A stretch of 64,000 bases of DNA, taken from Candidatus Firestoneibacteriota bacterium (GTDB lineage Bacteria; Oederibacteriota; D2-FULL-39-29; JBBTED01). The notes beneath the pieces are model-generated. The model did no database searches. It saw only the letters and a program-made list of their open reading frames with translations, and was not told the DNA's origin. Where the stretch lies: positions 68,085 to 132,084 of the forward strand of contig JBBTED010000021.1 in assembly GCA_038042445.1 (NCBI GenBank), in the 5' to 3' direction. The position numbers were made by a program, and so were the translations under genes. How positions within the stretch are numbered: position 1 is the first letter of the stretch; every line of letters starts with the position of its first letter. This document shows positions 1 through 64,000 of this stretch, piece by piece.

Positions 1-351
1 AGCTCTGCCATAACCTACTATATTCTGTTTTACCTGTATAGGAGTATATTCCTCTACATCTATACCTGAATTTGCAGCAGCAAGCATAATTACTCCTCTT
101 GCACAACTAACACTCATTGCAGTTTTTACATTTTGGCTAAAAAAAAGCTCTTCTATAGCCATTATTTCAGGCTTGTATTTTTTTATGAGTTTTTTAATAT
201 TGTCATAGATTTTTTTTAATCTGAGAGGCAGAGGTAAATCAGGCAAAGTTTTTATAACACCATACTCACAAAGTTTAAATTTATTATTTGTTGATTCTAT
301 TACTCCATATCCGGTAGTAGCAGTTCCAGGGTCTATTCCCAGAATAATCAT
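1..351 (-). CDS. ruvC: Crossover junction endodeoxyribonuclease RuvC (N-terminal 117 codons; gene runs off the window edge)
   Basis: Minus-strand translation from ATG at 351 gives MIILGIDPGTATTGYGVIES...IEELFFSQNVKTAMSVSCARG, typical RuvC. Not in the ORF track because it is truncated at position 1. Confidence 0.8.
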   Translation of the reverse strand, partial: MIILGIDPGTATTGYGVIESTNNKFKLCEYGVIKTLPDLPLPLRLKKIYDNIKKLIKKYKPEIMAIEELFFSQNVKTAMSVSCARGVIMLAAANSGIDVEEYTPIQVKQNIVGYGRA

Positions 352-1106
352 GCAGCAGTTTTTTCTCTCTCCTCAAGTATTTTCTCAGAAATATCAAAAT
401 TGCCGTATACTTGTTGAACATCATCATTTGCTTCTAAAGTATCTATTAAATTTAAAAGTTGATTAGCATCTTTACCTTCAACTGTTACATAGTTTTTTGG
501 AATCATTGTAATTTCAGATGTAGACATTTCAATCTTCTTTTCCTGTAATACTACTTTAACTTTGTCAAAATCTTCAGGTAAAGTTATTATTTCGTAAGAA
601 TCTTCCTCAATTTTCATATCTTCAGCACCTGCATCTAATACTATTGTCATCAATTCATCTTCAGCAATTTTATTCTTATCAACTGTTATATAACCTTTTC
701 TCTCAAACATCCAGGAAACACAACCGGATTCACCCATATTACCACCATTTTTTGAAAACATAGAACGAATTTCTGAAGCAGTTCTATTTTTATTATCAGT
801 TAAAGAATCAACCATAATTGCAATACCACCAGGACCATAGCCTTCATACCTGATTTCTTCATAATTTACTCCTTCAAGTTCTCCTGTCCCTTTTTGAATA
901 GCTCGCTTAATATTATCAGCAGGCATATTTACTTCTTTAGCTTTAGTTATTACCACCCGTAATCTGGCATTAGAATCTGGACTTCCTCCACCATTTTTTG
1001 CAGCAACAATTAATTCACGAACAAGTTTTGTAAAAATCCTACCTCTTTGTGAATCTATTAACCCTTTTTTCCTCTTAATAGTTGACCACTTTGAATGCCC
1101 CGACAT
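348..1106 (-). CDS. yebC: YebC/PmpR family DNA-binding transcriptional regulator
   Basis: 252 aa starting MSGHSKWSTIKRKKG...IRYEGYGPGG, diagnostic of the YebC family. Conserved yebC-ruvC arrangement; the stop overlaps the ruvC start. Confidence 0.9.
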   Translation of the reverse strand: MSGHSKWSTIKRKKGLIDSQRGRIFTKLVRELIVAAKNGGGSPDSNARLRVVITKAKEVNMPADNIKRAIQKGTGELEGVNYEEIRYEGYGPGGIAIMVDSLTDNKNRTASEIRSMFSKNGGNMGESGCVSWMFERKGYITVDKNKIAEDELMTIVLDAGAEDMKIEEDSYEIITLPEDFDKVKVVLQEKKIEMSTSEITMIPKNYVTVEGKDANQLLNLIDTLEANDDVQQVYGNFDISEKILEEREKTAA

Positions 1107-1175
1107 TTTTTTGCCTCCTCATAATCTTTATTTATGACTTCATACTATTTTTAGTTTGCTTCCCATCTGTAAATT

Positions 1176-1376
1176 TTAATGTCTACTCCTTCTCATTTCT
1201 TCCAAATCACCTTTCCAACAATTAACACCTTTTAGACTTATAATATCTTTTCTGTTTTTCCGTTTAACTAACTCTTCTAACGCAAAATTTATTAATTTCT
1301 TTTTGGTATTAAAACCTGTAATATTTAGTCCAATTTTTAATAATCTATCATCAATAACAATGTTAGTTATTCCCAT
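1176..1376 (-). CDS. VapB-like (DUF2191-type) type II antitoxin; no toxin gene adjacent
   Basis: 66 aa MGITNIVIDDRLLKIGLNITGFNTKKKLINFALEELVKRKNRKDIISLKG matches the VapB/DUF2191 antitoxin pattern. No PIN-domain or other toxin ORF between 1107 and 1175 or upstream. Confidence 0.55.
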   Translation of the reverse strand: MGITNIVIDDRLLKIGLNITGFNTKKKLINFALEELVKRKNRKDIISLKGVNCWKGDLEEMRRSRH

Positions 1377-1479
1377 ACATTTACCTCCTTTAACACATTA
1401 CACCAATTATTAACTTCTTTGTGTATTTTGTCAATTATTTTTTGTGTTTTTTGCCAATAAAATTATAAGAATTACAACA

Positions 1480-2244
<765 letters not shown>

Positions 2245-2427
2245 TGTCTAAAAATTTCACCTTAATTATCGCTTACGTACAACTATATTTCTGCGATTAT
2301 ATCCGTTTTACAATATTAACATAGACAATAAATATAAGTCATAATAAATTATTTACAAATATCAAGCATTACAATTATTTGCGAACATCCCCAGCTATTT
2401 GTGTTAACTTATGGTTCGCAAAATGCA
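2245..2427 (-). promoter_or_regulatory. CRISPR leader (AT-rich) between cas2 and the first repeat
   Basis: 183-nt AT-rich tract between the cas2 stop (2428) and the cas2-proximal repeat (ends 2244). Position and composition are typical of a leader. Confidence 0.6.
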
Positions 2428-2718
2428 TTAAATTATTAACGGCCCTTCTAAATCCACTATTTCTTTTGCTCCTATATGCTCTACCCTTCTTTTCCAATTT
2501 GAACCTAAAAAATAAAAACGAAGGCTGTCTTTCTTATCGTCAATTTCATCAATTAGTTTTTGCCGTAATACTGTCCATTGAGTAGGGTCAACGTTACATT
2601 CAAAAACTGAATACTGAACACGTTGCCCATAATTCAAACAAGTTTTAGCAACTCGACGTAAACGTTTCTGTCCGCCAACATCAGACGTCATAACATCATA
2701 ACTTACAATAACAAGCAT
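2428..2718 (-). CDS. cas2: CRISPR-associated endoribonuclease Cas2
   Basis: 96 aa MLVIVSYDV...RVQYSVFEC, Cas2 fold signature, directly downstream of cas1. Confidence 0.93.
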   Translation of the reverse strand: MLVIVSYDVMTSDVGGQKRLRRVAKTCLNYGQRVQYSVFECNVDPTQWTVLRQKLIDEIDDKKDSLRFYFLGSNWKRRVEHIGAKEIVDLEGPLII

Positions 2719-2730
2719 AATGTATACTCC

Positions 2731-3762
2731 TTATTTCCATATAAATACAGGATACCCATCTAAATCACCACGTAAAAATCGTGACAACAATAATGCCTGA
2801 ATATAAAACAATAAACCTACTGGAACCGTTTCTTTTATAAAGGGATGCATTATTTCCTCTTGTTTCCGTTTTTGATAAGCAACTAAAACGGTTTTACGAG
2901 TATCATCATCCATTAACACAGCCCCAGATTCTGATTTTTTGAATCCCTTCTTTTGAATTTGTTCACGATTAATCAAAGATAAAACTAAACGGTCAGCTAT
3001 AAATGGCCTAAATTCTTCCATTATGTCTAACGCTAATCCCGGACGTCCTGATCTATCTCTATGCATAAAACCAACATATGAATCTAAACCAACAGATTCT
3101 AATGCAGAACGTATATCATGCATTAAAAGTGTGTATAAAAAAGACAATAAACAGTTTACTTCATCTAATGGCGGTCGTCGATTTCTTTCTTCAAATTTAA
3201 AATCGTTTTTTTGGGCTACAATTAAATGGTCAAAAACATTAAAATACTTATGTGCAGCGTCTCCTTCAATTCCACGGAGGGTATCCAAATCTATTTTTCC
3301 TTCGAGCTGTCTCAAAGAAGATTTCAGAGATACAGATACGAAATTAATTTGATCTGAATTAATTTTATCGCTATGATCACGAAGTGCTCTTTCCAAAACA
3401 ACCCGGCTATTTGAAATTTTCCCGATTAAAATAGCTCTTGCTATCTCTGCAGAAAAATCCATATTATCCGCCTTGCGATAATGCTCACGTCTAAGTAAAA
3501 CATTCCCTGATGTTTTACCATGAACACGAGCTAAGAAATGTCCGTATTCTGTAAGAAAACTTATCGTTACATTATTTTCAGCACAAAAACCAAGTAAGAA
3601 AGGACTACACAGAACATTACCAAAACACACAATCCCGCCAAGTGTATGAACAGGAACCTGAAGCTTAACTTCTTTTTCAACTGAAACAACAACAGTCTCA
3701 CCTTCTTTGGAAAGATATGCACCCTGTGTTGTTATAAATAATGTGTTGAGATATTTTTTCAT
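2731..3762 (-). CDS. cas1: CRISPR-associated integrase Cas1 (type I-C)
   Basis: 343 aa with conserved Cas1 features (...GIEGDAAHKYF...; acidic/His active-site region); sits in the cas4-cas1-cas2 adaptation module. Confidence 0.93.
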   Translation of the reverse strand: MKKYLNTLFITTQGAYLSKEGETVVVSVEKEVKLQVPVHTLGGIVCFGNVLCSPFLLGFCAENNVTISFLTEYGHFLARVHGKTSGNVLLRREHYRKADNMDFSAEIARAILIGKISNSRVVLERALRDHSDKINSDQINFVSVSLKSSLRQLEGKIDLDTLRGIEGDAAHKYFNVFDHLIVAQKNDFKFEERNRRPPLDEVNCLLSFLYTLLMHDIRSALESVGLDSYVGFMHRDRSGRPGLALDIMEEFRPFIADRLVLSLINREQIQKKGFKKSESGAVLMDDDTRKTVLVAYQKRKQEEIMHPFIKETVPVGLLFYIQALLLSRFLRGDLDGYPVFIWK

Positions 3763-3913
3763 TTAGATTTCTCAAATTTATTCACACCTTCTATTTGCCT
3801 AAAGGACATTTTTAATTTGGCAGACAGTGTCTGCGAAATCTCTTTAGAAGATAAAGCTTTGCTCCCCTGTGTTTTTATAATAACAATTCTCCTCATTTAA
3901 TCCCCTACTAAAC

Positions 3914-4555
3914 CTATCCACCTTCAGAATTTTCAATTATTCCCTTAAGATAGTTACCCACCATTGTTCTTTTTCCACATACTTTTGGAAGACATATATT
4001 AACAAGTGAACATGAATCGCATTTGGAAGCATATAACGGTTTTGGAGTTTTGCCTTCTTTAATAAATTCATGCAAACGTAACGCTGTATCCTTTGTTTTC
4101 TGACGTAACAATTCATTAAATTCTATATCCAATCGATGTTTGGTTTTACCATAAAAAATTGCTCCAGACGGTATTTTTACATTCAGCATTTCCTCAAGAC
4201 ACAATGCTTGAGCACAAAGCTGAACTTTATCACAATCATCAGATTTAGGTTTTCCTCTTTTATATTCTATAGGAAATGGTATCCATCGTCCTTTTTCATC
4301 TTTTTGGAATTCCACAACATCTGCTTTCCCATTTAATCCAAACTCATTAGAACGCAGTGGAATACCTTGTTCAATTTTTACAGCTTTCCTTATCGCAATA
4401 TGCTCCTCATGAACCATATCATGCATAATCCTGCCTTCAGCTGTAAATAGATTTTCACCCCAAAGTTGCTCAATATGAATTAAAGCGCACTGCCTCCGGC
4501 AGAACACAAAATGCTGAAGCGCTGATAGTTGTAAAAAATCTTCTTCTTTAAACAT
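3914..4555 (-). CDS. cas4: CRISPR-associated exonuclease Cas4 (RecB-like nuclease, 4-Cys C-terminus)
   Basis: Start refined to ATG 4555, which overlaps the cas7 TAA. The track ORF extends to 4672, overlapping cas7. N-terminus [30 protein letters not shown] is the typical Cas4 start. C-terminal cysteines CDSC...C...C fit the Fe-S cluster. Confidence 0.88.
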
Positions 4556-5657
4556 TAACAATTTTAAAATTTTCATCGAGCTTTTTGCCATCAAGCTGAA
4601 CCTCATAATCAGAAAATTGGCGCGCTGGACCCTTTGTAGTTCGCTTACAATCAACTCTTCCAAATAACTCATTTGCAGGTTTATTTCCTAAAGCCGTATT
4701 ATGTTCAAATACAATAATATTACGAGTAGACATAAGCCCCCTCGCGGCTGAATGATCATGTTCAAACATTTCTTTTAATGCTTTCCAAAAAAGATCAAGA
4801 TCATCTTTAGAAAAACCTGTTTGCGCAGCCAGATGAGCGGAAATAAACCCGTGAGAACGATAGATACCATAGGGAATGGTAAACTTGCGCCCCATAGTAC
4901 GATTATCACCACTCTGCTTTTCGGCTTCGGCCTCTGTAGCTACTGCCATACGAGTAATACTATGTTCAAGAGCAACAACCGGCTCTACAGAACGCGCAAA
5001 AGTAAATTGAATGGGTCCGCGTACTTGCCCACAATTTGGTGCAGACTTCAATGACATAACTGCCCCAAATGTTCGCACGTCAAAGAAATTTTTGCACATC
5101 CAATCGCGTCCTTTTTCTACTTCATCCCCTTTAGGTTTCCTTGATTTGGCATCCTTCATTATTTTATTAATAAAATCTTTGATTTCTTTTGATGGCTTCG
5201 ACTCTTTGATATAAGTTTTTACCGCAGTCTTATCAACATCTGCGGCAACAACAAGATATTTTTTTCCAGTATCATCTTCGTCTATTATTAAACCTTCCGG
5301 TAAACTCCATTCTTCAAGTAAATCCACTAATTTTGAATCTGATATTTCTGCACGCGATTCTTGCCCCAAGGCAATCTTCAAATCATTAAATGCGGTAACA
5401 TGCGCCCTGCCAAGAACTGCTTTTTCTTTAATATAAATATCATAACCATTTTCTGGAATACCATCTTTAAATTTTGTTAATTGCACATAATTTCTTACTT
5501 TACGTTTTAAACATACATCAGTAACCAATCCCATACCAGTTTCCGCGTCAACACGCGGTAAATTTCCGGCATCTGGATCACCATTTGGATTTCCATCCTG
5601 AACATCAAAAAACAGAACAAAATCATAACGCTTATCAATCTTTTTATTGTCTTCCAT
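4548..5657 (-). CDS. cas7: Type I-C Cascade backbone protein Cas7c (Csd2)
   Basis: 369 aa [37 protein letters not shown], the hallmark Csd2/Cas7 N-terminus. Confidence 0.93.
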
Positions 5658-5683
5658 AAAATTTCTCCTTTTTTAAAGTTAAA

Positions 5684-7408
5684 TTATTGTTTATCTTTTT
5701 TTGTAAAATAATCCTGCCGCTCGTGATAATAACCCACAGCAAAACGAGCCTGTTCATCAAGCGTTAGATGCGACGGCAAATCATCCTTCAGGGCATCAAA
5801 AATTTCTCCGATTTCTTTTTCAAAATTCACTTTACGTCCAGGATTAAGTTTTGCCAGATGATGATTTTTCAGCTTAAGCAGTTGCGGAAAAACAGTTATA
5901 GGCGTCGCCGACACCGCGCCATAAAATCTATCGCGGATGGTCGCGTTAATCTTCGGGTTGGCTTCCTCCTGAATTTTTTCAAGCACAGCAAACAACCGCC
6001 CCAATCGATATGCCGTGTTTATGTTACTTCTGTCTAATGACATAAGCACCTCCTTTTCTGGTTTTTTATAAAATTTATTAAATCTGTTAATATAAGCTTT
6101 AAGAATCGCCGCGCGAACCCTTGTAACTTGTTGTTCAGCCCGAATACGACGGATACACTGCTGAAGCAATGTTTGCGGATACGGCGTTCCTTCAAGTATG
6201 CTGACAACAACCTGGCCAGCAAGATTTGGCGGGACATTATCCATTTTATAATCAAACGCTGTCGCGCTTAAAATTTTGAGTAACGGCATATATCTCTGAT
6301 ACTCTGGTTCATTATGCTCTAATTTCATCTCAAAATCTTCAAAATGTTGTTTTATTTTTTCTGCAAAATCGCGGATAGCACCGGTTTTCCAAAAACGCAC
6401 AGAAATACGCGCTGAGTTTGGCGCAAGCCCCAGAACATAAAAGCGATTGCCTTCGTCAAGAGGCAGTTTGCCGGAATGTAATGCCTCATATAAATTCTTA
6501 ACAGCCTTAACGCCTTTCTCAGGATCAGCTTTATCTGTTTTAAAATACCATCGGAAGTCAGCCTCAAAATCATATTTTTCAGATTGTTTTTGAGACCAGA
6601 AAAGCACTGTAGTGTCTGCAATTGATATTTTATTTTGTGAATCTTTTCCAAGTAACATATTTAAAGCAGTACTATAAGCAAATGCAACTTTTTCACTAAC
6701 AGGAGAATTATAACTTTGCTTCTTACCATAGGAATTAAACGCAGGAAGATTAAAAGAAACAATAGAAGCACCTTGAGTATTTGTTCCACGCACACCTTTT
6801 ATTGAAGAATGTAACCGTGCGATATTTGATATTTCCCCTGTCACACTGCAAATACTCTTTTGAACATTTTCATCAATGGAAAATTCTTTTTTTTCTTTTG
6901 GTAAAACATCGCAAATTGTTTGGAAATCGCTTCCTTCTATTTTAAAACTAACAAATGGATTAGATTCCAACATCTCTTTCCATGATTCACTTGAGCTATT
7001 TGATTTTTTTATCTGATCACTAGGTTGAGAATCAAGAAACTTAACAATAGCTTTAATATCACAATGATTAATTTTTGCATTTAAAATACGTTTTTTAAAA
7101 GCATCAAATCTTTCATGAACATCCTTACGATTTCTTGGATTGGCTCCCAATGCATACTCAATATTATCCCATAGTAAAAATGGTTTAATACCCGTTGTTC
7201 TTTTCTCTCCTTGCGGTACAAGAAATACATTTGCACGTTTCTTATTACCGTTTATTTGACGAGTGTCATTAATCCTTAAAAATTTACCCTCTTTATCAAT
7301 TACAACAAGAAATGGGATTTCTTTCCATTCCCAACCTTCAGGCGCTATTTTGCCTTCAGTATTAGCCGCTTTTCTTTGATAATATTCATACAATGCCTGT
7401 AAAATCAT
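5684..7408 (-). CDS. cas8c: Type I-C large subunit Cas8c (Csd1)
   Basis: 574 aa starting MILQALYEYYQRK, as in Csd1 family members. Its size and its position between cas5 and cas7 match I-C. Confidence 0.88.
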   Translation of the reverse strand: MILQALYEYYQRKAANTEGKIAPEGWEWKEIPFLVVIDKEGKFLRINDTRQINGNKKRANVFLVPQGEKRTTGIKPFLLWDNIEYALGANPRNRKDVHERFDAFKKRILNAKINHCDIKAIVKFLDSQPSDQIKKSNSSSESWKEMLESNPFVSFKIEGSDFQTICDVLPKEKKEFSIDENVQKSICSVTGEISNIARLHSSIKGVRGTNTQGASIVSFNLPAFNSYGKKQSYNSPVSEKVAFAYSTALNMLLGKDSQNKISIADTTVLFWSQKQSEKYDFEADFRWYFKTDKADPEKGVKAVKNLYEALHSGKLPLDEGNRFYVLGLAPNSARISVRFWKTGAIRDFAEKIKQHFEDFEMKLEHNEPEYQRYMPLLKILSATAFDYKMDNVPPNLAGQVVVSILEGTPYPQTLLQQCIRRIRAEQQVTRVRAAILKAYINRFNKFYKKPEKEVLMSLDRSNINTAYRLGRLFAVLEKIQEEANPKINATIRDRFYGAVSATPITVFPQLLKLKNHHLAKLNPGRKVNFEKEIGEIFDALKDDLPSHLTLDEQARFAVGYYHERQDYFTKKDKQ

Positions 7409-8595
7409 CGCCGCACCTCCTTATCCGTCTGGGGTTTTGGAATGGGTTGGTTCTGTTCCCAATAAGCGCGGTCGTTTTCAATTAAATGCTGGATTTCTTC
7501 AGGTTTGGGAAGCACAACCATATAGCGCGATACAAAAAGCTGATGATCCAAACCGCCGACTGCGTATTCAACTTTTGTCTGATCCTTATCCGTACACAGG
7601 ATTAATCCAATTGGCGGATTATCCCCTTCGGTCATCATTTGATCTTTCCAGTAATTAAGATAAAAATTCATCTGGCCGGCGTCGCCGTGCTGAAATCTTC
7701 TGATCTTCAGATCAATAAGCAGATGACAGCGAAGAATACGATGGTAAAAAACAAGGTCTATATAATCATTTTCATTACCAACTGTAATTCTCTTCTGCCG
7801 GGCTTCAAAACAAAATCCATTTCCCAGTTCAAGCAAAAATGATTGTAAGTGATTAAGAAGAGCATCTTCAAGCGTTGATTCATGATACTGTGATTTTTCC
7901 GCTAATCCGGTAAATTCCAGAACATACGGGTCGCGAATAATGTCTGCGATTGTCTGAGGCATTTCAATTGCCTGTTTTCTACCCGCTTCAATCACAGCTT
8001 TTTTATCTGTCGACAACCCCGTTCTTTCATAAAGAAGCGAACCAATTTGCCGCTGAAGCTGACGTTTGGACCAATTACCTTTTAAGCATTCATTTTCATA
8101 AAACGCGCGCTTCCATGGATCGTCAATAGATATCAGTTCTACAAAATGAGTCCATGATAAATTTATAAGAAATTTAACCGCAAGAGGTTTTGGTAATTTT
8201 AATTTTCCTGTGTCTAATTTGCTCACCGCTGGCGGGCATTTTGAAAACATATTTATATTTTTTGGCAAAACAAATAAGTTCACCGCTGGTGAGCATATTT
8301 GTTCAGCAATCTGCGGATACATCTGATAAAAAAGACGCATTCGTTGAAGCATCTGCCGGCTGCATCCGGCTATGTTCCGCTTTTGTAAATCAACGGATAA
8401 GCGTGACAACAAGCTCTCCCCATACTCAGCCCGGTCTTTACCTTTTTGTTCATACTCAATGATATATGCTCCAATAAGCCAGTTACGTAAAATAAGAAAG
8501 CGATTTACCGTTCCAGCCGCACCAGATTGAGCCTGCTTATGGACTTTGCTGATGGTATCTATCAATGCGGAATAATTCAATTTTTCAGATTTCAT
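7405..8595 (-). CDS. YhcG/DUF1016 family PD-(D/E)XK nuclease embedded in the cas operon
   Basis: About 396 aa. The N-terminal domain (RNWLIGAYIIEYEQKGKDRAEYGESLLSRLSVDLQ...RLFYQMYP) and middle domain (SWTHFVELISIDDPWKRAFYENECLKGNWSKRQLQRQI) match DUF1016_N. The C-terminal NDYIDLVFYHRILRCHLLIDLKIRRFQHGDAGQMNFYLNYW matches the YhcG nuclease core (DLLFYHR...IELK...GQ.NFYL). Start ATG 8595-8593 overlaps the cas5 TGA as ATGA. Stop TGA 7407-7405 overlaps the cas8c ATG as ATGA. Confidence 0.75.
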   Translation of the reverse strand: MKSEKLNYSALIDTISKVHKQAQSGAAGTVNRFLILRNWLIGAYIIEYEQKGKDRAEYGESLLSRLSVDLQKRNIAGCSRQMLQRMRLFYQMYPQIAEQICSPAVNLFVLPKNINMFSKCPPAVSKLDTGKLKLPKPLAVKFLINLSWTHFVELISIDDPWKRAFYENECLKGNWSKRQLQRQIGSLLYERTGLSTDKKAVIEAGRKQAIEMPQTIADIIRDPYVLEFTGLAEKSQYHESTLEDALLNHLQSFLLELGNGFCFEARQKRITVGNENDYIDLVFYHRILRCHLLIDLKIRRFQHGDAGQMNFYLNYWKDQMMTEGDNPPIGLILCTDKDQTKVEYAVGGLDHQLFVSRYMVVLPKPEEIQHLIENDRAYWEQNQPIPKPQTDKEVRR

Positions 8596-9344
8596 TTCCG
8601 CACCTCCTCGCTGTCCCATAAAGGAATAACTATTACACCATTATCTATCTTTGCCCGAAAAAATGCCGGCATTGGATTATTGATGTCTGTAAAATCCATG
8701 TCGTAAAGCATAAAACCGAGTTCTCTTGTTTCATCAATAGGCTTTTTTTCTTTTTTCGGTTCTTCAATCAGCCTGAACATACACGAAAATTCGCGGCAAC
8801 CCAAATAAGGACGATTGAAACATTGCCCTTTTCGCGCGCGGCGTTCAAACATCGCGTTATATTTTCCCGGATTTTCGTCTTTTGGATCCCCTTCAAACTC
8901 AGTTTTTTCTTCTTTATCAATCAAATACTCTGGAACAGGACTATAAGTTTTACTTCTTTTACCTAACGGTATAAATACAAGTTCCGCGTGTATTCGATAT
9001 TTAACATCCCTCAAAAAAAGCCCCGCGCGTTGTTGACGAACATCTTCGATGAAAAGTCCATCTGTTCGGTCGCTCATTACCGCGCCAACCTCATTGCGTC
9101 TTACAGATATCCATTTAATTGGATTTAACACTTCAATCTTTTTAACCTGCCATCTGATTGCCGGCTTCCAGAAAATCGCTTCAAAAATCGCCCGGCTGGC
9201 AGATGGCGTGATAACATCATAACTCACGCGTTCAACCTTCATCTCAGGCCGGGTAAAACAGGCGTAATCGCCCCAGACTTCAAGGCAAAAAGTTTTGTTA
9301 AAAAATGTAGACATATTTTCAATATCCTCCTTTCTAATAACCAT
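8592..9344 (-). CDS. cas5: Type I-C Cas5c (Cas5d) pre-crRNA processing subunit
   Basis: FCLEVWGDYACFTRPEMKVERVSYDVITPSA is the classic Cas5d N-terminal motif. An alternative start at M (9314) is possible. Confidence 0.9.
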   Translation of the reverse strand: MVIRKEDIENMSTFFNKTFCLEVWGDYACFTRPEMKVERVSYDVITPSASRAIFEAIFWKPAIRWQVKKIEVLNPIKWISVRRNEVGAVMSDRTDGLFIEDVRQQRAGLFLRDVKYRIHAELVFIPLGKRSKTYSPVPEYLIDKEEKTEFEGDPKDENPGKYNAMFERRARKGQCFNRPYLGCREFSCMFRLIEEPKKEKKPIDETRELGFMLYDMDFTDINNPMPAFFRAKIDNGVIVIPLWDSEEVRK

Positions 9345-9354
9345 ATTTTAGTAG

Positions 9355-11688
9355 TTAAAAAATAAATATTTCGCTGTCCCAATCCTTCGAATCCGGCAGA
9401 AGGCCTATACCTGGTTTGTAAAGCCCGGTTGCTTTCTGTACCCAGTAGCCGTGAATGTCTTCAATATAATCTCCACGCTTTAATTTTTCAAAAACCGGCA
9501 AAGGCACATTTACAATAAATCGCTGTAACTTTCTGATTATCCAACGTTCGGGTCCTTTGTTACGAAGATAATCGATAAAAGTCAGGCTGTTATTTCCCTT
9601 TCCTTGATACCAGACAATAATGCTTCTTTGAACTGTATCGTCTATAAGCCTTACATCCTGCGCAAAAGTGCGAAACTGGAATTTGAATTCTCCAGATTCT
9701 TTTACAAGTCTTTCTTGAAATTTTGGTTTGTCAAAATTATTTACATATCCATAAAAATTTTTAAAATATTCAGTATATAGAATTGGCTGTAAATCATGTA
9801 TAGGATAATTGCGTAAAACGCTTTTTGACGCATCCTCGCCCTTACGAAGAAGACCTGTAGGCGCTGACTTAGGCGGTTGAAAAACCACCATTTTACCCAT
9901 ACATCCCTCGTTATTTAATTTACCTTCACGATTACACCTGCCGGCCGCCTGAGCTATTGAATCCATGCCTGCTAAAGCACGATAAACAACTGGAAAATCA
10001 ATATCCACACCAGCTTCAACAAGCTGAGTGCTGACAACGCGGACAGGCTCACTATTTTTAAGTTTATGTTTAACTGACGATATAATTTCGCTTCGTTCTT
10101 CTCCGCACATATTTGCTGATAAATGTATCGTATCTTTCGGCATTAAAGCATGCAGATCGCGACAATCCTGACGTGTATTGACGATGCAAAGCACTTGTTC
10201 ATATTGCGCAAGCTGTTTCGCAACGTCAGGCCACTCCATACGTTCATCAAAATTTGGAGGTTCAATTTTAACTCTTTTGAATGACTTTGCAAGTTCCTCT
10301 GGATTGTCTATTATCTCAGTTACGTTTGACAGTCCTTCAAATACAGCCAGACCACTGCCGATTTTACCGCATAAAGCTGGCTGTGTAGCTGTACACAATA
10401 TAACCGTAACTCCAAAATATTTAACTAAACCGCGCAAAGTTGAAAGTATCGGTTCAAGATATTCCGGCGGCAACATTTGAGCTTCATCAAGAATAATAAC
10501 ACTATTAACAATATTATGTAATTTCCTGCATGACGATGTACGAAAAGCAAGCAATGATTCAAAAAGCTGGACATTAGTGGTAACTATTATAGGCACATCC
10601 CAGTTTTCAGAAGCAAGCCTGCTTTTATTATCTTCCTTATCCGGGTCAATATTACTGTGATGTTCAAGCACTGAATCCTCTCCAAATAATATATTTCCAC
10701 TTTTAATCGATTCAATAATTTTTTCTTCATCATCAGTTCCATATTTATAAACTTTTGCTGTTTGCTCAATTATACTTGTATATGGTATAGCCATAATAAT
10801 CCGCTGTTTACCATATTTTAACGCATGTTCCAAAGCAAAGGCCATTGAAGAAAGAGTTTTTCCCCCGCCAGTTGGAACAGTAAGAGAGAAAAATCCCGGA
10901 GATAATACTGCTTTTTTGCGACAAGTATCAAGTATAATGTTACGCTGTTTATTAATCTGTTCAGAAAAATCTTTTTTATTTTCCATAAACCGGTCAAAAC
11001 GTTCTTTTAAGGTTTTAATAGTTGGATAATTTCCACGAAGAGCAATTTTATTTTTATCCGATTCCATAAAAATTTCCGTATTAAGGAAATCCGCGTCTAC
11101 AAGGCATGAAAATAGCATTCGTATCCAGAGATGAAAAAATTCTTTACGATTTTCCATATCCTCCGGTTGTGATATATTAAGCGGTGTGGATTTTGGTAAA
11201 TTCTTATTAATAAACTCCTGCGATTGCTCAATTAAATTAATTTGGTCAAATTCTTTTTTATTTAAAATCCCTGAAAGCGGATCTGAATAAATACGATTAA
11301 TTAAATCACCACCTGCATTATCAGGACTCCAATCCGGCAATCCTGCATGATGACCAGCAACAATATAAGCAATAATCCGAGCAATAGCAGGATTTTTTAT
11401 GCGTGAAAATGCCAGAACTGCTCCAACGGTACTATGATTTGGACGCCATCCATAACCTTCTATATGTGCGTCTTCATCATATCCTGATGCTTTAGAAAGA
11501 TGTTTTTGCCAATCAGGAAGATATTTTCCCATATCATGCCAAAACCCCACAAGTTCAGCCCAATCTTGATTGCCAAATTCAGATGCGAATTCTTTTGCCT
11601 TTTTTGCTGTTTCATCAAGATGTTCTTTTATAGTCTGAGTTTCCCATTGTCCTAGTTCGTTTTTCTTTACATGTGCAAAATCTTTCAT
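9355..11688 (-). CDS. cas3: CRISPR-associated helicase/HD nuclease Cas3
   Basis: N-terminal HD domain (WHDMGKY...HSTVGA...AGHHAGL) followed by a DEAD/DEAH helicase (TGGGKT Walker A, DEAQ). Start taken at MKDFAHV (11688) to avoid overlap with the upstream gene; the track ORF extends to 11766. Confidence 0.9.
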   Translation of the reverse strand: MKDFAHVKKNELGQWETQTIKEHLDETAKKAKEFASEFGNQDWAELVGFWHDMGKYLPDWQKHLSKASGYDEDAHIEGYGWRPNHSTVGAVLAFSRIKNPAIARIIAYIVAGHHAGLPDWSPDNAGGDLINRIYSDPLSGILNKKEFDQINLIEQSQEFINKNLPKSTPLNISQPEDMENRKEFFHLWIRMLFSCLVDADFLNTEIFMESDKNKIALRGNYPTIKTLKERFDRFMENKKDFSEQINKQRNIILDTCRKKAVLSPGFFSLTVPTGGGKTLSSMAFALEHALKYGKQRIIMAIPYTSIIEQTAKVYKYGTDDEEKIIESIKSGNILFGEDSVLEHHSNIDPDKEDNKSRLASENWDVPIIVTTNVQLFESLLAFRTSSCRKLHNIVNSVIILDEAQMLPPEYLEPILSTLRGLVKYFGVTVILCTATQPALCGKIGSGLAVFEGLSNVTEIIDNPEELAKSFKRVKIEPPNFDERMEWPDVAKQLAQYEQVLCIVNTRQDCRDLHALMPKDTIHLSANMCGEERSEIISSVKHKLKNSEPVRVVSTQLVEAGVDIDFPVVYRALAGMDSIAQAAGRCNREGKLNNEGCMGKMVVFQPPKSAPTGLLRKGEDASKSVLRNYPIHDLQPILYTEYFKNFYGYVNNFDKPKFQERLVKESGEFKFQFRTFAQDVRLIDDTVQRSIIVWYQGKGNNSLTFIDYLRNKGPERWIIRKLQRFIVNVPLPVFEKLKRGDYIEDIHGYWVQKATGLYKPGIGLLPDSKDWDSEIFIF

Positions 11689-11699
11689 TTTAAACCTTT

Positions 11700-13070
11700 T
11701 TACCCTACGATGCCGTAGGTTCTTTGTTTGAAATCTACGGCTAATTCTTTGGCTATGTTCTTGCATTGTTCTATATCTACTGATGGTGCATCAACAGCAG
11801 TAACTACAACTTTTGGGATATGTTTTTTGCATTCCAGGATAAACTTTTTCATTTCATCATAAATAGAAACAGATTGCGCAAATTGACTCTGACAAAGTTT
11901 GTCATACTTGTCAGCAGTATCTGTATTTAAACTTATTGAAATTGTATCTATATACCTCGCAAGTTCTGGAACTATATTCCTATTATGTATCATATTTCCA
12001 TGACCATTAGTATTTATTCGCAAACGAATTCCTTTTGCCTTGAAAATTTTAGCGCTTTCCAAAATCAAATTCAAACGTATAAGAGGTTCTCCATATCCGC
12101 AATAAACTATTTCATCATAGTCATTTGGATTTTTCACCTCATTCATTATATCCTCAATTGTTGGTTCACGCTTTAATCTAAGATTATGACCTCGAACAAA
12201 ATCACTGTTATACCTCGCGCAAAATGTACAAGTATTTGAACAACGATTTGTTATATTTAAATATAATGAATTACGAATTTTATAAGATATTTTACTTGCT
12301 TCTTCAACACCAACTCTAAATAGATATTTCGCATTTATTGTTGTCCAATGTTCAACTTCAGCTAATTCTATGTTTTTAAGTTCTGCTATTTTTTGGGCTA
12401 CCTCTACAATATATGATGGCTCATTTCTCATACCTCTTTTAGATTGTGGAGGAAGATATGGAGCATCTGTTTCAAGTATTATCCTATAAATAGGTAATAG
12501 TTTTATTGTACTTTGCAATTTGACAGAATTAGGATAAGTGATTGTTCCTCCAATTGAGAAATAAAAACCCATATCCAAACATTCTTTCATCATCATCTCA
12601 TTGCCTGAAAAACAATGTAAAACTCCACCTATTTCCTGCGCATTTTCTTCTTTTAAGATTCTCAAAACATCGTTATGGGCATCTCTATCATGGACAACAA
12701 TTGGAAGTGCCAATTTATGCGCTAATTTTATCTGTGCCCTAAAATTTTTCTCCTGAGCTTCTTTTGAAGTAGTGCTTCTATAGTAATCCAACCCAGTTTC
12801 ACCAATTGCTACAACTTTTGGATTTTTGCCAAGAGCAAAAAACTTATCATAAGTTTCCTCTGACATAGTATTGGCATAATGCGGATGCACACCTATTGTT
12901 GTATAAATATTCTCGTATTTTTCAGATAAAGCAATGGATTGAATACTACTTTCAAGACAAGTGCCTATATTTACCAAATAATCTACACCTGATTCTTTTG
13001 CCCTGCGAATAACATCCTCGCGGTCAGAATCGTATTTTTTATCTTCTAAATGTATGTGTGTATCAATCAT
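11700..13070 (-). CDS. TatD-family metal-dependent DNase fused to a TatD-associated radical SAM domain
   Basis: N-terminus MIDTHIHLED...GETGLDYY...ETDAPYL is TatD hydrolase. The C-terminal half has the radical SAM motif CSNTCTFCAR and a glycine-rich SAM-binding region. Both fused in one 456-aa ORF. Confidence 0.75.
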   Translation of the reverse strand: MIDTHIHLEDKKYDSDREDVIRRAKESGVDYLVNIGTCLESSIQSIALSEKYENIYTTIGVHPHYANTMSEETYDKFFALGKNPKVVAIGETGLDYYRSTTSKEAQEKNFRAQIKLAHKLALPIVVHDRDAHNDVLRILKEENAQEIGGVLHCFSGNEMMMKECLDMGFYFSIGGTITYPNSVKLQSTIKLLPIYRIILETDAPYLPPQSKRGMRNEPSYIVEVAQKIAELKNIELAEVEHWTTINAKYLFRVGVEEASKISYKIRNSLYLNITNRCSNTCTFCARYNSDFVRGHNLRLKREPTIEDIMNEVKNPNDYDEIVYCGYGEPLIRLNLILESAKIFKAKGIRLRINTNGHGNMIHNRNIVPELARYIDTISISLNTDTADKYDKLCQSQFAQSVSIYDEMKKFILECKKHIPKVVVTAVDAPSVDIEQCKNIAKELAVDFKQRTYGIVG

Positions 13071-13072
13071 AA

Positions 13073-14374
13073 TTAAGATCCTGAAACAAGTTCAGGATGA
13101 CCTTCTCGGGTTATTTTTGAAATTGCGTCTGTGAAAAAATCTTCTGTTCCGAAGCCTCCTGATTTTAGCACTAATAACATCTCTTTTTCCATTGCTAAAC
13201 TTACAGGAACACCAGGTTGAATTTCTTTAAGAATTAAACTGCAAATTATTCCCAATTTTCTGCAAACAGTTACTGCTGTATCTCCACCTGCAATAATTAA
13301 TTTTGTTATATTGATTTTTTTAGACACTTTAAATACAGTTTCAGCCAAAACTTCTGATACTTTTTCGCATATAGTTTTTATATCTGCATCCAGTTCTTTA
13401 GTTTTTTCAATAATACCTTTATCTAAAGCTGAAGTTATCAAAACATTTTTACCTGACTTAATTAAATCTATTGTAGCATCAATTATTGTATTTATCTCAA
13501 TATTAAATTTGTCAGGATCAGACCATAACAGATTTGTATTTATCTGAAATACTTCTATATCATTTTTTTTTGCGAATAAAGTTTGTTTTCTACTTACTTC
13601 TGTAGCACTACCTACTACTATTAGAGTTCCTAAGGTGTCATTGCTAACTTGTTTCGGAATTTTACATATAGATTCTGAAACAAGTTCAGAATGACAAGGT
13701 AATTCTTCTGCTAATGCAGAACTACCTGCAAATACAGGCATATCAGAAACAACTTGCGCTATAATTTTCAAATCATCTTGCAACACTGTGTCTATTATTA
13801 CTATCTGAAATTTATTTTTAGCAGTTTCAATTGCTTCTTTTAGTTTTGCAACTCCATCCCTTACTATATCTAATGTTATTAAACCCACTTTTAATTGTGT
13901 TTGTGAGCTTATTATTTTTGGCAAATACGAATCTTTCATTGGATGAATTATATCTTTATTTCTTTCTGTGTTTTCTAATAATATTTCATTTATATAATGA
14001 TACCCGTTTTTAGTAGTTCTATTATTTTTAGGAAATGCAGGAACAAGAATAATAAATTTACAATTACATTCATTCATAACAGCTTCTATTTCTGAACCTA
14101 TGTTTCCTCTGAGTGTAGAATCTATTTTTTTATAAATAAATTTGCATCCCAATGATAATAATTTATTCGCAGCTTTCTTAACTTTTTCATAAGCAAGATT
14201 TTTATCATCATATCTGCTATTTGTATCAATTATTATAACATCAGTCTTATCAGTATACTCAACTATTTTGTCCATTGCTTCAAATAAAAACACTCTGGTT
14301 ATACACCCATTTTTTGCAAACATTGAACCAACATCATTTGCACCAGTTAAATCATCAGCAATAACACCAATCAT
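13073..14374 (-). CDS. Four-carbon acid sugar kinase family protein (DUF1537/OtnK-like)
   Basis: N-terminus MIGVIADDLTGANDVG matches the YgbK/OtnK family; two-domain length of 433 aa. Contains two in-frame palindromic repeat copies (see findings). Confidence 0.7.
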   Translation of the reverse strand: MIGVIADDLTGANDVGSMFAKNGCITRVFLFEAMDKIVEYTDKTDVIIIDTNSRYDDKNLAYEKVKKAANKLLSLGCKFIYKKIDSTLRGNIGSEIEAVMNECNCKFIILVPAFPKNNRTTKNGYHYINEILLENTERNKDIIHPMKDSYLPKIISSQTQLKVGLITLDIVRDGVAKLKEAIETAKNKFQIVIIDTVLQDDLKIIAQVVSDMPVFAGSSALAEELPCHSELVSESICKIPKQVSNDTLGTLIVVGSATEVSRKQTLFAKKNDIEVFQINTNLLWSDPDKFNIEINTIIDATIDLIKSGKNVLITSALDKGIIEKTKELDADIKTICEKVSEVLAETVFKVSKKINITKLIIAGGDTAVTVCRKLGIICSLILKEIQPGVPVSLAMEKEMLLVLKSGGFGTEDFFTDAISKITREGHPELVSGS

Positions 14375-14415
14375 AATTTTTTTATTGCCGATAAATCGGC
14401 AACTACATTACCTTT

Positions 14416-16875
14416 TTATTTACCTTCAAATTTTTGAATGCTTTGTATTGCAGGTGCATATTTTGGATCTATTTTTAATGTTTGTTTCCAGCAAGAAAGC
14501 GCCATATTTAAATTCCCAAGTTTTTGATATATTACTCCAAGATTATAATATCCTGCTATATACTTAGGGTTTATAGATATAACTTTTTTATACTCATTCA
14601 TTGCTTCCTGAAGTCCACCTTTTATTAAATACACATTACCTAAATTAAAATGAGCTTCTACAGAATCTGGCATAATTTCTATAGCTCTTTTATATTCCTG
14701 CATTGCCTCTTCTTTCAAACCTTTATTAAAATATGTTGTGCCTAAATTTATACGCGCCTCACCTGAATTTGAATTAAGAGTAAGAGCTCTTTTATATTCT
14801 TCTATTGCAGCATCCTGCAATTGCAAATTGTCATAAGCATTTCCCAAATTTATATGTGCCTCTACAGAATTAGGATTAATAGATAACGACTTGCAATATT
14901 CTTCCACTGCTTGCTTTAGTAAACCTTTAGTCATATATGCATTTCCAAGATTGAAATATGCGCTTGAATAATTAGTTTTCAACTCTATTGCTTTTTTATA
15001 TTCTGCTATTGCCTCTTCTATCATTCCTTTATTATCATAAGCAGTTCCAAGATTTAAATGCGCTTCAGCAGAACCGGGATTTATTCCAACTGCTTTCTTG
15101 CAACTTTCTATAGCCCCATCCGACATACCTTTATCCATAAGTAAAATTCCTAAATTACTCTGAACCCATTCATTATCATATCCTATTTCACCTGATATTC
15201 TAAAACTCTCATTTGCTTTATTTAATTCACCTTTCTTATAATAATAATCACCAAGTTGATATAAATATTGCGACACCATATTGCGTGTAATATAATCTTT
15301 CTGAATATTTTTATCATATATCCCACGAAATTTATATAGCTGCCAATAATCTTTTTTGTCCTTAAAATCACCTTTTTTCTCAACAACTCTATTCAGTAAA
15401 CCTACAGGCTCTAAAGTTATTCCTGCCATATCATGTTTTGTATTTTCAAGAGTATAATAAGCTGGCCGATTTAATTCATAAATTTTTTGCTTTTGAATCA
15501 ACACACGTTTTTTATCCTGTTCCATATCTGCCATTTTTATAAATCCATCTCCATAAATATTGGGAAATATATAACCACTATCATCATACGCTATTACATC
15601 TGGACGCATATTTTTAACCTGTAAAAGATAGGATAAAGAAAACATTGAATTATCGCCAGATGCAATAATAATTGAATTTTCAGGAAGTGCAGCCAAAAGA
15701 CAACCGCCATAATCATACGCCATATAATGTTTATGCCTATCATTTTCAAAATAGTTTAATTTAAGAGGAATCAAAGGAAAAAATAGAACAATTATAGCTG
15801 CAAAATTAAATATTCGTTTGTTTGATATTTTCTCAATTAAAAATTTAAGTCCTATACCAAACCATATTGCAAAAATAATATAAGATGCGGTAAAAAATTC
15901 AGAAACTGACATAACCGATGCAGCGGTAATTTTGAAATTCAAGAGGAAAATAAAACCTACACTTAAAATTAAAAATAGTGAAACAGTCAAAATAAAATAT
16001 TTTTTGTGTGTTTTATAAAGACAAATTATACCTGCTATAGAAATCAGACCCAAAAATGGTGAAAATTCTTTTCCAATAAGCTTTATGTATTCCCATATCT
16101 GTTGAAAAAATAAGCTGATTGTTCTTGAATCTTTAGAAAGTTTACCATATTGCCTACGTCGGACATGGTCTAAAAATCTTTCAAGATTATCTGGATTTCC
16201 CCAATTTACTTTTGGAGAAATAGATGCTCTTATTGGAAGATACAAATAAATCAGAAGCCCTAAAAGAAATAATACTGAAATCAATAATAAATTTTTACGT
16301 TCTTTTAATATTTGAGGTCTACACAATATTACCCAAACTACAATAACAGGTCCTAACAACATCATTGTATTGTGATTTCCCAAGCTTATGGCATAGAGAA
16401 AAGAAATAAGACAAAGGATATTGTTTTTAGATGTCTCATACCACTGAACAAGCAAATAAATTAAAATAGAAACAAAAAAAGTATTTAACGGATAAACTTC
16501 CGCTATTACTGCTTGCGACCAAAGTGTATTTGAAAAATTAAGACATAAACTTGCACATACAGCCGGTAAAACTGTAGTCATTAAACCTACTTTGCTAAAC
16601 TTCAAAATTTTTAAAAGAGCAAGATAAATAAACAAACCAGACATTGAACTTAGAAATGCATTCATAAGATTAACTCTAAAAGCAATATCACCCAGTGGAA
16701 TAAATGTAAAAAGTTTTCCAATAATACAAAATAATGGATAACCAGGAGGATGAGGAATACCAAGATTATACACCGCAGATATTAACTCACCTGCATCACC
16801 AACATATACAGAAGGACATATTGTCCTCAAATATACAAAAAACGAAACTAAAACAACAAAAATTCCACCTAACAT
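14416..16875 (-). CDS. DUF2723 (GT-C-like) polytopic membrane protein with C-terminal TPR repeats, paralog 1
   Basis: N-terminus ...FVYLRTICPSVYVGDAGELI...GIPHPPGYPLF is DUF2723-like. There are many TM segments, and the C-terminal third is canonical TPR repeats (AEAHLNLGTAYDNKG etc.). Confidence 0.7.
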   Translation of the reverse strand: MLGGIFVVLVSFFVYLRTICPSVYVGDAGELISAVYNLGIPHPPGYPLFCIIGKLFTFIPLGDIAFRVNLMNAFLSSMSGLFIYLALLKILKFSKVGLMTTVLPAVCASLCLNFSNTLWSQAVIAEVYPLNTFFVSILIYLLVQWYETSKNNILCLISFLYAISLGNHNTMMLLGPVIVVWVILCRPQILKERKNLLLISVLFLLGLLIYLYLPIRASISPKVNWGNPDNLERFLDHVRRRQYGKLSKDSRTISLFFQQIWEYIKLIGKEFSPFLGLISIAGIICLYKTHKKYFILTVSLFLILSVGFIFLLNFKITAASVMSVSEFFTASYIIFAIWFGIGLKFLIEKISNKRIFNFAAIIVLFFPLIPLKLNYFENDRHKHYMAYDYGGCLLAALPENSIIIASGDNSMFSLSYLLQVKNMRPDVIAYDDSGYIFPNIYGDGFIKMADMEQDKKRVLIQKQKIYELNRPAYYTLENTKHDMAGITLEPVGLLNRVVEKKGDFKDKKDYWQLYKFRGIYDKNIQKDYITRNMVSQYLYQLGDYYYKKGELNKANESFRISGEIGYDNEWVQSNLGILLMDKGMSDGAIESCKKAVGINPGSAEAHLNLGTAYDNKGMIEEAIAEYKKAIELKTNYSSAYFNLGNAYMTKGLLKQAVEEYCKSLSINPNSVEAHINLGNAYDNLQLQDAAIEEYKRALTLNSNSGEARINLGTTYFNKGLKEEAMQEYKRAIEIMPDSVEAHFNLGNVYLIKGGLQEAMNEYKKVISINPKYIAGYYNLGVIYQKLGNLNMALSCWKQTLKIDPKYAPAIQSIQKFEGK

Positions 16876-17045
16876 AATTTTTCTTTCCTAAATTTCCACT
16901 TTCAAAACTGTGTCATAATGAGAATATTACGCGTTTTGTCATGCTGAATTCATTTCAGCATCTAATAAATTTGTTTTTAGACCCTGAAACAAGTTCAGGG
17001 TGACAAAAAACCGCTTATGACACAGTCTATTTCGTAGAAATGACA

Positions 17046-19490
17046 TTATTTCAACATTGCTTTTGCTTTAATTATATTTTCTTTTGCGTCTTTATGGCTT
17101 GGATTAATTTGTAGCGCTTTCTCCCAGCAGGAAATTGCTGTTTTTAAATCGCCTTTTCGTCCATAGGCGCTTCCCAAATTATTATATGCATCTGGATTAT
17201 TTGAATCAAGTTTAATTGTTATACTAAACTCCCTGATAGCATCTTCAACTTTTCCCTTAGAATAATATATTATACCCAAATTACTATGCGCCTTTTTATG
17301 GTTTTGATTAAGCCCAAGGACACGTATATATTTCTCTTCCGCCAAATCTAATTTCCCCTGTTCCAAATACATATCTCCAATATTGCAATGTGCATCTGCC
17401 TGTTCAGGATTTAATTTAATTGCTACATTATACTCATCATACGCTTCTTTTCTCTGTCCTGTTTTATAATAAACATTCCCTAAATTATTATGCGCATCTG
17501 CATAATCTTGTTCAAGTCCTATTGCCTTTCTAAAATTAACCATTGCTCTATCAAATTCTTCTTTTTCTAAATACGCAACTCCAAGATTATTATACGCAAT
17601 TGCATTTTTAGGATTTGCTGCAACTATTCTTTCGTAGTCTTTTATAGCTTCGTCTTTATTTCCTCTTAAAACTGACAGTGAAGCTAAATTACTTTGCATC
17701 CATTCAATATTACGAGCAAGTTCCATAGCTTTCCTATAATTTTCATTGGATTTATCATTTTCTTTAGTGTAATGGTAATATTCACCTAAACCAAAATAAT
17801 ATCTTGCCACCATTTCTCGCGCCAAAAAATCTGACAATATTTCTGAATCATTTATGCCATTTAATTCATAATTTTTCCAGTAATTTTTATTTTTTACACT
17901 ATCCTCTTCCCAAGGTCTAATAACCCTGTATAAAACACCTGCAGGCATTGTAATTAAACCCTGTATTTTTTGCATATTACTTCCTAAAGTAAAAAATATT
18001 GGCTCTTTTCTTGAATTAATTATTTCTTTCTGCTTATCTCTCATTTTTTTATCACGTTCAGATTTATCCATAAAAAGCAAACCCTCACCATAAATATTTG
18101 TAAAAATACAACCGAAGTCATCATAAATAGTAACATCATTTCGGACACCTTCTGCCAATCTAAGGTATGAAAGTAGAAATACAGGATTATCACCTCTTGA
18201 AAATAATATGGAATTTGGTTCTAAAGTCCGCAAAATATTATTTGCAAAATTATATGCCACATAATTTTTACTCTTATCATTAACCGAATAATTATGTTTA
18301 AAAGACAGTATCAACAGAACAAAAAGAATACCCATTAAACCAATCCGTATAAATTTATAGTTTGTCTTCGAAATATCCCACAAATATTTGATTCCAAATG
18401 TTATCCATATTAAAATAATAACGTATGATGGAATAAAAAATATCTGAACCAAATAAAGATCCTTTTCTATTATTTTAAAGTTCAAAAGCAATATAAAACC
18501 TATACTCAAAAAAAGAAATGCGATTACAGAAAAAATCAAATATTTTTTGTCATAAACTATCTTCAGAAAACCAAAAATAATAAATACAAGCAAAAAAGGA
18601 TTAAACTGATCAAATAAAAAATTTGCATAAGCAAAGCATTGTTTTAAAAATAACGCTATAGACCTTGGCTCTTTAGCCAAAACCCCATATTGTTTCCGCA
18701 AAACGTGAAATATAAAATTATTAAATGAATCAGGATTCCCCCAATCCAATAACGGATTTGCCAAAGAACGAATTGGCAGATACATTTGTATACATATACC
18801 TAACAAAAAAAATCCGATTATTTTATAAATCCCCCTCGACCCATCTTTTAGATGGGTGCCCCGCCCTTTTTCAAAGGGGGAACTACTATTTTCTTTATTA
18901 TTAAGTAAAAGATACAGCACAAGAAGAGGCGCAAATAACGTCATTGTATGATGGGCAGCTAAACTAACACCATAGACTAATGAAAGCAAATAAAGATATT
19001 TATCCCCATCTACATTTCTTACTAAACTATTCTTCCATAACATTAAAATGTACAATTCAAGAATAACAAAAAATGTAGTTATTATATATACTTCAGAAAC
19101 CACTATTTGCGACCAAAAACTATTTGAAAACGCAAAATATAACGCTATTACTCCTGAAATAAAAACAATAGTATTGTCTATTGAAATTTTTAAAATTATT
19201 GTTAATGTTAGAATCAATAATTTATAGAATATAAAAACCGATACTGCTGCAAAAAATGCATTCATCAAATTGACTTGAAATGCAATACTGCCAAATGGCA
19301 AAAAAGTAAATATTTTTCCGAATATACAAAACAGTGGGTAGCCAGGAGGATGAGGAATACCGAGTGTATAAGCGCCAACAACAAGCTCACCATTATCACC
19401 AACAAAAACTGTCGGGCATATAGTTTTTAAAAACACGAAAAACGAGATGAGAAATATAAGAATTCCAAATATAAGAATTTTTGTTTTCAT
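17046..19490 (-). CDS. DUF2723 (GT-C-like) membrane protein with C-terminal TPR repeats, paralog 2
   Basis: 814 aa, collinear with the upstream paralog (TICPTVFVGDNGELV...GIPHPPGYPLF). Carries an extra 13-aa in-frame insert (~25 aa replacing ~12) encoded by a GC-rich palindrome (18831-18880). Confidence 0.7.
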   Translation of the reverse strand: MKTKILIFGILIFLISFFVFLKTICPTVFVGDNGELVVGAYTLGIPHPPGYPLFCIFGKIFTFLPFGSIAFQVNLMNAFFAAVSVFIFYKLLILTLTIILKISIDNTIVFISGVIALYFAFSNSFWSQIVVSEVYIITTFFVILELYILMLWKNSLVRNVDGDKYLYLLSLVYGVSLAAHHTMTLFAPLLVLYLLLNNKENSSSPFEKGRGTHLKDGSRGIYKIIGFFLLGICIQMYLPIRSLANPLLDWGNPDSFNNFIFHVLRKQYGVLAKEPRSIALFLKQCFAYANFLFDQFNPFLLVFIIFGFLKIVYDKKYLIFSVIAFLFLSIGFILLLNFKIIEKDLYLVQIFFIPSYVIILIWITFGIKYLWDISKTNYKFIRIGLMGILFVLLILSFKHNYSVNDKSKNYVAYNFANNILRTLEPNSILFSRGDNPVFLLSYLRLAEGVRNDVTIYDDFGCIFTNIYGEGLLFMDKSERDKKMRDKQKEIINSRKEPIFFTLGSNMQKIQGLITMPAGVLYRVIRPWEEDSVKNKNYWKNYELNGINDSEILSDFLAREMVARYYFGLGEYYHYTKENDKSNENYRKAMELARNIEWMQSNLASLSVLRGNKDEAIKDYERIVAANPKNAIAYNNLGVAYLEKEEFDRAMVNFRKAIGLEQDYADAHNNLGNVYYKTGQRKEAYDEYNVAIKLNPEQADAHCNIGDMYLEQGKLDLAEEKYIRVLGLNQNHKKAHSNLGIIYYSKGKVEDAIREFSITIKLDSNNPDAYNNLGSAYGRKGDLKTAISCWEKALQINPSHKDAKENIIKAKAMLK

Positions 19491-19596
19491 TTTTTATCAG
19501 AAACGGACAACATGTTTAACATCGTAGTTGCCGATTTATCGGCATTATTCAAAACAATGACCACAACGCCCATAAATGGGCAACTACATTGTCTAA

Positions 19597-20850
19597 TTAG
19601 GCAGTCTTTTCTTCGCGGTTTTTTTCAAATACTAAAACAGGTTCTTCTCTATTCGTAATAGTACGTTCAGTAATAACACACTCTTTAACATTAGTTAAAG
19701 ATGGCAATTCATACATTGCATTTAACATTACATCTTCAATTATAAAACGCAAACCTCTTGCTCCTGTTTTCCTTTTTAATGCCTCTTTAGCAACTACAGC
19801 TAATGCTTCATCAGTAATTTTAAGCTTAACGTTTTCCATAGCAAAAAACTTCTTATATTGTTTAATTAATGCATTTTTCGGTTCTACCAATATTTTAATT
19901 AAAGCTTTCTCATCTAAATTATGTAAACCTGCCATTATAGGAAGTCTGCCTACAAATTCCGGTATAAATCCAAAATTAAGTAAATCTTCAGGCTGAACAT
20001 TCATTAACATTTCTTTTTGATTTTTTTCTGACTTTGATTTGAGTTTTGCTGAAAATCCAAAACTTCCCTGACCTAATCTTTTTTCTACAATATTATCAAG
20101 ACCAACAAATGCACCACCACAAATAAACAAAATATTGGTTGTATTTACTTTTATATATTCCTGTTGTGGATGTTTTCGCCCACCTTGTGGAGGAACATTT
20201 GCTATTGTTCCTTCTAATATTTTTAGTAATGCCTGCTGCACTCCTTCTCCTGAAACATCCCGGGTAATTGAAGGATTTTCCGATTTTCTTGTAATCTTAT
20301 CTATTTCATCTATATAAATTATGCCACGCTGGGCATATTCAACATTATAATTTGCATTCTGAAGCAAACGCAAAATTATATTTTCCACATCTTCACCAAC
20401 ATATCCCGCTTCTGTAAGACTTGTAGCATCTACAATTGCAAATGGAACATTTAATAATTTTGCAAGTGTTTGTGCAAGCAAGGTCTTTCCTGTACCTGTA
20501 GGACCAATTAAAAGTATATTGCTTTTCTGTAGCTCAACATCTGATTTATTAGCATTTGCGAAAATTCTTTTATAATGATTATGAACAGCTACAGCTAATA
20601 TTTTTTTGGCATGTTCCTGATCAATACAATATTGATCAAGAAATTCTTTTATTTCTTTTGGCTTAGGTATATGTCCAAACTTGGAATGTTCTTCAGCTAT
20701 TAAATCTTCTGCCATTATTTCATTGCATAACAAAATACATTCATTGCAGACATACACTGAAGGGCCTGCTACAAGACGCTTCACTTCCATCTGGGTTTTG
20801 CCACAGAAAGAACATCTAATTAAACCTTTAACATTCGCTGAACTTACCAT
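19597..20850 (-). CDS. clpX: ATP-dependent Clp protease ATP-binding subunit ClpX
   Basis: N-terminal zinc-binding CSFCGK...CNEC, Walker [12 protein letters not shown]-like loop region; 417 aa. Confidence 0.95.
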
Positions 20851-20854
20851 AGGA

Positions 20855-21439
20855 TTATTTTCTTGTTACTATTACCTCATCCACTATTCCATACAATTTT
20901 GCTTCGTCAGCAGTCATAAAAAAATCCCTTTCAGTATTCTTTTGTATTATTTCAAGAGTCTGACCTGTATGTTTCACAAGAAGACCATTTAATTCTGATC
21001 TCATCCTGAGTATTTCTTTTGCCTGAATATCAATATCTGTTGCCTGTCCCTGAACTCCACCAAGAGGCTGATGAATCAATATACGAGAATGTGGCAGTGA
21101 AAAACGCCTGCCTTTACACCCAGCACATAGAAGTAACGCTCCCATACTTGCTGCCTGACCAATACATATTGTAGATATAGGAGATTTTATATATTGCATT
21201 GTATCATAAATTGCAAGACCTGCAGTAACAATACCACCAGGACTATTTATATACATAGATATTTCTTTTTCTGGCTCTTCACCTTCAAGAAATAAAAGCT
21301 GAGCAATAATTAAATCTGCGATTTGGTCATCAATTGCTGTTCCAATAAATACTATTCTTTCTTTTAATAAACGAGAAAAAATATCGTACGCTCTTTCACC
21401 ACGAGTAGTTTGTTCCACAACCATTGGTATAAGTGCCAT
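20855..21439 (-). CDS. clpP: ATP-dependent Clp protease proteolytic subunit ClpP
   Basis: 194 aa with ...[21 protein letters not shown]...[11 protein letters not shown]..., the ClpP catalytic Ser region. Confidence 0.95.
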
Positions 21440-21474
21440 TTTAAAACCCTCCCCTTTTTAAATTTTTTTGAAAA

Positions 21475-22833
21475 CTATTTTGATGCTAACTCTTTTTGAA
21501 GTTCTGAAATTGTATTAATTTTTACACTTGAAAATAAAAGCTCTCTTACCTTTTCAATCAGCAAATCTTCTTTTACAGTTTCTCTTCCTCTGGAAGAATG
21601 CAAATATCCTGATGCATTATCTAAACGTTCTTTATTTCTTGAAAAATGCGTTAGAATATTTTCAATTTCCTTATTTATTTCATCTTCGGCAACTGTGATA
21701 TTTTCAATTTTTGCAATTTCAAATAATATAAAACTTCCACGAACTCTTTTTTCTGCCATTACCTTCCATTTTTCTTTTAATTCCTCTTCAGTAGTTTTTA
21801 AAGTTTCAAATGTAAACTTTTCTCTTTCCATTCTTTCTTTCAAATTTGAAATCATATTCTCAAGTTCCTGCAAAACAAAAGGTTCTGGAATTTCAAATAC
21901 ATTTTCATCTATAAGAACATCCAATATTTTATTCTTTGCTTCTTGCTTAAATTTTGTCTCTTTCTCTCCAAGAATATCTTTTTCTATTTTTTTGGTAAGC
22001 TCCTCTATGCTTTTATAATCGCCTAAATCCTTAGCAAATTCATCATCTAAATTAGGCAATTTCTTTTCCCGTATCGATTTAATTTTAACCTTAAAAGTAC
22101 ACTGTTTTCCAGCTAACTCTTTATTTGCAAAATCCTCAGGAAATTTAGTAGAAACTTCACGTTCTTCATTTATTTTAGCGCCAATTAAACCTTCTTCAAA
22201 ATCCGGCATAAATTTTCCAGTGCCGGTTTCAAGAAAATAATCTTTCGCCTGAAGATCTTTTAACTGTTTACCATCTATATAACCCGTAAAATCAATCACC
22301 ACACAATCATTTAGTTTTAATTCCCTATCTTCAACTGGAACAAATTCAGCACCCTGTTGCTGTAAATATTTCAAAACATTATCTATTTCTTTAGAATCAA
22401 TTTCTGCTTTTGGCATATCTATATTTATTTCTTTATATTTTTTTATCTTAAACTCTGACAAAACATATACAGTCACTGTAAAAAACAATGATTTGCCTTC
22501 TTCATATTTTAAATCGGCAATACTTGGAACCACTATAGGTGTATATTTTAACTTTTCCAATGCTTCACCACAAATTTCAGGAATAACTTTATCTAACATT
22601 TCTTGTCTTGCTGTTTCCTTAAAATGAGTCACAACCATTTCTTTAGGAACTTTTCCAGGCCTAAAACCCGGCAAAGATGCAACAGTCTGCAATTTATCAA
22701 AAGTATTTTTAAGTTCCTTCTCTACCTCTTCAGCAGGCATTTCAACTGTAAAAACCTTTTTCGTTGGCTTGTCTTCTACTACATTAGTTTTAAATTTTTC
22801 CATATATATGGTTTCACCATTCCCTTCGGTCAA
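21475..22833 (-). CDS. tig: Trigger factor (ribosome-associated chaperone)
   Basis: Position upstream of clpP-clpX. PPIase-like central domain and length about 440 aa. Probable true start is MEKFKTN (22803). Stop codon is TAG. Confidence 0.85.
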   Translation of the reverse strand: MTEGNGETIYMEKFKTNVVEDKPTKKVFTVEMPAEEVEKELKNTFDKLQTVASLPGFRPGKVPKEMVVTHFKETARQEMLDKVIPEICGEALEKLKYTPIVVPSIADLKYEEGKSLFFTVTVYVLSEFKIKKYKEINIDMPKAEIDSKEIDNVLKYLQQQGAEFVPVEDRELKLNDCVVIDFTGYIDGKQLKDLQAKDYFLETGTGKFMPDFEEGLIGAKINEEREVSTKFPEDFANKELAGKQCTFKVKIKSIREKKLPNLDDEFAKDLGDYKSIEELTKKIEKDILGEKETKFKQEAKNKILDVLIDENVFEIPEPFVLQELENMISNLKERMEREKFTFETLKTTEEELKEKWKVMAEKRVRGSFILFEIAKIENITVAEDEINKEIENILTHFSRNKERLDNASGYLHSSRGRETVKEDLLIEKVRELLFSSVKINTISELQKELASK

Positions 22834-22890
22834 TTTTTAAAACATCACTATACCTGCAATAAATACCGTTGTCAACAGAAATCCCTTTGG

Positions 22891-24414
22891 TTATTGTAAT
22901 TGTTTGAATTCACTATTTTGAAAAGTCAAGATAGTAATTTGTCTTTGCAACTCACCATTTCCAGTATATGACGTAATTCCTGTAATGCCACCAAAATCTT
23001 TAATATTACAAATTGCATTTCTAATTAGCTCTTTTTCTCTATTTCCTTCAGCAAAACATTTAATAAATATTCCTGCTGTATCATAGCCATAAGCTGAAAG
23101 TGAATCTGGTTCGTATGCATATTTTTTTATAAACATTTTAACAAATTTTTTTACATTTTCAGATTCACTATTTTCAAAAAAACTCAAGCTGAAAGTTGAC
23201 CTTTCTAAAATATCCGATATCTGTTTCAGAGCAATTTTATCATACCACCTGCTACATCCAAGAAAAATTAGTTTCATATCAAAAAATACAAGTTGTGGCA
23301 AAATCAAAATTACATCTTCCGCTTTTGCAGGTATATAAATTGCCTCTACAGATTTTTCATTAACTACTTGTTTTGGCTTACGCTCAAAAAGTTTGAATTT
23401 TAAATCCTTCGTTTTGCCAGAACTAACATTTATAACAGAAATTTTTAATGAAAAATTCATACTTATGGGGACATCATTCCCTTTAGTCGTTTGCGTATCT
23501 TCAAAAACTTCACCAGAAATTATAAATTCTGAATTTTTATTATTATCTTCGACTAAATCAATAGTTTTTTCTCTACCAAGCATATATCTGAATTTTGAAA
23601 AAATATTGCGGTGTAAATCTCCTATATCATCTCCTGTTCCAACAAAATTAGCTAATAGCACTTGAATAGGTTTATCTTTAATATCTAAAATTGACAGTAT
23701 ATTTTTAGTAGCTTCTTCAACTTTTCCTTGTATGATATTACGCTCTTTATCAGCTTCAGACTTCATAATTTTAGGATCAATTCCACCTATTACAAGTATT
23801 TGCTCTCTAAAATCAGTAGTTCCCTGCTCATAAGTTTCTACCTGTGAATACTCTATATCCAAATTTATAGTTTCATTTATAAATGCCTGAGTAAGTCTTT
23901 TGCCTAAAAAATCATCAGGTGAAATAACTGCAACTTTTTTTACTCCCAATGTTTTAACTGCATAATCAGCTATCAGTTTCCCTTCACACTCTGGAGTCAG
24001 AGAGTTTCTAAACACATAAGCTCTATTATTTGTAAATTCTGCTAATTGAACTGTAGGAGAAATAGCTGAAATCTTTGCATTTTCAATTATTTCAGCAGCT
24101 TCAAGTGAATAAGAATTTAGAATAGGACCAATTATACCTATCACAGACTTTTCTAAAATTATTTCATTTAGCGCTTGTTTAATAGACTCTTTATCATCCT
24201 TAGTATCTTTAACAAGTAATCCTATTTTTTCCACATCAGGTAATAAATTATATTCTTCCAATGCAAGCTGAACACCTCTTAATACTCTACTACCACTTTC
24301 TCCAAAATCACCACTTAATGGCCCTATATATGCCAAATTATAATCTTGAGCAAACATTGAATCTCCAATAAAAACTATACTTAAAAATACTACTATCTTA
24401 ATTTTCTCAAACAT
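22891..24414 (-). CDS. Periplasmic substrate-binding protein (type 1 PBP, Liv-like) with an extra C-terminal domain
   Basis: Signal peptide from MFEKIKIVVFLSIVF. AYIGPLSGDFGESG...IIGPILNSYSLEAA...KKVAVISPDD is typical of branched-chain amino-acid/LpoA-like binding proteins. The track ORF begins at 24486. Confidence 0.6.
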   Translation of the reverse strand: MFEKIKIVVFLSIVFIGDSMFAQDYNLAYIGPLSGDFGESGSRVLRGVQLALEEYNLLPDVEKIGLLVKDTKDDKESIKQALNEIILEKSVIGIIGPILNSYSLEAAEIIENAKISAISPTVQLAEFTNNRAYVFRNSLTPECEGKLIADYAVKTLGVKKVAVISPDDFLGKRLTQAFINETINLDIEYSQVETYEQGTTDFREQILVIGGIDPKIMKSEADKERNIIQGKVEEATKNILSILDIKDKPIQVLLANFVGTGDDIGDLHRNIFSKFRYMLGREKTIDLVEDNNKNSEFIISGEVFEDTQTTKGNDVPISMNFSLKISVINVSSGKTKDLKFKLFERKPKQVVNEKSVEAIYIPAKAEDVILILPQLVFFDMKLIFLGCSRWYDKIALKQISDILERSTFSLSFFENSESENVKKFVKMFIKKYAYEPDSLSAYGYDTAGIFIKCFAEGNREKELIRNAICNIKDFGGITGITSYTGNGELQRQITILTFQNSEFKQLQ

Positions 24415-24473
24415 ATTTAAGTTAGTTAAAACGCCGATAAATCGGCAACTACATAATTCGTTTTGCGTTTTAT

Positions 24474-26654
24474 TCATACATGCCACATTATTGCTTCATA
24501 TTCAACAGTTGGAACTAATACATCTATTACACCTTTCAACGGCCACCGTTCAATTTCATCATCACCTTTTTTAATACTCAACAAAATTCTGATTTTATCT
24601 TCAGGTTTCACAAGAAGAGCAGCAAATGGAATTTTTATTTCAATTATTTTCTTTATTGCACAATGAATAGAAGAATTTTCTATATCCTGCCAGACATCAT
24701 TAACCAATCTAAAAAAACAAAACTGACAGGATTGTTCTTTTTCTGATGGAATTTTTAATCTCAATTTTTGCACAACAGGTTCAACAAAATTAATTTCAAA
24801 AACAAAATCCTGCATAAATTTATCAGATAATTTTAAATTAGTATCTATCCGTAAAAACAACATATCCAAATTAAATCCATAATAAATTCCTTTGGTAATG
24901 GTCTCTGCCCTGTGCATTGTACCACCAATTTTACTAACATCATAGAATCCTGCTGAAGACCACTCATAAAAATTAGAAATTCCACCATCAATTATTGGAT
25001 TTATCAACCCCGCTGGCATTAAAGTTGGAGATATTACTTTTTCTTCAAGTATTGGAACAAATAACTGTGCTGGTATATCCAAATCTAAAAACTCATAAAC
25101 ATTCATAAGATGTTTTCTGTATAAGCTGTCAAACTCCTCATCATTTGCAGAACTATGATCATCGCCAAACCACCAACACCAATCACTTCCTTCTGCAATA
25201 TAAATTTCCTCCCATGCAAGTTTCGACTTTTCATTTTTTTGAGTTTTCTCATATTCAACTAAAGCATCTCTTGTTTCTTTCAAATACCTCCATGCCTGCT
25301 GATCTTCATGATGCCCAATCCAAATATGAAAATTACTATTTATCCATGAACCTGGGAATAATTGAGTTAAAGTATCACGATACGGCACTGCATTTAAAAA
25401 TTCACTTACTGTTACAAGTTTAAATTCCGGATTATTATTTAATTTAGAATATAATGACATAAGAAAATCCCTGCCATCATTTTTATAATATTCCCACGCG
25501 TTTTCACCATCTAAAGCAATACAAACTAAATGTTCATTTTGCTCGCCTGCAACATTATTTCTAATTTCACGAAGTTTAGAAATAAAATGTTCTGATGCCA
25601 CATTTGGGTCCCATTTTGAATACACAAAACCTATTGCATCTGAAAGATTATGGTCACGAAAAATAATGTCTAATTTATTTCCATCTTTTACTATACGATA
25701 TGGCTTATATAAAGGATATCCCTGTAATTTAGATTGCGAAATAGATCTAAACAATATTTCTTCATCTGTTGCAATCCATTTTATCCCTGCTTTTGCAAGA
25801 ATAGGAACAATGCTATCACTTACACTTCCCTCTGAAGGCCACATTCCTTTTGGTTCAATTCCAAAATGCTCTTTATGAAAAGAAATTGCTTTTTTTACTT
25901 GCGATTGTGCATCCTCAGGATGTGAAAATTTTAAGTCATCAATATTTAAATTTGGCTGTGAAACCTTAGCAATATTTGTATCACACAAAAGCGGAAGTAT
26001 CGGGTGATAAAATGGAGAAGTAGTTAATTCTATTTGTCCTATATCAGATAATTTTTTATATTCCAAAACTATTTTAGATAAAACTTCCCTTTGTTTTTGT
26101 ATTACAATTTCTTTATCTTTTTCCTTGTAATTTTTTCCTTTTGTTGCCAATTCCTTAAGAGCAGAATCTGTATTTAAAAAAACTGGGTCAAACCATGCTA
26201 AATTAAACCAAACCTGCAAATCTAAAAAATCCTGAGTTGTAAAATTTTTATGTTCTCTTGCAAGTTCTTTTTCTGAAAAATAATATCCCCGTTTTTCCAA
26301 TAAATCTGCATAACGTGGATGAATTTTTATCATAGTATCCCAATTTACCATAAAGAAATTTTTTAAAATAAATATTTTTTCTTCATTTGCTAAATCTTTA
26401 GCAGGTTTAATTGTTAAATCAAGAAAAATATCTGTGGCGGTATTATTTACATAATCTTCAATCTGCGAAATCAAAGATGGAACTAAATTAAAAGTTTGAT
26501 GAATATTGGGAAATTCTTCAAGAATTGCCACCATATCATAATAATCTTTTATTCCATGAAGTCTAACCCATGGCATTAGTAATTTGTTGCTTAATAAATC
26601 TTTATAATATGGCTGATGCATATGCCATAAAAATGCAACATATAAAGGTTTCAT
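24474..26654 (-). CDS. Glycoside hydrolase family 57 protein (alpha-glucan acting; amylopullulanase or branching-enzyme-like)
   Basis: N-terminal AFLWHMHQPYY and the downstream catalytic region are typical of GH57; 726 aa. Confidence 0.75.
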   Translation of the reverse strand: MKPLYVAFLWHMHQPYYKDLLSNKLLMPWVRLHGIKDYYDMVAILEEFPNIHQTFNLVPSLISQIEDYVNNTATDIFLDLTIKPAKDLANEEKIFILKNFFMVNWDTMIKIHPRYADLLEKRGYYFSEKELAREHKNFTTQDFLDLQVWFNLAWFDPVFLNTDSALKELATKGKNYKEKDKEIVIQKQREVLSKIVLEYKKLSDIGQIELTTSPFYHPILPLLCDTNIAKVSQPNLNIDDLKFSHPEDAQSQVKKAISFHKEHFGIEPKGMWPSEGSVSDSIVPILAKAGIKWIATDEEILFRSISQSKLQGYPLYKPYRIVKDGNKLDIIFRDHNLSDAIGFVYSKWDPNVASEHFISKLREIRNNVAGEQNEHLVCIALDGENAWEYYKNDGRDFLMSLYSKLNNNPEFKLVTVSEFLNAVPYRDTLTQLFPGSWINSNFHIWIGHHEDQQAWRYLKETRDALVEYEKTQKNEKSKLAWEEIYIAEGSDWCWWFGDDHSSANDEEFDSLYRKHLMNVYEFLDLDIPAQLFVPILEEKVISPTLMPAGLINPIIDGGISNFYEWSSAGFYDVSKIGGTMHRAETITKGIYYGFNLDMLFLRIDTNLKLSDKFMQDFVFEINFVEPVVQKLRLKIPSEKEQSCQFCFFRLVNDVWQDIENSSIHCAIKKIIEIKIPFAALLVKPEDKIRILLSIKKGDDEIERWPLKGVIDVLVPTVEYEAIMWHV

Positions 26655-27310
26655 TTTGGAAGTTTAACTTGTGCCTTTGTTGCCCATAGAGATTTGGGAT
26701 ATCTCTGTGCTATTTCACGATAAGTATCAATTGCCTCATTTTGTTTTCCTGATTTTTCAAAACAACGGGCAATATTTATTGATATTTCTCCATTTCTATA
26801 CTCCATATTTTTTATTTTGGATGCTTTACGATAAAAATCTATTGCAGAATCCATGTTTCCTTTTTCTTCTTCTACAAAACCAATACCTTCCAATACATAC
26901 GATTTAGTTAATCTATCAGGAGATTTTGTTAAAGATTTATTGTAACATTCCAAAGCTTTATCATATCTACCTGCCACATAGTAACAATTTCCTGCACGAT
27001 ATAATGCTAAAGCGTTATATTTACTTGATGGATAAGTTTCCACTAGCTTTTCATACTGTAATACTGCATCCTGAATATTGCCTGCAAGGTAATTTTGATC
27101 TGCTTGTGCAAAAACAATAAGTGATTTTTTGTTTGTATTTACTTTATTAATTAGATAAAAACCCAAACAAATAACAACTATTCCTAAAGTTATACCAACT
27201 TTTACAAGTTTGTCTTTGTTTTCTTTAAAAAATCCTTTTGAAAATTGATATACATCAGAAATAACAGCAAAAAGTCCATCCTTTTTTAAAATACTTTTTT
27301 CCATATTCAC
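26651..27310 (-). CDS. TPR repeat protein with N-terminal membrane anchor
   Basis: TM segment then TPR motifs (ALYRAGNCYYVAGRYDKALECYNKSL). Confidence 0.6.
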   Translation of the reverse strand: MNMEKSILKKDGLFAVISDVYQFSKGFFKENKDKLVKVGITLGIVVICLGFYLINKVNTNKKSLIVFAQADQNYLAGNIQDAVLQYEKLVETYPSSKYNALALYRAGNCYYVAGRYDKALECYNKSLTKSPDRLTKSYVLEGIGFVEEEKGNMDSAIDFYRKASKIKNMEYRNGEISINIARCFEKSGKQNEAIDTYREIAQRYPKSLWATKAQVKLPK

Positions 27311-27960
27311 TCCAATCTTTTAATTAACTTCTGCATATTAGAAAATATTTTTTTAATTTCATTTTTTGACAATCCAGCACCGATAAATATATTATGCAAA
27401 CTTAATTTTGTTACTAAATTAGAAGGCGAATGGGTATCAGAACCAAAAGACAGATTTGCTCCAATTTTTTTTGCCAATTTCGCAACATGCCCATTTGTAA
27501 GTGAATGTCCGGCTTTACCGGATATCTCCAAAAAGATATTTTTCTTTTTCGCCAATTTTACTTCTTCTTCTGTTATTAAACCTGGATGCGCCAATATATT
27601 TATATCAGATTGCAACGCACAAATATTCGTTCCTTTGGCAACTGGTTCAACAATAGTTTCACCATGAACAAGTATAATTTTCGCACCTAAATTTCTTATT
27701 TCTTTTGCTAATTTCTGTATTGCTTGTGGTGGAACATGAGTTATTTCAGCACCCGGAATTAATTTCATTCCAAAATATTTTTGGTAATTACTGCAAAATT
27801 TTATTATTGCCGGAACTACTATACTAAAATTAGACACATCCACATGGTCAGTAATCCCAAGAACTTTATACCCCAAAATATCAGCTCTTCGTGCTAACTC
27901 AGAAGGCAACAAAGCACCATCACTAAAAACCGTATGTGAATGAAAATCAATTATCTCCAT
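27307..27960 (-). CDS. PHP-domain (histidinol phosphatase family) metal-dependent phosphoesterase
   Basis: MEIIDFHSHTVFSDGALLP...GITDHVD, PHP motifs I-III; 217 aa. Confidence 0.75.
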   Translation of the reverse strand: MEIIDFHSHTVFSDGALLPSELARRADILGYKVLGITDHVDVSNFSIVVPAIIKFCSNYQKYFGMKLIPGAEITHVPPQAIQKLAKEIRNLGAKIILVHGETIVEPVAKGTNICALQSDINILAHPGLITEEEVKLAKKKNIFLEISGKAGHSLTNGHVAKLAKKIGANLSFGSDTHSPSNLVTKLSLHNIFIGAGLSKNEIKKIFSNMQKLIKRLE

Positions 27961-28047
27961 AAATATCTCCTTCTTCTACTATATCATAAGTGCTACAGAC
28001 TATCCACTATTATTGACAGACGAAACGTCCGTCCTACGATTTATAAA

Positions 28048-28124
28048 TGGTGCGCCTGAGAGGAGTTGAACCTCCGGCACGCGGTTTAGGAAACCGCTGC
28101 TCTATCCAACTGAGCTACAGGCGC
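28048..28124 (-). tRNA. tRNA-Arg(CCT): tRNA-Arg (anticodon CCT)
   Basis: Minus-strand sequence GCGCCTGTAGCTCAGTTGGATAGAGCAGCGGTTTCCTAAACCGCGTGCCGGAGGTTCAACTCCTCTCAGGCGCACCA. It folds as a cloverleaf with anticodon loop TTCCTAA and the CCA end is encoded. Confidence 0.9.
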
Positions 28125-28271
28125 AAAAAATCATTACCTTTCTACAAGTATAAACGCATTTGTTTGCCTATAGTATAAAATACAATGATTTTCCTGTAAA
28201 GAAGAAAAATTTTATTAATTACCTTGTAAATTGATAAACAGAATAAATCGCTTGAATAGAATTATTAAATT

Positions 28272-29330
28272 TTATCTTTTTATTAGATGAATTGCTGTGG
28301 CTTTAAAAGAAATAAAAACTTCATCTTTTTCCTTTAATTTCAGGCTTTTCATAGATTGCTTGGTTATAAAGGCAAGTAGGTCAAATCCACAATCAAGTCT
28401 TACTTTATATTCCAAACCCCACGATTCAATATGAATTATTATTGCTTTAAAAACATTTCTGGCACTTGTTTTTTCTTTGTGTTTTGAAACAACTACATCC
28501 TGTGGTCGTATAAGAACAATTACTTCTTCATTAACATTTAATTCAGATATTACCTGTATTACTTTGCTTTTCACACGCACACTACAAAGATTATCTTCTT
28601 TCTTAAAAATTATACCTTCGGCAACTGTTTCAATACCTATAAAATCAGCTGCTTCCTTTGAACTCGGAGATGTAAACACCTGTTCTGGTGTACCAATTTC
28701 AAGGATTTTGCCTTCTTTCATCACAGCAATCCTATCAGACAAGCATAATGCCTCATTTTGATCCTGACTTACAAATAAAGCGGTAATTCCTCTATTCTTA
28801 ATAATTTTACGAATCTCAGTCATTAGCTGTTCTTTGTAAAGCCGTTCTAAACTTAAGAACGGTTCATCCAAAAAAACTAATTCAGGCTCACTTACAAAAG
28901 CCCTAGCTAATGAAACCCTATGCATCTGCCCTTGAGAAAGTTTCAAAGCATTATTATGTTTCAAATCCTCTATCTTAAATAACTTTAACATTTCATTTAC
29001 CTTTGATTCGCTATTCTTTCCACGCAAACGTAAAGGCATAGCTACATTATTTTCCACTGTATTATTAAACAAATAAGGTCTTGAAAAAACATAAGAAATC
29101 CTGCGTCTGTAAGATAAAACATCATTTTGTTTAAGAATATCCTTGCCAAAAATAATGACCCTTCCAGTTTCCGGGTTTTCAAACAAACTTAAAATATTTA
29201 AAAGAGTTGTTTTGCCTGCACCATTTGGACCAATTACTGAAAATATTTCCTTGTCCTGTATATGCAAAGATTTTATATCCAAGCAAAAACTTTTGCTAAG
29301 ATTTAATGTAAGATTATTTATTTCAATCAT
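28272..29330 (-). CDS. ABC transporter ATP-binding protein with C-terminal TOBE domain (molybdate/tungstate type)
   Basis: Walker A GPNGAGKTT, LSQGQ signature, Walker B LDEPF. The C-terminal ~120 aa resemble a TOBE Mo/W-binding domain. Operon with a permease, a binding protein and a ModE-like regulator. Confidence 0.75.
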   Translation of the reverse strand: MIEINNLTLNLSKSFCLDIKSLHIQDKEIFSVIGPNGAGKTTLLNILSLFENPETGRVIIFGKDILKQNDVLSYRRRISYVFSRPYLFNNTVENNVAMPLRLRGKNSESKVNEMLKLFKIEDLKHNNALKLSQGQMHRVSLARAFVSEPELVFLDEPFLSLERLYKEQLMTEIRKIIKNRGITALFVSQDQNEALCLSDRIAVMKEGKILEIGTPEQVFTSPSSKEAADFIGIETVAEGIIFKKEDNLCSVRVKSKVIQVISELNVNEEVIVLIRPQDVVVSKHKEKTSARNVFKAIIIHIESWGLEYKVRLDCGFDLLAFITKQSMKSLKLKEKDEVFISFKATAIHLIKR

Positions 29331-30028
29331 TAGTCTCTTCTGTTTTTTTGTTGAATATATGTAAGTGTTAAATTTACAATAAAACTCATAACCAATAAGA
29401 TTAAACCAATAGCTATGGCAAAATCAAAATTCCCCTTATTTGTTTCAAGCACTATTGCAGTAGTTAATACCCTTGTTTGACTCTTAATATTTCCACCAAC
29501 CATCATTACAGCCCCAACTTCAGAAATTATACTACCAAACCCAGCTATAATTGCAGCTAAAACAGACAAACGAATCTCTTTAAGTAGTATAATAATAGAT
29601 TGTGAAGTATTTGCGCCTAAAGCTATAATTTGCAGATACATTTTCTTGTCAACACTTTGAAAAGCAGCAACTGTTAATCCTATAATAATGGGTAATGCAA
29701 TTATTACTTGCGCTAAAATCATACCTTTTACTGTATATAACCACTGCAAGAAACCAAAAGGACCGTTTCTAAACAAAAACAGACTTATAACAAGACCAAT
29801 AACTACAGGCGGTAATCCCATTCCAGTATTAATCAATGAAATTAGTATCTTTTTTAGAGGGAATTTTTTAATTGCAATAATGGCTCCTGATGGCACACCT
29901 ATCAAAACAGCAATAGCAGTTGCAGAAATAGAAACAAGTAAAGATACTCTAAGAATATCCAGAATATCTCTATCCAGAGAAAATATTAATTCAATAGCTT
30001 TTTTAATACCATCGAATATAAAATCCAC
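29330..30028 (-). CDS. ABC transporter permease (ModB/TupB-like)
   Basis: 232 aa, about six TM segments. EAA-like loop (ALGANTSQSIIILLKEIRLS). Overlaps the ATPase gene start. Confidence 0.7.
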   Translation of the reverse strand: MDFIFDGIKKAIELIFSLDRDILDILRVSLLVSISATAIAVLIGVPSGAIIAIKKFPLKKILISLINTGMGLPPVVIGLVISLFLFRNGPFGFLQWLYTVKGMILAQVIIALPIIIGLTVAAFQSVDKKMYLQIIALGANTSQSIIILLKEIRLSVLAAIIAGFGSIISEVGAVMMVGGNIKSQTRVLTTAIVLETNKGNFDFAIAIGLILLVMSFIVNLTLTYIQQKNRRD

Positions 30029-30032
30029 TTAT

Positions 30033-30854
30033 CTACTTTTTCACCTCGTAGTCATAGAAAAACAACTGCTGACCGTATTTTTCTCTTCCGAAATTTTCAA
30101 CTATTTCCTTTGTTTTTGCAGAAAGCAAAAAATCAAGAAGTATTTTCGCACCCTTTTCATTTACTTTTGAAAATTTTTGCGTATTAACAGGTATTAAACT
30201 ATATAAATTTAACAAATTTTTGTCGTTTTCGAACAAAATGGTTAGACTCAAATTTTTCTTCAAAGAAAGATATGAAGAACGATCAGCCAAACAGTATGCT
30301 TGTTTTTCATCTGCAATTCTTACAGTAGCCGCCATTCCCTGGCCTACTTCAACATACTTTTCTTTATTTGGAGTCCTTTCAGCAATTTTCCAGATTTTTA
30401 GTTCCTTCTTATGTGTTCCAGACTGATCACCGCGAGATACGAACAAAACTGCTTTTTCAGAAATAATTTTAAAAGCATTAGTAATACTCTTTGCAGTCTT
30501 AACTCCTGCAGGATCATTTGCAGGTCCCAAAAGCACAAAATCGTTATGCATAAAAGTTGTACGACTTATTCCATAACCTTCTTCAACAAATTTTTTTTCA
30601 TCGTCAGGACTATGCACCCATAAAATATCTGCTTCTCCATTCATTCCAAGTTTTATTGCCTGTCCTGTTCCAACAGCAATAGGCTTAACTGTATAACCAG
30701 TTTCTGTAGTAAATTTTTCCAGCAAAACATCAAGTAATCCTGTATCCTGCACACTTGTAGTAGTAGCAAGAATGATTATTTTGTTCTCCTGTGCTATTAA
30801 CGGTATTGCTATCAGCATTAAACCCAAAAAAAACAGCATTATTTTCTTAAGCAT
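30033..30854 (-). CDS. Periplasmic oxyanion-binding protein (TupA-like tungstate/molybdate binding protein)
   Basis: Signal peptide. TTTSVQDTGLLDVL...FEKETG and the PBP fold resemble TupA/WtpA-type binding proteins; 273 aa. Confidence 0.6.
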   Translation of the reverse strand: MLKKIMLFFLGLMLIAIPLIAQENKIIILATTTSVQDTGLLDVLLEKFTTETGYTVKPIAVGTGQAIKLGMNGEADILWVHSPDDEKKFVEEGYGISRTTFMHNDFVLLGPANDPAGVKTAKSITNAFKIISEKAVLFVSRGDQSGTHKKELKIWKIAERTPNKEKYVEVGQGMAATVRIADEKQAYCLADRSSYLSLKKNLSLTILFENDKNLLNLYSLIPVNTQKFSKVNEKGAKILLDFLLSAKTKEIVENFGREKYGQQLFFYDYEVKK

Positions 30855-30933
30855 AGCTTTCTCCTATTCAAATCCCCCTATTTCCCCCTTTTTCAAAGGG
30901 GGACTAAAGAGGATCCTTAAATTATATAATTTA

Positions 30934-32040
30934 TTAATAGTTTATCTGTACCATCGCGTTAAACTTATTGTTATTTAAAATATTGTCATCCTTCACAAGA
31001 TAATCCACCAAAAATCTCACAGATTTGTCTGCATAAATATTTACTCCTACAGTATAATAGGATAAATATTTACCATCCCAAATATTTTCATCCCATCTTT
31101 CAAGTCTCACTACAGGAGCAATTAACGACAAATCAGAAGATAGCAATCCAAATGGCTTACCTTCCAGAGTAATTATTGCATCCATAACATCAGAAACTCC
31201 AGTTGAGTTTTTGCCTGCTATATACTCAAGAGTAAAAAACACCATATCTGTCTCATATTTCCCTGACACTCCGTAATGGGTCTCATATTTGCTTCCTGTT
31301 GCTATATAACGATTATAATCAGAAACACTAAATTCCAAATCATTCATAGGTTTTGTAATAAGATACGCGGAGAAATCCTTCATACCATCTGTTTCTGACG
31401 CATAAGTAGTACCATTTATTACCGCAATTCTCCACGAAAGAAGATTTTTGAGACTCTCTCCAGGAAGATTGCCATATAACTGAACGCCATAATCATATTT
31501 TGATGTAATCACCTTAGACATAGATTGCGGTGTATCAAAAACTTTTGATTTTGATGCAGGATAATTGTTCTCAAAACTAAACGGAATTATATATTGCCCT
31601 ATCTTCACCTTTAGCAAGTTTTTATCAGCAACAAAATCTGCCCATAACTCCTTAAATGTAACTGTAGACAAAGATATTGCTGATGATGAAAATTCAGGTT
31701 GTATTTTAAATTCTGTCCATTCATTTAATTTCCAGCTAAATCCCACTCTCGCTGTTTTTATTGCAAACGGTTCCTTTCCTCCAAGAGTAGGATCACTTGT
31801 ATATGAAAATTGAGAATACCCTGAAATTTTATAAACTGGGGATGATTTTTTTATTGCTTCATCAGTTTTATTCTTTTCTGCCTGAACCAAAAGTTCATTT
31901 GCAGTCTTAATATCTTTGCCCTCCAATTCAGTAAGCTGACCTTTTTCAACAAGTTTATCTACAAGAATGTCACATTGTCCTGCAAAAAGATTTGTACTAC
32001 AAATTACTATTACCGCTACTAAAACCATAAACTCCTTCAT
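30934..32040 (-). CDS. Putative outer-membrane beta-barrel porin
   Basis: Signal peptide MKEFMVLVAVIVICSTNLFA, alternating amphipathic beta-strand pattern, C-terminal ...MVQINY aromatic terminus. Confidence 0.45.
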   Translation of the reverse strand: MKEFMVLVAVIVICSTNLFAGQCDILVDKLVEKGQLTELEGKDIKTANELLVQAEKNKTDEAIKKSSPVYKISGYSQFSYTSDPTLGGKEPFAIKTARVGFSWKLNEWTEFKIQPEFSSSAISLSTVTFKELWADFVADKNLLKVKIGQYIIPFSFENNYPASKSKVFDTPQSMSKVITSKYDYGVQLYGNLPGESLKNLLSWRIAVINGTTYASETDGMKDFSAYLITKPMNDLEFSVSDYNRYIATGSKYETHYGVSGKYETDMVFFTLEYIAGKNSTGVSDVMDAIITLEGKPFGLLSSDLSLIAPVVRLERWDENIWDGKYLSYYTVGVNIYADKSVRFLVDYLVKDDNILNNNKFNAMVQINY

Positions 32041-32139
32041 ATCTTACTCCTCCCACTTTTATTTTTGCGATACTATCAAAAATGCTTTTGACAGTTTTTT
32101 ATGAATATGTATTACATCCTACATTTTTCAGTTGTAGTG

Positions 32140-32193
32140 ATAGTCGCAAGCTTTAGCTTGCGGTTTTTCCCGCAGGCTAAAGCCTGCGACTAC
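32140..32193. repeat. MITE-like palindromic element (family D), copy 1
   Basis: TAGTCGCAAGCTTTAGCTTGCGG-N8-CCGCAGGCTAAAGCCTGCGACTAC. The two 24-nt arms are inverted copies, each a local hairpin. A second copy is at 39751-39820 and a half copy at 44247-44269. Confidence 0.7.
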
Positions 32194-32217
32194 CTTTTAT
32201 TTGCTTCTCCTTTCTAT

Positions 32218-32544
32218 CTACAAAATTTCTTTATAGCGTTTATTCACAGATGCTGTTATTTTAGTCTCAATCTTTTCAAATTTTTTCAACAAACCTTTTG
32301 CATAATCAGTCAATACTGCCCCTCCACCTCCTTTCCCTCCTCTGTTTTTAACAAGCAAAATTTTCCCCAATCTTTTTTCTGCTGAATGAATATAACTCCA
32401 TGTATGGCGATACGACATATTTAACTTCTCTGCAGCTTTTTTTATAGAATTTGTTTCAGAAACAGCTTTCAAGATAGCATACCTACCCGGACCAAAAACA
32501 AGATTACCGTCTTTTTCAAACCAGACTTTTACTTTTATTTGCAT
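32218..32544 (-). CDS. ModE-like N-terminal domain (winged HTH) molybdate/tungstate-responsive regulator
   Basis: 108 aa with GRYAILKAVSETNSIKKAAEKLNMSYRHTWSYI...NRGGKGGGGAVLT, which matches the ModE N-terminal domain signature (GGKGGGGA). Confidence 0.75.
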   Translation of the reverse strand: MQIKVKVWFEKDGNLVFGPGRYAILKAVSETNSIKKAAEKLNMSYRHTWSYIHSAEKRLGKILLVKNRGGKGGGGAVLTDYAKGLLKKFEKIETKITASVNKRYKEIL

Positions 32545-32641
32545 AGATTAATAATTCCCGATGTGCGTATTACGCATATCGGGAATTATTTTACCACGTC
32601 CTTTTATATTGGTCAAGTTTTTTTAGTAAAATAGATACTGC

Positions 32642-34039
32642 TTATAGATATGAAATTTTGACACGTTTCTTCTTTTTATCGGTTGGTTCATTGCTTTCTT
32701 CTACTTCTTCTGTATCTTTACCTTTATCTTTTTCTACAATTTCTTCTTCTTTCTGTGCAAGTAAAATATATGCATTGTGTAGTTTTTGCCGAATATCAGT
32801 ATTCTTAGGATCTTTTTTTAGAATTGTTCTATATAATTCTATCGCTTTTTCAATAAAACCATTTTTAATGCTTTCCTCTGCTTTGAAGTGCAAAAAATCT
32901 ATATCATCTGTAGAACTAATAGTTTCTTTAGGCGATTCAACTTCAGATACAACAGAAGTATTTTCTACAACAGGTGCTTTAGGAATTGTTCTCTGCACAT
33001 CTTGCTTTGCTGAAGAAACTGTTTGAGTAATTCCTCCTCCTGATTCTAATGCGTATAACTTTGTTTTAGCATCTTCACAATTAGGATCTAAATTTAATAT
33101 CTTTTGATATATTTGCTTTGCAGAATCAACATTCTTATTTTTAACATATATACCGGCTAATGCTAAATACTGGGTAACAGCACTATCAAGTTTGCCAAGT
33201 GTTTCATAGAAATTTGCGCATTTAGTTCTACCATCTACATTTTCTGGAGATAATTTTATAATTTTATTATATATTTCTTCTGCTTTGTCAGGACTATTCT
33301 GTTTTATAAAAATATTTATAATATTAAGATAGGCAGGAACAGCTTCCCGCATAGAACCTCTTTTTGCATAAACATCTGCCAATCCTTCCAATGCATCTAT
33401 ATCATCAGGTTTTGTTTTTAATATCTTCTCAAATACAGAAGTCGCATCTGGGAATTTACCAATTCTAAGATAAACCGTTCCAAGTTTTGAAAGCGCTTCT
33501 AAATGAGACGGTTTAAATTTTAAAAGATATTCAAATGCATTTATTGCTTCTTGCCATAATTCATGTTTAAATGTAACCATTCCAAGAACAAATTGAGCTT
33601 CAATACTTTTTAGTTCTATTGCTTTTTTAGCATACTCTTCTGCTTTATTTAAATCGTCTTTTTTAAGATATGCCTCTGCAATATTTAAAAATTCTATTTT
33701 AGCTTCCCGTTGCATACCCTCTTTAGCATATAAATCAACCAACTTAACTCTTGTATCCAAAGCTTCAGAATCAAACTCTAAAACCTTTTGATAAAATTTT
33801 ACTGCTCCTTTGTTAAGCTTGCTATCATAATAAGCATTAGCAATAAAAAGATATTGTTCTGCTGCTTTGGAATTTAAACCTTTAGCAGCATAACATTCAG
33901 CCAATTTTAAAACTACATTAGCATTTTGTGGATCAAGTTTCAAAGCTTCTTCAAAAAGAGAAATGGCTTTATCCATATCTCCACTTTGAAAACAGGCACT
34001 TCCATCATCCAATAATTTCTTAATATCTTCCTGTGACAT
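32642..34039 (-). CDS. TPR repeat protein with acidic/basic C-terminal tail
   Basis: Multiple TPR motifs over 465 aa. The C-terminus is EE/KK-rich low complexity. Confidence 0.6.
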   Translation of the reverse strand: MSQEDIKKLLDDGSACFQSGDMDKAISLFEEALKLDPQNANVVLKLAECYAAKGLNSKAAEQYLFIANAYYDSKLNKGAVKFYQKVLEFDSEALDTRVKLVDLYAKEGMQREAKIEFLNIAEAYLKKDDLNKAEEYAKKAIELKSIEAQFVLGMVTFKHELWQEAINAFEYLLKFKPSHLEALSKLGTVYLRIGKFPDATSVFEKILKTKPDDIDALEGLADVYAKRGSMREAVPAYLNIINIFIKQNSPDKAEEIYNKIIKLSPENVDGRTKCANFYETLGKLDSAVTQYLALAGIYVKNKNVDSAKQIYQKILNLDPNCEDAKTKLYALESGGGITQTVSSAKQDVQRTIPKAPVVENTSVVSEVESPKETISSTDDIDFLHFKAEESIKNGFIEKAIELYRTILKKDPKNTDIRQKLHNAYILLAQKEEEIVEKDKGKDTEEVEESNEPTDKKKKRVKISYL

Positions 34040-34138
34040 AATTTTTTAAATATGGTCTGTGTTTTTCCACCAGACCATATTTATCTGGTAATATATATCT
34101 TGTTTTGTGAAAAGTCAAGCTCATAAATAAATCCCCCC

Positions 34139-35191
34139 TTAATCCCCCTTTAACAAAGGGGGTATGGGAGATTTATTAAACCATTGAATAAATTTGCCTA
34201 CTCGCTCTTTAATTATAGAATTAGCTTTTTCAAGCTCCTGCTCTCTATCAGCTATATTCTCATTCACTATTTTTTGCAAATCATCAATATTATACAAATA
34301 AACATTTTCTATTTTATTAACTTCTTCATCTATATCTCTTGGCACAGCAAGATCTATAAAAAATATTGGTCTGTATTTTCTTAAAGGCATTATGGTTTTT
34401 ATATCAGATTTATGAATTATATAATTTTGGGCACTCGTAGAACTTATAACAATGTCAATCTCTCTGATCTTTACAAACTTATCTTCAAATCCAACTGATT
34501 CACCATTAAACTTTTGCGCAAGTTCATCTGCACGAGATATCGTCCTATTGGCAATATAGACTTTTTCAACTCCACGCTCCTGCAAATATTTAAGTGCTAA
34601 TTCACTCATTTCGCCTGCGCCAATTACCATAACTTTTTTGCCTATTAATTCTCCAAATATACGTTCTGCCATATCAACAGCAACAGAACTAAGAGATAAT
34701 GCTCCTTTATTTATACCAGTATTTGCACGAACATATTTACCCGCACCTATAGCATTCTGAAACAAAACATTCAAATATTTAGACGTAAATTTATTAGCCT
34801 GCGCTATAGAATATGCTTTTTTAACCTGACCAAGAACTTCATTTTCACCAATTACCATAGAATCAAGACCACTTGTAACTTTAAAAAGGTGTTCTACTGA
34901 ATAAGGGATTGAATGATAAAAAAATATCTTTTCCAGTTCTGCAATATCTAATTTACCTACTTCAGAAAAAAATTGCTTTGTTTTTTTTATAGTGTCATTT
35001 AAATCCAAAGTTGTACAATATATCTCTGCTCTATTACATGTAGAAAGAACAACACATTCTCCCAAAGAAACTTCTGATTTAATCTTTTCAAGAAAATATA
35101 TTAGTTTATCTTCCTGTATAGAAAATTTTTCTCTTATTTCTACTGGAGCCGTCTTGTGATTTACACCAAAAACCATTATATTTGGATTCAT
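34139..35191 (-). CDS. hemA: Glutamyl-tRNA reductase
   Basis: VLSTCNRAEIYC active-site Cys motif, NAD(P)-binding GAGEM; 350 aa. The last 7 codons (PPLLKGD) are encoded by a GC-rich palindromic repeat. Confidence 0.9.
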   Translation of the reverse strand: MNPNIMVFGVNHKTAPVEIREKFSIQEDKLIYFLEKIKSEVSLGECVVLSTCNRAEIYCTTLDLNDTIKKTKQFFSEVGKLDIAELEKIFFYHSIPYSVEHLFKVTSGLDSMVIGENEVLGQVKKAYSIAQANKFTSKYLNVLFQNAIGAGKYVRANTGINKGALSLSSVAVDMAERIFGELIGKKVMVIGAGEMSELALKYLQERGVEKVYIANRTISRADELAQKFNGESVGFEDKFVKIREIDIVISSTSAQNYIIHKSDIKTIMPLRKYRPIFFIDLAVPRDIDEEVNKIENVYLYNIDDLQKIVNENIADREQELEKANSIIKERVGKFIQWFNKSPIPPLLKGD

Positions 35192-35998
35192 TTAATTATG
35201 AAAATTTGTAGGAAATAATAAATTTATTCCGATAAAAGAAAATATCATAAATACAAAAGATGCTATTATTATCCATGCTATTTTTTTCCCTCTAAAAAAA
35301 CCAAATATATGCAAATGCAATAATATTGCATACGTAAACCATGTTATAACTGAAAAAATTTCTTTAAAACTTCCAGACCAATAAACCCCTTCCAAGTTCC
35401 CAAGCCAAAATGCACCAACTATCATTCCTCCAGTTAAAAATAAAAATCCGATTTTAATAGACTGATAACCTAAATTATCCACAATCTGAAGTGCTGGAAC
35501 AGTTTTTGAAGAAAGTATGTCTGATGCATGCTTCTTGATTTTTCTTTCCTGCCATAGATATAAAATTGCACAAACAAATCCTGCTGTAAAGCCTGCGTAT
35601 CCCAAAAAAGTTAAGGTTGTGTGTACCAACAACCACAAATTTGAGAAATAAATCTCTTGTGGCTGGACTTCTTTTAAAAATATCTTAACCACAAGTAAAA
35701 TCATCGCTATTGGCAACAAAATAAAATTCAATGTTTTTACTTTATATTTCAGAGTTATAACTCCAGTTAAAAACACAAGCATCCACGCATAAAATGGCAA
35801 TGCATTAACTATAGAATTTACTGAAAAACATCCTTCTTTGGAATACTTTAGGACAAAATAGGAAGTATGCAAAATAAATGCAATCCATAGCGTGAATTGT
35901 CCATAGAAATTCAACTCACGTTTATTTATAATTGATTTTATATAACTTGCAAAACTTGCAAGGTAAAACAGCAAACTTATTAAAATAATATTTTCCAT
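35192..35998 (-). CDS. HemX/CcsA-family cytochrome c assembly membrane protein
   Basis: 268-aa polytopic membrane protein directly downstream of hemA, as B. subtilis hemX is. Trp-rich segment GVYWSGSFKEI resembles the CcsA WWD region. Confidence 0.55.
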   Translation of the reverse strand: MENIILISLLFYLASFASYIKSIINKRELNFYGQFTLWIAFILHTSYFVLKYSKEGCFSVNSIVNALPFYAWMLVFLTGVITLKYKVKTLNFILLPIAMILLVVKIFLKEVQPQEIYFSNLWLLVHTTLTFLGYAGFTAGFVCAILYLWQERKIKKHASDILSSKTVPALQIVDNLGYQSIKIGFLFLTGGMIVGAFWLGNLEGVYWSGSFKEIFSVITWFTYAILLHLHIFGFFRGKKIAWIIIASFVFMIFSFIGINLLFPTNFHN

Positions 35999-36081
35999 AA
36001 AGATTTTTAAAACCCAAGAATAGAGCAGACAAGTCTGCCCCTACGGGTCCAATTTGAGTATTATAAAATACATTGAACTTT

Positions 36082-36190
36082 ATGTAAAGAATAAAAAAAC
36101 CACACCTATATAAGTGTGGTTTTTTTAAAACTCCAAACTAACGTGTAATTATCTGCGGATGTGCGGAGAGGTATATTAAACACACCGCAG
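36082..36190 (-). terminator. Bidirectional rho-independent terminator (36100-36127) plus about 65 nt conserved 3-prime UTR module, copy 1
   Basis: AAAAAAACCACACCTATATAAGTGTGGTTTTTTT hairpin flanked by A- and T-runs. The flanking ATGTAAAGAATAAAAAAACC and the AAACTA..CGT..GCGGAGAGGT..AAAC.CACC block recur at 42901-43010. Confidence 0.6.
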
Positions 36191-36233
36191 AAGTATTAAA
36201 ATTTCATCACTATACCGACATAAACACTAATAT

Positions 36234-38519
36234 TTACCAGTTATATTTTAAACCGATGTAGCCAACATGTGCCGTAAAATCCCTAAGGCTGTCGCCCAAA
36301 AAAATTGCGTTGGGACTAGAAACACCGGCTGCTGTTAAACCTGCGACAACAGGGACATTCTCAACGGCAAAATCCTCAACATCAAAAATAGTCAGAATGT
36401 AACCTCCCACCAAAACCAATCCTTCACCAATCGTATATTCCGGACGAATAGCTAATTCCTGGAGTGCGCTCTTGGTATCTGCTGGATCAGTTTCAACCAC
36501 AGTAGTTGTTCCTGGAATATCGCTGACTGTTATTTTTCCCTTGCCTATGGAATAATTGTATCCCACCATAAGACCTAATTTGGACAAAGGAGAAAAATTC
36601 ATATCAACACCGATAGTATGAAAAATATCATTATTTGTAGCTGTCCAATCATTTGCTGCATCTTGAGTAAGCACTGCGCCTGAGACATTAGACCGTTCTG
36701 TTGACTTAACATTTTGGATGTCATAAAGTAAAGAAATATCGAAAGTTTCATCTAACATCCAATCTGCACTTACTGTTCCACCCTGAGCACTGGATTCCAG
36801 AATACCGTACATATAATTGGTATTAGTAGCAATACCACCAGTTAAATCACCTATACCTGGTTTATATTTATCATCACGGTTAAATGCAGCAAGAGAGAGT
36901 CCAATACCGCCAAGGTCTGTCCATTGAACAGTACCCTTAACTTCGTTTCGGTCCCTGTCTGCCACATCCACCCGACGCAATCCAGGAAGCTCAATCAAAT
37001 CGCCTGCAGAGTTTTTATAGTCACTAATCTCAAAATCATCCATTCGCCTTAATCCCAAAATATAACCAGCTCGGACAGAAAACGAGGAAACAGGTCTATA
37101 GACCAGAGTTCCACGCAAAACACTTTCCTTTGTCTTTTCCACCTCACGTTTTGTTCTTTCCATAATCTCAAGACCACCACCAGCCGAAGCAGTCACATTG
37201 GAAAATACATCCATATCAATATCCACATCCAGATTTTGTCTATGAGGACTATAAACCTTGCTAGTATAAATGCTTGAACTCCAGTTCTGGTCAGCGGTTG
37301 CTTTTCCAGGAAAAACGATTTCCACGGTCTTGTTGCTGACTACTTCGGAACGATAACCAACCCTTGTACCCAAAGAATCCCACGGTCTACTGCTTAAAAT
37401 ATAGGATTGATTAAAAATTCCCCTATTACCATTTAGGCTTGAAACAGGCAATGCAGTCGGATCATAGGCATTAACCGTAGGATTGGCATAAGATCCCGGA
37501 ACAATGGCTGTATTAATAGTATAAGGAAGAAAAATTGCGTTTTGTGTCAAAAGAGCATAACTCAAAGTGGTATGAAAATAACTGTTTAATGGAAGATCGA
37601 GCATATTCACGTTAAATGTAGCCATATGCTGAGTATTGTCTGGATAAAGTGAAGTCCGTCCGGATTTTGAATTCGTACCACCACTATAACCAGAGGCAGA
37701 AGCTTGATCAGTCAATCTTTTGGGATTATCCCAAGTCATTTCTGTTACCTTATTGTGAAATAAAGAATATTCGTAAGCAAGATCCACATTCCAATTTTTT
37801 TGCGTCAAAGATGTGTCCAAAGAAAACTTGGTTGTTTCATAATCAACAGGTTCAGGCAACTCAATTGTGAAAAAGCCCAAAGTTCCTCCAATTGCCTTGG
37901 TTCCGGATTTATTCTCACGATTTGCGCTAATTTTGAAGCCAACATCACCCAAACTGGGAAGACCAATATCAAACCCATAGGAATCTCTAAGCAACTTGAG
38001 GGGTACCGCATTTGTATTTTTGGCTAAATCCAACAACAGATCATTGGTTGTGGGAGACGTGGTAGTTGTGGATGCCTGTAGTTTCCGCTGTATCTCATCG
38101 GATAGAGTAAAAACTCCAGCACTGATTTCCGAAAAAGGCGTCCTTGAAATAAGACTAAGAGAATGAGGTGTCTTGTCCCACCATGCGCTAAAGGACAACC
38201 CATTTTCTCGTTTATAAAGAAACCTGGCGAACTGATCATCTCTCATCACGTTTTTAGCAGTGAAAGAAATACCATAATCTGGGCTTTCAAAATCAAGCCT
38301 GTATTTGTTAATAGAAAGCCCTTTAGGAATAACCCGGTATTCTTCAAATTTAGCTTCTTGAACGTCAAGGTTTTTATAGTTAAAACCAAACTCAATCTCC
38401 TGCTTGACGTTTTCCGCGGCAAAAAGAGACCCCGTCATAATTACGAGTGCACACAAAAACAGTATTCGCATTTGTTTTCCCCTCCTCATTAGATTTATAA
38501 CTTCTTCTTCAATTTCCAT
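36234..38519 (-). CDS. MtrB/PioB-like large outer-membrane beta-barrel (porin-cytochrome conduit sheath)
   Basis: 761 aa. Signal peptide (MRILFLCALVIMTGSLFAA), beta-strand periodicity throughout, C-terminal ...GYIGLKYNW. Immediately downstream of a decaheme cytochrome in the same operon. Confidence 0.5.
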   Translation of the reverse strand: MEIEEEVINLMRRGKQMRILFLCALVIMTGSLFAAENVKQEIEFGFNYKNLDVQEAKFEEYRVIPKGLSINKYRLDFESPDYGISFTAKNVMRDDQFARFLYKRENGLSFSAWWDKTPHSLSLISRTPFSEISAGVFTLSDEIQRKLQASTTTTSPTTNDLLLDLAKNTNAVPLKLLRDSYGFDIGLPSLGDVGFKISANRENKSGTKAIGGTLGFFTIELPEPVDYETTKFSLDTSLTQKNWNVDLAYEYSLFHNKVTEMTWDNPKRLTDQASASGYSGGTNSKSGRTSLYPDNTQHMATFNVNMLDLPLNSYFHTTLSYALLTQNAIFLPYTINTAIVPGSYANPTVNAYDPTALPVSSLNGNRGIFNQSYILSSRPWDSLGTRVGYRSEVVSNKTVEIVFPGKATADQNWSSSIYTSKVYSPHRQNLDVDIDMDVFSNVTASAGGGLEIMERTKREVEKTKESVLRGTLVYRPVSSFSVRAGYILGLRRMDDFEISDYKNSAGDLIELPGLRRVDVADRDRNEVKGTVQWTDLGGIGLSLAAFNRDDKYKPGIGDLTGGIATNTNYMYGILESSAQGGTVSADWMLDETFDISLLYDIQNVKSTERSNVSGAVLTQDAANDWTATNNDIFHTIGVDMNFSPLSKLGLMVGYNYSIGKGKITVSDIPGTTTVVETDPADTKSALQELAIRPEYTIGEGLVLVGGYILTIFDVEDFAVENVPVVAGLTAAGVSSPNAIFLGDSLRDFTAHVGYIGLKYNW

Positions 38520-38547
38520 TATTTATATTAGTTTTTTAAAATCTCAA

Positions 38548-39492
38548 TTACCGCATAAAATAAACACCCGATGGATGATTTGATCCATGTATATTCACAT
38601 GACAATTTTGGCAAGAACGATTAATAATGCGAGAGTTTTGTTGTTTCACAGCCGAATCATCATAAAGTGTGCTCGGGTGCCTAGTCCCCACATGACACCG
38701 CTGACATAAAAGAAACGGACTTTTGGCTATGAGCATCTTGTCCTGCAAAGAACCATGAGCATCGTGACAAGTCAAACAATTTTCCTGAACAGGAGCATGC
38801 TCCCAAAGAAAAGGACCACGCTTTTCCGCATGACAGGTAAGACAAAGCTCCCTTGTAGAAGCAGTTTTTAAATTTTTGGCATATGGGGATCCATGAGGGT
38901 CGTGGCAAGTAACACAGGAAAGTTTTCCCTCCTTAGTCGGCATATGAGAAGCTTTAGACATATGAGCCTTTTTATCTTTATGACATTGAAAACAATTTTC
39001 AGTCGACGTTTTCTTTTTCAGCAATTTCCCCTGATCCGGTCCCGGCACAGAAGATTTATGAGAATTGTGACAAGAATTACAGGTTAAACCTTGACGCGAA
39101 TGTGTGCTCCCCTTCCAATTAGGATGGGTGTTGCCATGACATTGCAAACAAGAATTTGCTAATTCTTTTGGATTTGTCTTTGGTCCAAGAATAGTGGCAT
39201 AACCAGCCGCATTTTTATCTCCTGCAGCTTCCGCATGAAGCGAACCTGCACCATGACAAGTTTCACAATGTTCAGCTTGATTCAATTGCTTTTCTTTAAC
39301 AAACGTTTTCGCATGAAAACTTTTTTGAAATTCCTTTCCATGGTCATCATGACAAGTCATACATTTCTCAGAACCAATATGTCCAGCTTTTTCCTCTGAG
39401 TACGTAACTCGCACAAGAGTAAAAAAACATACAATGCTTACAATACAAAATATATTTACTATATATTTCATTTTACCCATATTATCCTCCAT
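38548..39492 (-). CDS. MtrA/PioA/DmsE-family periplasmic decaheme cytochrome c
   Basis: 314 aa with a signal peptide and ten CxxCH motifs: CMTCH, CETCH, CLQCH, CNSCH, CFQCH, CVTCH, CLTCH, CLTCH, CQRCH, CQNCH. Confidence 0.75.
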   Translation of the reverse strand: MEDNMGKMKYIVNIFCIVSIVCFFTLVRVTYSEEKAGHIGSEKCMTCHDDHGKEFQKSFHAKTFVKEKQLNQAEHCETCHGAGSLHAEAAGDKNAAGYATILGPKTNPKELANSCLQCHGNTHPNWKGSTHSRQGLTCNSCHNSHKSSVPGPDQGKLLKKKTSTENCFQCHKDKKAHMSKASHMPTKEGKLSCVTCHDPHGSPYAKNLKTASTRELCLTCHAEKRGPFLWEHAPVQENCLTCHDAHGSLQDKMLIAKSPFLLCQRCHVGTRHPSTLYDDSAVKQQNSRIINRSCQNCHVNIHGSNHPSGVYFMR

Positions 39493-39556
39493 TTCTCTAA
39501 TTCTATAAATTATTTCCTAATATATAAGTTTATAACTATACTTGAGTTATTATATA

Positions 39557-39573
39557 TGCAATTTTCGTGCCAA
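39557..39573 (-). promoter_or_regulatory. Sigma-54 (-24/-12) promoter upstream of the decaheme cytochrome operon
   Basis: The minus strand reads TTGGCACGAAAATTGCA, a perfect TGGCACG-N4-TTGCA. It lies about 65-80 nt upstream of the start codon at 39492. Confidence 0.7.
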
Positions 39574-39661
39574 CTTTTTAAAATATTTACGATTTTTTTG
39601 TGTAGGTTTTATCAATAGATTTACAAGGACAATTTATAATCTTAAAACTTGTATAGATTTA

Positions 39662-39697
39662 TGTGTATTTTTACACACAACTGTGTAAAAATACACA
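39662..39697. promoter_or_regulatory. Inverted-repeat candidate enhancer (UAS) for the sigma-54 promoter
   Basis: TGTGTATTTTTACACA-CAAC-TGTGTAAAAATACACA is a perfect 16-bp inverted repeat about 100 bp upstream of the -24 element. Confidence 0.5.
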
Positions 39698-39750
39698 GTT
39701 TAGATTAGAGATTGTGAGATAATTCTATTTTCTAGCTTTTTTCTGTACTG

Positions 39751-39820
39751 GTAGTCGCAAGCTTTAGCTTGCGGTATTATAGCTTTTACCATTTTTCCGC
39801 AGGCTAAAGCCTGCGACTAC
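39751..39820. repeat. MITE-like palindromic element (family D), copy 2
   Basis: GTAGTCGCAAGCTTTAGCTTGCGG-N22-CCGCAGGCTAAAGCCTGCGACTAC; same 24-nt inverted arms as at 32140. Confidence 0.7.
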
Positions 39821-39867
39821 CATATATAATATAACACAGTCTAAATGGCAGTTATAGAACAATCTCT

Positions 39868-41277
39868 TTATTCTTTTGATTCAAGAATTCCTAACTTTAT
39901 TGCTCTATATCTCAAAGAATCACGACTAATTCCAAGAATTTTTGCGGCCCGCACTTGATTCCCATTCGTTTTATGCAATGCCTGCAAAATAAGTTCTTTT
40001 TCAAATTCTTTGAGTGTAGATTTTTCTTTGGCTGTTTTGTTAAATTCTGGCATTTCTCCTTCATAACTTCTTAATTCTAAAGGCAAATGAGTAAGATTAA
40101 TATTCTCTACCGCTCCGATTATAATTGCACGTTCTATAATATTTTTTAATTCTCTTATATTCCCAGGCCAGTGATACCGCAAAAAAACATTTTTTACTTC
40201 CTTAGACAAAACAGGTGGATTTTTTTTCTTCAATTCATAGCTATATTGTTTCAAAAAATGCTCTGTGAGTAAAATAATATCTTCCATCCGTTCTCTAAGT
40301 GGAGATAATTTTAAAGTAAAAGCATTTAATCGATAATATAAATCATTACGGAATTCGCCTATTTTAATTGCCTTGGTTAAATCTTTATTTGTTGCTGCAA
40401 TAATTCCAACATTAACTTCTATATCTGAAACAGCACCCAGTGGTCTAAAAGATTTATTTTCAATTAATTGCAAAATTTTTGCCTGAAGACTTAGACCCAT
40501 ATCACCTATTTCATTTAAAAATAATGTTCCTTCATCTGCACTATGCACAAGACCTTTTTTTGCTTGTTTTGCATCTGTAAACGCGCCCTTTTCATAACCA
40601 AACAATTCACTTTCAAGCAAATTATCCGGTATAGCAGCACAATTTATCTCAACGAATGGCTTCTTTATCCTTTTACTTTCGTAATGTATTGCTTTTGCAA
40701 GAATATCCTTACCTGTGCCACTCTCCCCACAAATTAAAATTGGAGATGCACTGCTATTTACTAATTTTTTTGCAAATTCCACTACTTCCAGTATTGACTT
40801 GTTTTTCCCTACAATACTAGAAAAACTATATTGCCTTAATTGTTGATTCCTTAACGATTTTGCTTCCACATAAACACTTGCATTTTCAATAACTTTATCA
40901 ATAAGCAATCTTAACTCATCTAAATCAAATGGTTTATTAATATAATCATTCGCTCCTCTTTTCATAGCCTCTATAGCAGTAGAAATGTCTCCAAAAGCTG
41001 TAATCATTATCACAGGAATTTCTAAATCGGATTCTTTTATTTTTTTCAAAATTTCCAAACCATCAATTCCAGGGAGCTTAATATCACATAAAACCAAATG
41101 AGGATGAAAATTTATAAATTTTTCAAAACCATCTTCGCCAGTTTCTGCCACTACTATATCATAACCATATTTAAATAAATTTTCCTTCAAAGACCACCTT
41201 ATTAATTCCTCGTCATCAATTACTAAAATTTTCTTTTTAATCATAATTTTTTCCCTTATGGTTGATATTCTTTTCAC
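39868..41277 (-). CDS. Sigma-54-dependent response regulator (NtrC family: REC-AAA+-HTH)
   Basis: REC domain (ILVIDDEELIRWSL...D), sigma-54 interaction domain (GESGTGKD...GAFTDA...ESELFGYEKGAFT) and C-terminal Fis-type HTH. Confidence 0.9.
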   Translation of the reverse strand: MKRISTIREKIMIKKKILVIDDEELIRWSLKENLFKYGYDIVVAETGEDGFEKFINFHPHLVLCDIKLPGIDGLEILKKIKESDLEIPVIMITAFGDISTAIEAMKRGANDYINKPFDLDELRLLIDKVIENASVYVEAKSLRNQQLRQYSFSSIVGKNKSILEVVEFAKKLVNSSASPILICGESGTGKDILAKAIHYESKRIKKPFVEINCAAIPDNLLESELFGYEKGAFTDAKQAKKGLVHSADEGTLFLNEIGDMGLSLQAKILQLIENKSFRPLGAVSDIEVNVGIIAATNKDLTKAIKIGEFRNDLYYRLNAFTLKLSPLRERMEDIILLTEHFLKQYSYELKKKNPPVLSKEVKNVFLRYHWPGNIRELKNIIERAIIIGAVENINLTHLPLELRSYEGEMPEFNKTAKEKSTLKEFEKELILQALHKTNGNQVRAAKILGISRDSLRYRAIKLGILESKE

Positions 41278-41287
41278 CAGACCATAT

Positions 41288-42778
41288 TCAATTTTTATTC
41301 ACAGGAAGTTTTATAACAAAACAGGTTTTTTTCACTTCCTCACTTGTAAATTCAATTATTCCATTATGCATTTTAACAATATTCTGGCTGGTAAAAAGCC
41401 CTAAACCTGTACCACCAGGCTTTGTTGTAAAAAAAGGCTGAAAAATTTTGTCTACATATTTACTTGGTATTCCTTTTCCAGTATCACAAATTGAAATTAT
41501 CACAAAATCATCTAAAAGTGAAGTGTTTATAGCTAACACTCCACCTTTAGGCATTGCACTGATTGCATTCAAAAAAATATTTACAAAAACCTGAAGTATT
41601 AATTCTGCGTCTAAATTTAAATCAGGAATTTCCTTACTGTACTGTTTTTCTACTTTTATTTGATGATCAGTAATATGTTTATGGACAAAGAAAAAAGCTT
41701 TTTCAATAATCTCCTGAATGTTAACACTTTTTATTTCTAATGTTATTGGCTTAGAATAATTTAACAAATTTTCAACAGTTTTTGCTAATCTATTCACCTG
41801 AATATTTATTTTTTCATATATTTCTTTTTGTATCGGTATTTTTGCAGATTGCTCTAATGTCTGAAAAGCAGCTTTTATACCTGCCAATGGATTTTTAATC
41901 TCATGAGCTAAACTTGCGTAAAGTTTTCCTAAAGATGCAAGTCTATCTGCATGGGCAATCTGTTCCTGATGATATTTCTATATTGATTCTTTAGATTGTT
42001 TCAGATTATCCACCATTTTATTGAAATTTTCAGCTAAAACATCCAATTCATTATTTTCTTTAATATCCACATTTACATTCAAATCACCCTGACTTACTTT
42101 ATTAAATGCTAAAAGCAATTTTTGTATAGGACGATTCACTACCTTTTTCATAAAAAATACAAGTACAAGTGATATAACTAATAAAATAGCAAGAGTCATT
42201 ATAATATGCATTTTAGCATTATCCATTATATTATCCATAAGAGATTTCCATGAAATGGATATTTCCAAAAAACCTATTATACTTTCATTTGACTTATGAC
42301 AACCATAACATTTCTTTTTATTTACAATTTGCTGTTTAAATACATAAATAGGTTCTCCATTTTTATAAGTCAGTTCTGCGGATTTATTATTTTTTGATAC
42401 AGACTCAACTTTTAATATTCTAACACCAGACAAATGTTGTCCTTCATTTAAATTTTTTAGTACACTATCCAATTTTTTCTGTTTGCCAGATAACATAATA
42501 TCTTCAATACTTTTAAGGATAGTATCTGCTATAACTTTTGCATGTTCTGATTCAGCTTTCAACCATTCTTTTTTTTGAAATTTTATATCAAAATAACCGG
42601 CAATTAAACTTACAATAGAAAATACCAAAATAATAACAAAAACCAATTGGAAACTTAAATTACGATGAACTTTTCGCATATTTTTTATACACCACACAAA
42701 ATTCACAGGTTTTATGAGTTCCAAGCACTTCATCACACATTGTATTTTTAATTTCCCAGCATGGTAATTTATGGCCAA
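41288..42778 (-). pseudogene. Sensor histidine kinase with periplasmic CxxCH heme motif, split by an in-frame TAG (41978-41980) just upstream of the H-box
   Basis: The upstream part (41978-42778) has TM segments, periplasmic CYGCHK and HAMP (...NFNKMVDNLKQSKESI*). In the same frame after the TAG comes KYHQEQIAHADRLASLGKLYASLAHEIKNPL (DHp H-box), then the HATPase_c domain (41288-41887; the track ORF starts at TTG). Confidence 0.65.
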
Positions 42779-42872
42779 AGTAAGAAGGACAAGTTTTATA
42801 AACAGAACAATCTTTCATTTTCCAACAAGGTATTTTGTCTGTCCAAAAACTTTTGGTTTCATTCATAGGCAA
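42660..42872 (-). CDS. Small Cys-rich protein (9 Cys; duplicated PCW-x3/4-C motif)
   Basis: 70 aa MPMNETKSFWTDKIPCWKMKDCSVYKTCPSYFGHKLPCWEIKNTMCDEVLGTHKTCEFC. Immediately upstream of, and overlapping, the sensor kinase; a coding call is plausible but unverified. Confidence 0.4.
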   Translation of the reverse strand: MPMNETKSFWTDKIPCWKMKDCSVYKTCPSYFGHKLPCWEIKNTMCDEVLGTHKTCEFCVVYKKYAKSSS

Positions 42873-42900
42873 GAGGTATTATAAAATAGAAACAACTATT

Positions 42901-43010
42901 ATGTAAAGAATAAAAAAACCCATGCCTATAATAGACATGGGTTTTTTACAAACTACACGTATTTTGTCATACGGCACGCGGGAGGTGTAACAAACGCACC
43001 ATTATCATAG
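42901..43010 (-). terminator. Bidirectional terminator (42918-42947) plus conserved 3-prime UTR module, copy 2
   Basis: ATGTAAAGAATAAAAAAACCCATGCCTATAATAGACATGGGTTTTTT, then a block homologous to 36126-36190. Confidence 0.6.
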
Positions 43011-43046
43011 TGTAATTTGAAAACAAATGTAAAACATTTTTTCCTT

Positions 43047-44201
43047 TTAGAACATATATTGAGCTTCTATAGAAAATTTGTTTGTGTTTTTGGCACTCGC
43101 CTGACTAAGTGTATATTCGCCTACGAATCTGCCATACATATATGGTCTCCAGACCAAACCCATTACAGGTCCCTGTGTTTCATCAACAGTTTTTTCTGTA
43201 TTAGAATCAAAATAGTCATACCTCACATAAGGAGTCACTACATCTGAAAGCAGTTTATACCCTACTTCAAGATAACCACCAAGACTATACTGTTTGTCAG
43301 CACCTGCATTTTTTGTATTTCTTCCTGACAATAAAAGTCCTGTTAATGTCCAGGTTGAAGTAAAATAATTGAACATAGGGCCAACTTGATAGAAATTGTC
43401 ATCAAAACCAGTCATTGGAGCTTGTCCTATGTATCCATACATTCCAACTATACTTCCATCACTATCTAATTCATAATCAGCAGTAACATATACGTCTTTA
43501 AAATTATTATTATCTACTACGTTAAAATTACTAGCACCTGTGCCATTAACTACACCCAAAGAAGCCATAACATTCCAACTACATTTATGGCTTAATTCTA
43601 TGCCATAATTTCTTTGGAATGGTTTATACGGATTGCTTCCAACAACACTTGTAAGAGCTAATGATCTGTCCTTCCCTAATCTTCCACCTGTTCCATGAAT
43701 ATATAGAAGCTGTGAAAGAATCTGACCGAATCTAACTGTTGTATAACTCTTTTCATCTCCTGTGGTATACTGAATAAATGCTTCTGCTAATTTGCTACGG
43801 GCAAAATCATTAAAATCACTTGTTCCAGAATTTTTGCCTGAATTTTCATGAAAATACATTTCTGCAAAATATGAAAATCCACTACCCAATGCACCTCCTG
43901 TATACAAAGAAAATGCATGCTGTTCAAAGCTGCTTATTTTTTTATCTTCAGCATTAAATCTGACTTTCCCAGTAAAACTTGCATAATCACTCAAATTCTT
44001 TCCTGCTTCTTCATTTGCCATCATATGGCCCATTCTTAAAAAATCCTGACCTGTTTTGTTAAGCTTATTTACATTCCAATGACACATAGTGCAATCAGCA
44101 CCATATTTTCTCGCCCATGCTGCAATTGCAAAAGAATCTTTTGCAACTACACCTAAAGCAAAAGTAATTATTGCAATTACTAACAACATTTTTGCTTTCA
44201 T
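43047..44201 (-). CDS. Cyc2-like fused monoheme cytochrome c / outer-membrane beta-barrel (candidate Fe(II) oxidase or EET porin-cytochrome)
   Basis: 384 aa. Signal peptide MKAKMLLVIAIITFALGVVA, then a single CxxCH (CTMCHW) about 15 aa after the predicted cleavage site. The remainder has beta-barrel-like alternating strands and ends ...IEAQYMF. Confidence 0.5.
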   Translation of the reverse strand: MKAKMLLVIAIITFALGVVAKDSFAIAAWARKYGADCTMCHWNVNKLNKTGQDFLRMGHMMANEEAGKNLSDYASFTGKVRFNAEDKKISSFEQHAFSLYTGGALGSGFSYFAEMYFHENSGKNSGTSDFNDFARSKLAEAFIQYTTGDEKSYTTVRFGQILSQLLYIHGTGGRLGKDRSLALTSVVGSNPYKPFQRNYGIELSHKCSWNVMASLGVVNGTGASNFNVVDNNNFKDVYVTADYELDSDGSIVGMYGYIGQAPMTGFDDNFYQVGPMFNYFTSTWTLTGLLLSGRNTKNAGADKQYSLGGYLEVGYKLLSDVVTPYVRYDYFDSNTEKTVDETQGPVMGLVWRPYMYGRFVGEYTLSQASAKNTNKFSIEAQYMF

Positions 44202-44246
44202 TTCTTTTACCCTCCTATTTTGTAATCTTTTAATACTCTCAAAACT

Positions 44247-44269
44247 CGCAGGCTAAAGCCTGCGTCTAC
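44247..44269. repeat. Family D half element (single arm)
   Basis: CGCAGGCTAAAGCCTGCGTCTAC matches the right arm of the 32140 and 39751 elements. Confidence 0.55.
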
Positions 44270-44317
44270 AATGTAATAAATATTTCTACTTATTTACTTA
44301 TCACCTCCTTTATCTAT

Positions 44318-44713
44318 TCAACATTTTTCTATTTTACAAATTTTTATTTTGTCAGAATTGATATTTTTTTTCAAACAATTTATAAGATTTTTATTAATTA
44401 TTTCTTTTATCTTAAAAATTTTCTCAGAAGTTAATGTTGCTCCTTTATCTTTCATTAATAAAAAACCGAGTAAAGACTCAGACATGTCTTTAACTAATTC
44501 GGGTATTATCTTTTTATGTTTTTCCGAAATACATTCCGCACTTAAATATTCATTAGTAGTATTTTCTATTGCTTCATCTATTAAAAATGATATTTCTCTC
44601 AGTCCACTTCCCTGATACTTAATATCTTTAAAAGATTTGTATATAGCATCTTTGAAATCACTACAAATTTTGTCCTTATCATTTAGGCATAATAACGCTT
44701 TATATTTTTTCAT
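44318..44713 (-). CDS. Hypothetical protein (probable start MKKYKALL; the track ORF extends to 44791 through 5-prime UTR hairpins)
   Basis: Open frame of 131-157 aa with no recognisable domain. The upstream portion contains two perfect hairpins (GCAGAGCAAAGCTCTGC; CAGCAAAGCTTTCGCTTTGCTG), so a shorter start is more plausible. Confidence 0.35.
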   Translation of the reverse strand: MKKYKALLCLNDKDKICSDFKDAIYKSFKDIKYQGSGLREISFLIDEAIENTTNEYLSAECISEKHKKIIPELVKDMSESLLGFLLMKDKGATLTSEKIFKIKEIINKNLINCLKKNINSDKIKICKIEKC

Positions 44714-44979
44714 ATATATTATATAGCTGCAGAGCAAAGCTCTGCTAAAAAACAGCAAAGCTTTCGCTTTGCTGCTACATAAACCATACAAAATCCATTA
44801 AATATTAGAATGGTTAATCTATTATACATTATTTATGCAAGAACTATGCCAATTTTTTAATGTATTATAAAATGTATTGAAATTACTGTAGTTATATTGA
44901 TAAATTTAATAGTTAATAGAAGAATATTACCATAGATAATTGTATTGTTTTAGGACAATATTTGAATAGTTGTATTATT

Positions 44980-46350
44980 TTAAGACAAATCTTTAGATAT
45001 TGAATATTGCTGGATTTTCCTATAAAGAGTATCTCTGGATATTCTTAATATTTCAGCAGCTTTTAATTTATTTCCATTTGTAGATTTAAGAACTGAAATT
45101 ATAGCAGATTTTTCTGATTCCTCAAGGGAACATACTTTTACAGTATCAGAATTATTAGTTTCTAATACTCGCATATGCGAAGGTAAATCCTGTTCAACAA
45201 AAATATTTTTATTCACTTTAATTGCGAATAAACCTTCTATTAAATTTTCCAATTCACGAACATTGCCTGGCCAGTTGTATTTTACTAAAACATCCAATGC
45301 TTCACGTTCAAAACCCTCTACTTTCTTTTTGTATTTATCATTAAATTTATCAATAAAATATTTCACAAGAAGTGGAATATCTTCTTTTCTTTCTCTAAGT
45401 AGAGGAATTGTGATAGTAATAGTGCTTAATCTATAGTACAGTTCCTTTCTTATGCCACTTTTATTTCCATCAGAAATTATATTATGCGATGATGCAGCAA
45501 GAATTCTTACATTTACAGCTATTTCTTTTATATCACCTACAGGCCTTATTTTTTTGTCCTGAAGGACTCTTAAAAGTTTTGCCTGACTTTCCTTTGGCAT
45601 TTCACTAATTTCATCAAGCAATATTGTCCCTCCTTCACTTGCTCTGAATATACCTATATAATCCGAATTCGCACCTGTAAAACTTCCTTTTTTATAACCA
45701 AAAAGTTCACTCTCAACAAGATTTGAAGGAATACCTCCACAATTTATCGGCATAAATGTATTATTTTTTCTATTACTTAAATTATGTATTGCTCTTGCAA
45801 CAAGTTCTTTTCCAACACCAGTTTCTCCAAGTATCAAAACAGGACAATCTACAGATGCCGATGCCCTTATTCTATCAAAAACATTTTTCATTAATTTACT
45901 TTCTCCAATAATATTTTCGATGCTATATTTCGAATTAAGCTGGCTCTGTAAATGAGCAACATCAGTCTCAAGTTTCATTATTTTAAATAAGCGATTAATA
46001 CAAATCATAATCTGATCTTTAGTAAAAGGTTTAATTATATAATCAGAAGCTCCCATTTTTATTGCTGTAACTGCATCCTGAATTGTTCCATAACCAGTCA
46101 TCATAATAACTTCAATAGCAGGACTATGTTCTTTGATTTTTTTCAAAAGCTCAAATCCATTCATTTGACCCATTCTAATATCGGTTATAATAATTTTAAC
46201 GTCCTGCTCAATCTTGATTTTCTCAATAGCTTCCTCACCAGAATATGCCTTAACAGTAGAAAATCCCTGTCTTAAAAAAAGTTTTGCGCAGGTCTCTACC
46301 ATACCCTTATCATCATCAACAATTAAAATTTTTATCATATCATGTATCAT
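44980..46350 (-). CDS. Sigma-54-dependent response regulator (NtrC family), paralog 2
   Basis: REC, AAA+ sigma-54 activator (GETGVGKE...ESELFGYKKGSFTGA) and HTH domains; 456 aa. Confidence 0.9.
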   Translation of the reverse strand: MIHDMIKILIVDDDKGMVETCAKLFLRQGFSTVKAYSGEEAIEKIKIEQDVKIIITDIRMGQMNGFELLKKIKEHSPAIEVIMMTGYGTIQDAVTAIKMGASDYIIKPFTKDQIMICINRLFKIMKLETDVAHLQSQLNSKYSIENIIGESKLMKNVFDRIRASASVDCPVLILGETGVGKELVARAIHNLSNRKNNTFMPINCGGIPSNLVESELFGYKKGSFTGANSDYIGIFRASEGGTILLDEISEMPKESQAKLLRVLQDKKIRPVGDIKEIAVNVRILAASSHNIISDGNKSGIRKELYYRLSTITITIPLLRERKEDIPLLVKYFIDKFNDKYKKKVEGFEREALDVLVKYNWPGNVRELENLIEGLFAIKVNKNIFVEQDLPSHMRVLETNNSDTVKVCSLEESEKSAIISVLKSTNGNKLKAAEILRISRDTLYRKIQQYSISKDLS

Positions 46351-46403
46351 GCTGAATTTATTTCAGCATCTCTTTTAGACCCTGAAACAAGTTCAGGGTG
46401 ACA
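46348..46403. repeat. Family A two-hairpin palindromic repeat, intergenic copy 2
   Basis: CATGCTGAATTTATTTCAGCATC ... GACCCTGAAACAAGTTCAGGGTGACA. Near-identical to 16938-17005. Confidence 0.75.
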
Positions 46404-46423
46404 ATTCAAAGCTTGTCCTGAAT

Positions 46424-47809
46424 TCACTTCAATATTGGAAAACTTATTGTAAAAGTTGTATATTTATTTACTTCACTTGCAACAGTAATTGTTCCTCTGA
46501 GTTCTTCTATTAGTTTCCTACATATCGCTAAACCAAGACCTGTTCCATTCTTTGCTTCTTTTGTAGTAAAAAATGGCTCAAATATTTCGTTGAGGTTTTC
46601 TTTAGATATACCAGAACCATCATCTGTAAAATCAACCTCTATAAAATTATTATCAATAACTTTTGTTTTCACACTAATAGTTCCACCCTTTTCAATAGCA
46701 TCAAAGGAATTAGAAAAAAGGTTTAAAAAAATCTGTTCAAGTTGATCACAAGATGCAAGCACTTTCACTTTATCAGTTTCAGCAACGTCTATTTTCAAAG
46801 AGACATCATTCTTTCTAAAAATGTGGCTAAGTATTTCTATTATATCAGTTAAAACTTTATTGAAGTTACATTCCTGCAATTTTTCTTTTGCTTTAGTAGA
46901 ACGAGAAAAACCCAACAAATGTTCAACTATTTCTTTGCACCGTTGTAATTGATGATTTATAAATTTTAATTCTCCAAGATAACTTTTGTTTTTTATATCT
47001 TCCATCAACATTTCTGCACGTAACATTGCAGAAGCTAATGGAGTTTTCATTTGATGTGCGATTCCAGCCGCAATTTGTCCAACCAATACCATTTTATCAA
47101 CCCTATTTATTTTTTCTTCCTGAAGCCTTACAATTTCTTCCTGTGAATTCTCCAAAGCATTTAACATTGAATTGAATTGTTTTGAAATAACTCCAAATTC
47201 ATCATTTCTGGATACAGATAAACGTTTTTTTGTAACACCCTTTTCTACCTGCTTCATCGCATCCAATAATACTTTTATAGGCGTATTTACTATAAAAAAT
47301 ATTGCTAAGCCAATCAAAAGTGAAGTGATTATTACAATAGCAAAAAAAGAGTATATATGTATTTTTAACTCTTTTTTTACACGTAATAAAGCAGGAGTAA
47401 TAGATTTAGAAATACGTATATATCCTAATACAGGTTTTGTATTTTTATGACATTTAAAACACTCTTTTTTGTTAAAAATTGGAACAAAATAAACAAAATT
47501 ATCCCTTAAATCTATATTTACACCCTTTGCTATTATCTTAACCTCTTGATTGCTATTCAAAATCGTAATTTCATTAAAACCAATATTTAATACGAGTTTT
47601 TTTATAAATTTTTCTATTTCACCAATTTTTTTATCCAACATTGAATTTTCAATCTGTTGATGAATTGTTTTACAAAAAAGATTTAGCCGACGTGTTTCAT
47701 CATCAATAACCCATTCATTTGTGTGAGATATCTCTACATATAAATATAACCCAAGCAATACAAACAGAATAAATGTTATTGCAATAATTAATTTAAAAGC
47801 TATTTTCAT
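46424..47809 (-). CDS. Sensor histidine kinase with periplasmic CxxCH heme-binding motif (intact paralog)
   Basis: TM, periplasmic domain with NKKECFKCHKNTKP, second TM, HAMP, H-box GIAHQMKTPL, HATPase_c (GTGLGLAICRKL); 461 aa. Confidence 0.85.
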   Translation of the reverse strand: MKIAFKLIIAITFILFVLLGLYLYVEISHTNEWVIDDETRRLNLFCKTIHQQIENSMLDKKIGEIEKFIKKLVLNIGFNEITILNSNQEVKIIAKGVNIDLRDNFVYFVPIFNKKECFKCHKNTKPVLGYIRISKSITPALLRVKKELKIHIYSFFAIVIITSLLIGLAIFFIVNTPIKVLLDAMKQVEKGVTKKRLSVSRNDEFGVISKQFNSMLNALENSQEEIVRLQEEKINRVDKMVLVGQIAAGIAHQMKTPLASAMLRAEMLMEDIKNKSYLGELKFINHQLQRCKEIVEHLLGFSRSTKAKEKLQECNFNKVLTDIIEILSHIFRKNDVSLKIDVAETDKVKVLASCDQLEQIFLNLFSNSFDAIEKGGTISVKTKVIDNNFIEVDFTDDGSGISKENLNEIFEPFFTTKEAKNGTGLGLAICRKLIEELRGTITVASEVNKYTTFTISFPILK

Positions 47810-47875
47810 ATTTTAATTGTTGGGATTGCTTCGCTTTCGCTCGCAATGACGTGATTCATTAATATTGATAATAGC

Positions 47876-48361
47876 TTATTTAATTTGGGTAGCTCGGGAT
47901 AAAGCAACTGTTCCAGTTCGCACCATTTCTTTTATTCCAAATCCTTTTAAAATATTTATTAATGCATTTACTTTGTCTTCGGAACCAGTAGCTTCTATTG
48001 TGAAAGTTTTTGGACTAATATCAACTATTTTTGCCCTAAAAATATTTACTATTTGCATTATTTCAGATCTATCTGCAGATGCTGCAGTAACCTTAATTAA
48101 TGCCAATTCTCTGTTTATAAAATTTTCTTTGGTTAAATCAATAACTTTTATAGTATCAATAAGTTTATTCAGCTGCTTGGTTATCTGCTCAAGTATTATA
48201 TCATCACCCGCCACTACAATAGTCATTCTGGAAACAGTAGGATCTTCAGTTTCACCAACTGTTAAACTTTCAATATTAAATCCGCGACCACTAAAAAGAC
48301 CAGAAACTCTGGATAATACACCTGCTTTATTTTCCACTAAAACCGAAATAGTATGTCTCAT
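47876..48361 (-). CDS. ilvN: Acetolactate synthase small (regulatory) subunit
   Basis: MRHTISVLVENKAGVLSRVSGLFSGRGFNIESLTVGETEDPTVSRMTIV matches IlvH/IlvN ACT-domain proteins. The track ORF N-terminal extension to 48451 covers a repeat element. Confidence 0.88.
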   Translation of the reverse strand: MRHTISVLVENKAGVLSRVSGLFSGRGFNIESLTVGETEDPTVSRMTIVVAGDDIILEQITKQLNKLIDTIKVIDLTKENFINRELALIKVTAASADRSEIMQIVNIFRAKIVDISPKTFTIEATGSEDKVNALINILKGFGIKEMVRTGTVALSRATQIK

Positions 48362-48394
48362 AATTTTATTGCACCCATTCAATAAACATATTTG

Positions 48395-48455
48395 TGTCAT
48401 CCCGAACTTGTTTCGGGATCTCAAAAAGAGATGCTGAACCAAGTTCAGCATGACA
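48395..48455. repeat. Family A-related two-hairpin repeat (variant, stems with compensatory changes)
   Basis: TGTCATCCCGAACTTGTTTCGGGATC ... GATGCTGAACCAAGTTCAGCATGACA. Sits between ilvB and ilvN. Confidence 0.6.
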
Positions 48456-48496
48456 ATTCATTTTAGCAGAGCTTACGCCTCTGCCGCTACAATTAT

Positions 48497-50176
48497 TTAC
48501 GCTAATTCTATATCTATTGCTTCGTTAATAGGGGCACCTGCAGGAACCATTGGAAAAACATTCTCCTCTCTATCAACCTGAAAATCAATTATAACAGGTT
48601 TATCTATTGAAAACGCTTTTTCTAAAGTTTTCCTAACTTCTTGTGACTCAGTAACCCTTAAACCCACAGCTCCATAAGCTTCTGCAAGTTTAACAAAATC
48701 AGGCTGGCTACAAATATCTGAACAAGAATATCTGCGATTATAAAAAAGTTCCTGCCATTGCCTAACCATGCCAAGATACCTATTATTTAAAATTGCCACT
48801 TTAACAGGCACTTTATAAGAAACAGCAGTTATTAATTCCTGAATGTTCATCTGGAAACTACCATCCCCTGCAATATCTATAACAAGCTTATCAGGACATC
48901 CTATTTTAGCGCCTATTGCAGCAGGAAAGCCATACCCCATTGTTCCAAGACCACCTGAAGACAACAACGAGCGTGGATTGATAAATTTATAAAATTGTGC
49001 TGTCCACATTTGATTCTGACCAACTTCAGTAGTTATTATAGCATCACCTTTTGTTAATTCACAAATCTGTTCAATAACAAACTGGGGTTTTAAACTTTTA
49101 CTATTTTTATTGTAAGTCAATGGATATTTTTTCTTCCATTCCTCAATTTTCTTTTTCCATTCAATATGCTTTTTGGATTCAATAAATCCATTCAATTCCT
49201 GCAATATTATCTTTGCATCACCAACTATCGGAATATCAACTCTGACGTTTTTACTTATAGCAGATGGATCTATATCTATATGAATTATTTTTGCATTAGG
49301 CGCAAATCTATCTAATTTCCCTGTAACACGGTCATCAAATCTTGCGCCAACCGCAATTATCAAATCAGAATCCATTATTGCAGCATTTGCATATCTAGTT
49401 CCATGCATACCAAACATTCCTAGATATAACGGATGATTTGCAGGAAATCCTCCAAGCCCTAATAACGTTAAACCAACCGGAATATCAGCCTTCTCAGCAA
49501 GAATTTTAATGCATTTTGAAGCGCCAGAACTAATAACACCTCCACCCGCATAAATTATTGGTTGTATCGCAGAATTAATCATTTCTGCAGCTTTTTTTAT
49601 TTGAACAGGATGTCCTTCATAAACAGGCTTATAACTCCTTAACTCAACCTTTTCAGGAATATTAGCTGAAGTAGTTTCAGCTCTGCTTATATCAACCGGT
49701 ATATCAACAACTACGGGCCCTTTTCTCCCTGTAGAAGCAATATAAAATGCTTCCCTTATAACTCTTCCAAGATCTTTAATGTTTTTTACAAGGTAATTGT
49801 GCTTTGTAATTGGACGTGTTATTCCAGTAAAATCTGCTTCCTGAAACGCATCATTTCCTATAAGATTTGTAGCAACCTGCGCAGTAAACGCAACCATTGG
49901 AATGGAATCCATATAAGCTGTAGCTATTCCAGTTGTCAAATTTGTTGCACCAGGACCTGAAGTTGCCAGACAAACTCCAACTTTTCCAGTAGCGCGCGCA
50001 TATCCATCAGCAGCGTGTGCAGCACCTTGTTCGTGCCGTGTCAATATAACCTTTATCTTGGAATCATAAAGAGCATCAAATAAAGGTAATGCAACTCCGC
50101 CCGGTATTCCGAACATTACCTCAACACCCTCTTTAACAAGAGTATCAACAAATATTTCAGCACCTTTTTTCTTCAT
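48497..50176 (-). CDS. ilvB: Acetolactate synthase large (catalytic) subunit
   Basis: 559 aa; TPP-binding motifs ([12 protein letters not shown]...), FAD-binding region, typical AHAS N-terminus. Confidence 0.92.
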
Positions 50177-50201
50177 ATGGATATTTATTCTACTATATTA
50201 A

Positions 50202-51887
50202 TTATAATTCTGTCAATATTCTTAAACTAAATTTTAACACTGCACCCTTGCTTGCGGAACTAACCATACTTGAATATCGCGCAAGATAACCTGATTTAAT
50301 TTTTGGCTGAGGCTTATGCCATTTTGAAAGTCTTGATTTAATTTCATTGTCAGACAACTTAACATTTAATTTTCTATTTGGAATATCAATTTCAATAATA
50401 TCACCATCTTTTAAAATAGCAATTGGTCCACCATCTGCTGCCTCAGGACATATATGGCCAATTGCAGCACCTCTTGTGCCTCCTGAAAATCTTCCATCTG
50501 TAATTAGTGCAACATCTTTTATTCCCATACCGGAAACTGCAGCTGTAAGACTTAACATTTCCTGCATTCCAGGACCACCTTTTGGTCCTTCGTATCTAAC
50601 TACAATCACATCACCCTTTTTAATTTTTCCACCAAGAATAGCTTTTATCGTTTCTCCTTCAGAATCAAAAACTTTTGCAGCACCTGAATGTTTTAGCATA
50701 TTCTGAGCAATTGCAGATTGTTTTACAACTGCACCATCTTTTACTAAATTTCCATAAAGTATTGCCAGACCACCTTGTTTTGCATAAGGACTATTCCAAG
50801 GTTTTATTACATCTTCTCGTTTCACAAATACACCTTTAAGATTATCTCTAACTTTTTTTCCGGTAACTGTTAATTCATTTAAATTAATCTTACCATTCTT
50901 ACTTAAAACACTCATCAATGCCTGAATACCACCTGCCCAATATAAATCTTCAAGAAAATGTGGACCACCAGGGCTTAAACTACAAAGGTAATGAGTCCCT
51001 CTGCTTATTTTCTCAAAGTCATCTAAAGTTAGTTTCACTTTTGTTTCATTAGCAATTGCAAGAAAATGCAATGTAGTATTTGAAGAACCTCCAAAAGCCA
51101 TATCTACAGTTATAGCATTTTCAAATGCAGATTTTGTCATTATGTTATGAGGCCTTATATTTTTTTTAACTAATTCCATTATTTTCATTCCTGTGTGTTT
51201 TGCAAGACGAATTCTTTCAGCATACACAGCAGGAATTGTTCCACATCCCGGTAATCCCATTCCAAGCGCTTCTGTCATACAATTCATTGAATTTGCAGTA
51301 AACATTCCAGCACAAGAACCACAACTAGGACACGCAACATCTTCCATTTCATTTAATTCTTTTAAAGTAAGTGTCCCAGCTTTAACTTTTCCAACTCCTT
51401 CAAACATACCAGTTACTAAATCCATTTTTTTGCCATTATATTCACCTGTAAGCATAGGACCACCAGAAACAAATATAGAAGGAATATCAAGCCTTGCAGA
51501 TGCCATAAGCATTCCCGGCACGATTTTGTCACAACTTGGGATTAACACTAACCCATCAAATGGATGCGCATTTGCCATAGACTCCACAGAATCAGCAATA
51601 AGCTCACGACTTGGCAAAGAAAATTTCATACCATTATGATTCATAGCTATACCATCACATATTCCAATTGTAGAAAATTCCACAGGTGTTCCACCAGCCA
51701 TTCGAACTCCAGCTTTTACAGCCTCTGCAATTTTATCTAAATGGATATGTCCAGGAACTATCTCATTCTGAGAATTTACAATACCAATAATGGGCCTGGC
51801 TAATTCTTCATTTATATACCCCATTGCCTTAAAAAGTGAACGATGAGGTGCTTTTTCCAAACCTTTTTTCATAGCATCACTACGCAT
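50202..51887 (-). CDS. ilvD: Dihydroxy-acid dehydratase
   Basis: 561 aa; CPGCGSC-like Fe-S ligand region (CPSCGSCAG), ILVD/EDD family signature. Confidence 0.92.
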
Positions 51888-51935
51888 AATATCTCCTTTA
51901 ATTGACAGACGAGACGTCTGTCCTACAATAAATAA

Positions 51936-52013
51936 TGGTGGGTCCCAGAGGGTTCGGACCTCTGACCTCTGCCTTGTAAGGGCAGCGCTCTAACCAGCTG
52001 AGCTAGGGACCCC
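51936..52013 (-). tRNA. tRNA-Val(TAC): tRNA-Val (anticodon TAC)
   Basis: The minus strand reads GGGGTCCCTAGCTCAGCTGGTTAGAGCGCTGCCCTTACAAGGCAGAGGTCAGAGGTCCGAACCCTCTGGGACCCACCA. Cloverleaf with anticodon loop CTTACAA, CCA encoded. Confidence 0.88.
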
Positions 52014-52066
52014 AAAAACTATGGCAATTATACAATTTTTATTTATTAACCTCAAGAACAATTTAA

Positions 52067-52540
52067 TTATTTGGCGACTAAGATTACTTTTGGGCCGGAA
52101 TTTTCTATCTGATTTTTTATTTTTACAGGAAGCATATCATCGGATATTAAACACTTTAATGCTGATATTGGAGAAACATAGGCAAACAATTCTTTTCCAA
52201 ATTTAGATGAATCTGCAAGACCAATTGTCTCTTTACTGTTTTCAATTACAATTTGTTTCAATTTAGCTATTTCTATTTCTCCTACAGTTATATCTTTAGC
52301 TGTAAAACTACTCAAACCAATAAATGCTTTATCTAATTTTAGCTTCTTTAAATCTTCCTCTGCTATTTGTCCATAACTTTCTCTTATTTCTTTTTTCCAC
52401 TTTCCACCAATTATATACAATTCAACTGTTGGATGATTTGTGTATTCATACTTTTTTACCAATTGTTCAAATGAAGCATCATCGCCATTTACAACATTTG
52501 CAATTAAAACTTCATCAGGAGTATTTTCTAAATCCATCAA
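52067..52540 (-). CDS. DeoR-family regulator C-terminal sensor-domain fragment (no HTH; probable gene remnant)
   Basis: 157 aa covering only the distal half of a DeoR C-terminal sugar-binding domain (AFIGLSSF...IGLADSSKFG...FAYVSPISALKCLISD). The N-terminal HTH and the first half of the sensor domain are absent. Confidence 0.5.
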   Translation of the reverse strand: MMDLENTPDEVLIANVVNGDDASFEQLVKKYEYTNHPTVELYIIGGKWKKEIRESYGQIAEEDLKKLKLDKAFIGLSSFTAKDITVGEIEIAKLKQIVIENSKETIGLADSSKFGKELFAYVSPISALKCLISDDMLPVKIKNQIENSGPKVILVAK

Positions 52541-52640
52541 TTCTCCCAGCTGTAGGGAACAAAAATTTTTGTTCCCTACTTACAATAACAACTGTCTAAA
52601 ATGGCTCACTTATTATTTTAATTAATATTGCGAATTAAAG

Positions 52641-53618
52641 TTATTTGCTGTTTTTTTGCAGAAAATCCTCTACGAATTGGACAAAATCTATATCCAACTT
52701 ATTTTCCTGTGCTTCTTTTTTTAATATAAAAATTGCTTCTGTATTAGTTTTGGACACACGATAAGGTCTATCAGTTGTCAATGCATCAAAAATATCCGCT
52801 ATAGTAACAATTCTAACTAATCTACTAATTTCTTCTGCTGGCAAACCATCAGGATAACCGCTACCATCTAATTTCTCATGATGATGATGAATTATATCAA
52901 GTATCTGTGGCACAAGTCTAAGATTACTACATATATCTACACCCAAAACAGGATGCTTTTTAATAAAATCAAATTCTTCATTTGTCAACGAACCTTGTTT
53001 ATTAAGGATTTGATCTGGAATTCCCATTTTACCAATATCATGTAATAAAGAACTCTTATTAAGTATTTCTACTTCCTCTTCAGAAACTCCAATTTCTTTA
53101 CCAATATTTACAGACATATCCGCTACTCTACGGGAATGACCTGCAGTATAAAAATCTCTGGCTTCAATTGATTTAACTAAAGAAAAAACCGTGTTTTCCA
53201 ATGTTTCAACTTGTGCTATTAATTTTTTTATTTTTAGCAAATTAGTAATCCTGGTCAATAATTCAAGTGGCTCAAAAGGTTTGCGTATATAATCATCAGC
53301 GCCTAATTCTAATCCTGCTATCACACTCTCTTCTAATAACAGTCCACTCAAAAATATTATAGGAATATAGTGGACACCACTTCGTTTTTCCCTGATAATC
53401 TGACATGCTTTAAAACCATTCATAACAGGCATTTCAACATCTAAAATAACTAAATCAGGCCGCAAATTTTCTTCTGTTTCTACTGCTTCCTGACCATTTG
53501 AAGCAGTTATCACTTCAAATCCATAAGTTTTACAATATCTCGCTATAGTATCTCTAATTAATTTGTCATCATCCGCAATAAGTATTCTTGATTTACTCAT
53601 ACACCCTCCTAAAAACAA
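52641..53618 (-). CDS. Response regulator with HD-GYP phosphodiesterase output domain
   Basis: REC (ILIADDDKLIRD...DLVILDVEMP) followed by HD-GYP (HSRRVA...HHHHEKLDGSGYPDGL). Confidence 0.85.
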   Translation of the reverse strand: MFLGGCMSKSRILIADDDKLIRDTIARYCKTYGFEVITASNGQEAVETEENLRPDLVILDVEMPVMNGFKACQIIREKRSGVHYIPIIFLSGLLLEESVIAGLELGADDYIRKPFEPLELLTRITNLLKIKKLIAQVETLENTVFSLVKSIEARDFYTAGHSRRVADMSVNIGKEIGVSEEEVEILNKSSLLHDIGKMGIPDQILNKQGSLTNEEFDFIKKHPVLGVDICSNLRLVPQILDIIHHHHEKLDGSGYPDGLPAEEISRLVRIVTIADIFDALTTDRPYRVSKTNTEAIFILKKEAQENKLDIDFVQFVEDFLQKNSK

Positions 53619-53649
53619 ACATCAGACAAAAATTCAGACTATAATTATA

Positions 53650-54405
53650 TCATATTCTCATATTTACTTTATGTTTTCTAAGATAAGATTTTACCTGTCG
53701 TACAGTAAATTGTCTGTAATGAAATACTGATGCTGCTAAAGCGGCATCTGCACAACCGTATGTGAGAATGTTGTAAAAATGAATTAATTCACCGGCACCA
53801 CCTGATGCAATTATAGGAATTGAAACTTCTTTCGCAATTTTCTTAGTAAGTTCTATATCATATCCATTTTTTGTGCCATCAGCATCCATGCTCGTTAATA
53901 AAATTTCACCGGCACCAGATTTTTCAACTCTTTTTGCCCATTTTACTGCATCTATACTTGTTGGAGTTCTGCCACCATGTATATATACTTCCCAACTTCT
54001 TCCTTTTCTCTTTGCATCAATAGCAACAACTATACACTGGCTTCCAAATTTTTTAGATGCTTTAATAATCAAATCCGGATTTTTTACTGCTGATGTATTT
54101 ATTGAAATTTTGTCTGCACCTGCTTTAAGCAAATTTCTAATATCATCCAGATTTCGTATACCACCGCCAACTGTGAGAGGAATAAAAACTTTTTCCGCAG
54201 TTCTTTTTACAACATCAATCATTATGTTTCTTTTTTCATAGGAGGCAGTTATATCAAGAAAAATCAATTCATCAGCTCCTTCCCTGTCATAAAAAGATGC
54301 TGATTTAACAGGGTCTCCCGCATCTTTCAAATTGAGAAATTTTATTCCTTTTACAACTCTTCCCTCTTTAACATCAAGACAGGGAATTATTCTTTTGGAA
54401 AGCAT
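53650..54405 (-). CDS. hisF: Imidazole glycerol phosphate synthase cyclase subunit
   Basis: 251 aa; [16 protein letters not shown]... TIM-barrel HisF signature. Confidence 0.93.
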
Positions 54406-55226
54406 TATTTTTTATCCTTAGGACTTTTATTCTTTTTGTATTTTCGTTTACGATGTTTTTTATTAGCCGGCACTGGAGAAGCAGAAGTTTTAATTGCCTC
54501 TTTTAAATCAATTGCACCTGTATATATTGCTTTTCCAATTATCATACCTGTGACTCCATATTTTTCCATTGCATTTATGTTTTCCACATTAGCAAGAGTT
54601 GATATACCTCCAGCTGCTATTATATTTATATCTACAGCAGTTGCTATATCTTTTATACTCTTAAAATTAGGGCCACAAAGCATTCCATCACGTTTTATAT
54701 CTGTAAAAATTATAGTCTTAATACCAATCTCTATAATTTCTTTAGCCAAAGTTATTGCCTTTTTATTCGTTACATCTCTCCATCCTTTAATAGCAACATA
54801 TCCATCTTTTGCATCAATACTTACCAAAATTTTATCTTTATAAGATTTATAAGCCTCTTTTACCAATTCAATTGAATTATATGCAGATGTACCAAGGATA
54901 ATTTTATCGACACCTTTTTTGAAAACTTCTTCTATGATTTCAAGAGAACGCACACCACCACCAAATTGTATAGGGATACGAACAGCTTTAACAATCTGTG
55001 AAACTACATCTAAATTTTTAGGTTTACCGGTAATTGCCCCATCTAAATCAACTATGTGTAAAAGTTTAGCACCTCTTAGCTGCCACAATTTAGCTATAGA
55101 AACAGGCTCACGTGAATAAACCGTTTCATCACGAGTATTTCCCTGTGCTAAACGCACACAACGACCTTTCCGTAAATCAATAGCAGGAATAATTAACATT
55201 GATATATGTTTATCACAACAAAACAA
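54405..55226 (-). CDS. hisA: ProFAR isomerase HisA with unusual K/R-rich C-terminal tail
   Basis: [16 protein letters not shown]...GGGVRS HisA signature (probable start MLIIPAIDL at 55199). C-terminal [21 protein letters not shown] extension. Confidence 0.88.
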
Positions 55227-55258
55227 CTCAAGTCAATAAAAATTAAGATTGTGAAACT

Positions 55259-56986
55259 TCACATTTTAAATTGCATTTCATAAAGTTTTTTATAAAGGCC
55301 ACCTTTTGTCATCAACTCTTCATGTTTTCCAACATCTGCTATTTTACCATCGTCAATCACAACTATTTTATCTGCCTTCATAACAGTAGAAAGTCTGTGA
55401 GCAATTACAAATGTAGTCCTATTTTTCATCAAATTATTCAAAGCGTCTTGAACTAACTTCTCTGATTCATTATCAAGGGCTGATGTAGCTTCATCTAAAA
55501 TTAATATTGGAGGATTTTTTAATATTGCACGTGCAATTGCTATTCTCTGTTTTTCTCCACCTGAAATTTTAGCTCCACGTTCACCAATAAATGTATCATA
55601 TCCATAAGTTGTTTCTATTATGAAATCATGCGCATTAGCAGCACAAGCTGCAAACTCTACAGCTGAATCAGTAGTTATAGGATTACCATAAGCAATATTA
55701 TTCCTAAAAGTATCATTAAATAAAATAGTCTCCTGTGTTACAATACCCATTTGTGCACGCAAACTTTTCAATGTAACTTTCTGGACATCAATATCATCAA
55801 TTTTTATACTACCTTTGGTTGGATTATAGAACCTAAGCAATAAATTCACCAAAGTGGTTTTGCCAGAGCCACTTGGGCCTACAATTGCTATTACTTCCCC
55901 TGCATTTATTGATAAATTTATACTTTCAAGCACATCTTTTTTACCGTCATAAGAAAAATTCACATTTTCAAAAATTATGCTATTTTTCACTGGCTCTATA
56001 TTAATTGTTCCGTTATCTTCTTCAGGTGGAACATCCATTAAATTAAAAACTCTTTCAGCAGCAGCAAGTGACTGTTGAAGTGTTTGATTTATTCCATTTA
56101 GATTATGAAGTGGTTTATATAATGATAGTAATGTAGCAACAAAAGCTGTAAACCCTCCTATTGAAAGTTGTCCACTTACAACCTGTCTTCCTGAAAAAGC
56201 TATTAAAAAAGAAATTCCAAGCCCTCCAATAAATTCCATTATCGGGCTGGACATAGCTGTTATTTTTAATGATTTCATAGATATATCAAAAAAATTTCTG
56301 TTTTCTTTTTTGAATTTATCAATCTCTGCTTTTTCCATACCAAAACCTTTAACCACTCTTATACCACTTATCGTTTCATATAAAATAGCAGAAATATCTG
56401 CAGTTTTGGCCTGACTTTTAGAACTTATCTTGCGTATTTTTGCTCCAAATTTATATAGAGGATAAATGGCTATAGGAAATACAAATAAAGCTATTATTGC
56501 CATTTGCCAGTTCAATTTAAATATCAAAATAATAAGCCCTATTAGAGTCAAGCCATTGCTTGCTACACTACCTACAATTCCACTAACAGCATTTTGCATA
56601 ATAGAAACATCATTTGTTATTCTGGATATCAAATGGCCTGTTTTCTGATTATGATAAAAACTAATACTCATATATTGCAAATGTTCATACAGCAGATTTC
56701 TTATATCCATTATTACTCTCTGTCCTGTATTATTTATCAGATAATCCTGTGCATAATATGCAAGCCCTTTTATAAAAAAAAGTCCTAATAACGCAAGCGG
56801 TATTATTTTGATAAACATTAACGCTTCTTCTTTATTGGGATTAGCAAATATTTTGTCAAAAACAGGTTTTAATATATACATTAGTCCAACTGTACAACTG
56901 GAAACTATTGTCATACAAACTAATGCAATAATTATTCTTTTAGTATAAGGTCGGACATATTTTAATAATCTCAAATATAATTTCAT
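55259..56986 (-). CDS. msbA: Lipid A export ABC transporter permease/ATPase
   Basis: Six-TM domain plus NBD (GPSGSGKTT, ISGGEKQRIAIARA, ILILDEATSALD); adjacent to lpxB. Confidence 0.75.
   Translation of the reverse strand: MKLYLRLLKYVRPYTKRIIIALVCMTIVSSCTVGLMYILKPVFDKIFANPNKEEALMFIKIIPLALLGLFFIKGLAYYAQDYLINNTGQRVIMDIRNLLYEHLQYMSISFYHNQKTGHLISRITNDVSIMQNAVSGIVGSVASNGLTLIGLIILIFKLNWQMAIIALFVFPIAIYPLYKFGAKIRKISSKSQAKTADISAILYETISGIRVVKGFGMEKAEIDKFKKENRNFFDISMKSLKITAMSSPIMEFIGGLGISFLIAFSGRQVVSGQLSIGGFTAFVATLLSLYKPLHNLNGINQTLQQSLAAAERVFNLMDVPPEEDNGTINIEPVKNSIIFENVNFSYDGKKDVLESINLSINAGEVIAIVGPSGSGKTTLVNLLLRFYNPTKGSIKIDDIDVQKVTLKSLRAQMGIVTQETILFNDTFRNNIAYGNPITTDSAVEFAACAANAHDFIIETTYGYDTFIGERGAKISGGEKQRIAIARAILKNPPILILDEATSALDNESEKLVQDALNNLMKNRTTFVIAHRLSTVMKADKIVVIDDGKIADVGKHEELMTKGGLYKKLYEMQFKM

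Positions 56987-64000: not shown

What the first reader, a model, noticed from the sequence alone, without database searches (positions are those of the whole stretch)
7405..8595. YhcG/DUF1016 PD-(D/E)XK nuclease translationally coupled inside a type I-C cas operon (cas5-ATGA-yhcG-ATGA-cas8c)
Canonical I-C operons run cas3-cas5-cas8c-cas7-cas4-cas1-cas2 with no extra genes. Here a full-length three-domain YhcG-like nuclease sits between cas5 and cas8c. Its ATG overlaps the cas5 TGA and its TGA overlaps the cas8c ATG. This 4-nt ATGA overlap is the classic signature of coupled translation, so the gene appears to be an integral, co-expressed operon member rather than a passive insertion. The nuclease core (DLVFYHR...IDLK...GQMNFYL) looks intact. 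It could be an accessory effector or an abortive-infection-type nuclease. It could also be a selfish nuclease that has hitch-hiked into the operon without disrupting it. I know of no described I-C accessory of this family. It is the best candidate for a new system in this window.
Basis: partly seen in the sequence, partly recalled or inferred. Interest (0 to 1): 0.85.

Follow-up and report, generated by a model that had tools for sequence, protein, structure and literature searches.

The report
YhcG nuclease nested in CRISPR operon
An intact DNA-cutting enzyme of the uncharacterised YhcG/DUF1016 family is spliced between two genes of a type I-C CRISPR operon, and related copies sit inside type I CRISPR operons in several phyla, so it looks like a conserved but optional CRISPR accessory gene whose role is untested.

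Summary
On the minus strand the window carries cas3, cas5c, yhcG (7405-8595, 396 aa), cas8c, cas7, cas4, cas1, cas2 and a 12-repeat array. ATGA overlaps occur at both ends of yhcG. Pfam gives DUF1016_N plus YhcG_C, and the catalytic E/D/(D/E)xK/Q residues are invariant.

The ATGA with a GGAGGTG Shine-Dalgarno is the native cas5-cas8c junction (84 of 86 Cas5 genes). yhcG sits in a duplicated copy of that junction, so its own tail (..EVRR*) drives cas8c translation.

The gene is not a one-off:
- The same cas5|yhcG|cas8c order recurs in other lineages (L001, L006, L015/L168, L019), and relics occur in L002 and L003.
- yhcG dN/dS is 0.12, and its identity tracks that of the cas genes.
- Close homologs (about 61% identity or more) lie within three genes of type I cas genes (I-C, I-G, next to cas3) in 16 of 20 loci with both flanks.
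- More distant YhcG homologs sit alone or inside BREX or DISARM-like operons.

The gene is nevertheless rare: 1 of 72 comparable I-C operons has a guest at that junction. Function is inferred, not shown. I favour an operon-integrated ancillary or back-up DNA nuclease tied to type I interference. An autonomous nested defence gene and a selfish hitch-hiker remain live rivals. It is a new variant of a known kind, of moderate to high interest.

The parts
7405..8595 (-). yhcG: 396-aa YhcG/DUF1016 PD-(D/E)XK nuclease nested between cas5c and cas8c
   Evidence: ORF and translation. Pfam PF06250 at 3.7e-57 and PF17761 at 1.6e-34. PADLOC PDC-S02 at 2.8e-133 and PD_DExK at 2.1e-36. Identical to P0001.
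8023..8553 (-). DUF1016_N helical N-terminal region (residues 15-191), interrupted by the clade-specific insertion
8179..8310 (-). Insertion of about 44 aa (residues ~96-139) carrying three copies of a short P-x-V peptide motif. It is present in the cas-linked clade and its sisters and absent from canonical YhcG.
   Evidence: Alignments. Expanded versions occur in P0079, P0122 and P0125. AF2 pLDDT is below 50.
7486..7944 (-). YhcG_C PD-(D/E)XK nuclease domain (residues 218-370) with E256, D280, D295-x-K297 and Q308
8592..8609 (-). Junction 1: GAGGAGGTGCGGAAATGA. It holds the Cas5 tail EEVRK*, an SD, and the yhcG ATG inside the ATGA.
   Evidence: The same junction normally leads into cas8c in 84 of 86 Cas5 genes.
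7405..7422 (-). Junction 2: AAGGAGGTGCGGCGATGA. It holds the YhcG tail KEVRR*, an SD, and the cas8c ATG inside the ATGA. It is a duplicated copy of junction 1.
   Evidence: The same duplication is seen in L001, L002, L019 and L003.
8592..9344 (-). cas5c
   Evidence: Pfam Cas_Cas5d at 9.9e-31. PADLOC Cas5c at 4.2e-73.
5684..7408 (-). cas8c (Csd1)
   Evidence: Pfam Cas_Csd1 at 1.1e-180. PADLOC Cas8c at 5.7e-173.
9355..11766 (-). cas3 (HD nuclease plus helicase, both domains present)
   Evidence: Pfam Cas3_HD, HD, DEAD and Cas3-like_C_2.
4548..5657 (-). cas7
   Evidence: Pfam Cas_Cas7 at 2.7e-101.
3914..4672 (-). cas4. The true start is probably downstream of the first ATG, which overlaps cas7 by 125 nt.
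   Evidence: Pfam Cas_Cas4 at 2.8e-23.
2731..3762 (-). cas1
   Evidence: Pfam Cas_Cas1 at 4.6e-106.
2428..2718 (-). cas2
   Evidence: Pfam CRISPR_Cas2 at 4.6e-27.
1480..2244 (-). CRISPR array: 12 copies of a 32-nt repeat (GTCGCGCCCCGCGTGGGCGCGTGGATTGAAAC on the minus strand) with a 66-67 nt period
   Evidence: the repeat finder family D2.

Best explanation
Shown:
- The ORF is a catalytically intact two-domain YhcG/DUF1016 protein. It has a helical, possibly ParB-like DNA-binding N-terminal region and a C-terminal Mg2+-type PD-(D/E)XK nuclease domain.
- It is inserted exactly at the translational-coupling junction between cas5c and cas8c of a complete type I-C CRISPR-Cas locus.
- The insertion duplicated the last ~16-18 nt of cas5 (SD GGAGGTG plus ATGA). 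The cas5 stop therefore overlaps the yhcG start, and a Cas5-like tail on YhcG (..EVRR*) supplies the SD and ATGA for cas8c.
- It belongs to a distinct YhcG clade whose members are mostly embedded, on the same strand and tightly spaced, in type I cas operons. The positions are cas5|Y|cas8c in I-C, and Y|cas3, cas3|Y|cas5 and cas3|Y|cas8u2 in an I-C variant and in I-G.
- The gene is under purifying selection and has partly co-diverged with the cas genes.

Inferred:
- It is made in step with the Cascade subunits.
- It most likely acts as an optional ancillary DNA nuclease functionally tied to type I interference.
- My preferred version is a second-line or back-up nuclease. It would cut DNA either alongside Cas3 or when Cascade-Cas3 is blocked, which is guard-type logic like that of genes nested in restriction operons.
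- It is not a structural Cascade subunit.

Junction duplication:
- In L002 and in L003/L004, YhcG still ends in ..EV[QR].* followed by relics of the cas8c start (ATGATTTT; MILQA), although cas8c itself is gone.

Recurrence of cas5|yhcG|cas8c:
- L001 has amino-acid identity to the window of 69% for Cas3, 78% for Cas5, 84% for YhcG, 56% for Cas8c and 79% for Cas7.
- L006-L008, L015 and L019 have 66-67% YhcG identity and 66-68% Cas5 identity.
- A Verrucomicrobia MAG, L168, has the same order.

Selection:
- dN/dS is 0.12 for yhcG, against 0.05-0.19 for the cas genes.
- There is no GC discontinuity.

Clade-level linkage to cas genes:
- Among unique metagenome loci with at least 1.5 kb on both sides and roughly 61% identity or more, 16 of 20 have cas genes within 3 genes. 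In 11 of 20 a cas gene is directly adjacent on the same strand.
- Type I-G contexts were confirmed by Cas_GSU0053 and Cas3 hits.
- Three of 4 independently sampled long contigs are cas-embedded.
- None of 3 contigs from a canonical YhcG clade and none of 3 plasmid contexts is cas-linked.
- In the NJ tree the cas-linked copies form a crown group.
- YhcG and neighbouring Cas3 distances correlate (Mantel r = 0.42, p = 0.0005).

Independent YhcG-family insertions in I-C operons:
- L141 has cas5|Y-like|cas8c plus an AIPR gene. L088 has cas7|Y-like|cas4.

Prior cataloguing:
- The protein matches the 'PD_DExK, CAS-associated' profile, a class listed as a type III accessory (PMC6546367).
Against: - No functional or physical-interaction data exist.
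- The gene is rare and patchy. 1 of 72 comparable I-C operons has any guest at cas5|cas8c. The closest Cas5 relative (L085, 85% identity) lacks it, and yhcG-positive I-C loci fall in two separated cas clades.
- The wider family nests in unrelated systems: BREX pglX|Y|pglZ, DISARM-like operons and type I R-M (PMC3424549). It also occurs alone. This fits a generic nested-gene lifestyle rather than a Cas-specific partnership.
- YhcG stays 56-91% identical while the neighbouring Cas3 proteins are 24-76% identical. yhcG dS is about half that of the flanking genes. Both hint at mobility between operons.
- One PDC-S02 representative gave no protection against T4, T5 or T7 (10.1101/2024.09.26.614923).
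- No Cas-YhcG fusions were found.
Confidence: 0.45

Rival explanations
1. Autonomous nested defence nuclease. YhcG is a self-sufficient DNA-targeting defence gene, for example a restriction-like or modification-dependent one. It uses the cas operon only as a well-expressed, co-mobilised home and gives a complementary layer of immunity without interacting with Cascade or Cas3.
For: - The family is the PADLOC candidate PDC-S02.
- Homologs nest in BREX, in DISARM-like operons and in type I R-M (PMC3424549), and also stand alone.
- I-C operons host other toxin, abortive-infection or mobile guests: AIPR, Fic/DOC, PIN, Bro-N and IS200.
- The architecture (DNA-binding domain plus PD-(D/E)XK) resembles single-chain restriction enzymes.
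Against: - The crown clade is strongly biased toward type I cas operons across subtypes and positions. An autonomous gene would not be expected to show that bias.
- One PDC-S02 test was negative (10.1101/2024.09.26.614923).
- Insertion inside the effector module with preserved coupling is more intimate than typical island co-location.
Confidence: 0.25
2. Selfish hitch-hiker or addiction-type gene. This is a mobile nuclease gene that spreads among cas operons. One route is short-homology recombination at the conserved cas5/cas8c junction. Another is co-transfer as a cas3-yhcG unit. It persists without benefit to CRISPR function.
For: - Distribution is patchy across phyla and across cas clades.
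- Direct repeats of the conserved junction flank the gene.
- yhcG dS (0.73) is lower than that of the flanking cas genes (1.5-2.1).
- YhcG is much more conserved than the associated Cas3.
- The family is common on plasmids (511 records).
- A few copies are degenerate or split (L017, L049/L050, L084).
Against: - Purifying selection is strong (dN/dS 0.12), and frames are intact in nearly all loci.
- Identity scales with cas identity down to about 66%, which implies long residence.
- The duplication regenerates the whole junction instead of destroying a target site. Insertion positions also vary. Both argue against classic homing.
- The family is rare in phages (14 records).
Confidence: 0.18
3. 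Adaptation helper. A Cas4-like PD-(D/E)XK nuclease that trims Cas3-generated fragments or prespacers for (primed) spacer acquisition.
For: - In L018 yhcG directly precedes a cas4-cas1 fusion and cas2.
- Marme_0670 is the representative of the 'PD-DExK' accessory cluster in Shah 2018 (PMC6546367). It sits with RT-cas1 and cas2 in the M. mediterranea III-B adaptation operon (PMC5576922).
- yhcG is frequently adjacent to cas3.
Against: - The window and most other loci already carry their own cas4.
- YhcG lacks a Cas4 Pfam match.
- In I-C it sits in the effector module, not the adaptation module.
Confidence: 0.08
4. Obligatory new Cascade subunit, or a replacement for the Cas3 HD nuclease in this I-C variant.
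For: The gene sits inside the effector module and its translation is coupled to Cas5 and Cas8c.
Against: - Cas3 here keeps its HD domain (Cas3_HD at 5.3e-7, HD at 2.3e-5).
- Closely related I-C operons lack yhcG entirely (L085, L086, L088-L091).
- All standard I-C genes are present.
Confidence: 0.04

Closest known systems
YhcG / DUF1016 family (Pfam PF17761 + PF06250, COG4804), the PADLOC candidate system PDC-S02
   Same: - Both Pfam domains score far above threshold.
- The E-D-(D/E)xK active site predicted by Kosinski et al. 2005 (PMC1189080) is present.
- The PADLOC PDC-S02 model hits at 2.8e-133.
   Different: - It belongs to a sub-clade with a ~40-aa repeat-bearing insertion in the N-domain.
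- That sub-clade lives mainly inside type I cas operons.
- The literature describes the family only as uncharacterised, co-occurring with type I R-M and mobile elements (PMC3424549).
- One PDC-S02 test was negative (10.1101/2024.09.26.614923).
'PD-DExK' CRISPR accessory family of type III systems (Shah et al. 2018, cluster 45, representative Marme_0670; the PADLOC 'PD_DExK, CAS-associated' profile PDLC01464)
   Same: - The window protein matches the full 126-position profile at 2.1e-36.
- L002 places a close homolog (80% identity) directly after Cmr genes.
   Different: - The catalogued association is with type III A/B/D cassettes and an RT-Cas1 adaptation operon (PMC6546367, PMC5576922).
- Here the host is the effector module of type I-C (and of I-G elsewhere).
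- That PDLC01464 was built from the Marme_0670 cluster is my inference and was not checked.
Cas4 (the PD-(D/E)XK nuclease of the adaptation module)
   Same: - It is encoded in the same operon.
   Different: - There is no Cas_Cas4 Pfam match.
- The N-terminal domain is different.
- The operon has its own cas4.
- The position is in the effector module.
Genes nested in other defence operons. Examples recalled from memory and not checked here: the PrrC anticodon nuclease inside the EcoprrI hsd operon, BrxU inside BREX, and CreTA guarding Cascade genes.
   Same: - A toxic or nucleolytic gene sits inside the operon of a multi-subunit DNA-targeting system and is co-transcribed with it.
- YhcG homologs do the same in BREX (pglX|Y|pglZ) and in DISARM-like operons.
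   Different: - There is no homology to PrrC, BrxU or CreT.
- No evidence exists that YhcG senses or is restrained by its host system.
- The resemblance is in logic only.

Membership tests
YhcG/DUF1016 | DUF1016_N (PF17761) and YhcG_C (PF06250) domains above gathering score | tested here: met
   119.4 bits against a cutoff of 32.8, and 193 bits against a cutoff of 32.5.
YhcG/DUF1016 | PD-(D/E)XK catalytic signature E...D...(D/E)xK | tested here: met
   E256, D280 and K297 are invariant in 79 sequences. Position 295 is D or E. Q308 is invariant.
YhcG/DUF1016 | Restriction-endonuclease-like fold of the C-terminal domain | tested here: met
   [not shown]
YhcG/DUF1016 | Nuclease activity | not testable with these tools
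   No biochemical data exist for any family member in the literature searched.
PADLOC PDC-S02 candidate defence system | Match to PDC-S02 HMMs | tested here: met
   PDLC04807 at 2.8e-133, with near full-length coverage.
PADLOC PDC-S02 candidate defence system | Confers phage resistance | not testable with these tools
   The one published test of a PDC-S02 representative showed no protection against T4, T5 or T7 (10.1101/2024.09.26.614923).
CRISPR-associated 'PD-DExK' accessory | Match to the CAS-associated PD_DExK profile | tested here: met
   PDLC01464 at 2.1e-36, profile positions 1-126 of 126, protein residues 148-295.
CRISPR-associated 'PD-DExK' accessory | Encoded within or next to cas cassettes recurrently, not by chance | tested here: met
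   16 of 20 (both flanks, about 61% identity or more) and 3 of 4 long contigs are cas-linked. None of 6 contexts from other YhcG clades or plasmids is. The samples are small and no genome-wide census was done.
Type I-C CRISPR-Cas (host locus) | cas3, cas5c, cas8c, cas7, cas4, cas1, cas2 and an array, with no cas6 | tested here: met
   Pfam and PADLOC hits for all seven genes. The array has 12 repeats.
Cas4 | Cas_Cas4/DUF83 profile match | tested here: not met
   YhcG has no PF01930 hit. The separate cas4 at 3914-4672 has one.
Core Cascade subunit | Present in all or nearly all operons of the subtype | tested here: not met
   71 of 72 related I-C operons have cas5 abutting cas8c with no guest of 100 aa or more. 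The closest Cas5 relatives lack yhcG.
Free-standing homing endonuclease | Insertion disrupts its own recognition site, with a single conserved insertion site | tested here: inconclusive
   The junction is duplicated and fully regenerated downstream. The clade occupies at least four different positions in cas operons. Cleavage specificity is untestable here.
Guard-type nested nuclease (PrrC-like logic) | Encoded inside the operon of the guarded system | tested here: met
Guard-type nested nuclease (PrrC-like logic) | Held inactive by the host complex and released when it is inhibited | not testable with these tools
   This needs biochemistry or genetics. No multimer prediction tool was available.

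The most novel reading that the evidence does not exclude
A dedicated clade of YhcG/DUF1016 nucleases is a true ancillary component of type I (I-C, I-G) CRISPR-Cas. It docks on Cascade or Cas3. It either adds a second DNA-cleaving activity at the R-loop or acts as an anti-CRISPR-triggered back-up (guard) nuclease. If so, type I systems would have effector-coupled accessory nucleases analogous to those of type III systems.
Probability: 0.25. Interest if true: 0.8.

Novelty: new variant of a known kind. Interest (0 to 1): 0.6.

Why it matters
Surveys of CRISPR-linked genes found that most accessory genes belong to type III loci and very few to type I (10.1101/270033). A nuclease clade kept under selection inside type I-C and I-G effector operons in several phyla would be a rare type I accessory, especially one whose tail has been recruited to drive cas8c translation.

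It also gives the large, uncharacterised YhcG/DUF1016 (PDC-S02) family a defined and experimentally tractable context. The compact I-C system is already used as a genome-editing tool (from memory), so assays with and without yhcG are straightforward.

The family's repeated nesting in BREX, DISARM-like, restriction-modification and CRISPR operons points to a general role for it beside multi-subunit DNA-targeting immune systems, whether as guard, helper or parasite. Even if it proves selfish, the junction-duplicating way of inserting into a translationally coupled operon without breaking it is instructive.

Tried and rejected
- The first AF2 run, on 65 close homologs, gave pLDDT 57 and was discarded. 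A second run with added ~35%-identity homologs reached 70.5.
- A profile search with a mixed alignment (A2) did not broaden the hit list beyond the same clade.
- A sequence search of the PDB found nothing.
- Rfam found nothing in window positions 1-13000.
- Promoter and terminator scans were not above shuffled expectation. They give no sign of an internal transcription unit.
- The GC profile shows no foreign block.
- I looked for Cas-YhcG fusions among over-long homologs. They are tandem YhcG copies or expanded linker repeats, not fusions.
- I rejected the idea that YhcG replaces a dead Cas3 nuclease, because the Cas3 HD domain is present.
- I rejected the idea that the upstream ATG at 8619 is the start. 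MGQRGG is simply the alternative frame of the Cas5 tail and also appears in front of cas8c in L085.
- Apparent missing yhcG ORFs in ten high-GC loci were artefacts of my ORF picker. The frames are intact.
- The sliding nucleotide identity between the window and L001 shows yhcG somewhat better conserved (~84% against ~73%) but no sharp recombination block.
- Literature searches for DUF1016, COG4804 or YhcG together with CRISPR found no description of a type I association.


Full report
**What is in the window**

The finding lies on the minus strand. ORF listing and translation with Pfam and PADLOC scans give a complete type I-C locus:
- cas3, 9355-11766, with both the HD and helicase domains present
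- cas5c, 8592-9344
- a 396-aa ORF, 7405-8595
- cas8c, 5684-7408
- cas7, 4548-5657
- cas4, 3914-4672
- cas1, 2731-3762
- cas2, 2428-2718
- a 12-repeat array of a typical I-C 32-nt repeat at about 1480-2244

The 396-aa ORF scores 3.7e-57 on YhcG_C and 1.6e-34 on DUF1016_N. It is identical to a protein annotated in a Candidatus Firestonebacteria MAG. The cas5 TGA overlaps the yhcG ATG, and the yhcG TGA overlaps the cas8c ATG.

**What the ATGA overlaps mean**

Across 86 Cas5c genes gathered here, 84 end in [AG]TGA and 79 carry an SD-like GGAGG/GAGGT just upstream. The consensus is ..S-E-E-V-R-K* = GAGGAGGTGCGnAAATGA, followed directly by ATGATTTTACAGG, which is the cas8c start MILQ. The overlap is thus the native cas5-cas8c coupling device.

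In the window, the yhcG start occupies the cas8c position at that device. The yhcG 3' end reads AAGGAGGTGCGGCGATGA|TTTTACAGG, encoding ..KEVRR*. This is a second copy of the same device in front of cas8c.

- The same duplicated tail occurs in L001, L019 and L002.
- In L002 and in L003/L004 the tail is followed by relics of the cas8c start (ATGATTTT; MILQA), although cas8c is no longer there.
- yhcG is therefore the derived insertion. It entered without breaking coupling, and part of its own C-terminus now serves as the ribosome-binding site for cas8c.
- Whether this arose by duplication or by convergence on the SD cannot be told. Either way, it shows selection to keep cas8c translation coupled.

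**Is it a passive insertion?**

No.

- L001 (GCA_017973895.1) has the same cas3-cas5-yhcG-cas8c-cas7 order with both overlaps. Protein identities to the window are 69% for Cas3, 78% for Cas5, 84% for YhcG, 56% for Cas8c and 79% for Cas7.
- NG86 dN/dS for yhcG is 0.12, within the range of the cas genes (0.05-0.19).
- More distant loci keep the arrangement with proportionate divergence. L006-L008, L015 and L019 have YhcG at 66-67% identity, Cas5 at 66-68% and Cas8c at 48-68%. A Verrucomicrobia MAG (L168) also has it.
- The GC content of yhcG matches that of its neighbours.
- Nearly all homologous frames are intact. A few copies are split or degenerate (L017, L049/L050, L084).

**A cas-linked YhcG clade**

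Eighty metagenome loci encoding 51-76%-identical YhcG proteins were screened with the window's Cas proteins, by clustering of neighbouring genes, and by Pfam. Besides cas5|Y|cas8c, four other arrangements appear:
- Y|cas3-cas5-cas8-cas7
- cas3|Y|cas5 in a divergent I-C-like group
- cas3|Y|cas8u2-Cas_GSU0053, which is type I-G
- Y|cas4-cas1 fusion

Counts from this screen and from separate samples:
- Among unique loci with at least 1.5 kb on both sides and roughly 61% identity or more, 16 of 20 have cas genes within three genes, and 11 of 20 have one directly adjacent on the same strand. Below that identity the figure is 3 of 7.
- Four homologs sampled separately on long contigs gave one I-C context, two I-G contexts and one stand-alone gene.
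- Three members of a canonical YhcG clade (~35% identity) on long contigs, and three plasmid contexts, had no cas neighbours.
- In an NJ tree the cas-linked copies form a crown group. The basal sisters sit between a DUF1156 methyltransferase and a PLD-SNF2 helicase, which is a DISARM-like context.
- YhcG distances correlate with those of the adjacent Cas3 (Mantel r = 0.42, p = 0.0005). However, YhcG stays 56-91% identical where Cas3 is only 24-76% identical. This indicates partial co-inheritance plus movement between type I subtypes.

**The view from the cas side**

I examined 80 species-representative I-C loci with 60-85% Cas5 identity.
- cas5 abuts cas8c in 71 of 72.
- The single exception, L141, has a distantly related YhcG-like gene (32% identity) at the same junction, plus an AIPR abortive-infection gene between cas3 and cas5.
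- L088 has another YhcG-like gene between cas7 and cas4.
- L087 has cas5-yhcG of the window's clade at a contig end.
- The closest Cas5 relative, L085 (85% identity), lacks yhcG.
- On a Cas5+Cas7 tree the yhcG-positive loci fall into two separated clades.

The gene is therefore optional, rare and patchy, with repeated gain or loss. I-C operons are also not guest-free. 17 of 60 carry Bro-N, Fic/DOC, PIN or IS200-transposase genes between cas7 and cas4.

**The protein**

- Alignment of 79 homologs ranging down to 34% identity keeps E256, D280, K297 and Q308 invariant, with D or E at position 295. This is the E-D-(D/E)xK signature predicted for the family (PMC1189080).
- The clade carries a low-confidence insertion of about 40 aa with 1-5 copies of a short P-x-V / QPVVAE motif. 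Its meaning is unknown.

**What is known**

- The family is uncharacterised (PMC1189080). It has been noted to co-occur with type I R-M and mobile elements (PMC3424549).
- It is the PADLOC candidate PDC-S02. The one tested representative did not protect against T4, T5 or T7 (10.1101/2024.09.26.614923).
- The window protein also matches a 'PD_DExK, CAS-associated' profile (2.1e-36).
- Shah et al. list a PD-DExK cluster (representative Marme_0670) as a type III accessory (PMC6546367). Marme_0670 is an unknown-function gene in the M. mediterranea III-B adaptation operon (PMC5576922).
- I found no paper linking DUF1016, YhcG or COG4804 to type I operons. The CRISPR-linked gene survey states that most accessory candidates are type III (10.1101/270033).
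- A YhcG homolog nested between pglX and pglZ of BREX-1 on Methylomonas pLM6 shows that the family's habit of living inside defence operons is general.

**Mechanism**

Shown:
- an intact nuclease gene, translationally wired into the Cascade genes
- conserved under purifying selection
- a member of a clade biased toward type I cas operons

Inferred:
- It is co-produced with Cascade and acts on DNA as an optional ancillary nuclease linked to type I interference.
- I favour a back-up or guard-type role or a co-effector role, with combined confidence of about 0.45.
- That preference rests on one argument. A clade-specific preference for Cas3-containing systems, across non-homologous operon positions, is hard to explain for a fully autonomous gene.

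Rivals:
- an autonomous nested defence nuclease (0.25), favoured by the family's promiscuous nesting
- a selfish hitch-hiker (0.18), favoured by patchiness, the junction repeats, lower dS and high conservation relative to Cas3
- an adaptation helper (0.08)
- an obligatory subunit or Cas3-nuclease replacement (0.04), disfavoured because Cas3 keeps its HD domain and close relatives lack yhcG

None of these can be settled without experiments.

**Verdict**

This is a known protein family in a previously undescribed, recurrent and selected association with type I CRISPR effector operons. I class it as a new variant of a known kind, with interest 0.6.

Noticed in passing
L085-L164 (e.g. L086:3564-4412, L157:11797-12693, L125:12624-13046, L118:11533-11967): 17 of 60 related I-C operons carry guest genes between cas7 and cas4. 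The guests are Bro-N proteins of about 280 aa, Fic/DOC, PIN toxins and IS200-type Y1 transposases. The boundary between the effector and adaptation modules is a common landing site.
   Followed up: partly
L141:3125-6614: A Fibrobacteraceae I-C operon carries two nested guests with 4-nt overlaps. One is an AIPR (abortive-infection) gene between cas3 and cas5. The other is a 296-aa, N-terminally short YhcG-like gene (32% identity to the window's) between cas5 and cas8c. This looks like an independent insertion at the same junction.
   Followed up: partly
L002:2821-4736 and L087:4657-6083: In two Omnitrophota MAGs a Cas5c (80-81% identity) plus YhcG pair is detached from the rest of I-C. It lies next to Cmr genes or another type I module. 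L002 keeps the EEVQR* tail and an ATGATTTT relic of the cas8c start.
   Followed up: partly
window 8179-8310 (-), YhcG residues ~96-139: A clade-specific insertion carries three copies of a short motif (CSPAVN, CPPAVS, KPLAVK). Two of the copies are encoded by small palindromes (CACCAGCGGTGA, CGCCAGCGGTGAG). Homologs P0079, P0122 and P0125 carry up to about five copies (xQPVVAE). AF2 confidence is low and the function is unknown.
   Followed up: partly
L166 (Methylomonas koyamae plasmid pLM6, NZ_CP023670.1 66722-67879): A YhcG homolog is nested between pglX and pglZ of a BREX-1 operon with tight junctions. Homologs in L061, L067, L072 and L079 sit between a DUF1156 methyltransferase and a PLD-SNF2 helicase, which is a DISARM-like context.
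   Followed up: partly
L001:194-811, L031:9474-9983, L032, L052, L063, L172:6029-6253: Small ORF6N (KilA-N/Bro-like) genes recur next to YhcG genes, both in cas-linked and in stand-alone contexts.
   Followed up: no
window 11700-13070 (-): A 456-aa ORF just upstream of cas3 overlaps the cas3 start by 67 nt. It looks like a TatD-type hydrolase N-terminus fused to a radical-SAM-like CxxxCxxC C-terminus.
   Followed up: no
window 3914-4672 vs 4548-5657 (-): The longest cas4 ORF overlaps cas7 by 125 nt. The real cas4 start is probably an internal ATG (..[14 protein letters not shown]..).
   Followed up: no
L085:1268-2958: In the closest yhcG-less relative (Cas5 85% identical) cas8c appears split or truncated: a 355-aa ORF followed by a gap before cas7. 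This may be a frameshift or an assembly error.
   Followed up: no

What the first reader, a model, noticed from the sequence alone, without database searches (positions are those of the whole stretch)
13077..13102. Palindromic repeat (family A) supplies the last codons of the DUF1537 kinase and recurs in-frame mid-gene (13672-13697)
The 17-mer CTGAAACAAGTTCAG(G/A)ATGAC occurs twice inside this one gene. It encodes ...HPELVSGS-stop at the C-terminus and ...HSELVSES... in the inter-domain linker. It also occurs in at least three intergenic sites. A 5-fold recurrence of a 17-26-mer in 64 kb is not chance. The element has therefore inserted into coding sequence in-frame, the hallmark of Rickettsia-palindromic-element-like selfish repeats that create new peptide segments.
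Basis: seen in the sequence. Interest (0 to 1): 0.6.

Follow-up and report, generated by a model that had tools for sequence, protein, structure and literature searches.

The report
Known hairpin repeat inside a kinase gene
The repeat is real and belongs to a published, very widespread family of short DNA hairpin repeats (CGTC-tagged REPs, type 2), which are linked to a small single-strand DNA nuclease; here copies sit in frame in a floppy linker and at the tail of a sugar kinase, an ordinary and already described behaviour of this family.

Summary
The 21-mer occurs exactly at 13081-13101 and 13675-13695, and four more times with up to 2 mismatches (0 expected by chance). The unit is a 28-nt tagged hairpin: (T/C)GTC, 8-bp stem, 5-nt loop, CTN tail. 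It shows compensatory stem changes and mostly occurs as tags-outward dimers.

The mid-gene copy is half of a 61-nt dimer that encodes the whole 21-aa inter-domain linker. The 3' copy encodes the last 8-9 residues.

This is the published CGTC-2 REP family (Di Nocera 2013), which lists the same peptide, RHSELVSGS, inside a Sulfurovum gene. Rickettsia RPE-4 and RPE-6 belong to the same superfamily.

The 25-mer occurs in more than 15 phyla. Chenal 2025 showed that CGTC-type hairpins are targets of GIY-YIG Ssn single-strand DNA nucleases. I found that CGTC-2 units bracket Ssn-like genes (66 of 80 loci, about 35-fold enrichment), although the published SRM search motif misses them.

The C-terminal tail is 8-9 aa longer than the family mode, consistent with an addition. 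The linker is not longer than in homologs, so "insertion" is not shown there. No ssn gene lies in the 82 kb accessible.

Verdict: a new member of a known kind, of low to moderate interest.

The parts
13073..14374 (-). Host gene: a DUF1537 / four-carbon acid sugar kinase of 433 aa. It is 100% identical to a protein of a Candidatus Firestonebacteria MAG.
   Evidence: ORF list. Pfam SBD_N at residues 2-225 and NBD_C at 251-414. P0001 is 100% identical. AF2 model has mean pLDDT 90.3.
13075..13102 (-). Single CGTC-2 unit: G-GTC ATCCTGAA CTTGT TTCAGGAT CTT. It encodes the last residues (G)HPELVSGS. Its tail runs into the TAA stop. Its 3' arm carries AGGA 8 nt before the ATG (13070) of the next gene.
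   Evidence: As DNA the hairpin folds at -6.2 kcal/mol, z = -2.95. The C-terminal tail is 24 aa against a family mode of 15-16. Residues 428-433 have pLDDT below 50.
13636..13696 (-). Tags-outward dimer in frame in the inter-domain linker. The intact unit is at 13669-13696 (TGTC ATTCTGAA CTTGT TTCAGAAT CTA). An 11-nt spacer follows, then a degenerate inverted partner at 13636-13663. The dimer encodes CHSELVSESICKIPKQVSNDT.
   Evidence: The intact unit folds at -5.3 kcal/mol and the partner alone at 0. The whole dimer folds as one long hairpin at -13.9 kcal/mol, z = -6.7. It lies between the two Pfam domains. The region is coil with pLDDT about 63. The linker length equals the family mode.
16937..17005 (.). 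Intergenic tags-outward heterodimer: an ATGCTGAA-type unit (+) and an ACCCTGAA-type unit (-) with a 19-nt spacer. It lies between two TMEM260-like/TPR genes.
   Evidence: Folds at -18.8 kcal/mol, z = -6.9.
46345..46403 (.). Intergenic tags-outward heterodimer between the histidine kinase gene and the sigma-54 response regulator gene. The left unit's tag has degenerated to ATC, and its end supplies an upstream ATG at 46350.
   Evidence: Pfam assignments for the neighbouring genes. Folds at -14.3 kcal/mol, z = -5.6.
48395..48455 (.). Intergenic tags-outward heterodimer (ATCCCGAA and ATGCTGAA units) between the acetolactate synthase large and small subunit genes.
   Evidence: Folds at -16.8 kcal/mol, z = -5.7.
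57470..57560 (-). Degenerate hairpin cluster in frame inside lpxB. It includes GTCAT-CCCTGAA-ATAAA-TTCAGGG and encodes ...RVIPEINSGQALSDSEGSQNEKLKS...
   Evidence: The Pfam LpxB match breaks at residue 217. Translation. E. coli LpxB lacks the segment. Folds at -13.5 kcal/mol, z = -3.9.
47823..47851 (-). A unit of a second CGTC-tagged hairpin family, CGTC ATTGCGAGCGAAAGCGAAGCAAT CCC. It is intergenic.
   Evidence: Sequence. The same type brackets a GIY-YIG gene in Lacinutrix locus L191.

Best explanation
**What it is.** The repeats are units of the CGTC-tagged REP superfamily, family CGTC-2. Each has an unpaired (C/T)GTC tag, an 8-bp stem beginning A-T/C, a 5-nt loop and a short tail. They usually occur as two inverted units with the tags pointing outward.

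**How it most likely works (inferred).** When the DNA is single-stranded, the hairpin plus its oriented tag is the recognition site of a small GIY-YIG nuclease of the Ssn type. That nuclease's own gene is typically bracketed by the same hairpins, like a miniature insertion sequence. The dispersed copies would then be its non-autonomous relatives.

**In this kinase.**
- One dimer occupies the flexible inter-domain linker.
- One single unit supplies the last 8-9 codons.
- Both use two of the three stop-free reading frames of the unit.
- Both fall in unstructured parts of the protein, so they are tolerated.

**What is shown.** The identity of the repeat family, hairpin covariation, dimer geometry, the cross-phylum spread, the in-frame location in disordered segments, and the association of this hairpin type with Ssn-like genes in other genomes.

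**What is inferred.** That a cognate nuclease acts on these copies in this organism, how the copies spread, and any effect on expression. One such effect could come from the 3' arm AGGA, which sits 8 nt before the next gene's ATG.
For: **Family features in the window**
- Tags are TGTC or GGTC, stems are 8 bp, loops are 5 nt and tails are CTN.

**Features across 299 distinct outside instances**
- The tag is CGTC in 167 and TGTC in 106.
- The commonest tail is CCA (93), which is the published consensus.
- The stem position left free by my pattern is Watson-Crick in 289 of 299, with three pair types (CG 149, GC 106, TA 34).

**Dimer geometry and reading frames**
- Tags-outward dimers number 121, against 32 tags-inward and 17 tandem.
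- 39 of 489 units lie deep in long ORFs. They are read as HPELVSGS-, VILNLFQD- or ILKQVQDD-type peptides, with a few divergent units.

**Published description**
- The CGTC families match, including intragenic dimers that encode 20-30 aa, double hits in one ORF and about 10% of units at ORF ends (PMC3733652).
- A CGTC-2 unit encodes RHSELVSGS in Sulfurovum SUN_0512.

**Spread**
- More than 120 genome contigs from more than 15 phyla, and more than 120 viral contigs, carry the 25-mer.

**Link to the Ssn nuclease**
- Ssn is a GIY-YIG nuclease specific for single-stranded DNA. It binds the CGTC-tagged hairpin NTS, and its gene shows an NTS-ssnA-NTS architecture (PMC11893778).
- All five GIY-YIG ORFs found in the CGTC-2 loci are flanked by such hairpins within 3-45 nt.
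- In 80 independent metagenome loci that encode homologs, 66 have tagged hairpins within 150 nt of a gene end, and 35 of 69 have them on both sides.
- Hairpin density is 6.64 per kb near the gene against 0.19 per kb elsewhere.
- 105 of the 155 flanking hairpins have the same stem types as the window.

**Fit to the protein**
- The repeat-coded segments are the least confident, coil parts of a pLDDT-90 model.
- A dimer with one CGTC-2 unit (ILKQVQDDK) and one unit of a different stem type (CHSGLDSES) is a clean net insertion of about 25 aa in an unrelated protein.
Against: - The published SRM search motif gives 0 hits in the window. It gives only 23 hits in the 80 Ssn-like loci, against 147 for the CGTC-2 pattern. 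Assigning CGTC-2 units to the Ssn system therefore rests on my own association test, not on the published definition.
- The flanked GIY-YIG ORFs were shown only to match PF01541. Membership of the cd10448 clade was not tested, and NCBIfam gave no hit.
- No ssn-like gene lies in the window or in the 18 kb of extra contig I could reach.
- The linker shows no length gain over homologs.
- No empty site is available for either intragenic copy.
- The way these repeats multiply is unknown, even in the literature.
Confidence: 0.82

Rival explanations
1. It is a REPIN-type element: a GTAG-tagged REP doublet mobilised by a RAYT (IS200-like Y1 HUH transposase).
For: - Inverted doublets of short hairpins are the REPIN architecture (PMC3116915 and PMC3337134, listed).
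- The dimers here fold strongly, with z from -5.5 to -6.9.
Against: - The tag is (C/T)GTC in 273 of 299 instances and is never GTAG.
- The 2013 survey found no RAYT flanked by CGTC units.
- Neighbour clustering around the units in 120 genome loci gave no transposase family.
- The same 25-mer occurs in more than 15 phyla, unlike lineage-specific, vertically inherited REPINs.
Confidence: 0.05
2. It is ancestral coding sequence: the peptide segments are conserved parts of the kinase, and the intergenic matches are unrelated.
For: The linker has the same length as in homologs.
Against: - None of 119 homologs has these peptides at those positions.
- The same nucleotide unit recurs in intergenic DNA of the window, with 0 matches expected by chance.
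- It also recurs in hundreds of unrelated contigs.
Confidence: 0.01
3. It is primarily an RNA-level element: a transcribed hairpin that stabilises mRNA ends or tunes translation between cistrons. Any tie to a nuclease would be secondary.
For: - All genes here are co-directional, and the dimers sit between cistrons.
- The unit at the kinase end places AGGA in its 3' arm, 8 nt before the next ATG.
- The 2013 paper argues that many REPs act as RNA.
Against: - No Rfam family matches at the gathering threshold.
- The conserved unpaired tag and strict orientation are features the Ssn work ties to ssDNA recognition. SsnA does not bind RNA.
- Copies inside coding regions cannot be explained this way.
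- This reading is compatible with the main explanation as a side effect.
Confidence: 0.1
4. It is an intrinsic transcription terminator or a chance palindrome.
For: It is a short stem-loop lying between genes.
Against: - No T-run follows the stem. The tails are CTN or CCA.
- Copies occur within ORFs.
- Zero matches are expected by chance.
Confidence: 0.01

Closest known systems
CGTC-tagged REPs, family CGTC-2 (Di Nocera, De Gregorio and Rocco 2013, BMC Genomics 14:522)
   Same: - The tag is CGTC or TGTC.
- The stem is 8 bp and starts with A, then T (here T or C).
- The loop is 5 nt and a short unpaired tail follows.
- Dimers with the tags outward predominate.
- Copies occur inside genes, with dimers encoding 20-30 aa, and sometimes two hits fall in one ORF or at ORF ends.
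- An identical peptide, RHSELVSGS, is listed for Sulfurovum.
   Different: - The host phylum (Candidatus Firestonebacteria) and the host gene are new.
- The tail in this AT-rich genome is CTN rather than the CCA consensus.
- The paper reported CGTC repeats in 5 phyla, whereas this 25-mer occurs in more than 15.
NTS/SRM repeats and the Ssn GIY-YIG ssDNA nuclease family (Chenal et al. 2025, Nat Commun 16:2388)
   Same: - The hairpin has an oriented HGTC tag.
- The repeat-gene-repeat architecture around a GIY-YIG gene of about 100 aa is seen for CGTC-2 units in 66 of 80 loci.
- The repeats occur in many phyla.
   Different: - The published SRM degenerate motif does not match these units.
- The stem here is AT-rich (CTGAAC/GTTCAG) rather than GC-rich (TTCCCGC).
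- No nuclease gene is seen in the accessible 82 kb.
- No biochemistry exists for this hairpin type.
Rickettsia palindromic elements (RPE)
   Same: - They are palindromic repeats found in frame inside genes, adding peptide segments.
- RPE-6 and RPE-4 are classed as CGTC-1 and CGTC-4.
   Different: - Per the 2013 paper, RPE-1 insertions are longer than these units (from my own knowledge, about 100-150 bp).
- RPE-4 and RPE-6 differ in stem or loop length (9 bp/5 nt and 8 bp/4 nt).
- The sequence is different.
REPIN/RAYT and E. coli BIME
   Same: They are inverted doublets of short hairpins that are abundant between co-directional genes.
   Different: - Their tag is GTAG.
- They are associated with a Y1 transposase.
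- Their sequences are lineage-specific.

Membership tests
CGTC-tagged REP, family CGTC-2 | An unpaired 5' tag of CGTC, often TGTC or CCTC | tested here: met
   Window tags are TGTC six times, GGTC once and a degenerate TATC once. Outside the window the tag is CGTC in 167 and TGTC in 106 of 299 instances.
CGTC-tagged REP, family CGTC-2 | An 8-bp stem with A then T in the first two positions, and a 5-nt loop | tested here: met
   All intact window units have an 8-bp stem of the form A(T/C)NCYGAA and a 5-nt loop. The free stem position is Watson-Crick in 289 of 299 instances.
CGTC-tagged REP, family CGTC-2 | A short unpaired 3' tail with consensus CCA | tested here: met
   A tail is always present. 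In the window it is CTN. Outside, CCA is the commonest single tail (93 of 299), and CTN tails total 187.
CGTC-tagged REP, family CGTC-2 | Mostly organised as inverted dimers of one predominant orientation | tested here: met
   Four of the five main window sites are tags-outward dimers (the degenerate lpxB copy is not counted). Outside the window there are 121 tags-outward, 32 tags-inward and 17 tandem dimers. The paper's own intragenic dimer peptides (VIPGLDPGIH...DGRVKPGHD) also have the tags outward.
CGTC-tagged REP, family CGTC-2 | Intragenic, in-frame copies that encode characteristic peptides | tested here: met
   The window encodes HSELVSES and HPELVSGS. RHSELVSGS is listed for CGTC-2 in SUN_0512.
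Ssn-related motif (SRM/NTS) of the Ssn nuclease system | A match to the published degenerate motif HGTCWYN(0-2)YYVSBRHN(0-5)WNVSBRGN(0-2)RNCYNB | tested here: not met
   There are 0 hits in the window, while the canonical NTS matches as a positive control.
Ssn-related motif (SRM/NTS) of the Ssn nuclease system | The repeats bracket the gene of a small single-domain GIY-YIG protein | tested here: met
   This was tested in other genomes, not this one. Tagged hairpins lie within 150 nt of a gene end in 66 of 80 loci, and on both sides in 35 of 69. They are about 35-fold enriched near the gene, and 105 of 155 have CGTC-2 stems. The ORFs match PF01541.
Ssn-related motif (SRM/NTS) of the Ssn nuclease system | The flanked GIY-YIG protein belongs to the Ssn clade (CDD cd10448) | not testable with these tools
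   No CDD library or SsnA reference sequence was available. NCBIfam gave no hit. The best PDB relatives are weak UPF0213 matches at E = 3e-4.
Ssn-related motif (SRM/NTS) of the Ssn nuclease system | A cognate ssn gene is present in the same genome | tested here: inconclusive
   tblastn found nothing in the window or in L241-L244, about 82 kb in all. The rest of the MAG could not be read.
Ssn-related motif (SRM/NTS) of the Ssn nuclease system | Cleavage near the hairpin that is specific to single-stranded DNA | not testable with these tools
   This needs a biochemical assay.
GTAG REP / REPIN-RAYT | A GTAG tag and a flanked RAYT gene | tested here: not met
   The tag is never GTAG. No transposase family is enriched near the units.
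Intrinsic terminator | A GC-rich stem followed by a T-run | tested here: not met
   The tails are CTN or CCA, and copies lie inside ORFs.

The most novel reading that the evidence does not exclude
CGTC-2 hairpins (stem CTGAAC/GTTCAG) may be the cognate sites of a distinct, uncharacterised subclade of Ssn single-strand DNA nucleases, with a new cleavage specificity that the published SRM motif misses. Their in-frame copies would make housekeeping genes in more than 15 phyla cleavable whenever the DNA is single-stranded. In addition, the kinase linker was rewritten by a dimer at constant length. That hints that these repeats can replace sequence, in a repair- or conversion-like event, as well as insert.
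Probability: 0.4. Interest if true: 0.5.

Novelty: new member of a known kind. Interest (0 to 1): 0.3.

Why it matters
**For annotation.** Three genes in this 64-kb window carry repeat-derived codons: the kinase twice and lpxB once. One ORF start is also probably over-extended by a repeat end. Recognising the family prevents misreading these as functional motifs or as 'hypothetical proteins'.

**For biology.**
- The case adds a little-studied phylum to a repeat family whose partner nuclease was identified only in 2025.
- The most common hairpin type around one Ssn-like subclade lies outside the published search motif. Surveys that use that motif will therefore undercount these repeats.

The in-frame behaviour itself was already described in 2013.

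Tried and rejected
- **Rfam at gathering threshold:** only two tRNAs matched.
- **Full-text search for the nucleotide and peptide strings:** nothing relevant was found.
- **Search for a mobilising transposase.** I clustered ORFs within 1.5 kb of the units. The top clusters were syntenic regions shared by related viral contigs, which I took to be prophage-like. The independent genome loci gave only housekeeping genes, plus the GIY-YIG lead.
- **XerC-like ORFs next to units in two loci:** not followed up, because two cases are too few.
- **NCBIfam scan of the GIY-YIG ORFs:** no family matched.
- **Supplementary data of the Ssn paper:** not held in the library.
- **Extending the contig at both window ends to find an ssn gene:** none was found.
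- **Looking for close orthologs of the kinase to show an empty site.** The best non-self hit is 43% identical overall and 45% outside the linker.
- **First relaxed unit search.** It double-counted palindromes on both strands and was redone with an exact GTC tag.
- **One fold request** used wrong coordinates for the 47,8xx unit and is ignored.
- **The third protein-database search** was not spent on looking for a Firestonebacteria ssn gene. A top-120 list was unlikely to include one.

Full report
**1. The observation**

The pattern CTGAAACAAGTTCAGRATGAC occurs exactly at 13081-13101 and 13675-13695. It occurs with one mismatch at 16984 and 46382, and with two at 48396 (-) and 48434 (+). That is six matches against 0.00 expected in dinucleotide shuffles.

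Both exact copies lie in ORF 13073..14374 on the minus strand. Pfam identifies this ORF as a DUF1537 / four-carbon acid sugar kinase, with SBD_N at residues 2-225 and NBD_C at 251-414. The protein is 100% identical to one from a Candidatus Firestonebacteria MAG. The two copies read HSELVSES (residues 228-235) and HPELVSGS-stop (426-433).

**2. Anatomy**

Read on the strand that carries the tag at the 5' end, each unit has four parts:
- an unpaired (T/G)GTC tag
- an 8-bp stem, A(T/C)NCYGAA
- a 5-nt loop, mostly CTTGT
- a CTN tail

Copies differ by compensatory changes. The stems seen are ATCCTGAA/TTCAGGAT, ATTCTGAA/TTCAGAAT, ATGCTGAA/TTCAGCAT, ACCCTGAA/TTCAGGGT and ATCCCGAA/TTCGGGAT.

The three intergenic sites are each a pair of inverted units with the tags pointing outward: 16937-17005, 46345-46403 and 48395-48455. 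Each pairs one ATGCTGAA-type unit with one A(C/T)CC(T/C)GAA-type unit.

The mid-gene copy also has a partner, at 13637-13660. The partner is degenerate and no longer folds on its own. The whole 61-nt dimer still folds as one long hairpin at -13.9 kcal/mol, z = -6.7. About 21 codons of the gene are therefore repeat-derived (CHSELVSESICKIPKQVSNDT), not 8-9.

The copy at the gene's 3' end is a single unit. Its tail runs into the TAA stop, and the next gene's ATG follows 2 nt later.

**3. Spread and structural constraint**

The degenerate 25-mer GTCAYNCYGAACTTGTTTCRGNRTC hits more than 120 viral or proviral contigs and more than 120 reference-genome contigs.

The genomes come from many groups: Sphingomonadales, Bacteroidota, Spirochaetota, Melainabacteria, several CPR/Patescibacteria lineages, Elusimicrobiota, Nitrospirota, Nitrospinota, Ignavibacteria, Campylobacterota, Firmicutes, Dadabacteria and others.

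Over 299 distinct instances:
- The base before GTC is C in 167 and T in 106.
- The commonest tail is CCA (93).
- The stem position that my pattern left completely free is Watson-Crick in 289 of 299, with three pair types.

Over the loci:
- Tags-outward dimers number 121, against 32 tags-inward and 17 tandem. Spacer lengths peak near 10 and 41 nt.
- About 8% of units (39 of 489) lie deep inside long open frames. They are read as ...HPELVSGS..., ...VILNLFQD... or ...ILKQVQDD..., with a few divergent units.

**4. Identification**

The features match the CGTC-tagged REP superfamily of Di Nocera, De Gregorio and Rocco (PMC3733652). That superfamily is described as follows:
- The tag is CGTC, often TGTC.
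- Stems are 8 bp (families 1 and 2) or 9 bp, and start with A then T.
- Loops are 4 nt (family 1) or 5 nt.
- There is a 3-nt tail with consensus CCA.
- One dimer orientation predominates.
- Intragenic copies occur. Dimers encode 20-30 aa, some ORFs are hit twice, and about 10% of units lie at ORF ends.
- No dedicated transposase is known.

An 8-bp stem with a 5-nt loop is family CGTC-2. The paper's supplementary table lists a CGTC-2 unit inside Sulfurovum SUN_0512 that encodes RHSELVSGS, the same peptide as here. The same paper classes Rickettsia RPE-6 and RPE-4 as CGTC-1 and CGTC-4.

**5. Partner enzyme**

I looked for any gene family enriched next to the units and found no transposase. I did find a GIY-YIG ORF of about 100 aa bracketed by the hairpins in two unrelated genomes. 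All five such ORFs in the held loci had tagged hairpins within 3-45 nt.

The literature already explains this. Chenal et al. 2025 (PMC11893778) showed that GIY-YIG proteins of the Ssn family are site-specific nucleases for single-stranded DNA. They bind the CGTC-tagged hairpin NTS of Neisseria, which contains dRS3, itself a CGTC-1 repeat. Binding depends on the oriented upstream tag. The genes show an NTS-ssnA-NTS arrangement like an insertion sequence, and the nuclease modulates natural transformation.

The published degenerate SRM motif does not match the units in this window: 0 hits, with the canonical NTS as a positive control. I therefore tested the association for this hairpin type directly, in 80 metagenome loci that encode homologs of the flanked GIY-YIG ORFs:
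- 66 loci have GTC-tagged hairpins within 150 nt of a gene end.
- 35 of 69 have them on both sides.
- Density is 6.64 per kb near the gene against 0.19 per kb elsewhere.
- The tags point away from the gene.
- 105 of the 155 flanking hairpins have the same stem types as the window.

In those loci the published motif finds 23 sites and the CGTC-2 pattern finds 147.

The ORFs match Pfam GIY-YIG. I could not test whether they belong to the cd10448 clade. No such gene lies in the window or in the 18 kb of extra contig I could reach.

**6. Insertion or not?**

None of 119 kinase homologs carries the repeat peptides at these positions. The segments are therefore lineage-specific in sequence.

- **C-terminal tail.** It is 24 aa after the GGFG motif, against a mode of 15-16. 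The excess equals one 27-nt unit.
- **Linker.** It is 28 aa between invariant anchors, against a mode of 27. The 25 closest homologs have 25-28. There is no net gain, yet the whole linker is repeat-coded.

An AlphaFold model (mean pLDDT 90.3) shows both repeat-coded stretches as the least confident, coil parts. Residues 231-240 have pLDDT about 63, and residues 428-433 are below 50.

As a contrast, a dimer with one CGTC-2 unit (ILKQVQDDK) and one unit of a different stem type (CHSGLDSES), in an unrelated protein (P0121, locus L132), is a clean net insertion of about 25 aa. There, 118 of 119 homologs have three residues at that point.

The kinase linker therefore needs either an insertion followed by loss of the old linker, or a replacement-type event. 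No close relative exists to decide between these (best 45% identity).

**7. Verdict**

The finding is real, and its kind was correctly sensed. It is a published repeat family behaving in a published way, in a new phylum and a new gene.

Two modest additions came out of the work:
- The CGTC-2 type lies outside the published SRM search motif yet brackets Ssn-like genes.
- The linker dimer brought no length gain.

Noticed in passing
window 1547-2178 and 2428-11766: A CRISPR array with period 66-67 and repeat GTTTCAATCCACGCGCCCACGCGGGGCGCGAC on the + strand. It sits next to a presumed cas gene block that includes an 803-aa ORF which looked Cas3-like from its translation alone (no family search was run). 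GC is 0.36-0.38 here against about 0.30 elsewhere, which suggests horizontal acquisition. Another assembly of the same organism breaks its contig at the array (L242).
   Followed up: partly
window 57470-57560 (lpxB, 56983-58182, minus strand): A degenerate cluster of tagged hairpins lies in frame inside lpxB and encodes ...RVIPEINSGQALSDSEGSQNEKLKS.... The Pfam LpxB match breaks at residue 217, and E. coli LpxB lacks the segment. This is probably a third repeat-derived coding segment in the window.
   Followed up: partly
window 47823-47851 (minus strand); L191 1930-2040: A second CGTC-tagged hairpin family, CGTCATTGCGAGCGAAAGCGAAGCAATCC, has an internal GAAA loop. The same type brackets a GIY-YIG gene in Lacinutrix venerupis. 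Several hairpin types may therefore each have their own nuclease partner.
   Followed up: partly
window 13070-13102: The 3' arm of the hairpin at the kinase end contains AGGA 8 nt upstream of the ATG of the next ORF, a TatD-radical SAM fusion at 11700-13070. Stop and start are 2 nt apart. The repeat may therefore both supply and sequester that gene's ribosome-binding site.
   Followed up: no
window 46338-46372: The degenerate end of a repeat unit (CATGAT) supplies an upstream ATG at 46350 that extends the sigma-54 response regulator ORF. The ATG at 46338 (MIKILIVDDD...) is the likelier start.
   Followed up: no
L241 1-7710 (just beyond the window's right end): A block with a phage-type integrase, AlpA-like and several HTH genes lies next to the window's last gene. 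It may be an integrated element.
   Followed up: no
L245-L324: The published SRM search motif finds 23 sites in 15 of 80 Ssn-like loci. A CGTC-2 pattern finds 147 sites in 47 loci. Motif-based surveys of Ssn targets will miss this hairpin type.
   Followed up: yes
L157 1489-1677; L137: An Ignavibacterium MAG has five units in alternating orientation within 190 nt, forming a cluster. One unit also lies on a contig binned as Nanoarchaeota, which may reflect mis-binning or horizontal transfer.
   Followed up: no
L242 2703-2726: One more unit of the family (GTCATGCTGAATTTATTTCAGCAT) lies between ruvA and ruvB, just outside the window's left end.
   Followed up: no

What the first reader, a model, noticed from the sequence alone, without database searches (positions are those of the whole stretch)
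16938..17005. Family A composite two-hairpin element in intergenic regions (16938-17005, 46348-46403, variant 48395-48455)
Near-identical about 65-nt units carry two stem-loops (GCTGAA-TTYAT-TTCAGC and ACCCTGAA-ACAAG-TTCAGGGT) followed by TGACA. One unit lies between the tandem DUF2723 paralogs. One lies between the heme-sensor kinase and its response regulator. A third, with compensatory stem changes, lies between ilvB and ilvN. Maintenance of pairing despite sequence change argues for selection on RNA or DNA structure. They may be REP/MITE-like elements acting as intra-operon terminators/attenuators or mRNA stabilisers.
Basis: seen in the sequence. Interest (0 to 1): 0.5.

Follow-up and report, generated by a model that had tools for sequence, protein, structure and literature searches.

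The report
Known hairpin repeat family (CGTC-type REP)
The two-hairpin elements are real copies of an already described, very widespread family of small palindromic DNA repeats. In other genomes the same repeats bracket the gene of a small nuclease that cuts single-stranded DNA, so they are better read as DNA-level repeats than as purpose-built RNA terminators.

Summary
The window carries about 25-nt units with this layout: an unpaired TGTC tag, an 8-bp stem (A-T first, GAA/TTC last), a 5-nt loop (mostly CTTGT), and a CTN tail. Pairs of units lie in inverted orientation with the tags outward.

There are four doublets (13635-13696, 16937-17005, 46347-46403, 48395-48455), one singleton (13078-13102) and one decayed composite (57466-57538). 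Three of these six lie in frame inside genes (a sugar kinase and lpxB).

Stem changes are compensatory and almost only Watson-Crick. Orientation relative to genes is random.

The units fit the CGTC-2 REP family of Di Nocera et al. 2013. The exact 25-nt pattern hit the scan's 120-locus limit, in genomes of many phyla.

In other genomes the same units bracket single-domain GIY-YIG genes. These genes are homologous to ones flanked by the canonical Neisseria NTS, the target of Ssn single-stranded-DNA nucleases (Chenal et al. 2025).

No such gene lies in the 82 kb seen of this Candidatus Firestonebacteria MAG. The published SRM pattern does not match these units.

Verdict: new member of a known kind. 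The REP-like reading is supported. The terminator/attenuator reading is not supported as the primary role.

The parts
16937..16961 (+). Unit: TGTC tag, stem ATGCTGAA/TTCAGCAT, loop TTCAT, tail CTA. Left half of the head-to-head doublet between the two TMEM260-like/TPR paralogs.
16981..17005 (-). Unit: TGTC tag, stem ACCCTGAA/TTCAGGGT, loop CTTGT, tail CTA. Right half of the same doublet. The doublet starts 40 nt after the upstream stop codon (17046) and ends 62 nt before the downstream start (16875).
46347..46371 (+). Unit with a degenerate tag (TATC), stem ATGCTGAA/TTCAGCAT, loop TTTAT. It ends 8 nt upstream of the response-regulator start codon (46338).
46379..46403 (-). Unit identical to 16981-17005, 20 nt after the histidine-kinase stop codon (46424).
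46404..46436 (-). Decayed remnant of the second hairpin type (TTGAA-GTGAA-TTCAGGA-CAAGCTTTGA), abutting the doublet and overlapping the kinase stop codon.
   Evidence: Compared by eye with L126:2645-2680 and window 57486-57538.
48395..48419 (+). Unit: TGTC, stem ATCCCGAA/TTCGGGAT, loop CTTGT. Part of the doublet between ilvB (stop at 48497) and ilvN (start at 48361).
48431..48455 (-). Unit: TGTC, stem ATGCTGAA(C)/(G)TTCAGCAT, loop CTTGG. On the transcribed strand it is followed by CTCTTTTTGA, which passes a lax terminator-like scan.
13635..13696 (.). Head-to-head doublet: a degenerate unit at 13635-13660(+) and an intact unit at 13672-13696(-). It is translated in frame as CHSELVSESICKIPKQVSND in the linker between the SBD_N and NBD_C domains of a four-carbon acid sugar kinase.
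   Evidence: (D15)
13078..13102 (-). Singleton unit (tag GGTC) that supplies the last nine codons (GHPELVSGS) of the same kinase ORF. The stop codon follows immediately.
57466..57538 (-). Decayed composite (GGTC-ATCCCTGAA-ATAAA-TTCAGGG-CAAGCTCTGA...GGATCTC) inside lpxB. It corresponds to a 21-residue insertion (EINSGQALSDSEGSQNEKLKS) that is absent from 10 of 11 aligned homologs; P0257 has an unrelated 5-residue insertion there.
   Evidence: (Pfam match split at residue 217)

Best explanation
Family A is a set of CGTC/TGTC-tagged repetitive palindromes of the type Di Nocera et al. (2013) called CGTC-2. In this Candidatus Firestonebacteria MAG they occur as head-to-head heterodimers, singletons and decayed copies.

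They are DNA-level elements. Each unit forms its own 8-bp/5-nt hairpin when the DNA is single-stranded. Together with the unpaired 5' (C/T)GTC tag, that hairpin is the recognition module of an Ssn-family single-domain GIY-YIG endonuclease. For the related Neisseria NTS, this enzyme binds the hairpin only as ssDNA and cuts a few nucleotides upstream.

In other genomes the gene for such a nuclease is bracketed by these same units, tags outward. The gene-less doublets in the window therefore look like the two ends of that cassette without its gene, much as REPINs relate to RAYT genes.

Copies have landed in intergenic spacers and, because several reading frames of the unit are open, in frame in tolerant parts of proteins. 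Effects on transcripts are by-products.

Shown here: the anatomy, the covariation, the dispersal, the in-frame copies, and the association of this unit type with GIY-YIG genes elsewhere.
Inferred: that an Ssn homolog exists and acts on these copies in this genome, and how copies spread.
For: Family fit:
- Tag TGTC in 7 of 9 units; 8-bp stem with A-T first in 10 of 10 units and T-A second in 8 of 10; 5-nt loop; all four doublets have tags outward and unlike stems.
- This matches the published features: CGTC changed to TGTC in many repeats, 8-bp stems with A/T in the first two positions, 5-nt loops, head-to-head dimers predominant, heterodimers in CGTC-2, intragenic copies.
- The paper's supplement lists a Sulfurovum CGTC-2 intragenic peptide, RHSELVSGS. 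The window encodes GHPELVSGS and CHSELVSES from the same unit.

DNA-level signal:
- At the unconstrained stem position, 164 of 171 copies are Watson-Crick (CG 90, GC 56, TA 18) and only 2 are G:T.
- Covariation keeps each small hairpin perfect, not the long doublet hairpin.
- There is no orientation bias relative to genes.

Nuclease link:
- GIY-YIG genes lie next to units in L091 (units on both sides), L012 and L040 (unit 10 nt upstream), and 1.8 kb from a unit in L076.
- Of 80 metagenome loci encoding relatives, 72 have a (C/T)GTC-tagged hairpin within 250 bp and 47 have one on both sides. Density is 3.08 per kb near the gene versus 0.19 per kb farther away.
- For family-A-type units alone the densities are 0.55 versus 0.044 per kb. 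The nearest upstream unit is on the + strand in 47 of 59 loci and the nearest downstream unit on the - strand in 47 of 60, that is, tags outward.
- Proteins flanked by A-type units are on average 54% identical (up to 71%) to those flanked by NTS-like hairpins, some matching the NTS consensus exactly.
- SsnA biochemistry and the SRM-ssn-SRM architecture come from PMC11893778.
Against: - No GIY-YIG/Ssn homolog lies in the 82 kb of the source genome that could be read: the window plus L126 and L128. None named for this organism appears among the top 120 of more than 7,900 family members.
- The published SRM search pattern matches none of the window units.
- Only 10 of the 80 Ssn-like loci carry A-type units. 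The rest carry NTS-like ones.
- No Ssn enzyme with this specificity has been tested.
- Adjacency could reflect a landing preference of the repeats rather than recognition.
- How a nuclease alone would copy the repeats is unknown.
- Di Nocera et al. found no transposase linked to CGTC repeats.
Confidence: 0.65

Rival explanations
1. RNA-level regulators: the hairpins act in the transcript as intra-operon terminators or attenuators, or as 3' stabilisers of upstream mRNA, as shown for some E. coli REPs.
For: All copies lie in co-directional gene strings and are transcribed. As RNA the doublets fold well, -21 to -31 kcal/mol with z-scores of -5 to -6.5. Two units on the transcribed strand pass a lax terminator scan: 13098-13078 and 48451-48431.
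Against: - Three copies are inside ORFs, in frame.
- A stop between ilvB and ilvN, or between the kinase and its regulator, would uncouple partners.
- Orientation relative to the upstream gene is random: 18 versus 19.
- There is no excess of G:U-type pairs.
- The conserved unpaired tag and tail, and the cross-phylum identity of the sequence, are not explained.
- Rfam finds no RNA family here.
Confidence: 0.15
2. Relics without a partner: the copies descend from an Ssn-linked (or other) repeat family, but this genome has lost the enzyme. The repeats are now inert and decaying.
For: Several copies are degenerate: 13635-13660, the tag of 46347, the remnant at 46404-46436, and the lpxB insert. No Ssn gene lies in 82 kb. 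Chenal et al. report that 19% of genomes with more than 200 SRMs lack a homolog.
Against: Seven units still have perfect 8-bp stems with compensatory differences between copies. That is unlikely after long neutral decay. Also, 82 kb is a small part of a genome.
Confidence: 0.2
3. Classical REP/REPIN system mobilised by a RAYT (IS200/IS605-type Y1 transposase).
For: The layout is an unpaired tetranucleotide plus hairpin, with inverted doublets able to form one long hairpin. The same window carries separate GTAG-tagged hairpin families (D12, D16), so a RAYT may exist in the genome.
Against: The tag is TGTC/CGTC, not GTAG. Di Nocera et al. found no tyrosine transposase gene flanked by CGTC repeats in any species. 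In the loci examined here, the gene flanked by these units is a GIY-YIG gene.
Confidence: 0.07
4. Ordinary MITE moved by a DDE transposase, with the two units acting as terminal inverted repeats.
For: The doublets are 57-69 bp with inverted ends.
Against: No target-site duplication flanks any of the four doublets. Singletons and tandem groups are common. Selection acts on each unit's own hairpin.
Confidence: 0.03

Closest known systems
CGTC-tagged REPs, family CGTC-2 (Di Nocera, De Gregorio & Rocco 2013, BMC Genomics 14:522)
   Same: An unpaired (C/T)GTC tag; an 8-bp stem starting with A-T and T-A; a 5-nt loop; a short unpaired tail; head-to-head heterodimers; copies inside genes. The listed Sulfurovum CGTC-2 peptide RHSELVSGS is the translation of the same unit.
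   Different: The tail here is CTN rather than the CCA consensus. The host phylum (Candidatus Firestonebacteria) is not among the five phyla listed. The family consensus sits in a figure I could not read, so the assignment to CGTC-2 rather than another CGTC family rests on the text features and on one peptide.
NTS/dRS3 of Neisseria and Ssn-related motifs (SRM), with SsnA GIY-YIG ssDNA nucleases (Chenal et al. 2025, Nat Commun 16:2388)
   Same: The same tag (CGTCAT...), an ...ATC closing end, hairpin size, hundreds of dispersed copies, and bracketing of a roughly 100-aa single-domain GIY-YIG gene in inverted orientation. The proteins next to family A units are up to 71% identical to those next to NTS-like hairpins (some match the NTS consensus exactly).
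   Different: The stem and loop sequence differs (xxCTGAA-CTTGT-TTCAGxx versus TTCCCGCG-MAV-CGCGGGAA). The published SRM pattern does not match. No biochemical test of this specificity exists. No ssn gene has been seen yet in this genome.
REP/BIME and REPIN elements with RAYT transposases (GTAG-tagged)
   Same: A tetranucleotide tag plus hairpin, inverted doublets, mostly intergenic location just after genes, and a cognate gene bracketed by the repeats.
   Different: A different tag, and a different partner protein class (GIY-YIG nuclease rather than HUH Y1 transposase).
Rickettsia palindromic elements (RPE-4 and RPE-6, which are CGTC-4 and CGTC-1 according to Di Nocera et al.)
   Same: Palindromic repeats that sit in frame inside conserved protein genes and add roughly 10-30 residues.
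   Different: Different stem sequences and host. Most copies here are intergenic.

Membership tests
CGTC-tagged REP superfamily / CGTC-2 | [quoted passage not shown] | tested here: met
   TGTC in 7 of 9 window units, GGTC in 1, TATC in 1. Both CGTC and TGTC occur in other genomes.
CGTC-tagged REP superfamily / CGTC-2 | 8-bp stem with complementary A/T at the first and second positions; 5-nt loop | tested here: met
   Pair 1 is A-T in 10 of 10 units. Pair 2 is T-A in 8 and C-G in 2. The helix has 8 pairs and 97.5% of cells are paired. Loops are CTTGT, TTCAT, TTTAT or CTTGG.
CGTC-tagged REP superfamily / CGTC-2 | 3-nt unpaired tail, consensus CCA | tested here: inconclusive
   The window tails are CTA, CTC or CTT. 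CCA(T/G) tails are seen on the same units in other genomes.
CGTC-tagged REP superfamily / CGTC-2 | Predominantly head-to-head dimers (tags outside); heterodimers in CGTC-2 | tested here: met
   All four window doublets, and the one in L126, have tags outside and unlike stems.
CGTC-tagged REP superfamily / CGTC-2 | Match to the CGTC-2 consensus sequence (Figure 2 of the paper) | tested here: inconclusive
   The figure is not held. Indirect support: the listed CGTC-2 intragenic peptide RHSELVSGS equals the translation of the window unit.
Ssn-related motif (SRM) / Ssn system | Match to the SRM pattern HGTCWYN(0-2)YYVSBRHN(0-5)WNVSBRGN(0-2)RNCYNB | tested here: not met
   There are 0 matches in the window and 0 of 6 units match, while the NTS control matches. 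Most units share only the HGTCWY tag; the tail RNCYNB fits in only 2 of 6.
Ssn-related motif (SRM) / Ssn system | The repeats bracket a single-domain GIY-YIG (cd10448-type) gene | tested here: met
   Met for this unit type in other genomes: L091, L012, L040, L129, L130, L140, L177, L184, L190, L194, L202, L203, L206. cd10448 itself could not be scored. Homology to NTS-flanked proteins is shown.
Ssn-related motif (SRM) / Ssn system | An ssn homolog is present in the same genome | not testable with these tools
   None lies in the window, L126 or L128 (82 kb). The rest of GCA_964358285.1 could not be read.
Ssn-related motif (SRM) / Ssn system | Sequence-specific cleavage of the hairpin-bearing strand as ssDNA only | not testable with these tools
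   This needs biochemistry.
REP/REPIN with RAYT | GTAG tag 5' of the hairpin, and a Y1 transposase gene flanked by the repeats | tested here: not met
   The tag is TGTC. The flanked gene found elsewhere is a GIY-YIG gene. The literature reports no RAYT association for CGTC repeats.
MITE | Target-site duplication flanking terminal inverted repeats | tested here: not met
   No consistent direct repeat flanks the four doublets.
Intrinsic terminator | GC-rich hairpin followed directly by a U-run on the transcribed strand | tested here: not met
   Only 2 of 9 units pass a lax scan on the - strand. The stems have 3-4 G-C pairs, and the other units are followed by CTAAAA or CTATAT.

The most novel reading that the evidence does not exclude
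The CTTGT-loop (CGTC-2) units form a separate specificity class of the Ssn system that the published SRM pattern misses. The gene-less head-to-head doublets would then be non-autonomous derivatives of a mobile unit-ssn-unit cassette. That would be a REPIN/RAYT-like partnership run by a GIY-YIG ssDNA nuclease, shared by horizontal transfer across more than ten phyla, including CPR bacteria and Candidatus Firestonebacteria.
Probability: 0.35. Interest if true: 0.55.

Novelty: new member of a known kind. Interest (0 to 1): 0.3.

Why it matters
For this window the result is mainly a clean-up. The elements are dispersed selfish or domesticated DNA repeats, not a locus-specific regulatory device.

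They explain several odd annotation features:
- false N-terminal extensions of ilvN and the response regulator;
- a nine-codon tail on a kinase;
- a 21-residue insert in LpxB.

More broadly, Di Nocera et al. found no partner enzyme for CGTC repeats. The data here link the CGTC-2 type to Ssn-like GIY-YIG genes. They also show that the published SRM search pattern would miss this type, which would widen the known range of the Ssn/hairpin partnership if confirmed.

Tried and rejected
- Rfam on the whole window found only two tRNAs.
- A search for target-site duplications found none.
- The published SRM pattern gave no match.
- I tried to find empty orthologous sites in close relatives. It failed because the best homologs of the sugar kinase and LpxB are only 41-45% identical. 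Other assemblies of the same population are 99.9-100% identical, with no presence/absence difference.
- I tried to find the Ssn gene of the source genome:
  - there is none in the window or in the flanks recovered on either side (about 9.7 kb in L126, 7.9 kb in L128);
  - none is recognisable among the top 120 hits of a family with more than 7,900 hits.
- A full-text literature search for the unit sequence found nothing relevant. The supplements of Chenal et al. are not held.
- The kinase linker copy is not a simple length-adding insertion. Homologs have a linker of the same length, so I do not count it as proof of insertion. The lpxB copy is a clear 21-residue insertion.
- The long-hairpin (REPIN-like) fold of the doublets is predicted. 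I rejected it as the selected structure because the compensatory changes preserve the small hairpins and leave mismatches in the long one.

Full report
**What is there**

Read on both strands, the repeating unit is about 25 nt. It has an unpaired tag TGTC, an 8-bp stem whose first pair is A-T and whose last three pairs are GAA/TTC, a 5-nt loop (CTTGT in most units; TTCAT, TTTAT or CTTGG in others), and a short tail CTN.

A 'composite' is two such units in inverted orientation with the tags outward.

A degenerate pattern for the unit finds 6 matches in the window and none in 100 dinucleotide shuffles.
- a doublet at 13635-13696;
- a singleton at 13078-13102;
- a decayed composite at 57466-57538;
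- a remnant at 46404-46436.

One more doublet lies just outside the window, between ruvA and ruvB (L126:2645-2727).

**Context**

All long ORFs of the window are on the minus strand. The doublets lie at these positions:
- between two TMEM260-like (former DUF2723) plus TPR paralogs;
- between a HAMP-HisKA-HATPase kinase and its sigma-54 response regulator, ending 8 nt before the regulator's ATG;
- between ilvB and ilvN.

The mechanical ORFs of ilvN and the regulator run into the elements, which gives false N-terminal extensions. Nothing supports 'heme sensor'.

The source is a Hainich groundwater MAG that NCBI names Candidatus Firestonebacteria. Other assemblies of the same population are 99.9-100% identical and show no presence/absence difference.

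**Copies inside genes**

ORF 13073-14374 is a four-carbon acid sugar kinase. Its SBD_N and NBD_C domains are intact.
- The doublet at 13635-13696 is translated in frame as CHSELVSESICKIPKQVSND, exactly in the inter-domain linker.
- The singleton supplies the last nine codons, GHPELVSGS, just before the stop.
- Homologs have a linker of the same length. This copy therefore occupies the linker rather than lengthening it.

In lpxB the Pfam match is split at residue 217. An alignment with 11 homologs shows a 21-residue insertion, EINSGQALSDSEGSQNEKLKS; none of the 11 has it, although P0257 has an unrelated 5-residue insertion at the same place. Its DNA matches the first 36 nt of the L126 composite and then decays.

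The forward unit is open in two reading frames. The reverse unit is open in at most one, depending on the tail, and a second reverse frame runs to a stop in the tag. That helps explain why such insertions are tolerated.

**Structure and covariation**

On ten units from this genome:
- 97.5% of cells pair;
- three of the eight pairs change on both sides (UA/CG; CG/GC/UA; UA/CG);
- no shuffle of 500 reaches the covariation score;
- pairing collapses to 25-51% when partners are slid by 1-3 columns.

In 171 copies from other genomes, the stem position left free by my search pattern is Watson-Crick in 164 (CG 90, GC 56, TA 18). Over the three variable positions, G:T wobble (4) is no more common than C:A (6).

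The doublets can also fold into one long hairpin. However, the two units of a doublet have unlike stems, so the compensatory changes preserve the small hairpins and leave mismatches in the long one.

In 120 loci from other genomes, singletons lying within 150 nt after an ORF end are in the same orientation as the ORF 18 times and opposite 19 times (mechanical ORFs). Watson-Crick-only covariation, indifference to orientation, and a conserved unpaired tag all point to selection on DNA rather than on the transcript.

**Distribution**

The record titles span Bacteroidota, Sphingomonadales and other Proteobacteria, Treponema, Melainabacteria, several CPR groups, Nitrospirota, Ignavibacteria, Elusimicrobia, Firmicutes and one Nanoarchaeota MAG.

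**What it is called**

Di Nocera et al. (2013, PMC3733652) sorted short palindromic repeats into GTAG- and CGTC-tagged superfamilies. For CGTC repeats they describe:
- a tag often changed to TGTC;
- stems of 8 bp (families 1 and 2) with complementary A/T in the first two positions;
- loops of 5 nt in families 2-4;
- a 3-nt tail;
- predominance of head-to-head dimers, defined as tags outside;
- heterodimers in CGTC-2;
- intragenic copies;
- no linked transposase.

Their supplement lists, for Sulfurovum CGTC-2, the intragenic peptide RHSELVSGS, which is the translation of the window's unit. They equate Neisseria dRS3 with CGTC-1, and Rickettsia RPE-6 and RPE-4 with CGTC-1 and CGTC-4.

The window units meet every textual criterion except the tail (CTN here, CCA in their consensus). 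CCA tails are seen on the same units elsewhere. I could not read their consensus figure.

**The likely partner**

Chenal et al. (2025, PMC11893778) showed the following:
- The Neisseria NTS (CGTCATTCCCGCGMAVGCGGGAATCYRG, which contains dRS3) is bound, as ssDNA only, by SsnA, a roughly 100-aa single-domain GIY-YIG nuclease. SsnA cuts a few nucleotides upstream of the hairpin.
- ssn genes across phyla are bracketed by related hairpins, which they call SRMs.
- In N. meningitidis the pair modulates natural transformation.

I tested whether family A units share this association.
- Among the 120 pattern-selected loci, four carry a GIY-YIG gene. In L091 it is bracketed by units on both sides. In L040 a unit ends 10 nt before the start codon. 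In L012 a doublet follows the gene. In L076 the nearest unit is 1.8 kb away.
- I then fetched 80 metagenome loci that encode relatives of these proteins. Of these, 72 have a (C/T)GTC-tagged hairpin within 250 bp and 47 have one on both sides. The density is 3.08 per kb near the gene against 0.19 per kb farther out.
- Ten of the 80 loci carry family-A-type units. For these units alone the densities are 0.55 against 0.044 per kb.
- The nearest upstream unit is on the gene's strand in 47 of 59 loci. The nearest downstream unit is on the opposite strand in 47 of 60. In both cases the tags point outward.
- Proteins next to A-type units are on average 54% identical, and up to 71%, to proteins next to NTS-like hairpins, some of which match the NTS consensus exactly. 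Their nearest neighbours tend to be other A-type proteins.

**Limits of that inference**

- The published SRM pattern matches none of the window units, because it encodes the NTS-like stem. Most units share the tag; only 2 of 6 also fit the tail.
- No Ssn-like gene lies in the 82 kb of this genome that I could read. The family is too large to pick out this MAG's member from a top-120 list.
- No enzyme of this specificity has been assayed.
- How the repeats are copied is unknown.

I therefore file the elements as members of the CGTC REP family. I say that they most likely work like SRMs. I do not claim formal SRM membership.

**Rivals**

- RNA terminator, attenuator or stabiliser. Two units on the transcribed strand pass a lax hairpin-plus-T scan, including the one after ilvB, and side effects on mRNA are plausible. 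The family-level features argue against this as the selected role: in-frame copies, random orientation, no wobble excess, and a conserved tag.
- RAYT-driven REP. This does not fit the tag or the flanking gene.
- DDE-type MITE. This does not fit the absence of target-site duplications.
- Relic repeats in a genome that has lost the nuclease. This remains possible. It is weakened by seven units with perfect stems that differ compensatorily between copies.

**Verdict**

The thing is an already described kind of repeat in a newly sampled lineage. The modest extra point is that the CGTC-2 type, for which Di Nocera et al. found no linked enzyme, brackets Ssn-like GIY-YIG genes and escapes the published SRM search pattern.

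Noticed in passing
window 1475-2249: CRISPR array with 12 copies of GTTTCAATCCACGCGCCCACGCGGGGCGCGAC at a 66-67 nt period. The adjacent minus-strand ORFs (2428-11766) are probably cas genes.
   Followed up: no
window 32165-32200, 39792-39827, 44241-44276 and 14387-14418, 19568-19599, 24433-24464: Two further hairpin repeat families. On the minus strand they read GTAGTCGCAGGCTTTAGCCTGCGG and GTAGTTGCCGATTTATCGGC, that is, classic GTAG-tagged REP-like units, seemingly just after genes (checked only for 14387-14418). A RAYT gene was not looked for.
   Followed up: partly
window 16907-16918 and 17015-17026: A perfect 12-nt inverted repeat, ACTGTGTCATAA / TTATGACACAGT, encloses the doublet at 16937-17005. 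It may be an older decayed doublet or a palindromic target, as Di Nocera et al. describe for some CGTC dimers.
   Followed up: partly
L126:2645-2680; window 57486-57538; window 46404-46436: A second hairpin type, CCCTGAA-ATRAA-TTCAGGG-YAAGCTCTGA, is fused to family A units at three places. It looks like a tandem or nested variant of the unit.
   Followed up: partly
window 47876-48451 and 44980-46350: The mechanical ORFs of ilvN and the sigma-54 response regulator start inside the repeats. The gene calls on record start at 48361 and 46338. Repeat-derived N-terminal extensions of this kind are a likely annotation artefact.
   Followed up: yes
window 39868-41277 versus 44980-46350 (and neighbours); 14416-16875 versus 17046-19490; L126:9043-11455: Paralogous gene sets: two kinase plus sigma-54 regulator pairs, and at least four TMEM260-like/TPR genes in tandem.
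   Followed up: no
L128:2992-7710 (just beyond the window's right end): A phage-type integrase with AlpA/HTH genes next to the wbqC-like gene. This is probably an integrated mobile element.
   Followed up: no
whole window: The closest database relatives of LpxB and of the sugar kinase are only 41-45% identical, among 5.8 billion proteins. This lineage is very poorly sampled.
   Followed up: partly

What the first reader, a model, noticed from the sequence alone, without database searches (positions are those of the whole stretch)
34144..34162. Family B GC-rich palindrome CCCCCTTT(NN)CAAAGGGGG in an AT-rich genome; it encodes the hemA C-terminus (also at 18859-18880 and 30884-30902)
Three copies of an about 19-nt perfect hairpin. 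One is intergenic (30884-30902). One lies inside DUF2723 paralog 2. One forms the last seven codons of hemA (PPLLKGD-stop). G/C runs of this kind are highly atypical for a roughly 33% GC genome. This is a second family of selfish palindromes that inserts at gene 3-prime ends and in-frame. At 3-prime ends it also makes a strong terminator-like stem.
Basis: seen in the sequence. Interest (0 to 1): 0.5.

Follow-up and report, generated by a model that had tools for sequence, protein, structure and literature searches.

The report
Triplex-type palindromic repeat linked to DUF559
The GC-rich palindrome is real, but it is a local copy of a repeat found across many bacterial phyla (the E. coli "BoxC"/intrastrand-triplex kind), and in other genomes inverted pairs of it bracket a small nuclease gene (DUF559), which may explain how these long-unexplained repeats spread.

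Summary
On the minus strand each copy reads CCCCCTTT-loop-AAAGGGGG-spacer-GGGGGATTT. That is a class II purine-motif "potential intrastrand triplex" repeat, the kind known in E. coli as BoxC/PIT/TM_ECO.

- **hemA.** The element supplies the last seven codons and the stop codon. None of 24 aligned homologs shares this tail.
- **DUF2723 paralog 2.** The element forms an in-frame 12-13-residue loop expansion absent from 19 of 20 homologs.
- **Not lineage-specific.** The same 23-base pattern occurs in at least 120 stretches from many phyla, against about 0.5 expected.
- **Not terminator-like.** There is no T-tract.

New lead: in other genomes inverted pairs of this motif precisely bracket a roughly 120-aa DUF559 (Vsr-like) nuclease gene.
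- Among 80 DUF559 loci retrieved by protein similarity, triplex motifs flank the gene upstream in 55/78 and downstream in 63/74. Shuffled flanks gave 0/780 and 0/740.
- Homology between loci stops at the motif edges.
- Repeat and protein co-diverge (rho 0.585).
- E. coli ycjD sits beside TM_ECO #9.

This resembles REP-RAYT with a different nuclease. The window holds only gene-less copies.

The parts
34129..34174 (-). Copy B1, a 'closed' 46-nt unit. Read on the minus strand: AAATCTCCC (34174-34166), ATA, Y domain CCCCCTTT (34162-34155), loop GTT, R domain AAAGGGGG (34151-34144), spacer ATTAA (34143-34139, holding the hemA TAA stop at 34141-34139), third-strand domain GGGGGGATTT (34138-34129). 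Class II triplex motif on both strands.
   Evidence: scanner hits on both strands; nested hairpin, -29 kcal/mol, z -3.4.
34139..35191 (-). hemA (glutamyl-tRNA reductase, short 350-aa form without the dimerisation domain). The last 7 codons plus the stop are supplied by B1.
   Evidence: (Pfam GlutR_N, Shikimate_DH; identical protein in 4 independent assemblies).
30870..30916 (-). Copy B3, intergenic. Minus strand: degenerate GGATCCTCT, TTAGT, CCCCCTTT, GAA, AAAGGGGG, AAATA, GGGGGATTT. It fills most of the 79-nt gap between a porin-like gene (30934-32040) and a periplasmic binding-protein gene (30033-30854).
   Evidence: -27 kcal/mol.
18827..18886 (-). Copy B2, the long-spacer variant, inside DUF2723 paralog 2. 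Minus strand: GTAGTT, CCCCCTTT, GAA, AAAGGGCG, 26-nt spacer containing a second hairpin ACCCATCTAAAAGATGGGT (18857-18839), GGGGGATTT (18835-18827). It is translated in frame as SSSPFEKGRGTHLKDGSRGI.
   Evidence: Long-spacer variants with an inner hairpin recur in other genomes (L014, L037, L040, L050, L101, L125, L168, L201).
17046..19490 (-). DUF2723/TMEM260-like TPR protein, paralog 2. Host of B2, which expands an inter-helix loop.

Best explanation
Family B is a gene-less member of the class II purine-motif 'potential intrastrand triplex' repeats, the kind described in E. coli as BoxC, PIT and TM_ECO. Each unit has a pyrimidine arm (CCCCCTTT), its purine complement (AAAGGGGG) and a third G/T-rich segment (GGGGGATT). 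The third segment is mirror-symmetric to the purine arm, so single-stranded DNA could fold into a hairpin plus a reverse-Hoogsteen third strand. The three window copies are most likely derived insertions. One replaced the last codons and stop of hemA. One expanded a loop of a DUF2723 paralog in frame. One lies between two genes.

Inferred from other genomes: these repeats are the non-autonomous partners of a small DUF559 (Vsr-like PD-(D/E)XK) nuclease gene. Master copies have the form motif - about 350-bp gene - inverted motif, roughly 430-470 bp in all. Short inverted doublets, 'closed' units and solo units are gene-less derivatives. This parallels REP/REPIN-RAYT with a different enzyme.

Shown here: the anatomy, the over-representation, the coding overlaps, the cross-phylum distribution, the bracketing of DUF559 genes, the discrete module edges and the co-divergence of repeat and protein. 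Inferred: that the nuclease cuts at or near the structured repeat and thereby copies or maintains it, that triplex formation matters, and that the window's genome has or had such a nuclease.
For: - **Triplex anatomy.** My class II scanner (8-nt stems, at most 1 mismatch) finds exactly the three family-B sites in both strands of the window and none in 20 shuffles. The layout matches the class II definition and the TM_ECO pattern in Holder 2015.
- **Distribution.** My arithmetic gives about 0.5 expected by chance. Hits span Desulfobacterota, Nitrospirota, Omnitrophota, Ignavibacteria, Chloroflexi, Patescibacteria and Beta/Gammaproteobacteria.
- **Arrangements.** Among 227 units there are 126 solo units, 31 short inward-facing doublets and 13 closed sites, plus pairs 366-421 nt apart.
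- **DUF559 bracketing.** In L076, L083, L116 and L052 the 366-421-nt pairs enclose a DUF559 ORF. Pfam PF04480 gives E 1e-31 to 1e-35. The nearest solved structure is 3HRL.
- **Reverse test.** In 80 metagenome loci fetched by DUF559 protein similarity, a class II motif lies upstream on the sense strand in 55/78, downstream on the antisense strand in 63/74, and on both sides in 46/72. Shuffled flanks gave 0/780 and 0/740. An upstream/downstream inverted repeat exceeds the 99th percentile of controls in 52/69.
- **Module edges.** In 44 of 47 locus pairs homology ends no more than about 69 nt upstream of the gene, and in 43 of 47 no more than about 80 nt downstream.
- **Co-divergence.** Protein similarity against flank similarity gives rho 0.585, with 0/999 Mantel permutations reaching it. 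Divergent lineages carry different repeat sequences that still obey the triad rule.
- **Cultured organisms.** E. coli ycjD lies about 170 nt from TM_ECO #9 and its own 3' end is TM-like. Deinococcus, Synechocystis, Pseudanabaena and Neisseria gonorrhoeae DUF559 genes have flanking or nearby motifs. The Pseudanabaena and upstream Neisseria motifs were read by eye, as they fell below the scanner's threshold.
- **E. coli counts.** Published TM_ECO counts are 1-2 in B2 strains, which lack ycjD, and 19-30 in A/B1/C strains, which have it.
- **Coding overlaps.**
Against: - No DUF559 gene lies in the window or in the roughly 4 kb of contig read beyond its left end. This rests on tblastn and on gene tables that cover only part of the window. 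The link is therefore indirect for this genome.
- The reverse test used the 80 closest relatives of DUF559 proteins that were themselves found next to the motif. The fraction may be lower across all of PF04480.
- Bracketing orientation is not uniform. The third-strand domain faces inward in the C5T3 type and outward in Deinococcus, Synechocystis and L202.
- No empty-site/filled-site pair was found. In E. coli the ycjD locus is replaced by the eef operon rather than cleanly empty.
- By eye, no target-site duplication is present at three modules.
- The E. coli count correlation is confounded by phylogeny. Phylogroups D, E and F have 6-15 TMs, and most of their strains lack ycjD at this locus.
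- Holder 2015 found no mobility genes near TM_ECO sites.
- No biochemical activity is known for DUF559.
- The nearest HemA and DUF2723 homologs are only 40-50% identical, so the ancestral states are inferred, not observed.
Confidence: 0.7

Rival explanations
1. A host-beneficial DNA structural element. The triplex-forming sequence is kept for a chromosomal role such as replication pausing, recombination hot spots or supercoil absorption. DUF559 is then a caretaker or repair nuclease regulated by, or acting on, such structures rather than the agent that spreads them.
For: The triad rule is kept across very different sequences. TM_ECO forms a stable triplex in vitro and marks more rearranged loci (abstract). 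TM_ECO is not found on transposons, phages or plasmids. DUF559 homologs are rare on plasmids, 33 of 72,556 records.
Against: A caretaker gene has no reason to be bracketed by inverted copies with homology ending at the repeat edges in unrelated genomic contexts, nor to co-diverge with them. Copies that overwrite a protein C-terminus and a membrane-protein loop look like insertions that were tolerated, not selected sites. Maher's follow-up found no in vivo effect.
Confidence: 0.2
2. An RNA-level element. The hairpin acts in the transcript as a terminator, a 3'-end stabiliser or a translational regulator at gene ends.
For: All three copies are in the sense orientation of the surrounding genes. 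B1 and B3 fold as nested RNA hairpins of -29 and -27 kcal/mol. B1 spans the hemA stop. In several DUF559 modules GGGGGATTT sits 3-5 nt before the ATG like a ribosome-binding site.
Against: No T-tract follows the stem and the scan makes no terminator call. One copy lies in the middle of an ORF. Both orientations occur in other genomes. The conserved third domain has no role in a simple hairpin, and purine-motif triplexes do not form in RNA. No promoter or terminator activity was found for the E. coli relatives.
Confidence: 0.1
3. A classical REP/REPIN family mobilised by a RAYT (HUH tyrosine transposase).
For: The window does contain other hairpin families with a 5' GTAG tag, some in inverted doublets. 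B2 happens to be preceded by GTAGTT. Doublets and gene bracketing mirror the REP-RAYT pattern.
Against: B1 and B3 lack GTAG. The bracketed gene elsewhere is DUF559, not a Y1 transposase. No Y1_Tnp appears in the gene tables available for the window, which cover only about 2.1-45 kb and 54-61 kb.
Confidence: 0.04
4. Chance similarity of three GC-rich hairpins.
For: None beyond the small number of copies.
Against: 0 expected in 100 shuffles. There is a shared third domain. Identical motifs occur in at least 120 stretches elsewhere.
Confidence: 0.01

Closest known systems
E. coli BoxC / PIT elements / TM_ECO (class II purine-motif intrastrand triplex repeats; Holder et al. 2015, PMC4666352, citing Bergler 1992, Bachellier 1999 and Hoyne/Maher 2000)
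   Same: Same three-domain order: pyrimidine arm, loop, purine arm, short loop, G-rich mirror domain. Stems of 8-9 nt. Present as solo units and as inverted pairs. Strongly over-represented. Loops less conserved than stems. Function unknown.
   Different: Different sequence (C5T3/A3G5/G5ATT rather than CCCTCNCCC/GGGNGAGGG), in a 30-33% GC genome of an uncultured groundwater bacterium. Two of three copies overlap coding sequence, whereas TM_ECO was reported as always intergenic. The published work found no associated mobility gene, whereas here relatives bracket DUF559 genes.
REP / REPIN - RAYT systems (Nunvar 2010, PMC2817692; Bertels & Rainey 2011, PMC3116915; Di Nocera 2013, PMC3733652)
   Same: Short palindromic repeats. 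Inverted doublets. A small nuclease gene flanked by two repeats in inverted orientation. Repeat and protein co-evolve. Occasional copies inside genes.
   Different: No GTAG or CGTC tag. There is an extra third domain. The associated protein is a PD-(D/E)XK Vsr-like DUF559, not an HUH tyrosine transposase, so the DNA chemistry, if any, must differ.
Rickettsia palindromic elements (from my own knowledge: Ogata et al. 2000)
   Same: Palindromic repeats that insert in frame into protein-coding genes and are translated.
   Different: RPEs are about 100-150 bp, restricted to Rickettsia, have no triplex-type third domain and have no known associated nuclease gene.
Vsr-like homing endonucleases (I-Bth0305I, PDB 3r3p, grouped with Vsr/DUF559/DUF2726 in Steczkiewicz 2012, PMC3424549)
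   Same: A small nuclease of the same structural clade acting as a selfish, self-propagating gene.
   Different: Those enzymes sit in group I introns or inteins. Here the gene is free-standing between structured repeats. No sequence match to 3r3p was found at E<0.01.

Membership tests
Class II purine-motif potential intrastrand triplex repeats (BoxC/PIT/TM; ITxF criteria of Holder 2015) | Order 5'-pyrimidine arm, loop, complementary purine arm, loop, third domain compatible with G.G.C, A.A.T and T.A.T triads antiparallel to the purine arm; stems of at least 6-8 nt with at most 1 mismatch | tested here: met
   All three copies pass with 8-nt stems (B2 with one Watson-Crick mismatch). B1 passes on both strands.
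Class II purine-motif potential intrastrand triplex repeats (BoxC/PIT/TM; ITxF criteria of Holder 2015) | Both loops short (1-6 nt) | tested here: inconclusive
   B1 (3 and 5 nt) and B3 (3 and 5 nt) meet it. B2 has a 26-nt second loop containing its own hairpin. Such long-loop variants recur elsewhere.
Class II purine-motif potential intrastrand triplex repeats (BoxC/PIT/TM; ITxF criteria of Holder 2015) | Over-represented relative to scrambled sequence | tested here: met
   0 in 100 shuffles. 0 in 20 shuffles. At least 120 stretches in GTDB genomes against about 0.5 expected.
Class II purine-motif potential intrastrand triplex repeats (BoxC/PIT/TM; ITxF criteria of Holder 2015) | Actually folds into an intrastrand triplex (CD, NMR, footprinting) | not testable with these tools
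   Shown only for TM_ECO in the literature.
TM_ECO sequence family | Consensus CCCTCNCCC N3-6 GGGNGAGGG N3 GGGNGAGGG | tested here: not met
   The window copies read CCCCCTTT/AAAGGGGG/GGGGGATT. Same kind, different sequence family.
REP/REPIN-RAYT | Unpaired GTAG (or CGTC) tag at one end of the palindrome | tested here: not met
   Only B2 has GTAG. B1 has CATA and B3 has TTAG.
REP/REPIN-RAYT | Cognate RAYT (Y1 HUH transposase) gene flanked by the repeats | tested here: not met
   The flanked gene in other genomes is DUF559. No Y1_Tnp appears in the gene tables, which cover most but not all of the window. The whole genome was not searched.
REP/REPIN-RAYT | Inverted doublets with a short spacer | tested here: met
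   31 doublets with 2-64-nt spacers among the motif loci. None in the window itself.
Intrinsic (rho-independent) terminator | GC-rich stem-loop followed directly by a T-run | tested here: not met
   No call at any family-B site. The stems are followed by ATTAAGGGG and AAATAGGGG.
MITE derived from a DDE-transposase IS | Terminal inverted repeats plus a target-site duplication | tested here: not met
   Inverted ends are present, but no duplication was seen by eye at L076, L083 or L116. No systematic test was made.
Proposed DUF559-bracketed module | DUF559 ORF between two inverted triplex motifs | tested here: not met
   No DUF559 match in the window (tblastn) or in its annotated surroundings. 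The window copies are gene-less.

The most novel reading that the evidence does not exclude
BoxC/PIT/TM-type triplex repeats and DUF559 nucleases form a previously unrecognised partnership, present across many bacterial phyla, analogous to REP-RAYT. The nuclease modules are very small (about 430-470 bp) and have ends able to form structured, triplex-type DNA. The thousands of orphan repeats, including the three in this window and the 23 in E. coli K-12, would be their gene-less derivatives. This would give a function to DUF559/YcjD and an origin to repeats unexplained since 1992.
Probability: 0.5. Interest if true: 0.85.

Novelty: new member of a known kind. Interest (0 to 1): 0.65.

Why it matters
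For this window, the result shows how a 46-60-nt structured repeat can rewrite a protein's C-terminus and stop codon (hemA) and enlarge a membrane-protein loop without destroying the gene.

More broadly, BoxC/PIT/TM repeats have been known in E. coli for three decades. They were shown to form triplex DNA and to mark unstable loci, but no origin, spreading mechanism or function was found, and the 2015 survey explicitly reported no associated mobility genes. DUF559 (E. coli YcjD; PDB 3HRL) is a widespread nuclease-fold family with no assigned function.

The consistent bracketing, the discrete module edges and the co-divergence found here connect the two. They make both questions testable in E. 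coli with ycjD and TM_ECO.

I found no paper making this link in the searchable library: 25 papers mention DUF559 and 17 mention ycjD. The library holds open-access papers only, so prior description elsewhere cannot be excluded.

Tried and rejected
- **Paralog comparison.** Aligning the two DUF2723 paralogs alone (42% identity) was too ambiguous to size the insertion. It was settled with 20 homologs.
- **Rfam.** At gathering threshold only two tRNAs were found in the window.
- **Literature search by sequence strings.** Nothing relevant.
- **Conserved neighbours.** Clustering of neighbouring ORFs in the 120 motif loci gave only generic families apart from DUF559.
- **Empty site in E. coli.** 2,080 of 5,426 genomes lack the ycjD region. 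In S88 it is replaced by the eefRABCD operon with no motif at the junctions, so this is not a clean empty site.
- **Empty/filled pairs.** All-against-all blastn of the loci found none.
- **Plasmid route.** DUF559 relatives are rare on plasmids and sit mostly on chromids or mislabelled chromosomes.
- **Extending the census.** Contig extensions added only about 4 kb and no new copy.
- **Terminator reading.** Rejected.
- **REP/RAYT membership.** Rejected because there is no tag and the associated protein is different.
- **G-quadruplex.** Rejected by inspection: each unit has only two G-runs.
- **HemA tail as a dimerisation-domain remnant.** It weakly resembles the start of that domain in long HemA forms (IPPLLK against ITPIIK). 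I treat this as coincidence, because the DNA matches the hairpin-spacer pattern shared by copies elsewhere (for example the hairpin CCCCCTTTGTTAAAGGGGG in L015 and the spacer ATTAA in L008 and L018).

Full report
**1. What is in the sequence**

The three sites exist.
- 34144-34162 and 30884-30902 are perfect hairpins with an 8-bp stem and a 3-nt loop.
- The third lies at 18862-18880 and has one stem mismatch.
- None is expected in 100 dinucleotide-preserving shuffles.
- The window is 27-40% GC, and most genes are on the minus strand.

Read on the minus strand, all three copies share more than the hairpin. Each reads CCCCCTTT - 3 nt - AAAGGGGG - spacer - GGGGGATTT. The plus-strand word AAATCCCCC occurs only at these three places.
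- B1 (34129-34174) and B3 (30870-30916) also carry a partly complementary segment on the other side (AAATCTCCC and GGATCCTCT). They fold as nested hairpins of -29 and -27 kcal/mol.
- B2 (18827-18886) has a 26-nt spacer that contains a second hairpin.

**2. Coding overlaps**

*hemA.*
- The ORF 34139-35191(-) is a glutamyl-tRNA reductase of the short, roughly 345-aa type (Pfam GlutR_N and Shikimate_DH).
- It ends ...SPIPPLLKGD*. The last seven codons lie in the hairpin and the TAA stop lies in the spacer.
- Four independent assemblies encode the identical protein.
- The nearest homologs are only about 50% identical. Their tails after the conserved F..W motif are short and variable, and none ends PPLLKGD.
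- The element-encoded tail is therefore specific to this lineage and replaces, rather than lengthens, the native tail (350 aa against mostly 344-347 aa in the short-form homologs).

*DUF2723 paralog 2.*
- In the ORF 17046-19490(-) the element is translated as SSSPFEKGRGTHLKDGSRGI.
- Against paralog 1 and 19 homologs, this inter-helix loop is 12-13 residues longer than in all but one.

*Terminator claim.* This fails. No T-run follows the stem, and the scan calls nothing at these sites.

**3. Not lineage-specific**

My arithmetic gives about 0.5 chance hits in 596 Gb. The hits come from Desulfobacterota, Nitrospirota, Omnitrophota, Ignavibacteria, Chloroflexi, Patescibacteria, Methylomirabilota, Beta- and Gammaproteobacteria and others.

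With a fuzzy pattern these loci hold 227 units:
- 126 solo units;
- 62 units in 31 inward-facing doublets with 2-64-nt spacers;
- 13 'closed' sites where two units share one hairpin, as in B1;
- a few pairs 366-421 nt apart.

Long-spacer variants like B2 also recur.

**4. What kind of repeat it is**

The third segment is mirror-symmetric to the purine arm. With AAAGGGGG as the purine strand, GGGGGATT gives five G.G.C triads, one A.A.T triad and two T.A.T triads in antiparallel orientation. This is the definition of a class II purine-motif intrastrand triplex.
- A scanner written to that definition finds exactly the three family-B sites in the window (B1 on both strands) and nothing in 20 shuffles.
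- The kind is known. E. coli BoxC was re-described as PIT elements and then as TM_ECO, with consensus CCCTCNCCC N3-6 GGGNGAGGG N3 GGGNGAGGG.
- Holder et al. 2015 report 23 copies in K-12 and 3,610 copies in 262 proteobacterial genomes. TM_ECO forms a triplex in vitro and is associated with rearranged loci.
- No promoter or terminator activity, no functional class of neighbouring genes and no mobility genes nearby were found.
- Family B is a different sequence family of the same kind. It differs from TM_ECO's reported behaviour in overlapping coding sequence.

**5. A lead on how such repeats spread**

Clustering the ORFs of the 120 motif loci showed one recurrent small protein next to the motif. 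It is a DUF559 domain (PF04480, E 1e-31 to 1e-35). Its closest solved structure is 3HRL, an 'endonuclease-like protein'. The literature places it in the Vsr clade of PD-(D/E)XK nucleases.

In L076, L083, L116 and L052 the gene is bracketed precisely: hairpin - GGGGGATTT - ORF - AAATCCCCC - hairpin.

*Reverse test.* I fetched 80 metagenome loci by DUF559 protein similarity alone.
- A class II motif lies within 130 nt upstream on the sense strand in 55/78.
- It lies downstream on the antisense strand in 63/74, and on both sides in 46/72.
- Shuffled flanks gave 0/780 and 0/740.
- An upstream/downstream inverted repeat beats the 99th percentile of controls in 52/69.

*Divergent lineages.* More distant DUF559 lineages carry different repeat sequences that still obey the triad rule. 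Examples are CTCCCTCT/AGAGGGAG/GAGGGAGA, CCTTCCCC/GGGGAAGG/GGAAGAGG and the TM_ECO type in L203.

*Module edges.* Between loci, DNA homology covers the gene and ends within about 69 nt upstream in 44 of 47 pairs, and within about 80 nt downstream in 43 of 47. This is a discrete module of roughly 430-470 bp sitting in unrelated contexts.

*Co-divergence.* Protein similarity and flank similarity correlate (Spearman rho 0.585; 0/999 Mantel permutations reach it).

[quoted passage not shown] Here the nuclease fold is different.

**6. Checks in cultured organisms**

- E. coli K-12 ycjD (b1289) is a DUF559 gene. Its last codons are TM-like (TCACCCTCTCCCTGA). TM_ECO #9 (1,351,204-1,351,239) lies about 170 nt downstream, after a duplicated fragment of the ycjD 3' end.
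- DUF559 genes in Deinococcus proteolyticus and Synechocystis sp. B12 are flanked by scanner-detected motifs.
- In Pseudanabaena, and upstream of the gene in Neisseria gonorrhoeae, the motifs were read by eye because they fell below the scanner's 8-nt threshold. The scanner-detected Neisseria motifs lie about 190-300 nt downstream of the gene.
- In some of these the third domain faces outward rather than inward, so two architectures exist.
- The ycjD region is present in 3,346 of 5,426 complete E. coli genomes. In S88 it is replaced by eefRABCD. The published distribution is phylogroups A, B1 and C.
- Holder's Table S7 gives 1-2 TM_ECO in B2 strains, 19-30 in most A/B1/C strains, 11 in O157:H7, 12-15 in D and 6 in F.
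- This fits a link between the nuclease and repeat abundance. However, it rests on few independent events, and phylogroups D, E and F keep TMs although most of their strains lack ycjD.

**7. Limits**

- The window and the roughly 4 kb read beyond its left end contain no DUF559 gene. The MAG as a whole could not be searched.
- The 80 DUF559 loci are the closest relatives of seeds that were themselves found beside the motif.
- No filled/empty site pair, no target duplication and no biochemical activity is available.
- Triplex formation is inferred from sequence. The conservation of the third domain could instead reflect pairing with its complement at the other end of a module, or protein recognition.

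**8. Verdict**

It is wrong on lineage specificity and on terminator function.

The element is a new sequence member of a known, poorly understood kind of repeat. The analysis adds a specific and testable hypothesis for that whole kind: a REP-RAYT-like partnership with DUF559 nucleases. I did not find this stated in the searchable literature.

Noticed in passing
window 14385-14402, 19566-19583, 24431-24448, 32145-32188, 39756-39815, 44247-44264, 44729-44774, 51904-51922, 52552-52579: Several other GC-rich hairpin families are preceded on one strand by GTAG (for example GTAGTTGCCGATTTATCGGCAA and GTAGTCGCAGGCTTTAGCCTGCG). Two occur as inverted doublets (32145-32188 and 39756-39815). This fits GTAG-tagged REP/REPIN elements. 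No RAYT gene was seen in the gene tables available for the window.
   Followed up: partly
window 13075-13118, 13635-13712, 16940-17021, 46340-46419, 48394-48471: Another palindrome family (GTCAyyCTGAACTTGTTTCAGrrTCT) is usually paired with a second related hairpin. It has no triplex-type third domain.
   Followed up: no
window 1475-2249 and 2731-11766: A CRISPR array of at least 12 repeats (GTTTCAATCCACGCGCCCACGCGGGGCGCGAC, period 66-67) lies next to a type I-C cas operon (Cas3, Cas5d, Csd1, Cas7, Cas4, Cas1, Cas2). A DUF1016/YhcG-family (PD-(D/E)XK-like) gene is inserted between cas5d and csd1 (window 7405-8619).
   Followed up: partly
window 34139-35191: HemA is a short form (350 aa) lacking the C-terminal dimerisation domain PF00745. 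Many roughly 345-aa homologs exist in uncultured lineages, for example Elusimicrobia.
   Followed up: partly
window 36234-38519 and upstream (L001 5712-8958): An MtrB/PioB-type outer-membrane protein lies next to a multihaem cytochrome gene, just upstream of a cytochrome c assembly gene and hemA. This suggests extracellular electron transfer in this groundwater bacterium.
   Followed up: no
window 34090-34118 (minus strand): A good sigma-70-like promoter match (TTGACT-17-TATATT, 10/12) lies directly after B1 and ahead of the TPR gene 32642-34039. A further 10-bp hairpin sits at about 34050-34085.
   Followed up: no
L205 8245-8410 (E. coli K-12 1,351,244-1,351,409): Between ycjD and TM_ECO #9 there is a partial duplicate of the ycjD 3' end (GGAGACGGTGCTGGAGAATATTC...). 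This suggests past rearrangement at this module.
   Followed up: partly
L106 5211-6250: A tandem array with a period of about 275 bp. Each copy holds a triplex unit plus a fragment of a DUF559 gene (residues about 31-76). A full DUF559 gene lies elsewhere on the same contig.
   Followed up: partly
L137, L142, L149, L151, L165 (start of the DUF559 gene): In several modules the third domain GGGGGATTT lies 3-5 nt before the DUF559 start codon. It may double as the ribosome-binding site.
   Followed up: no
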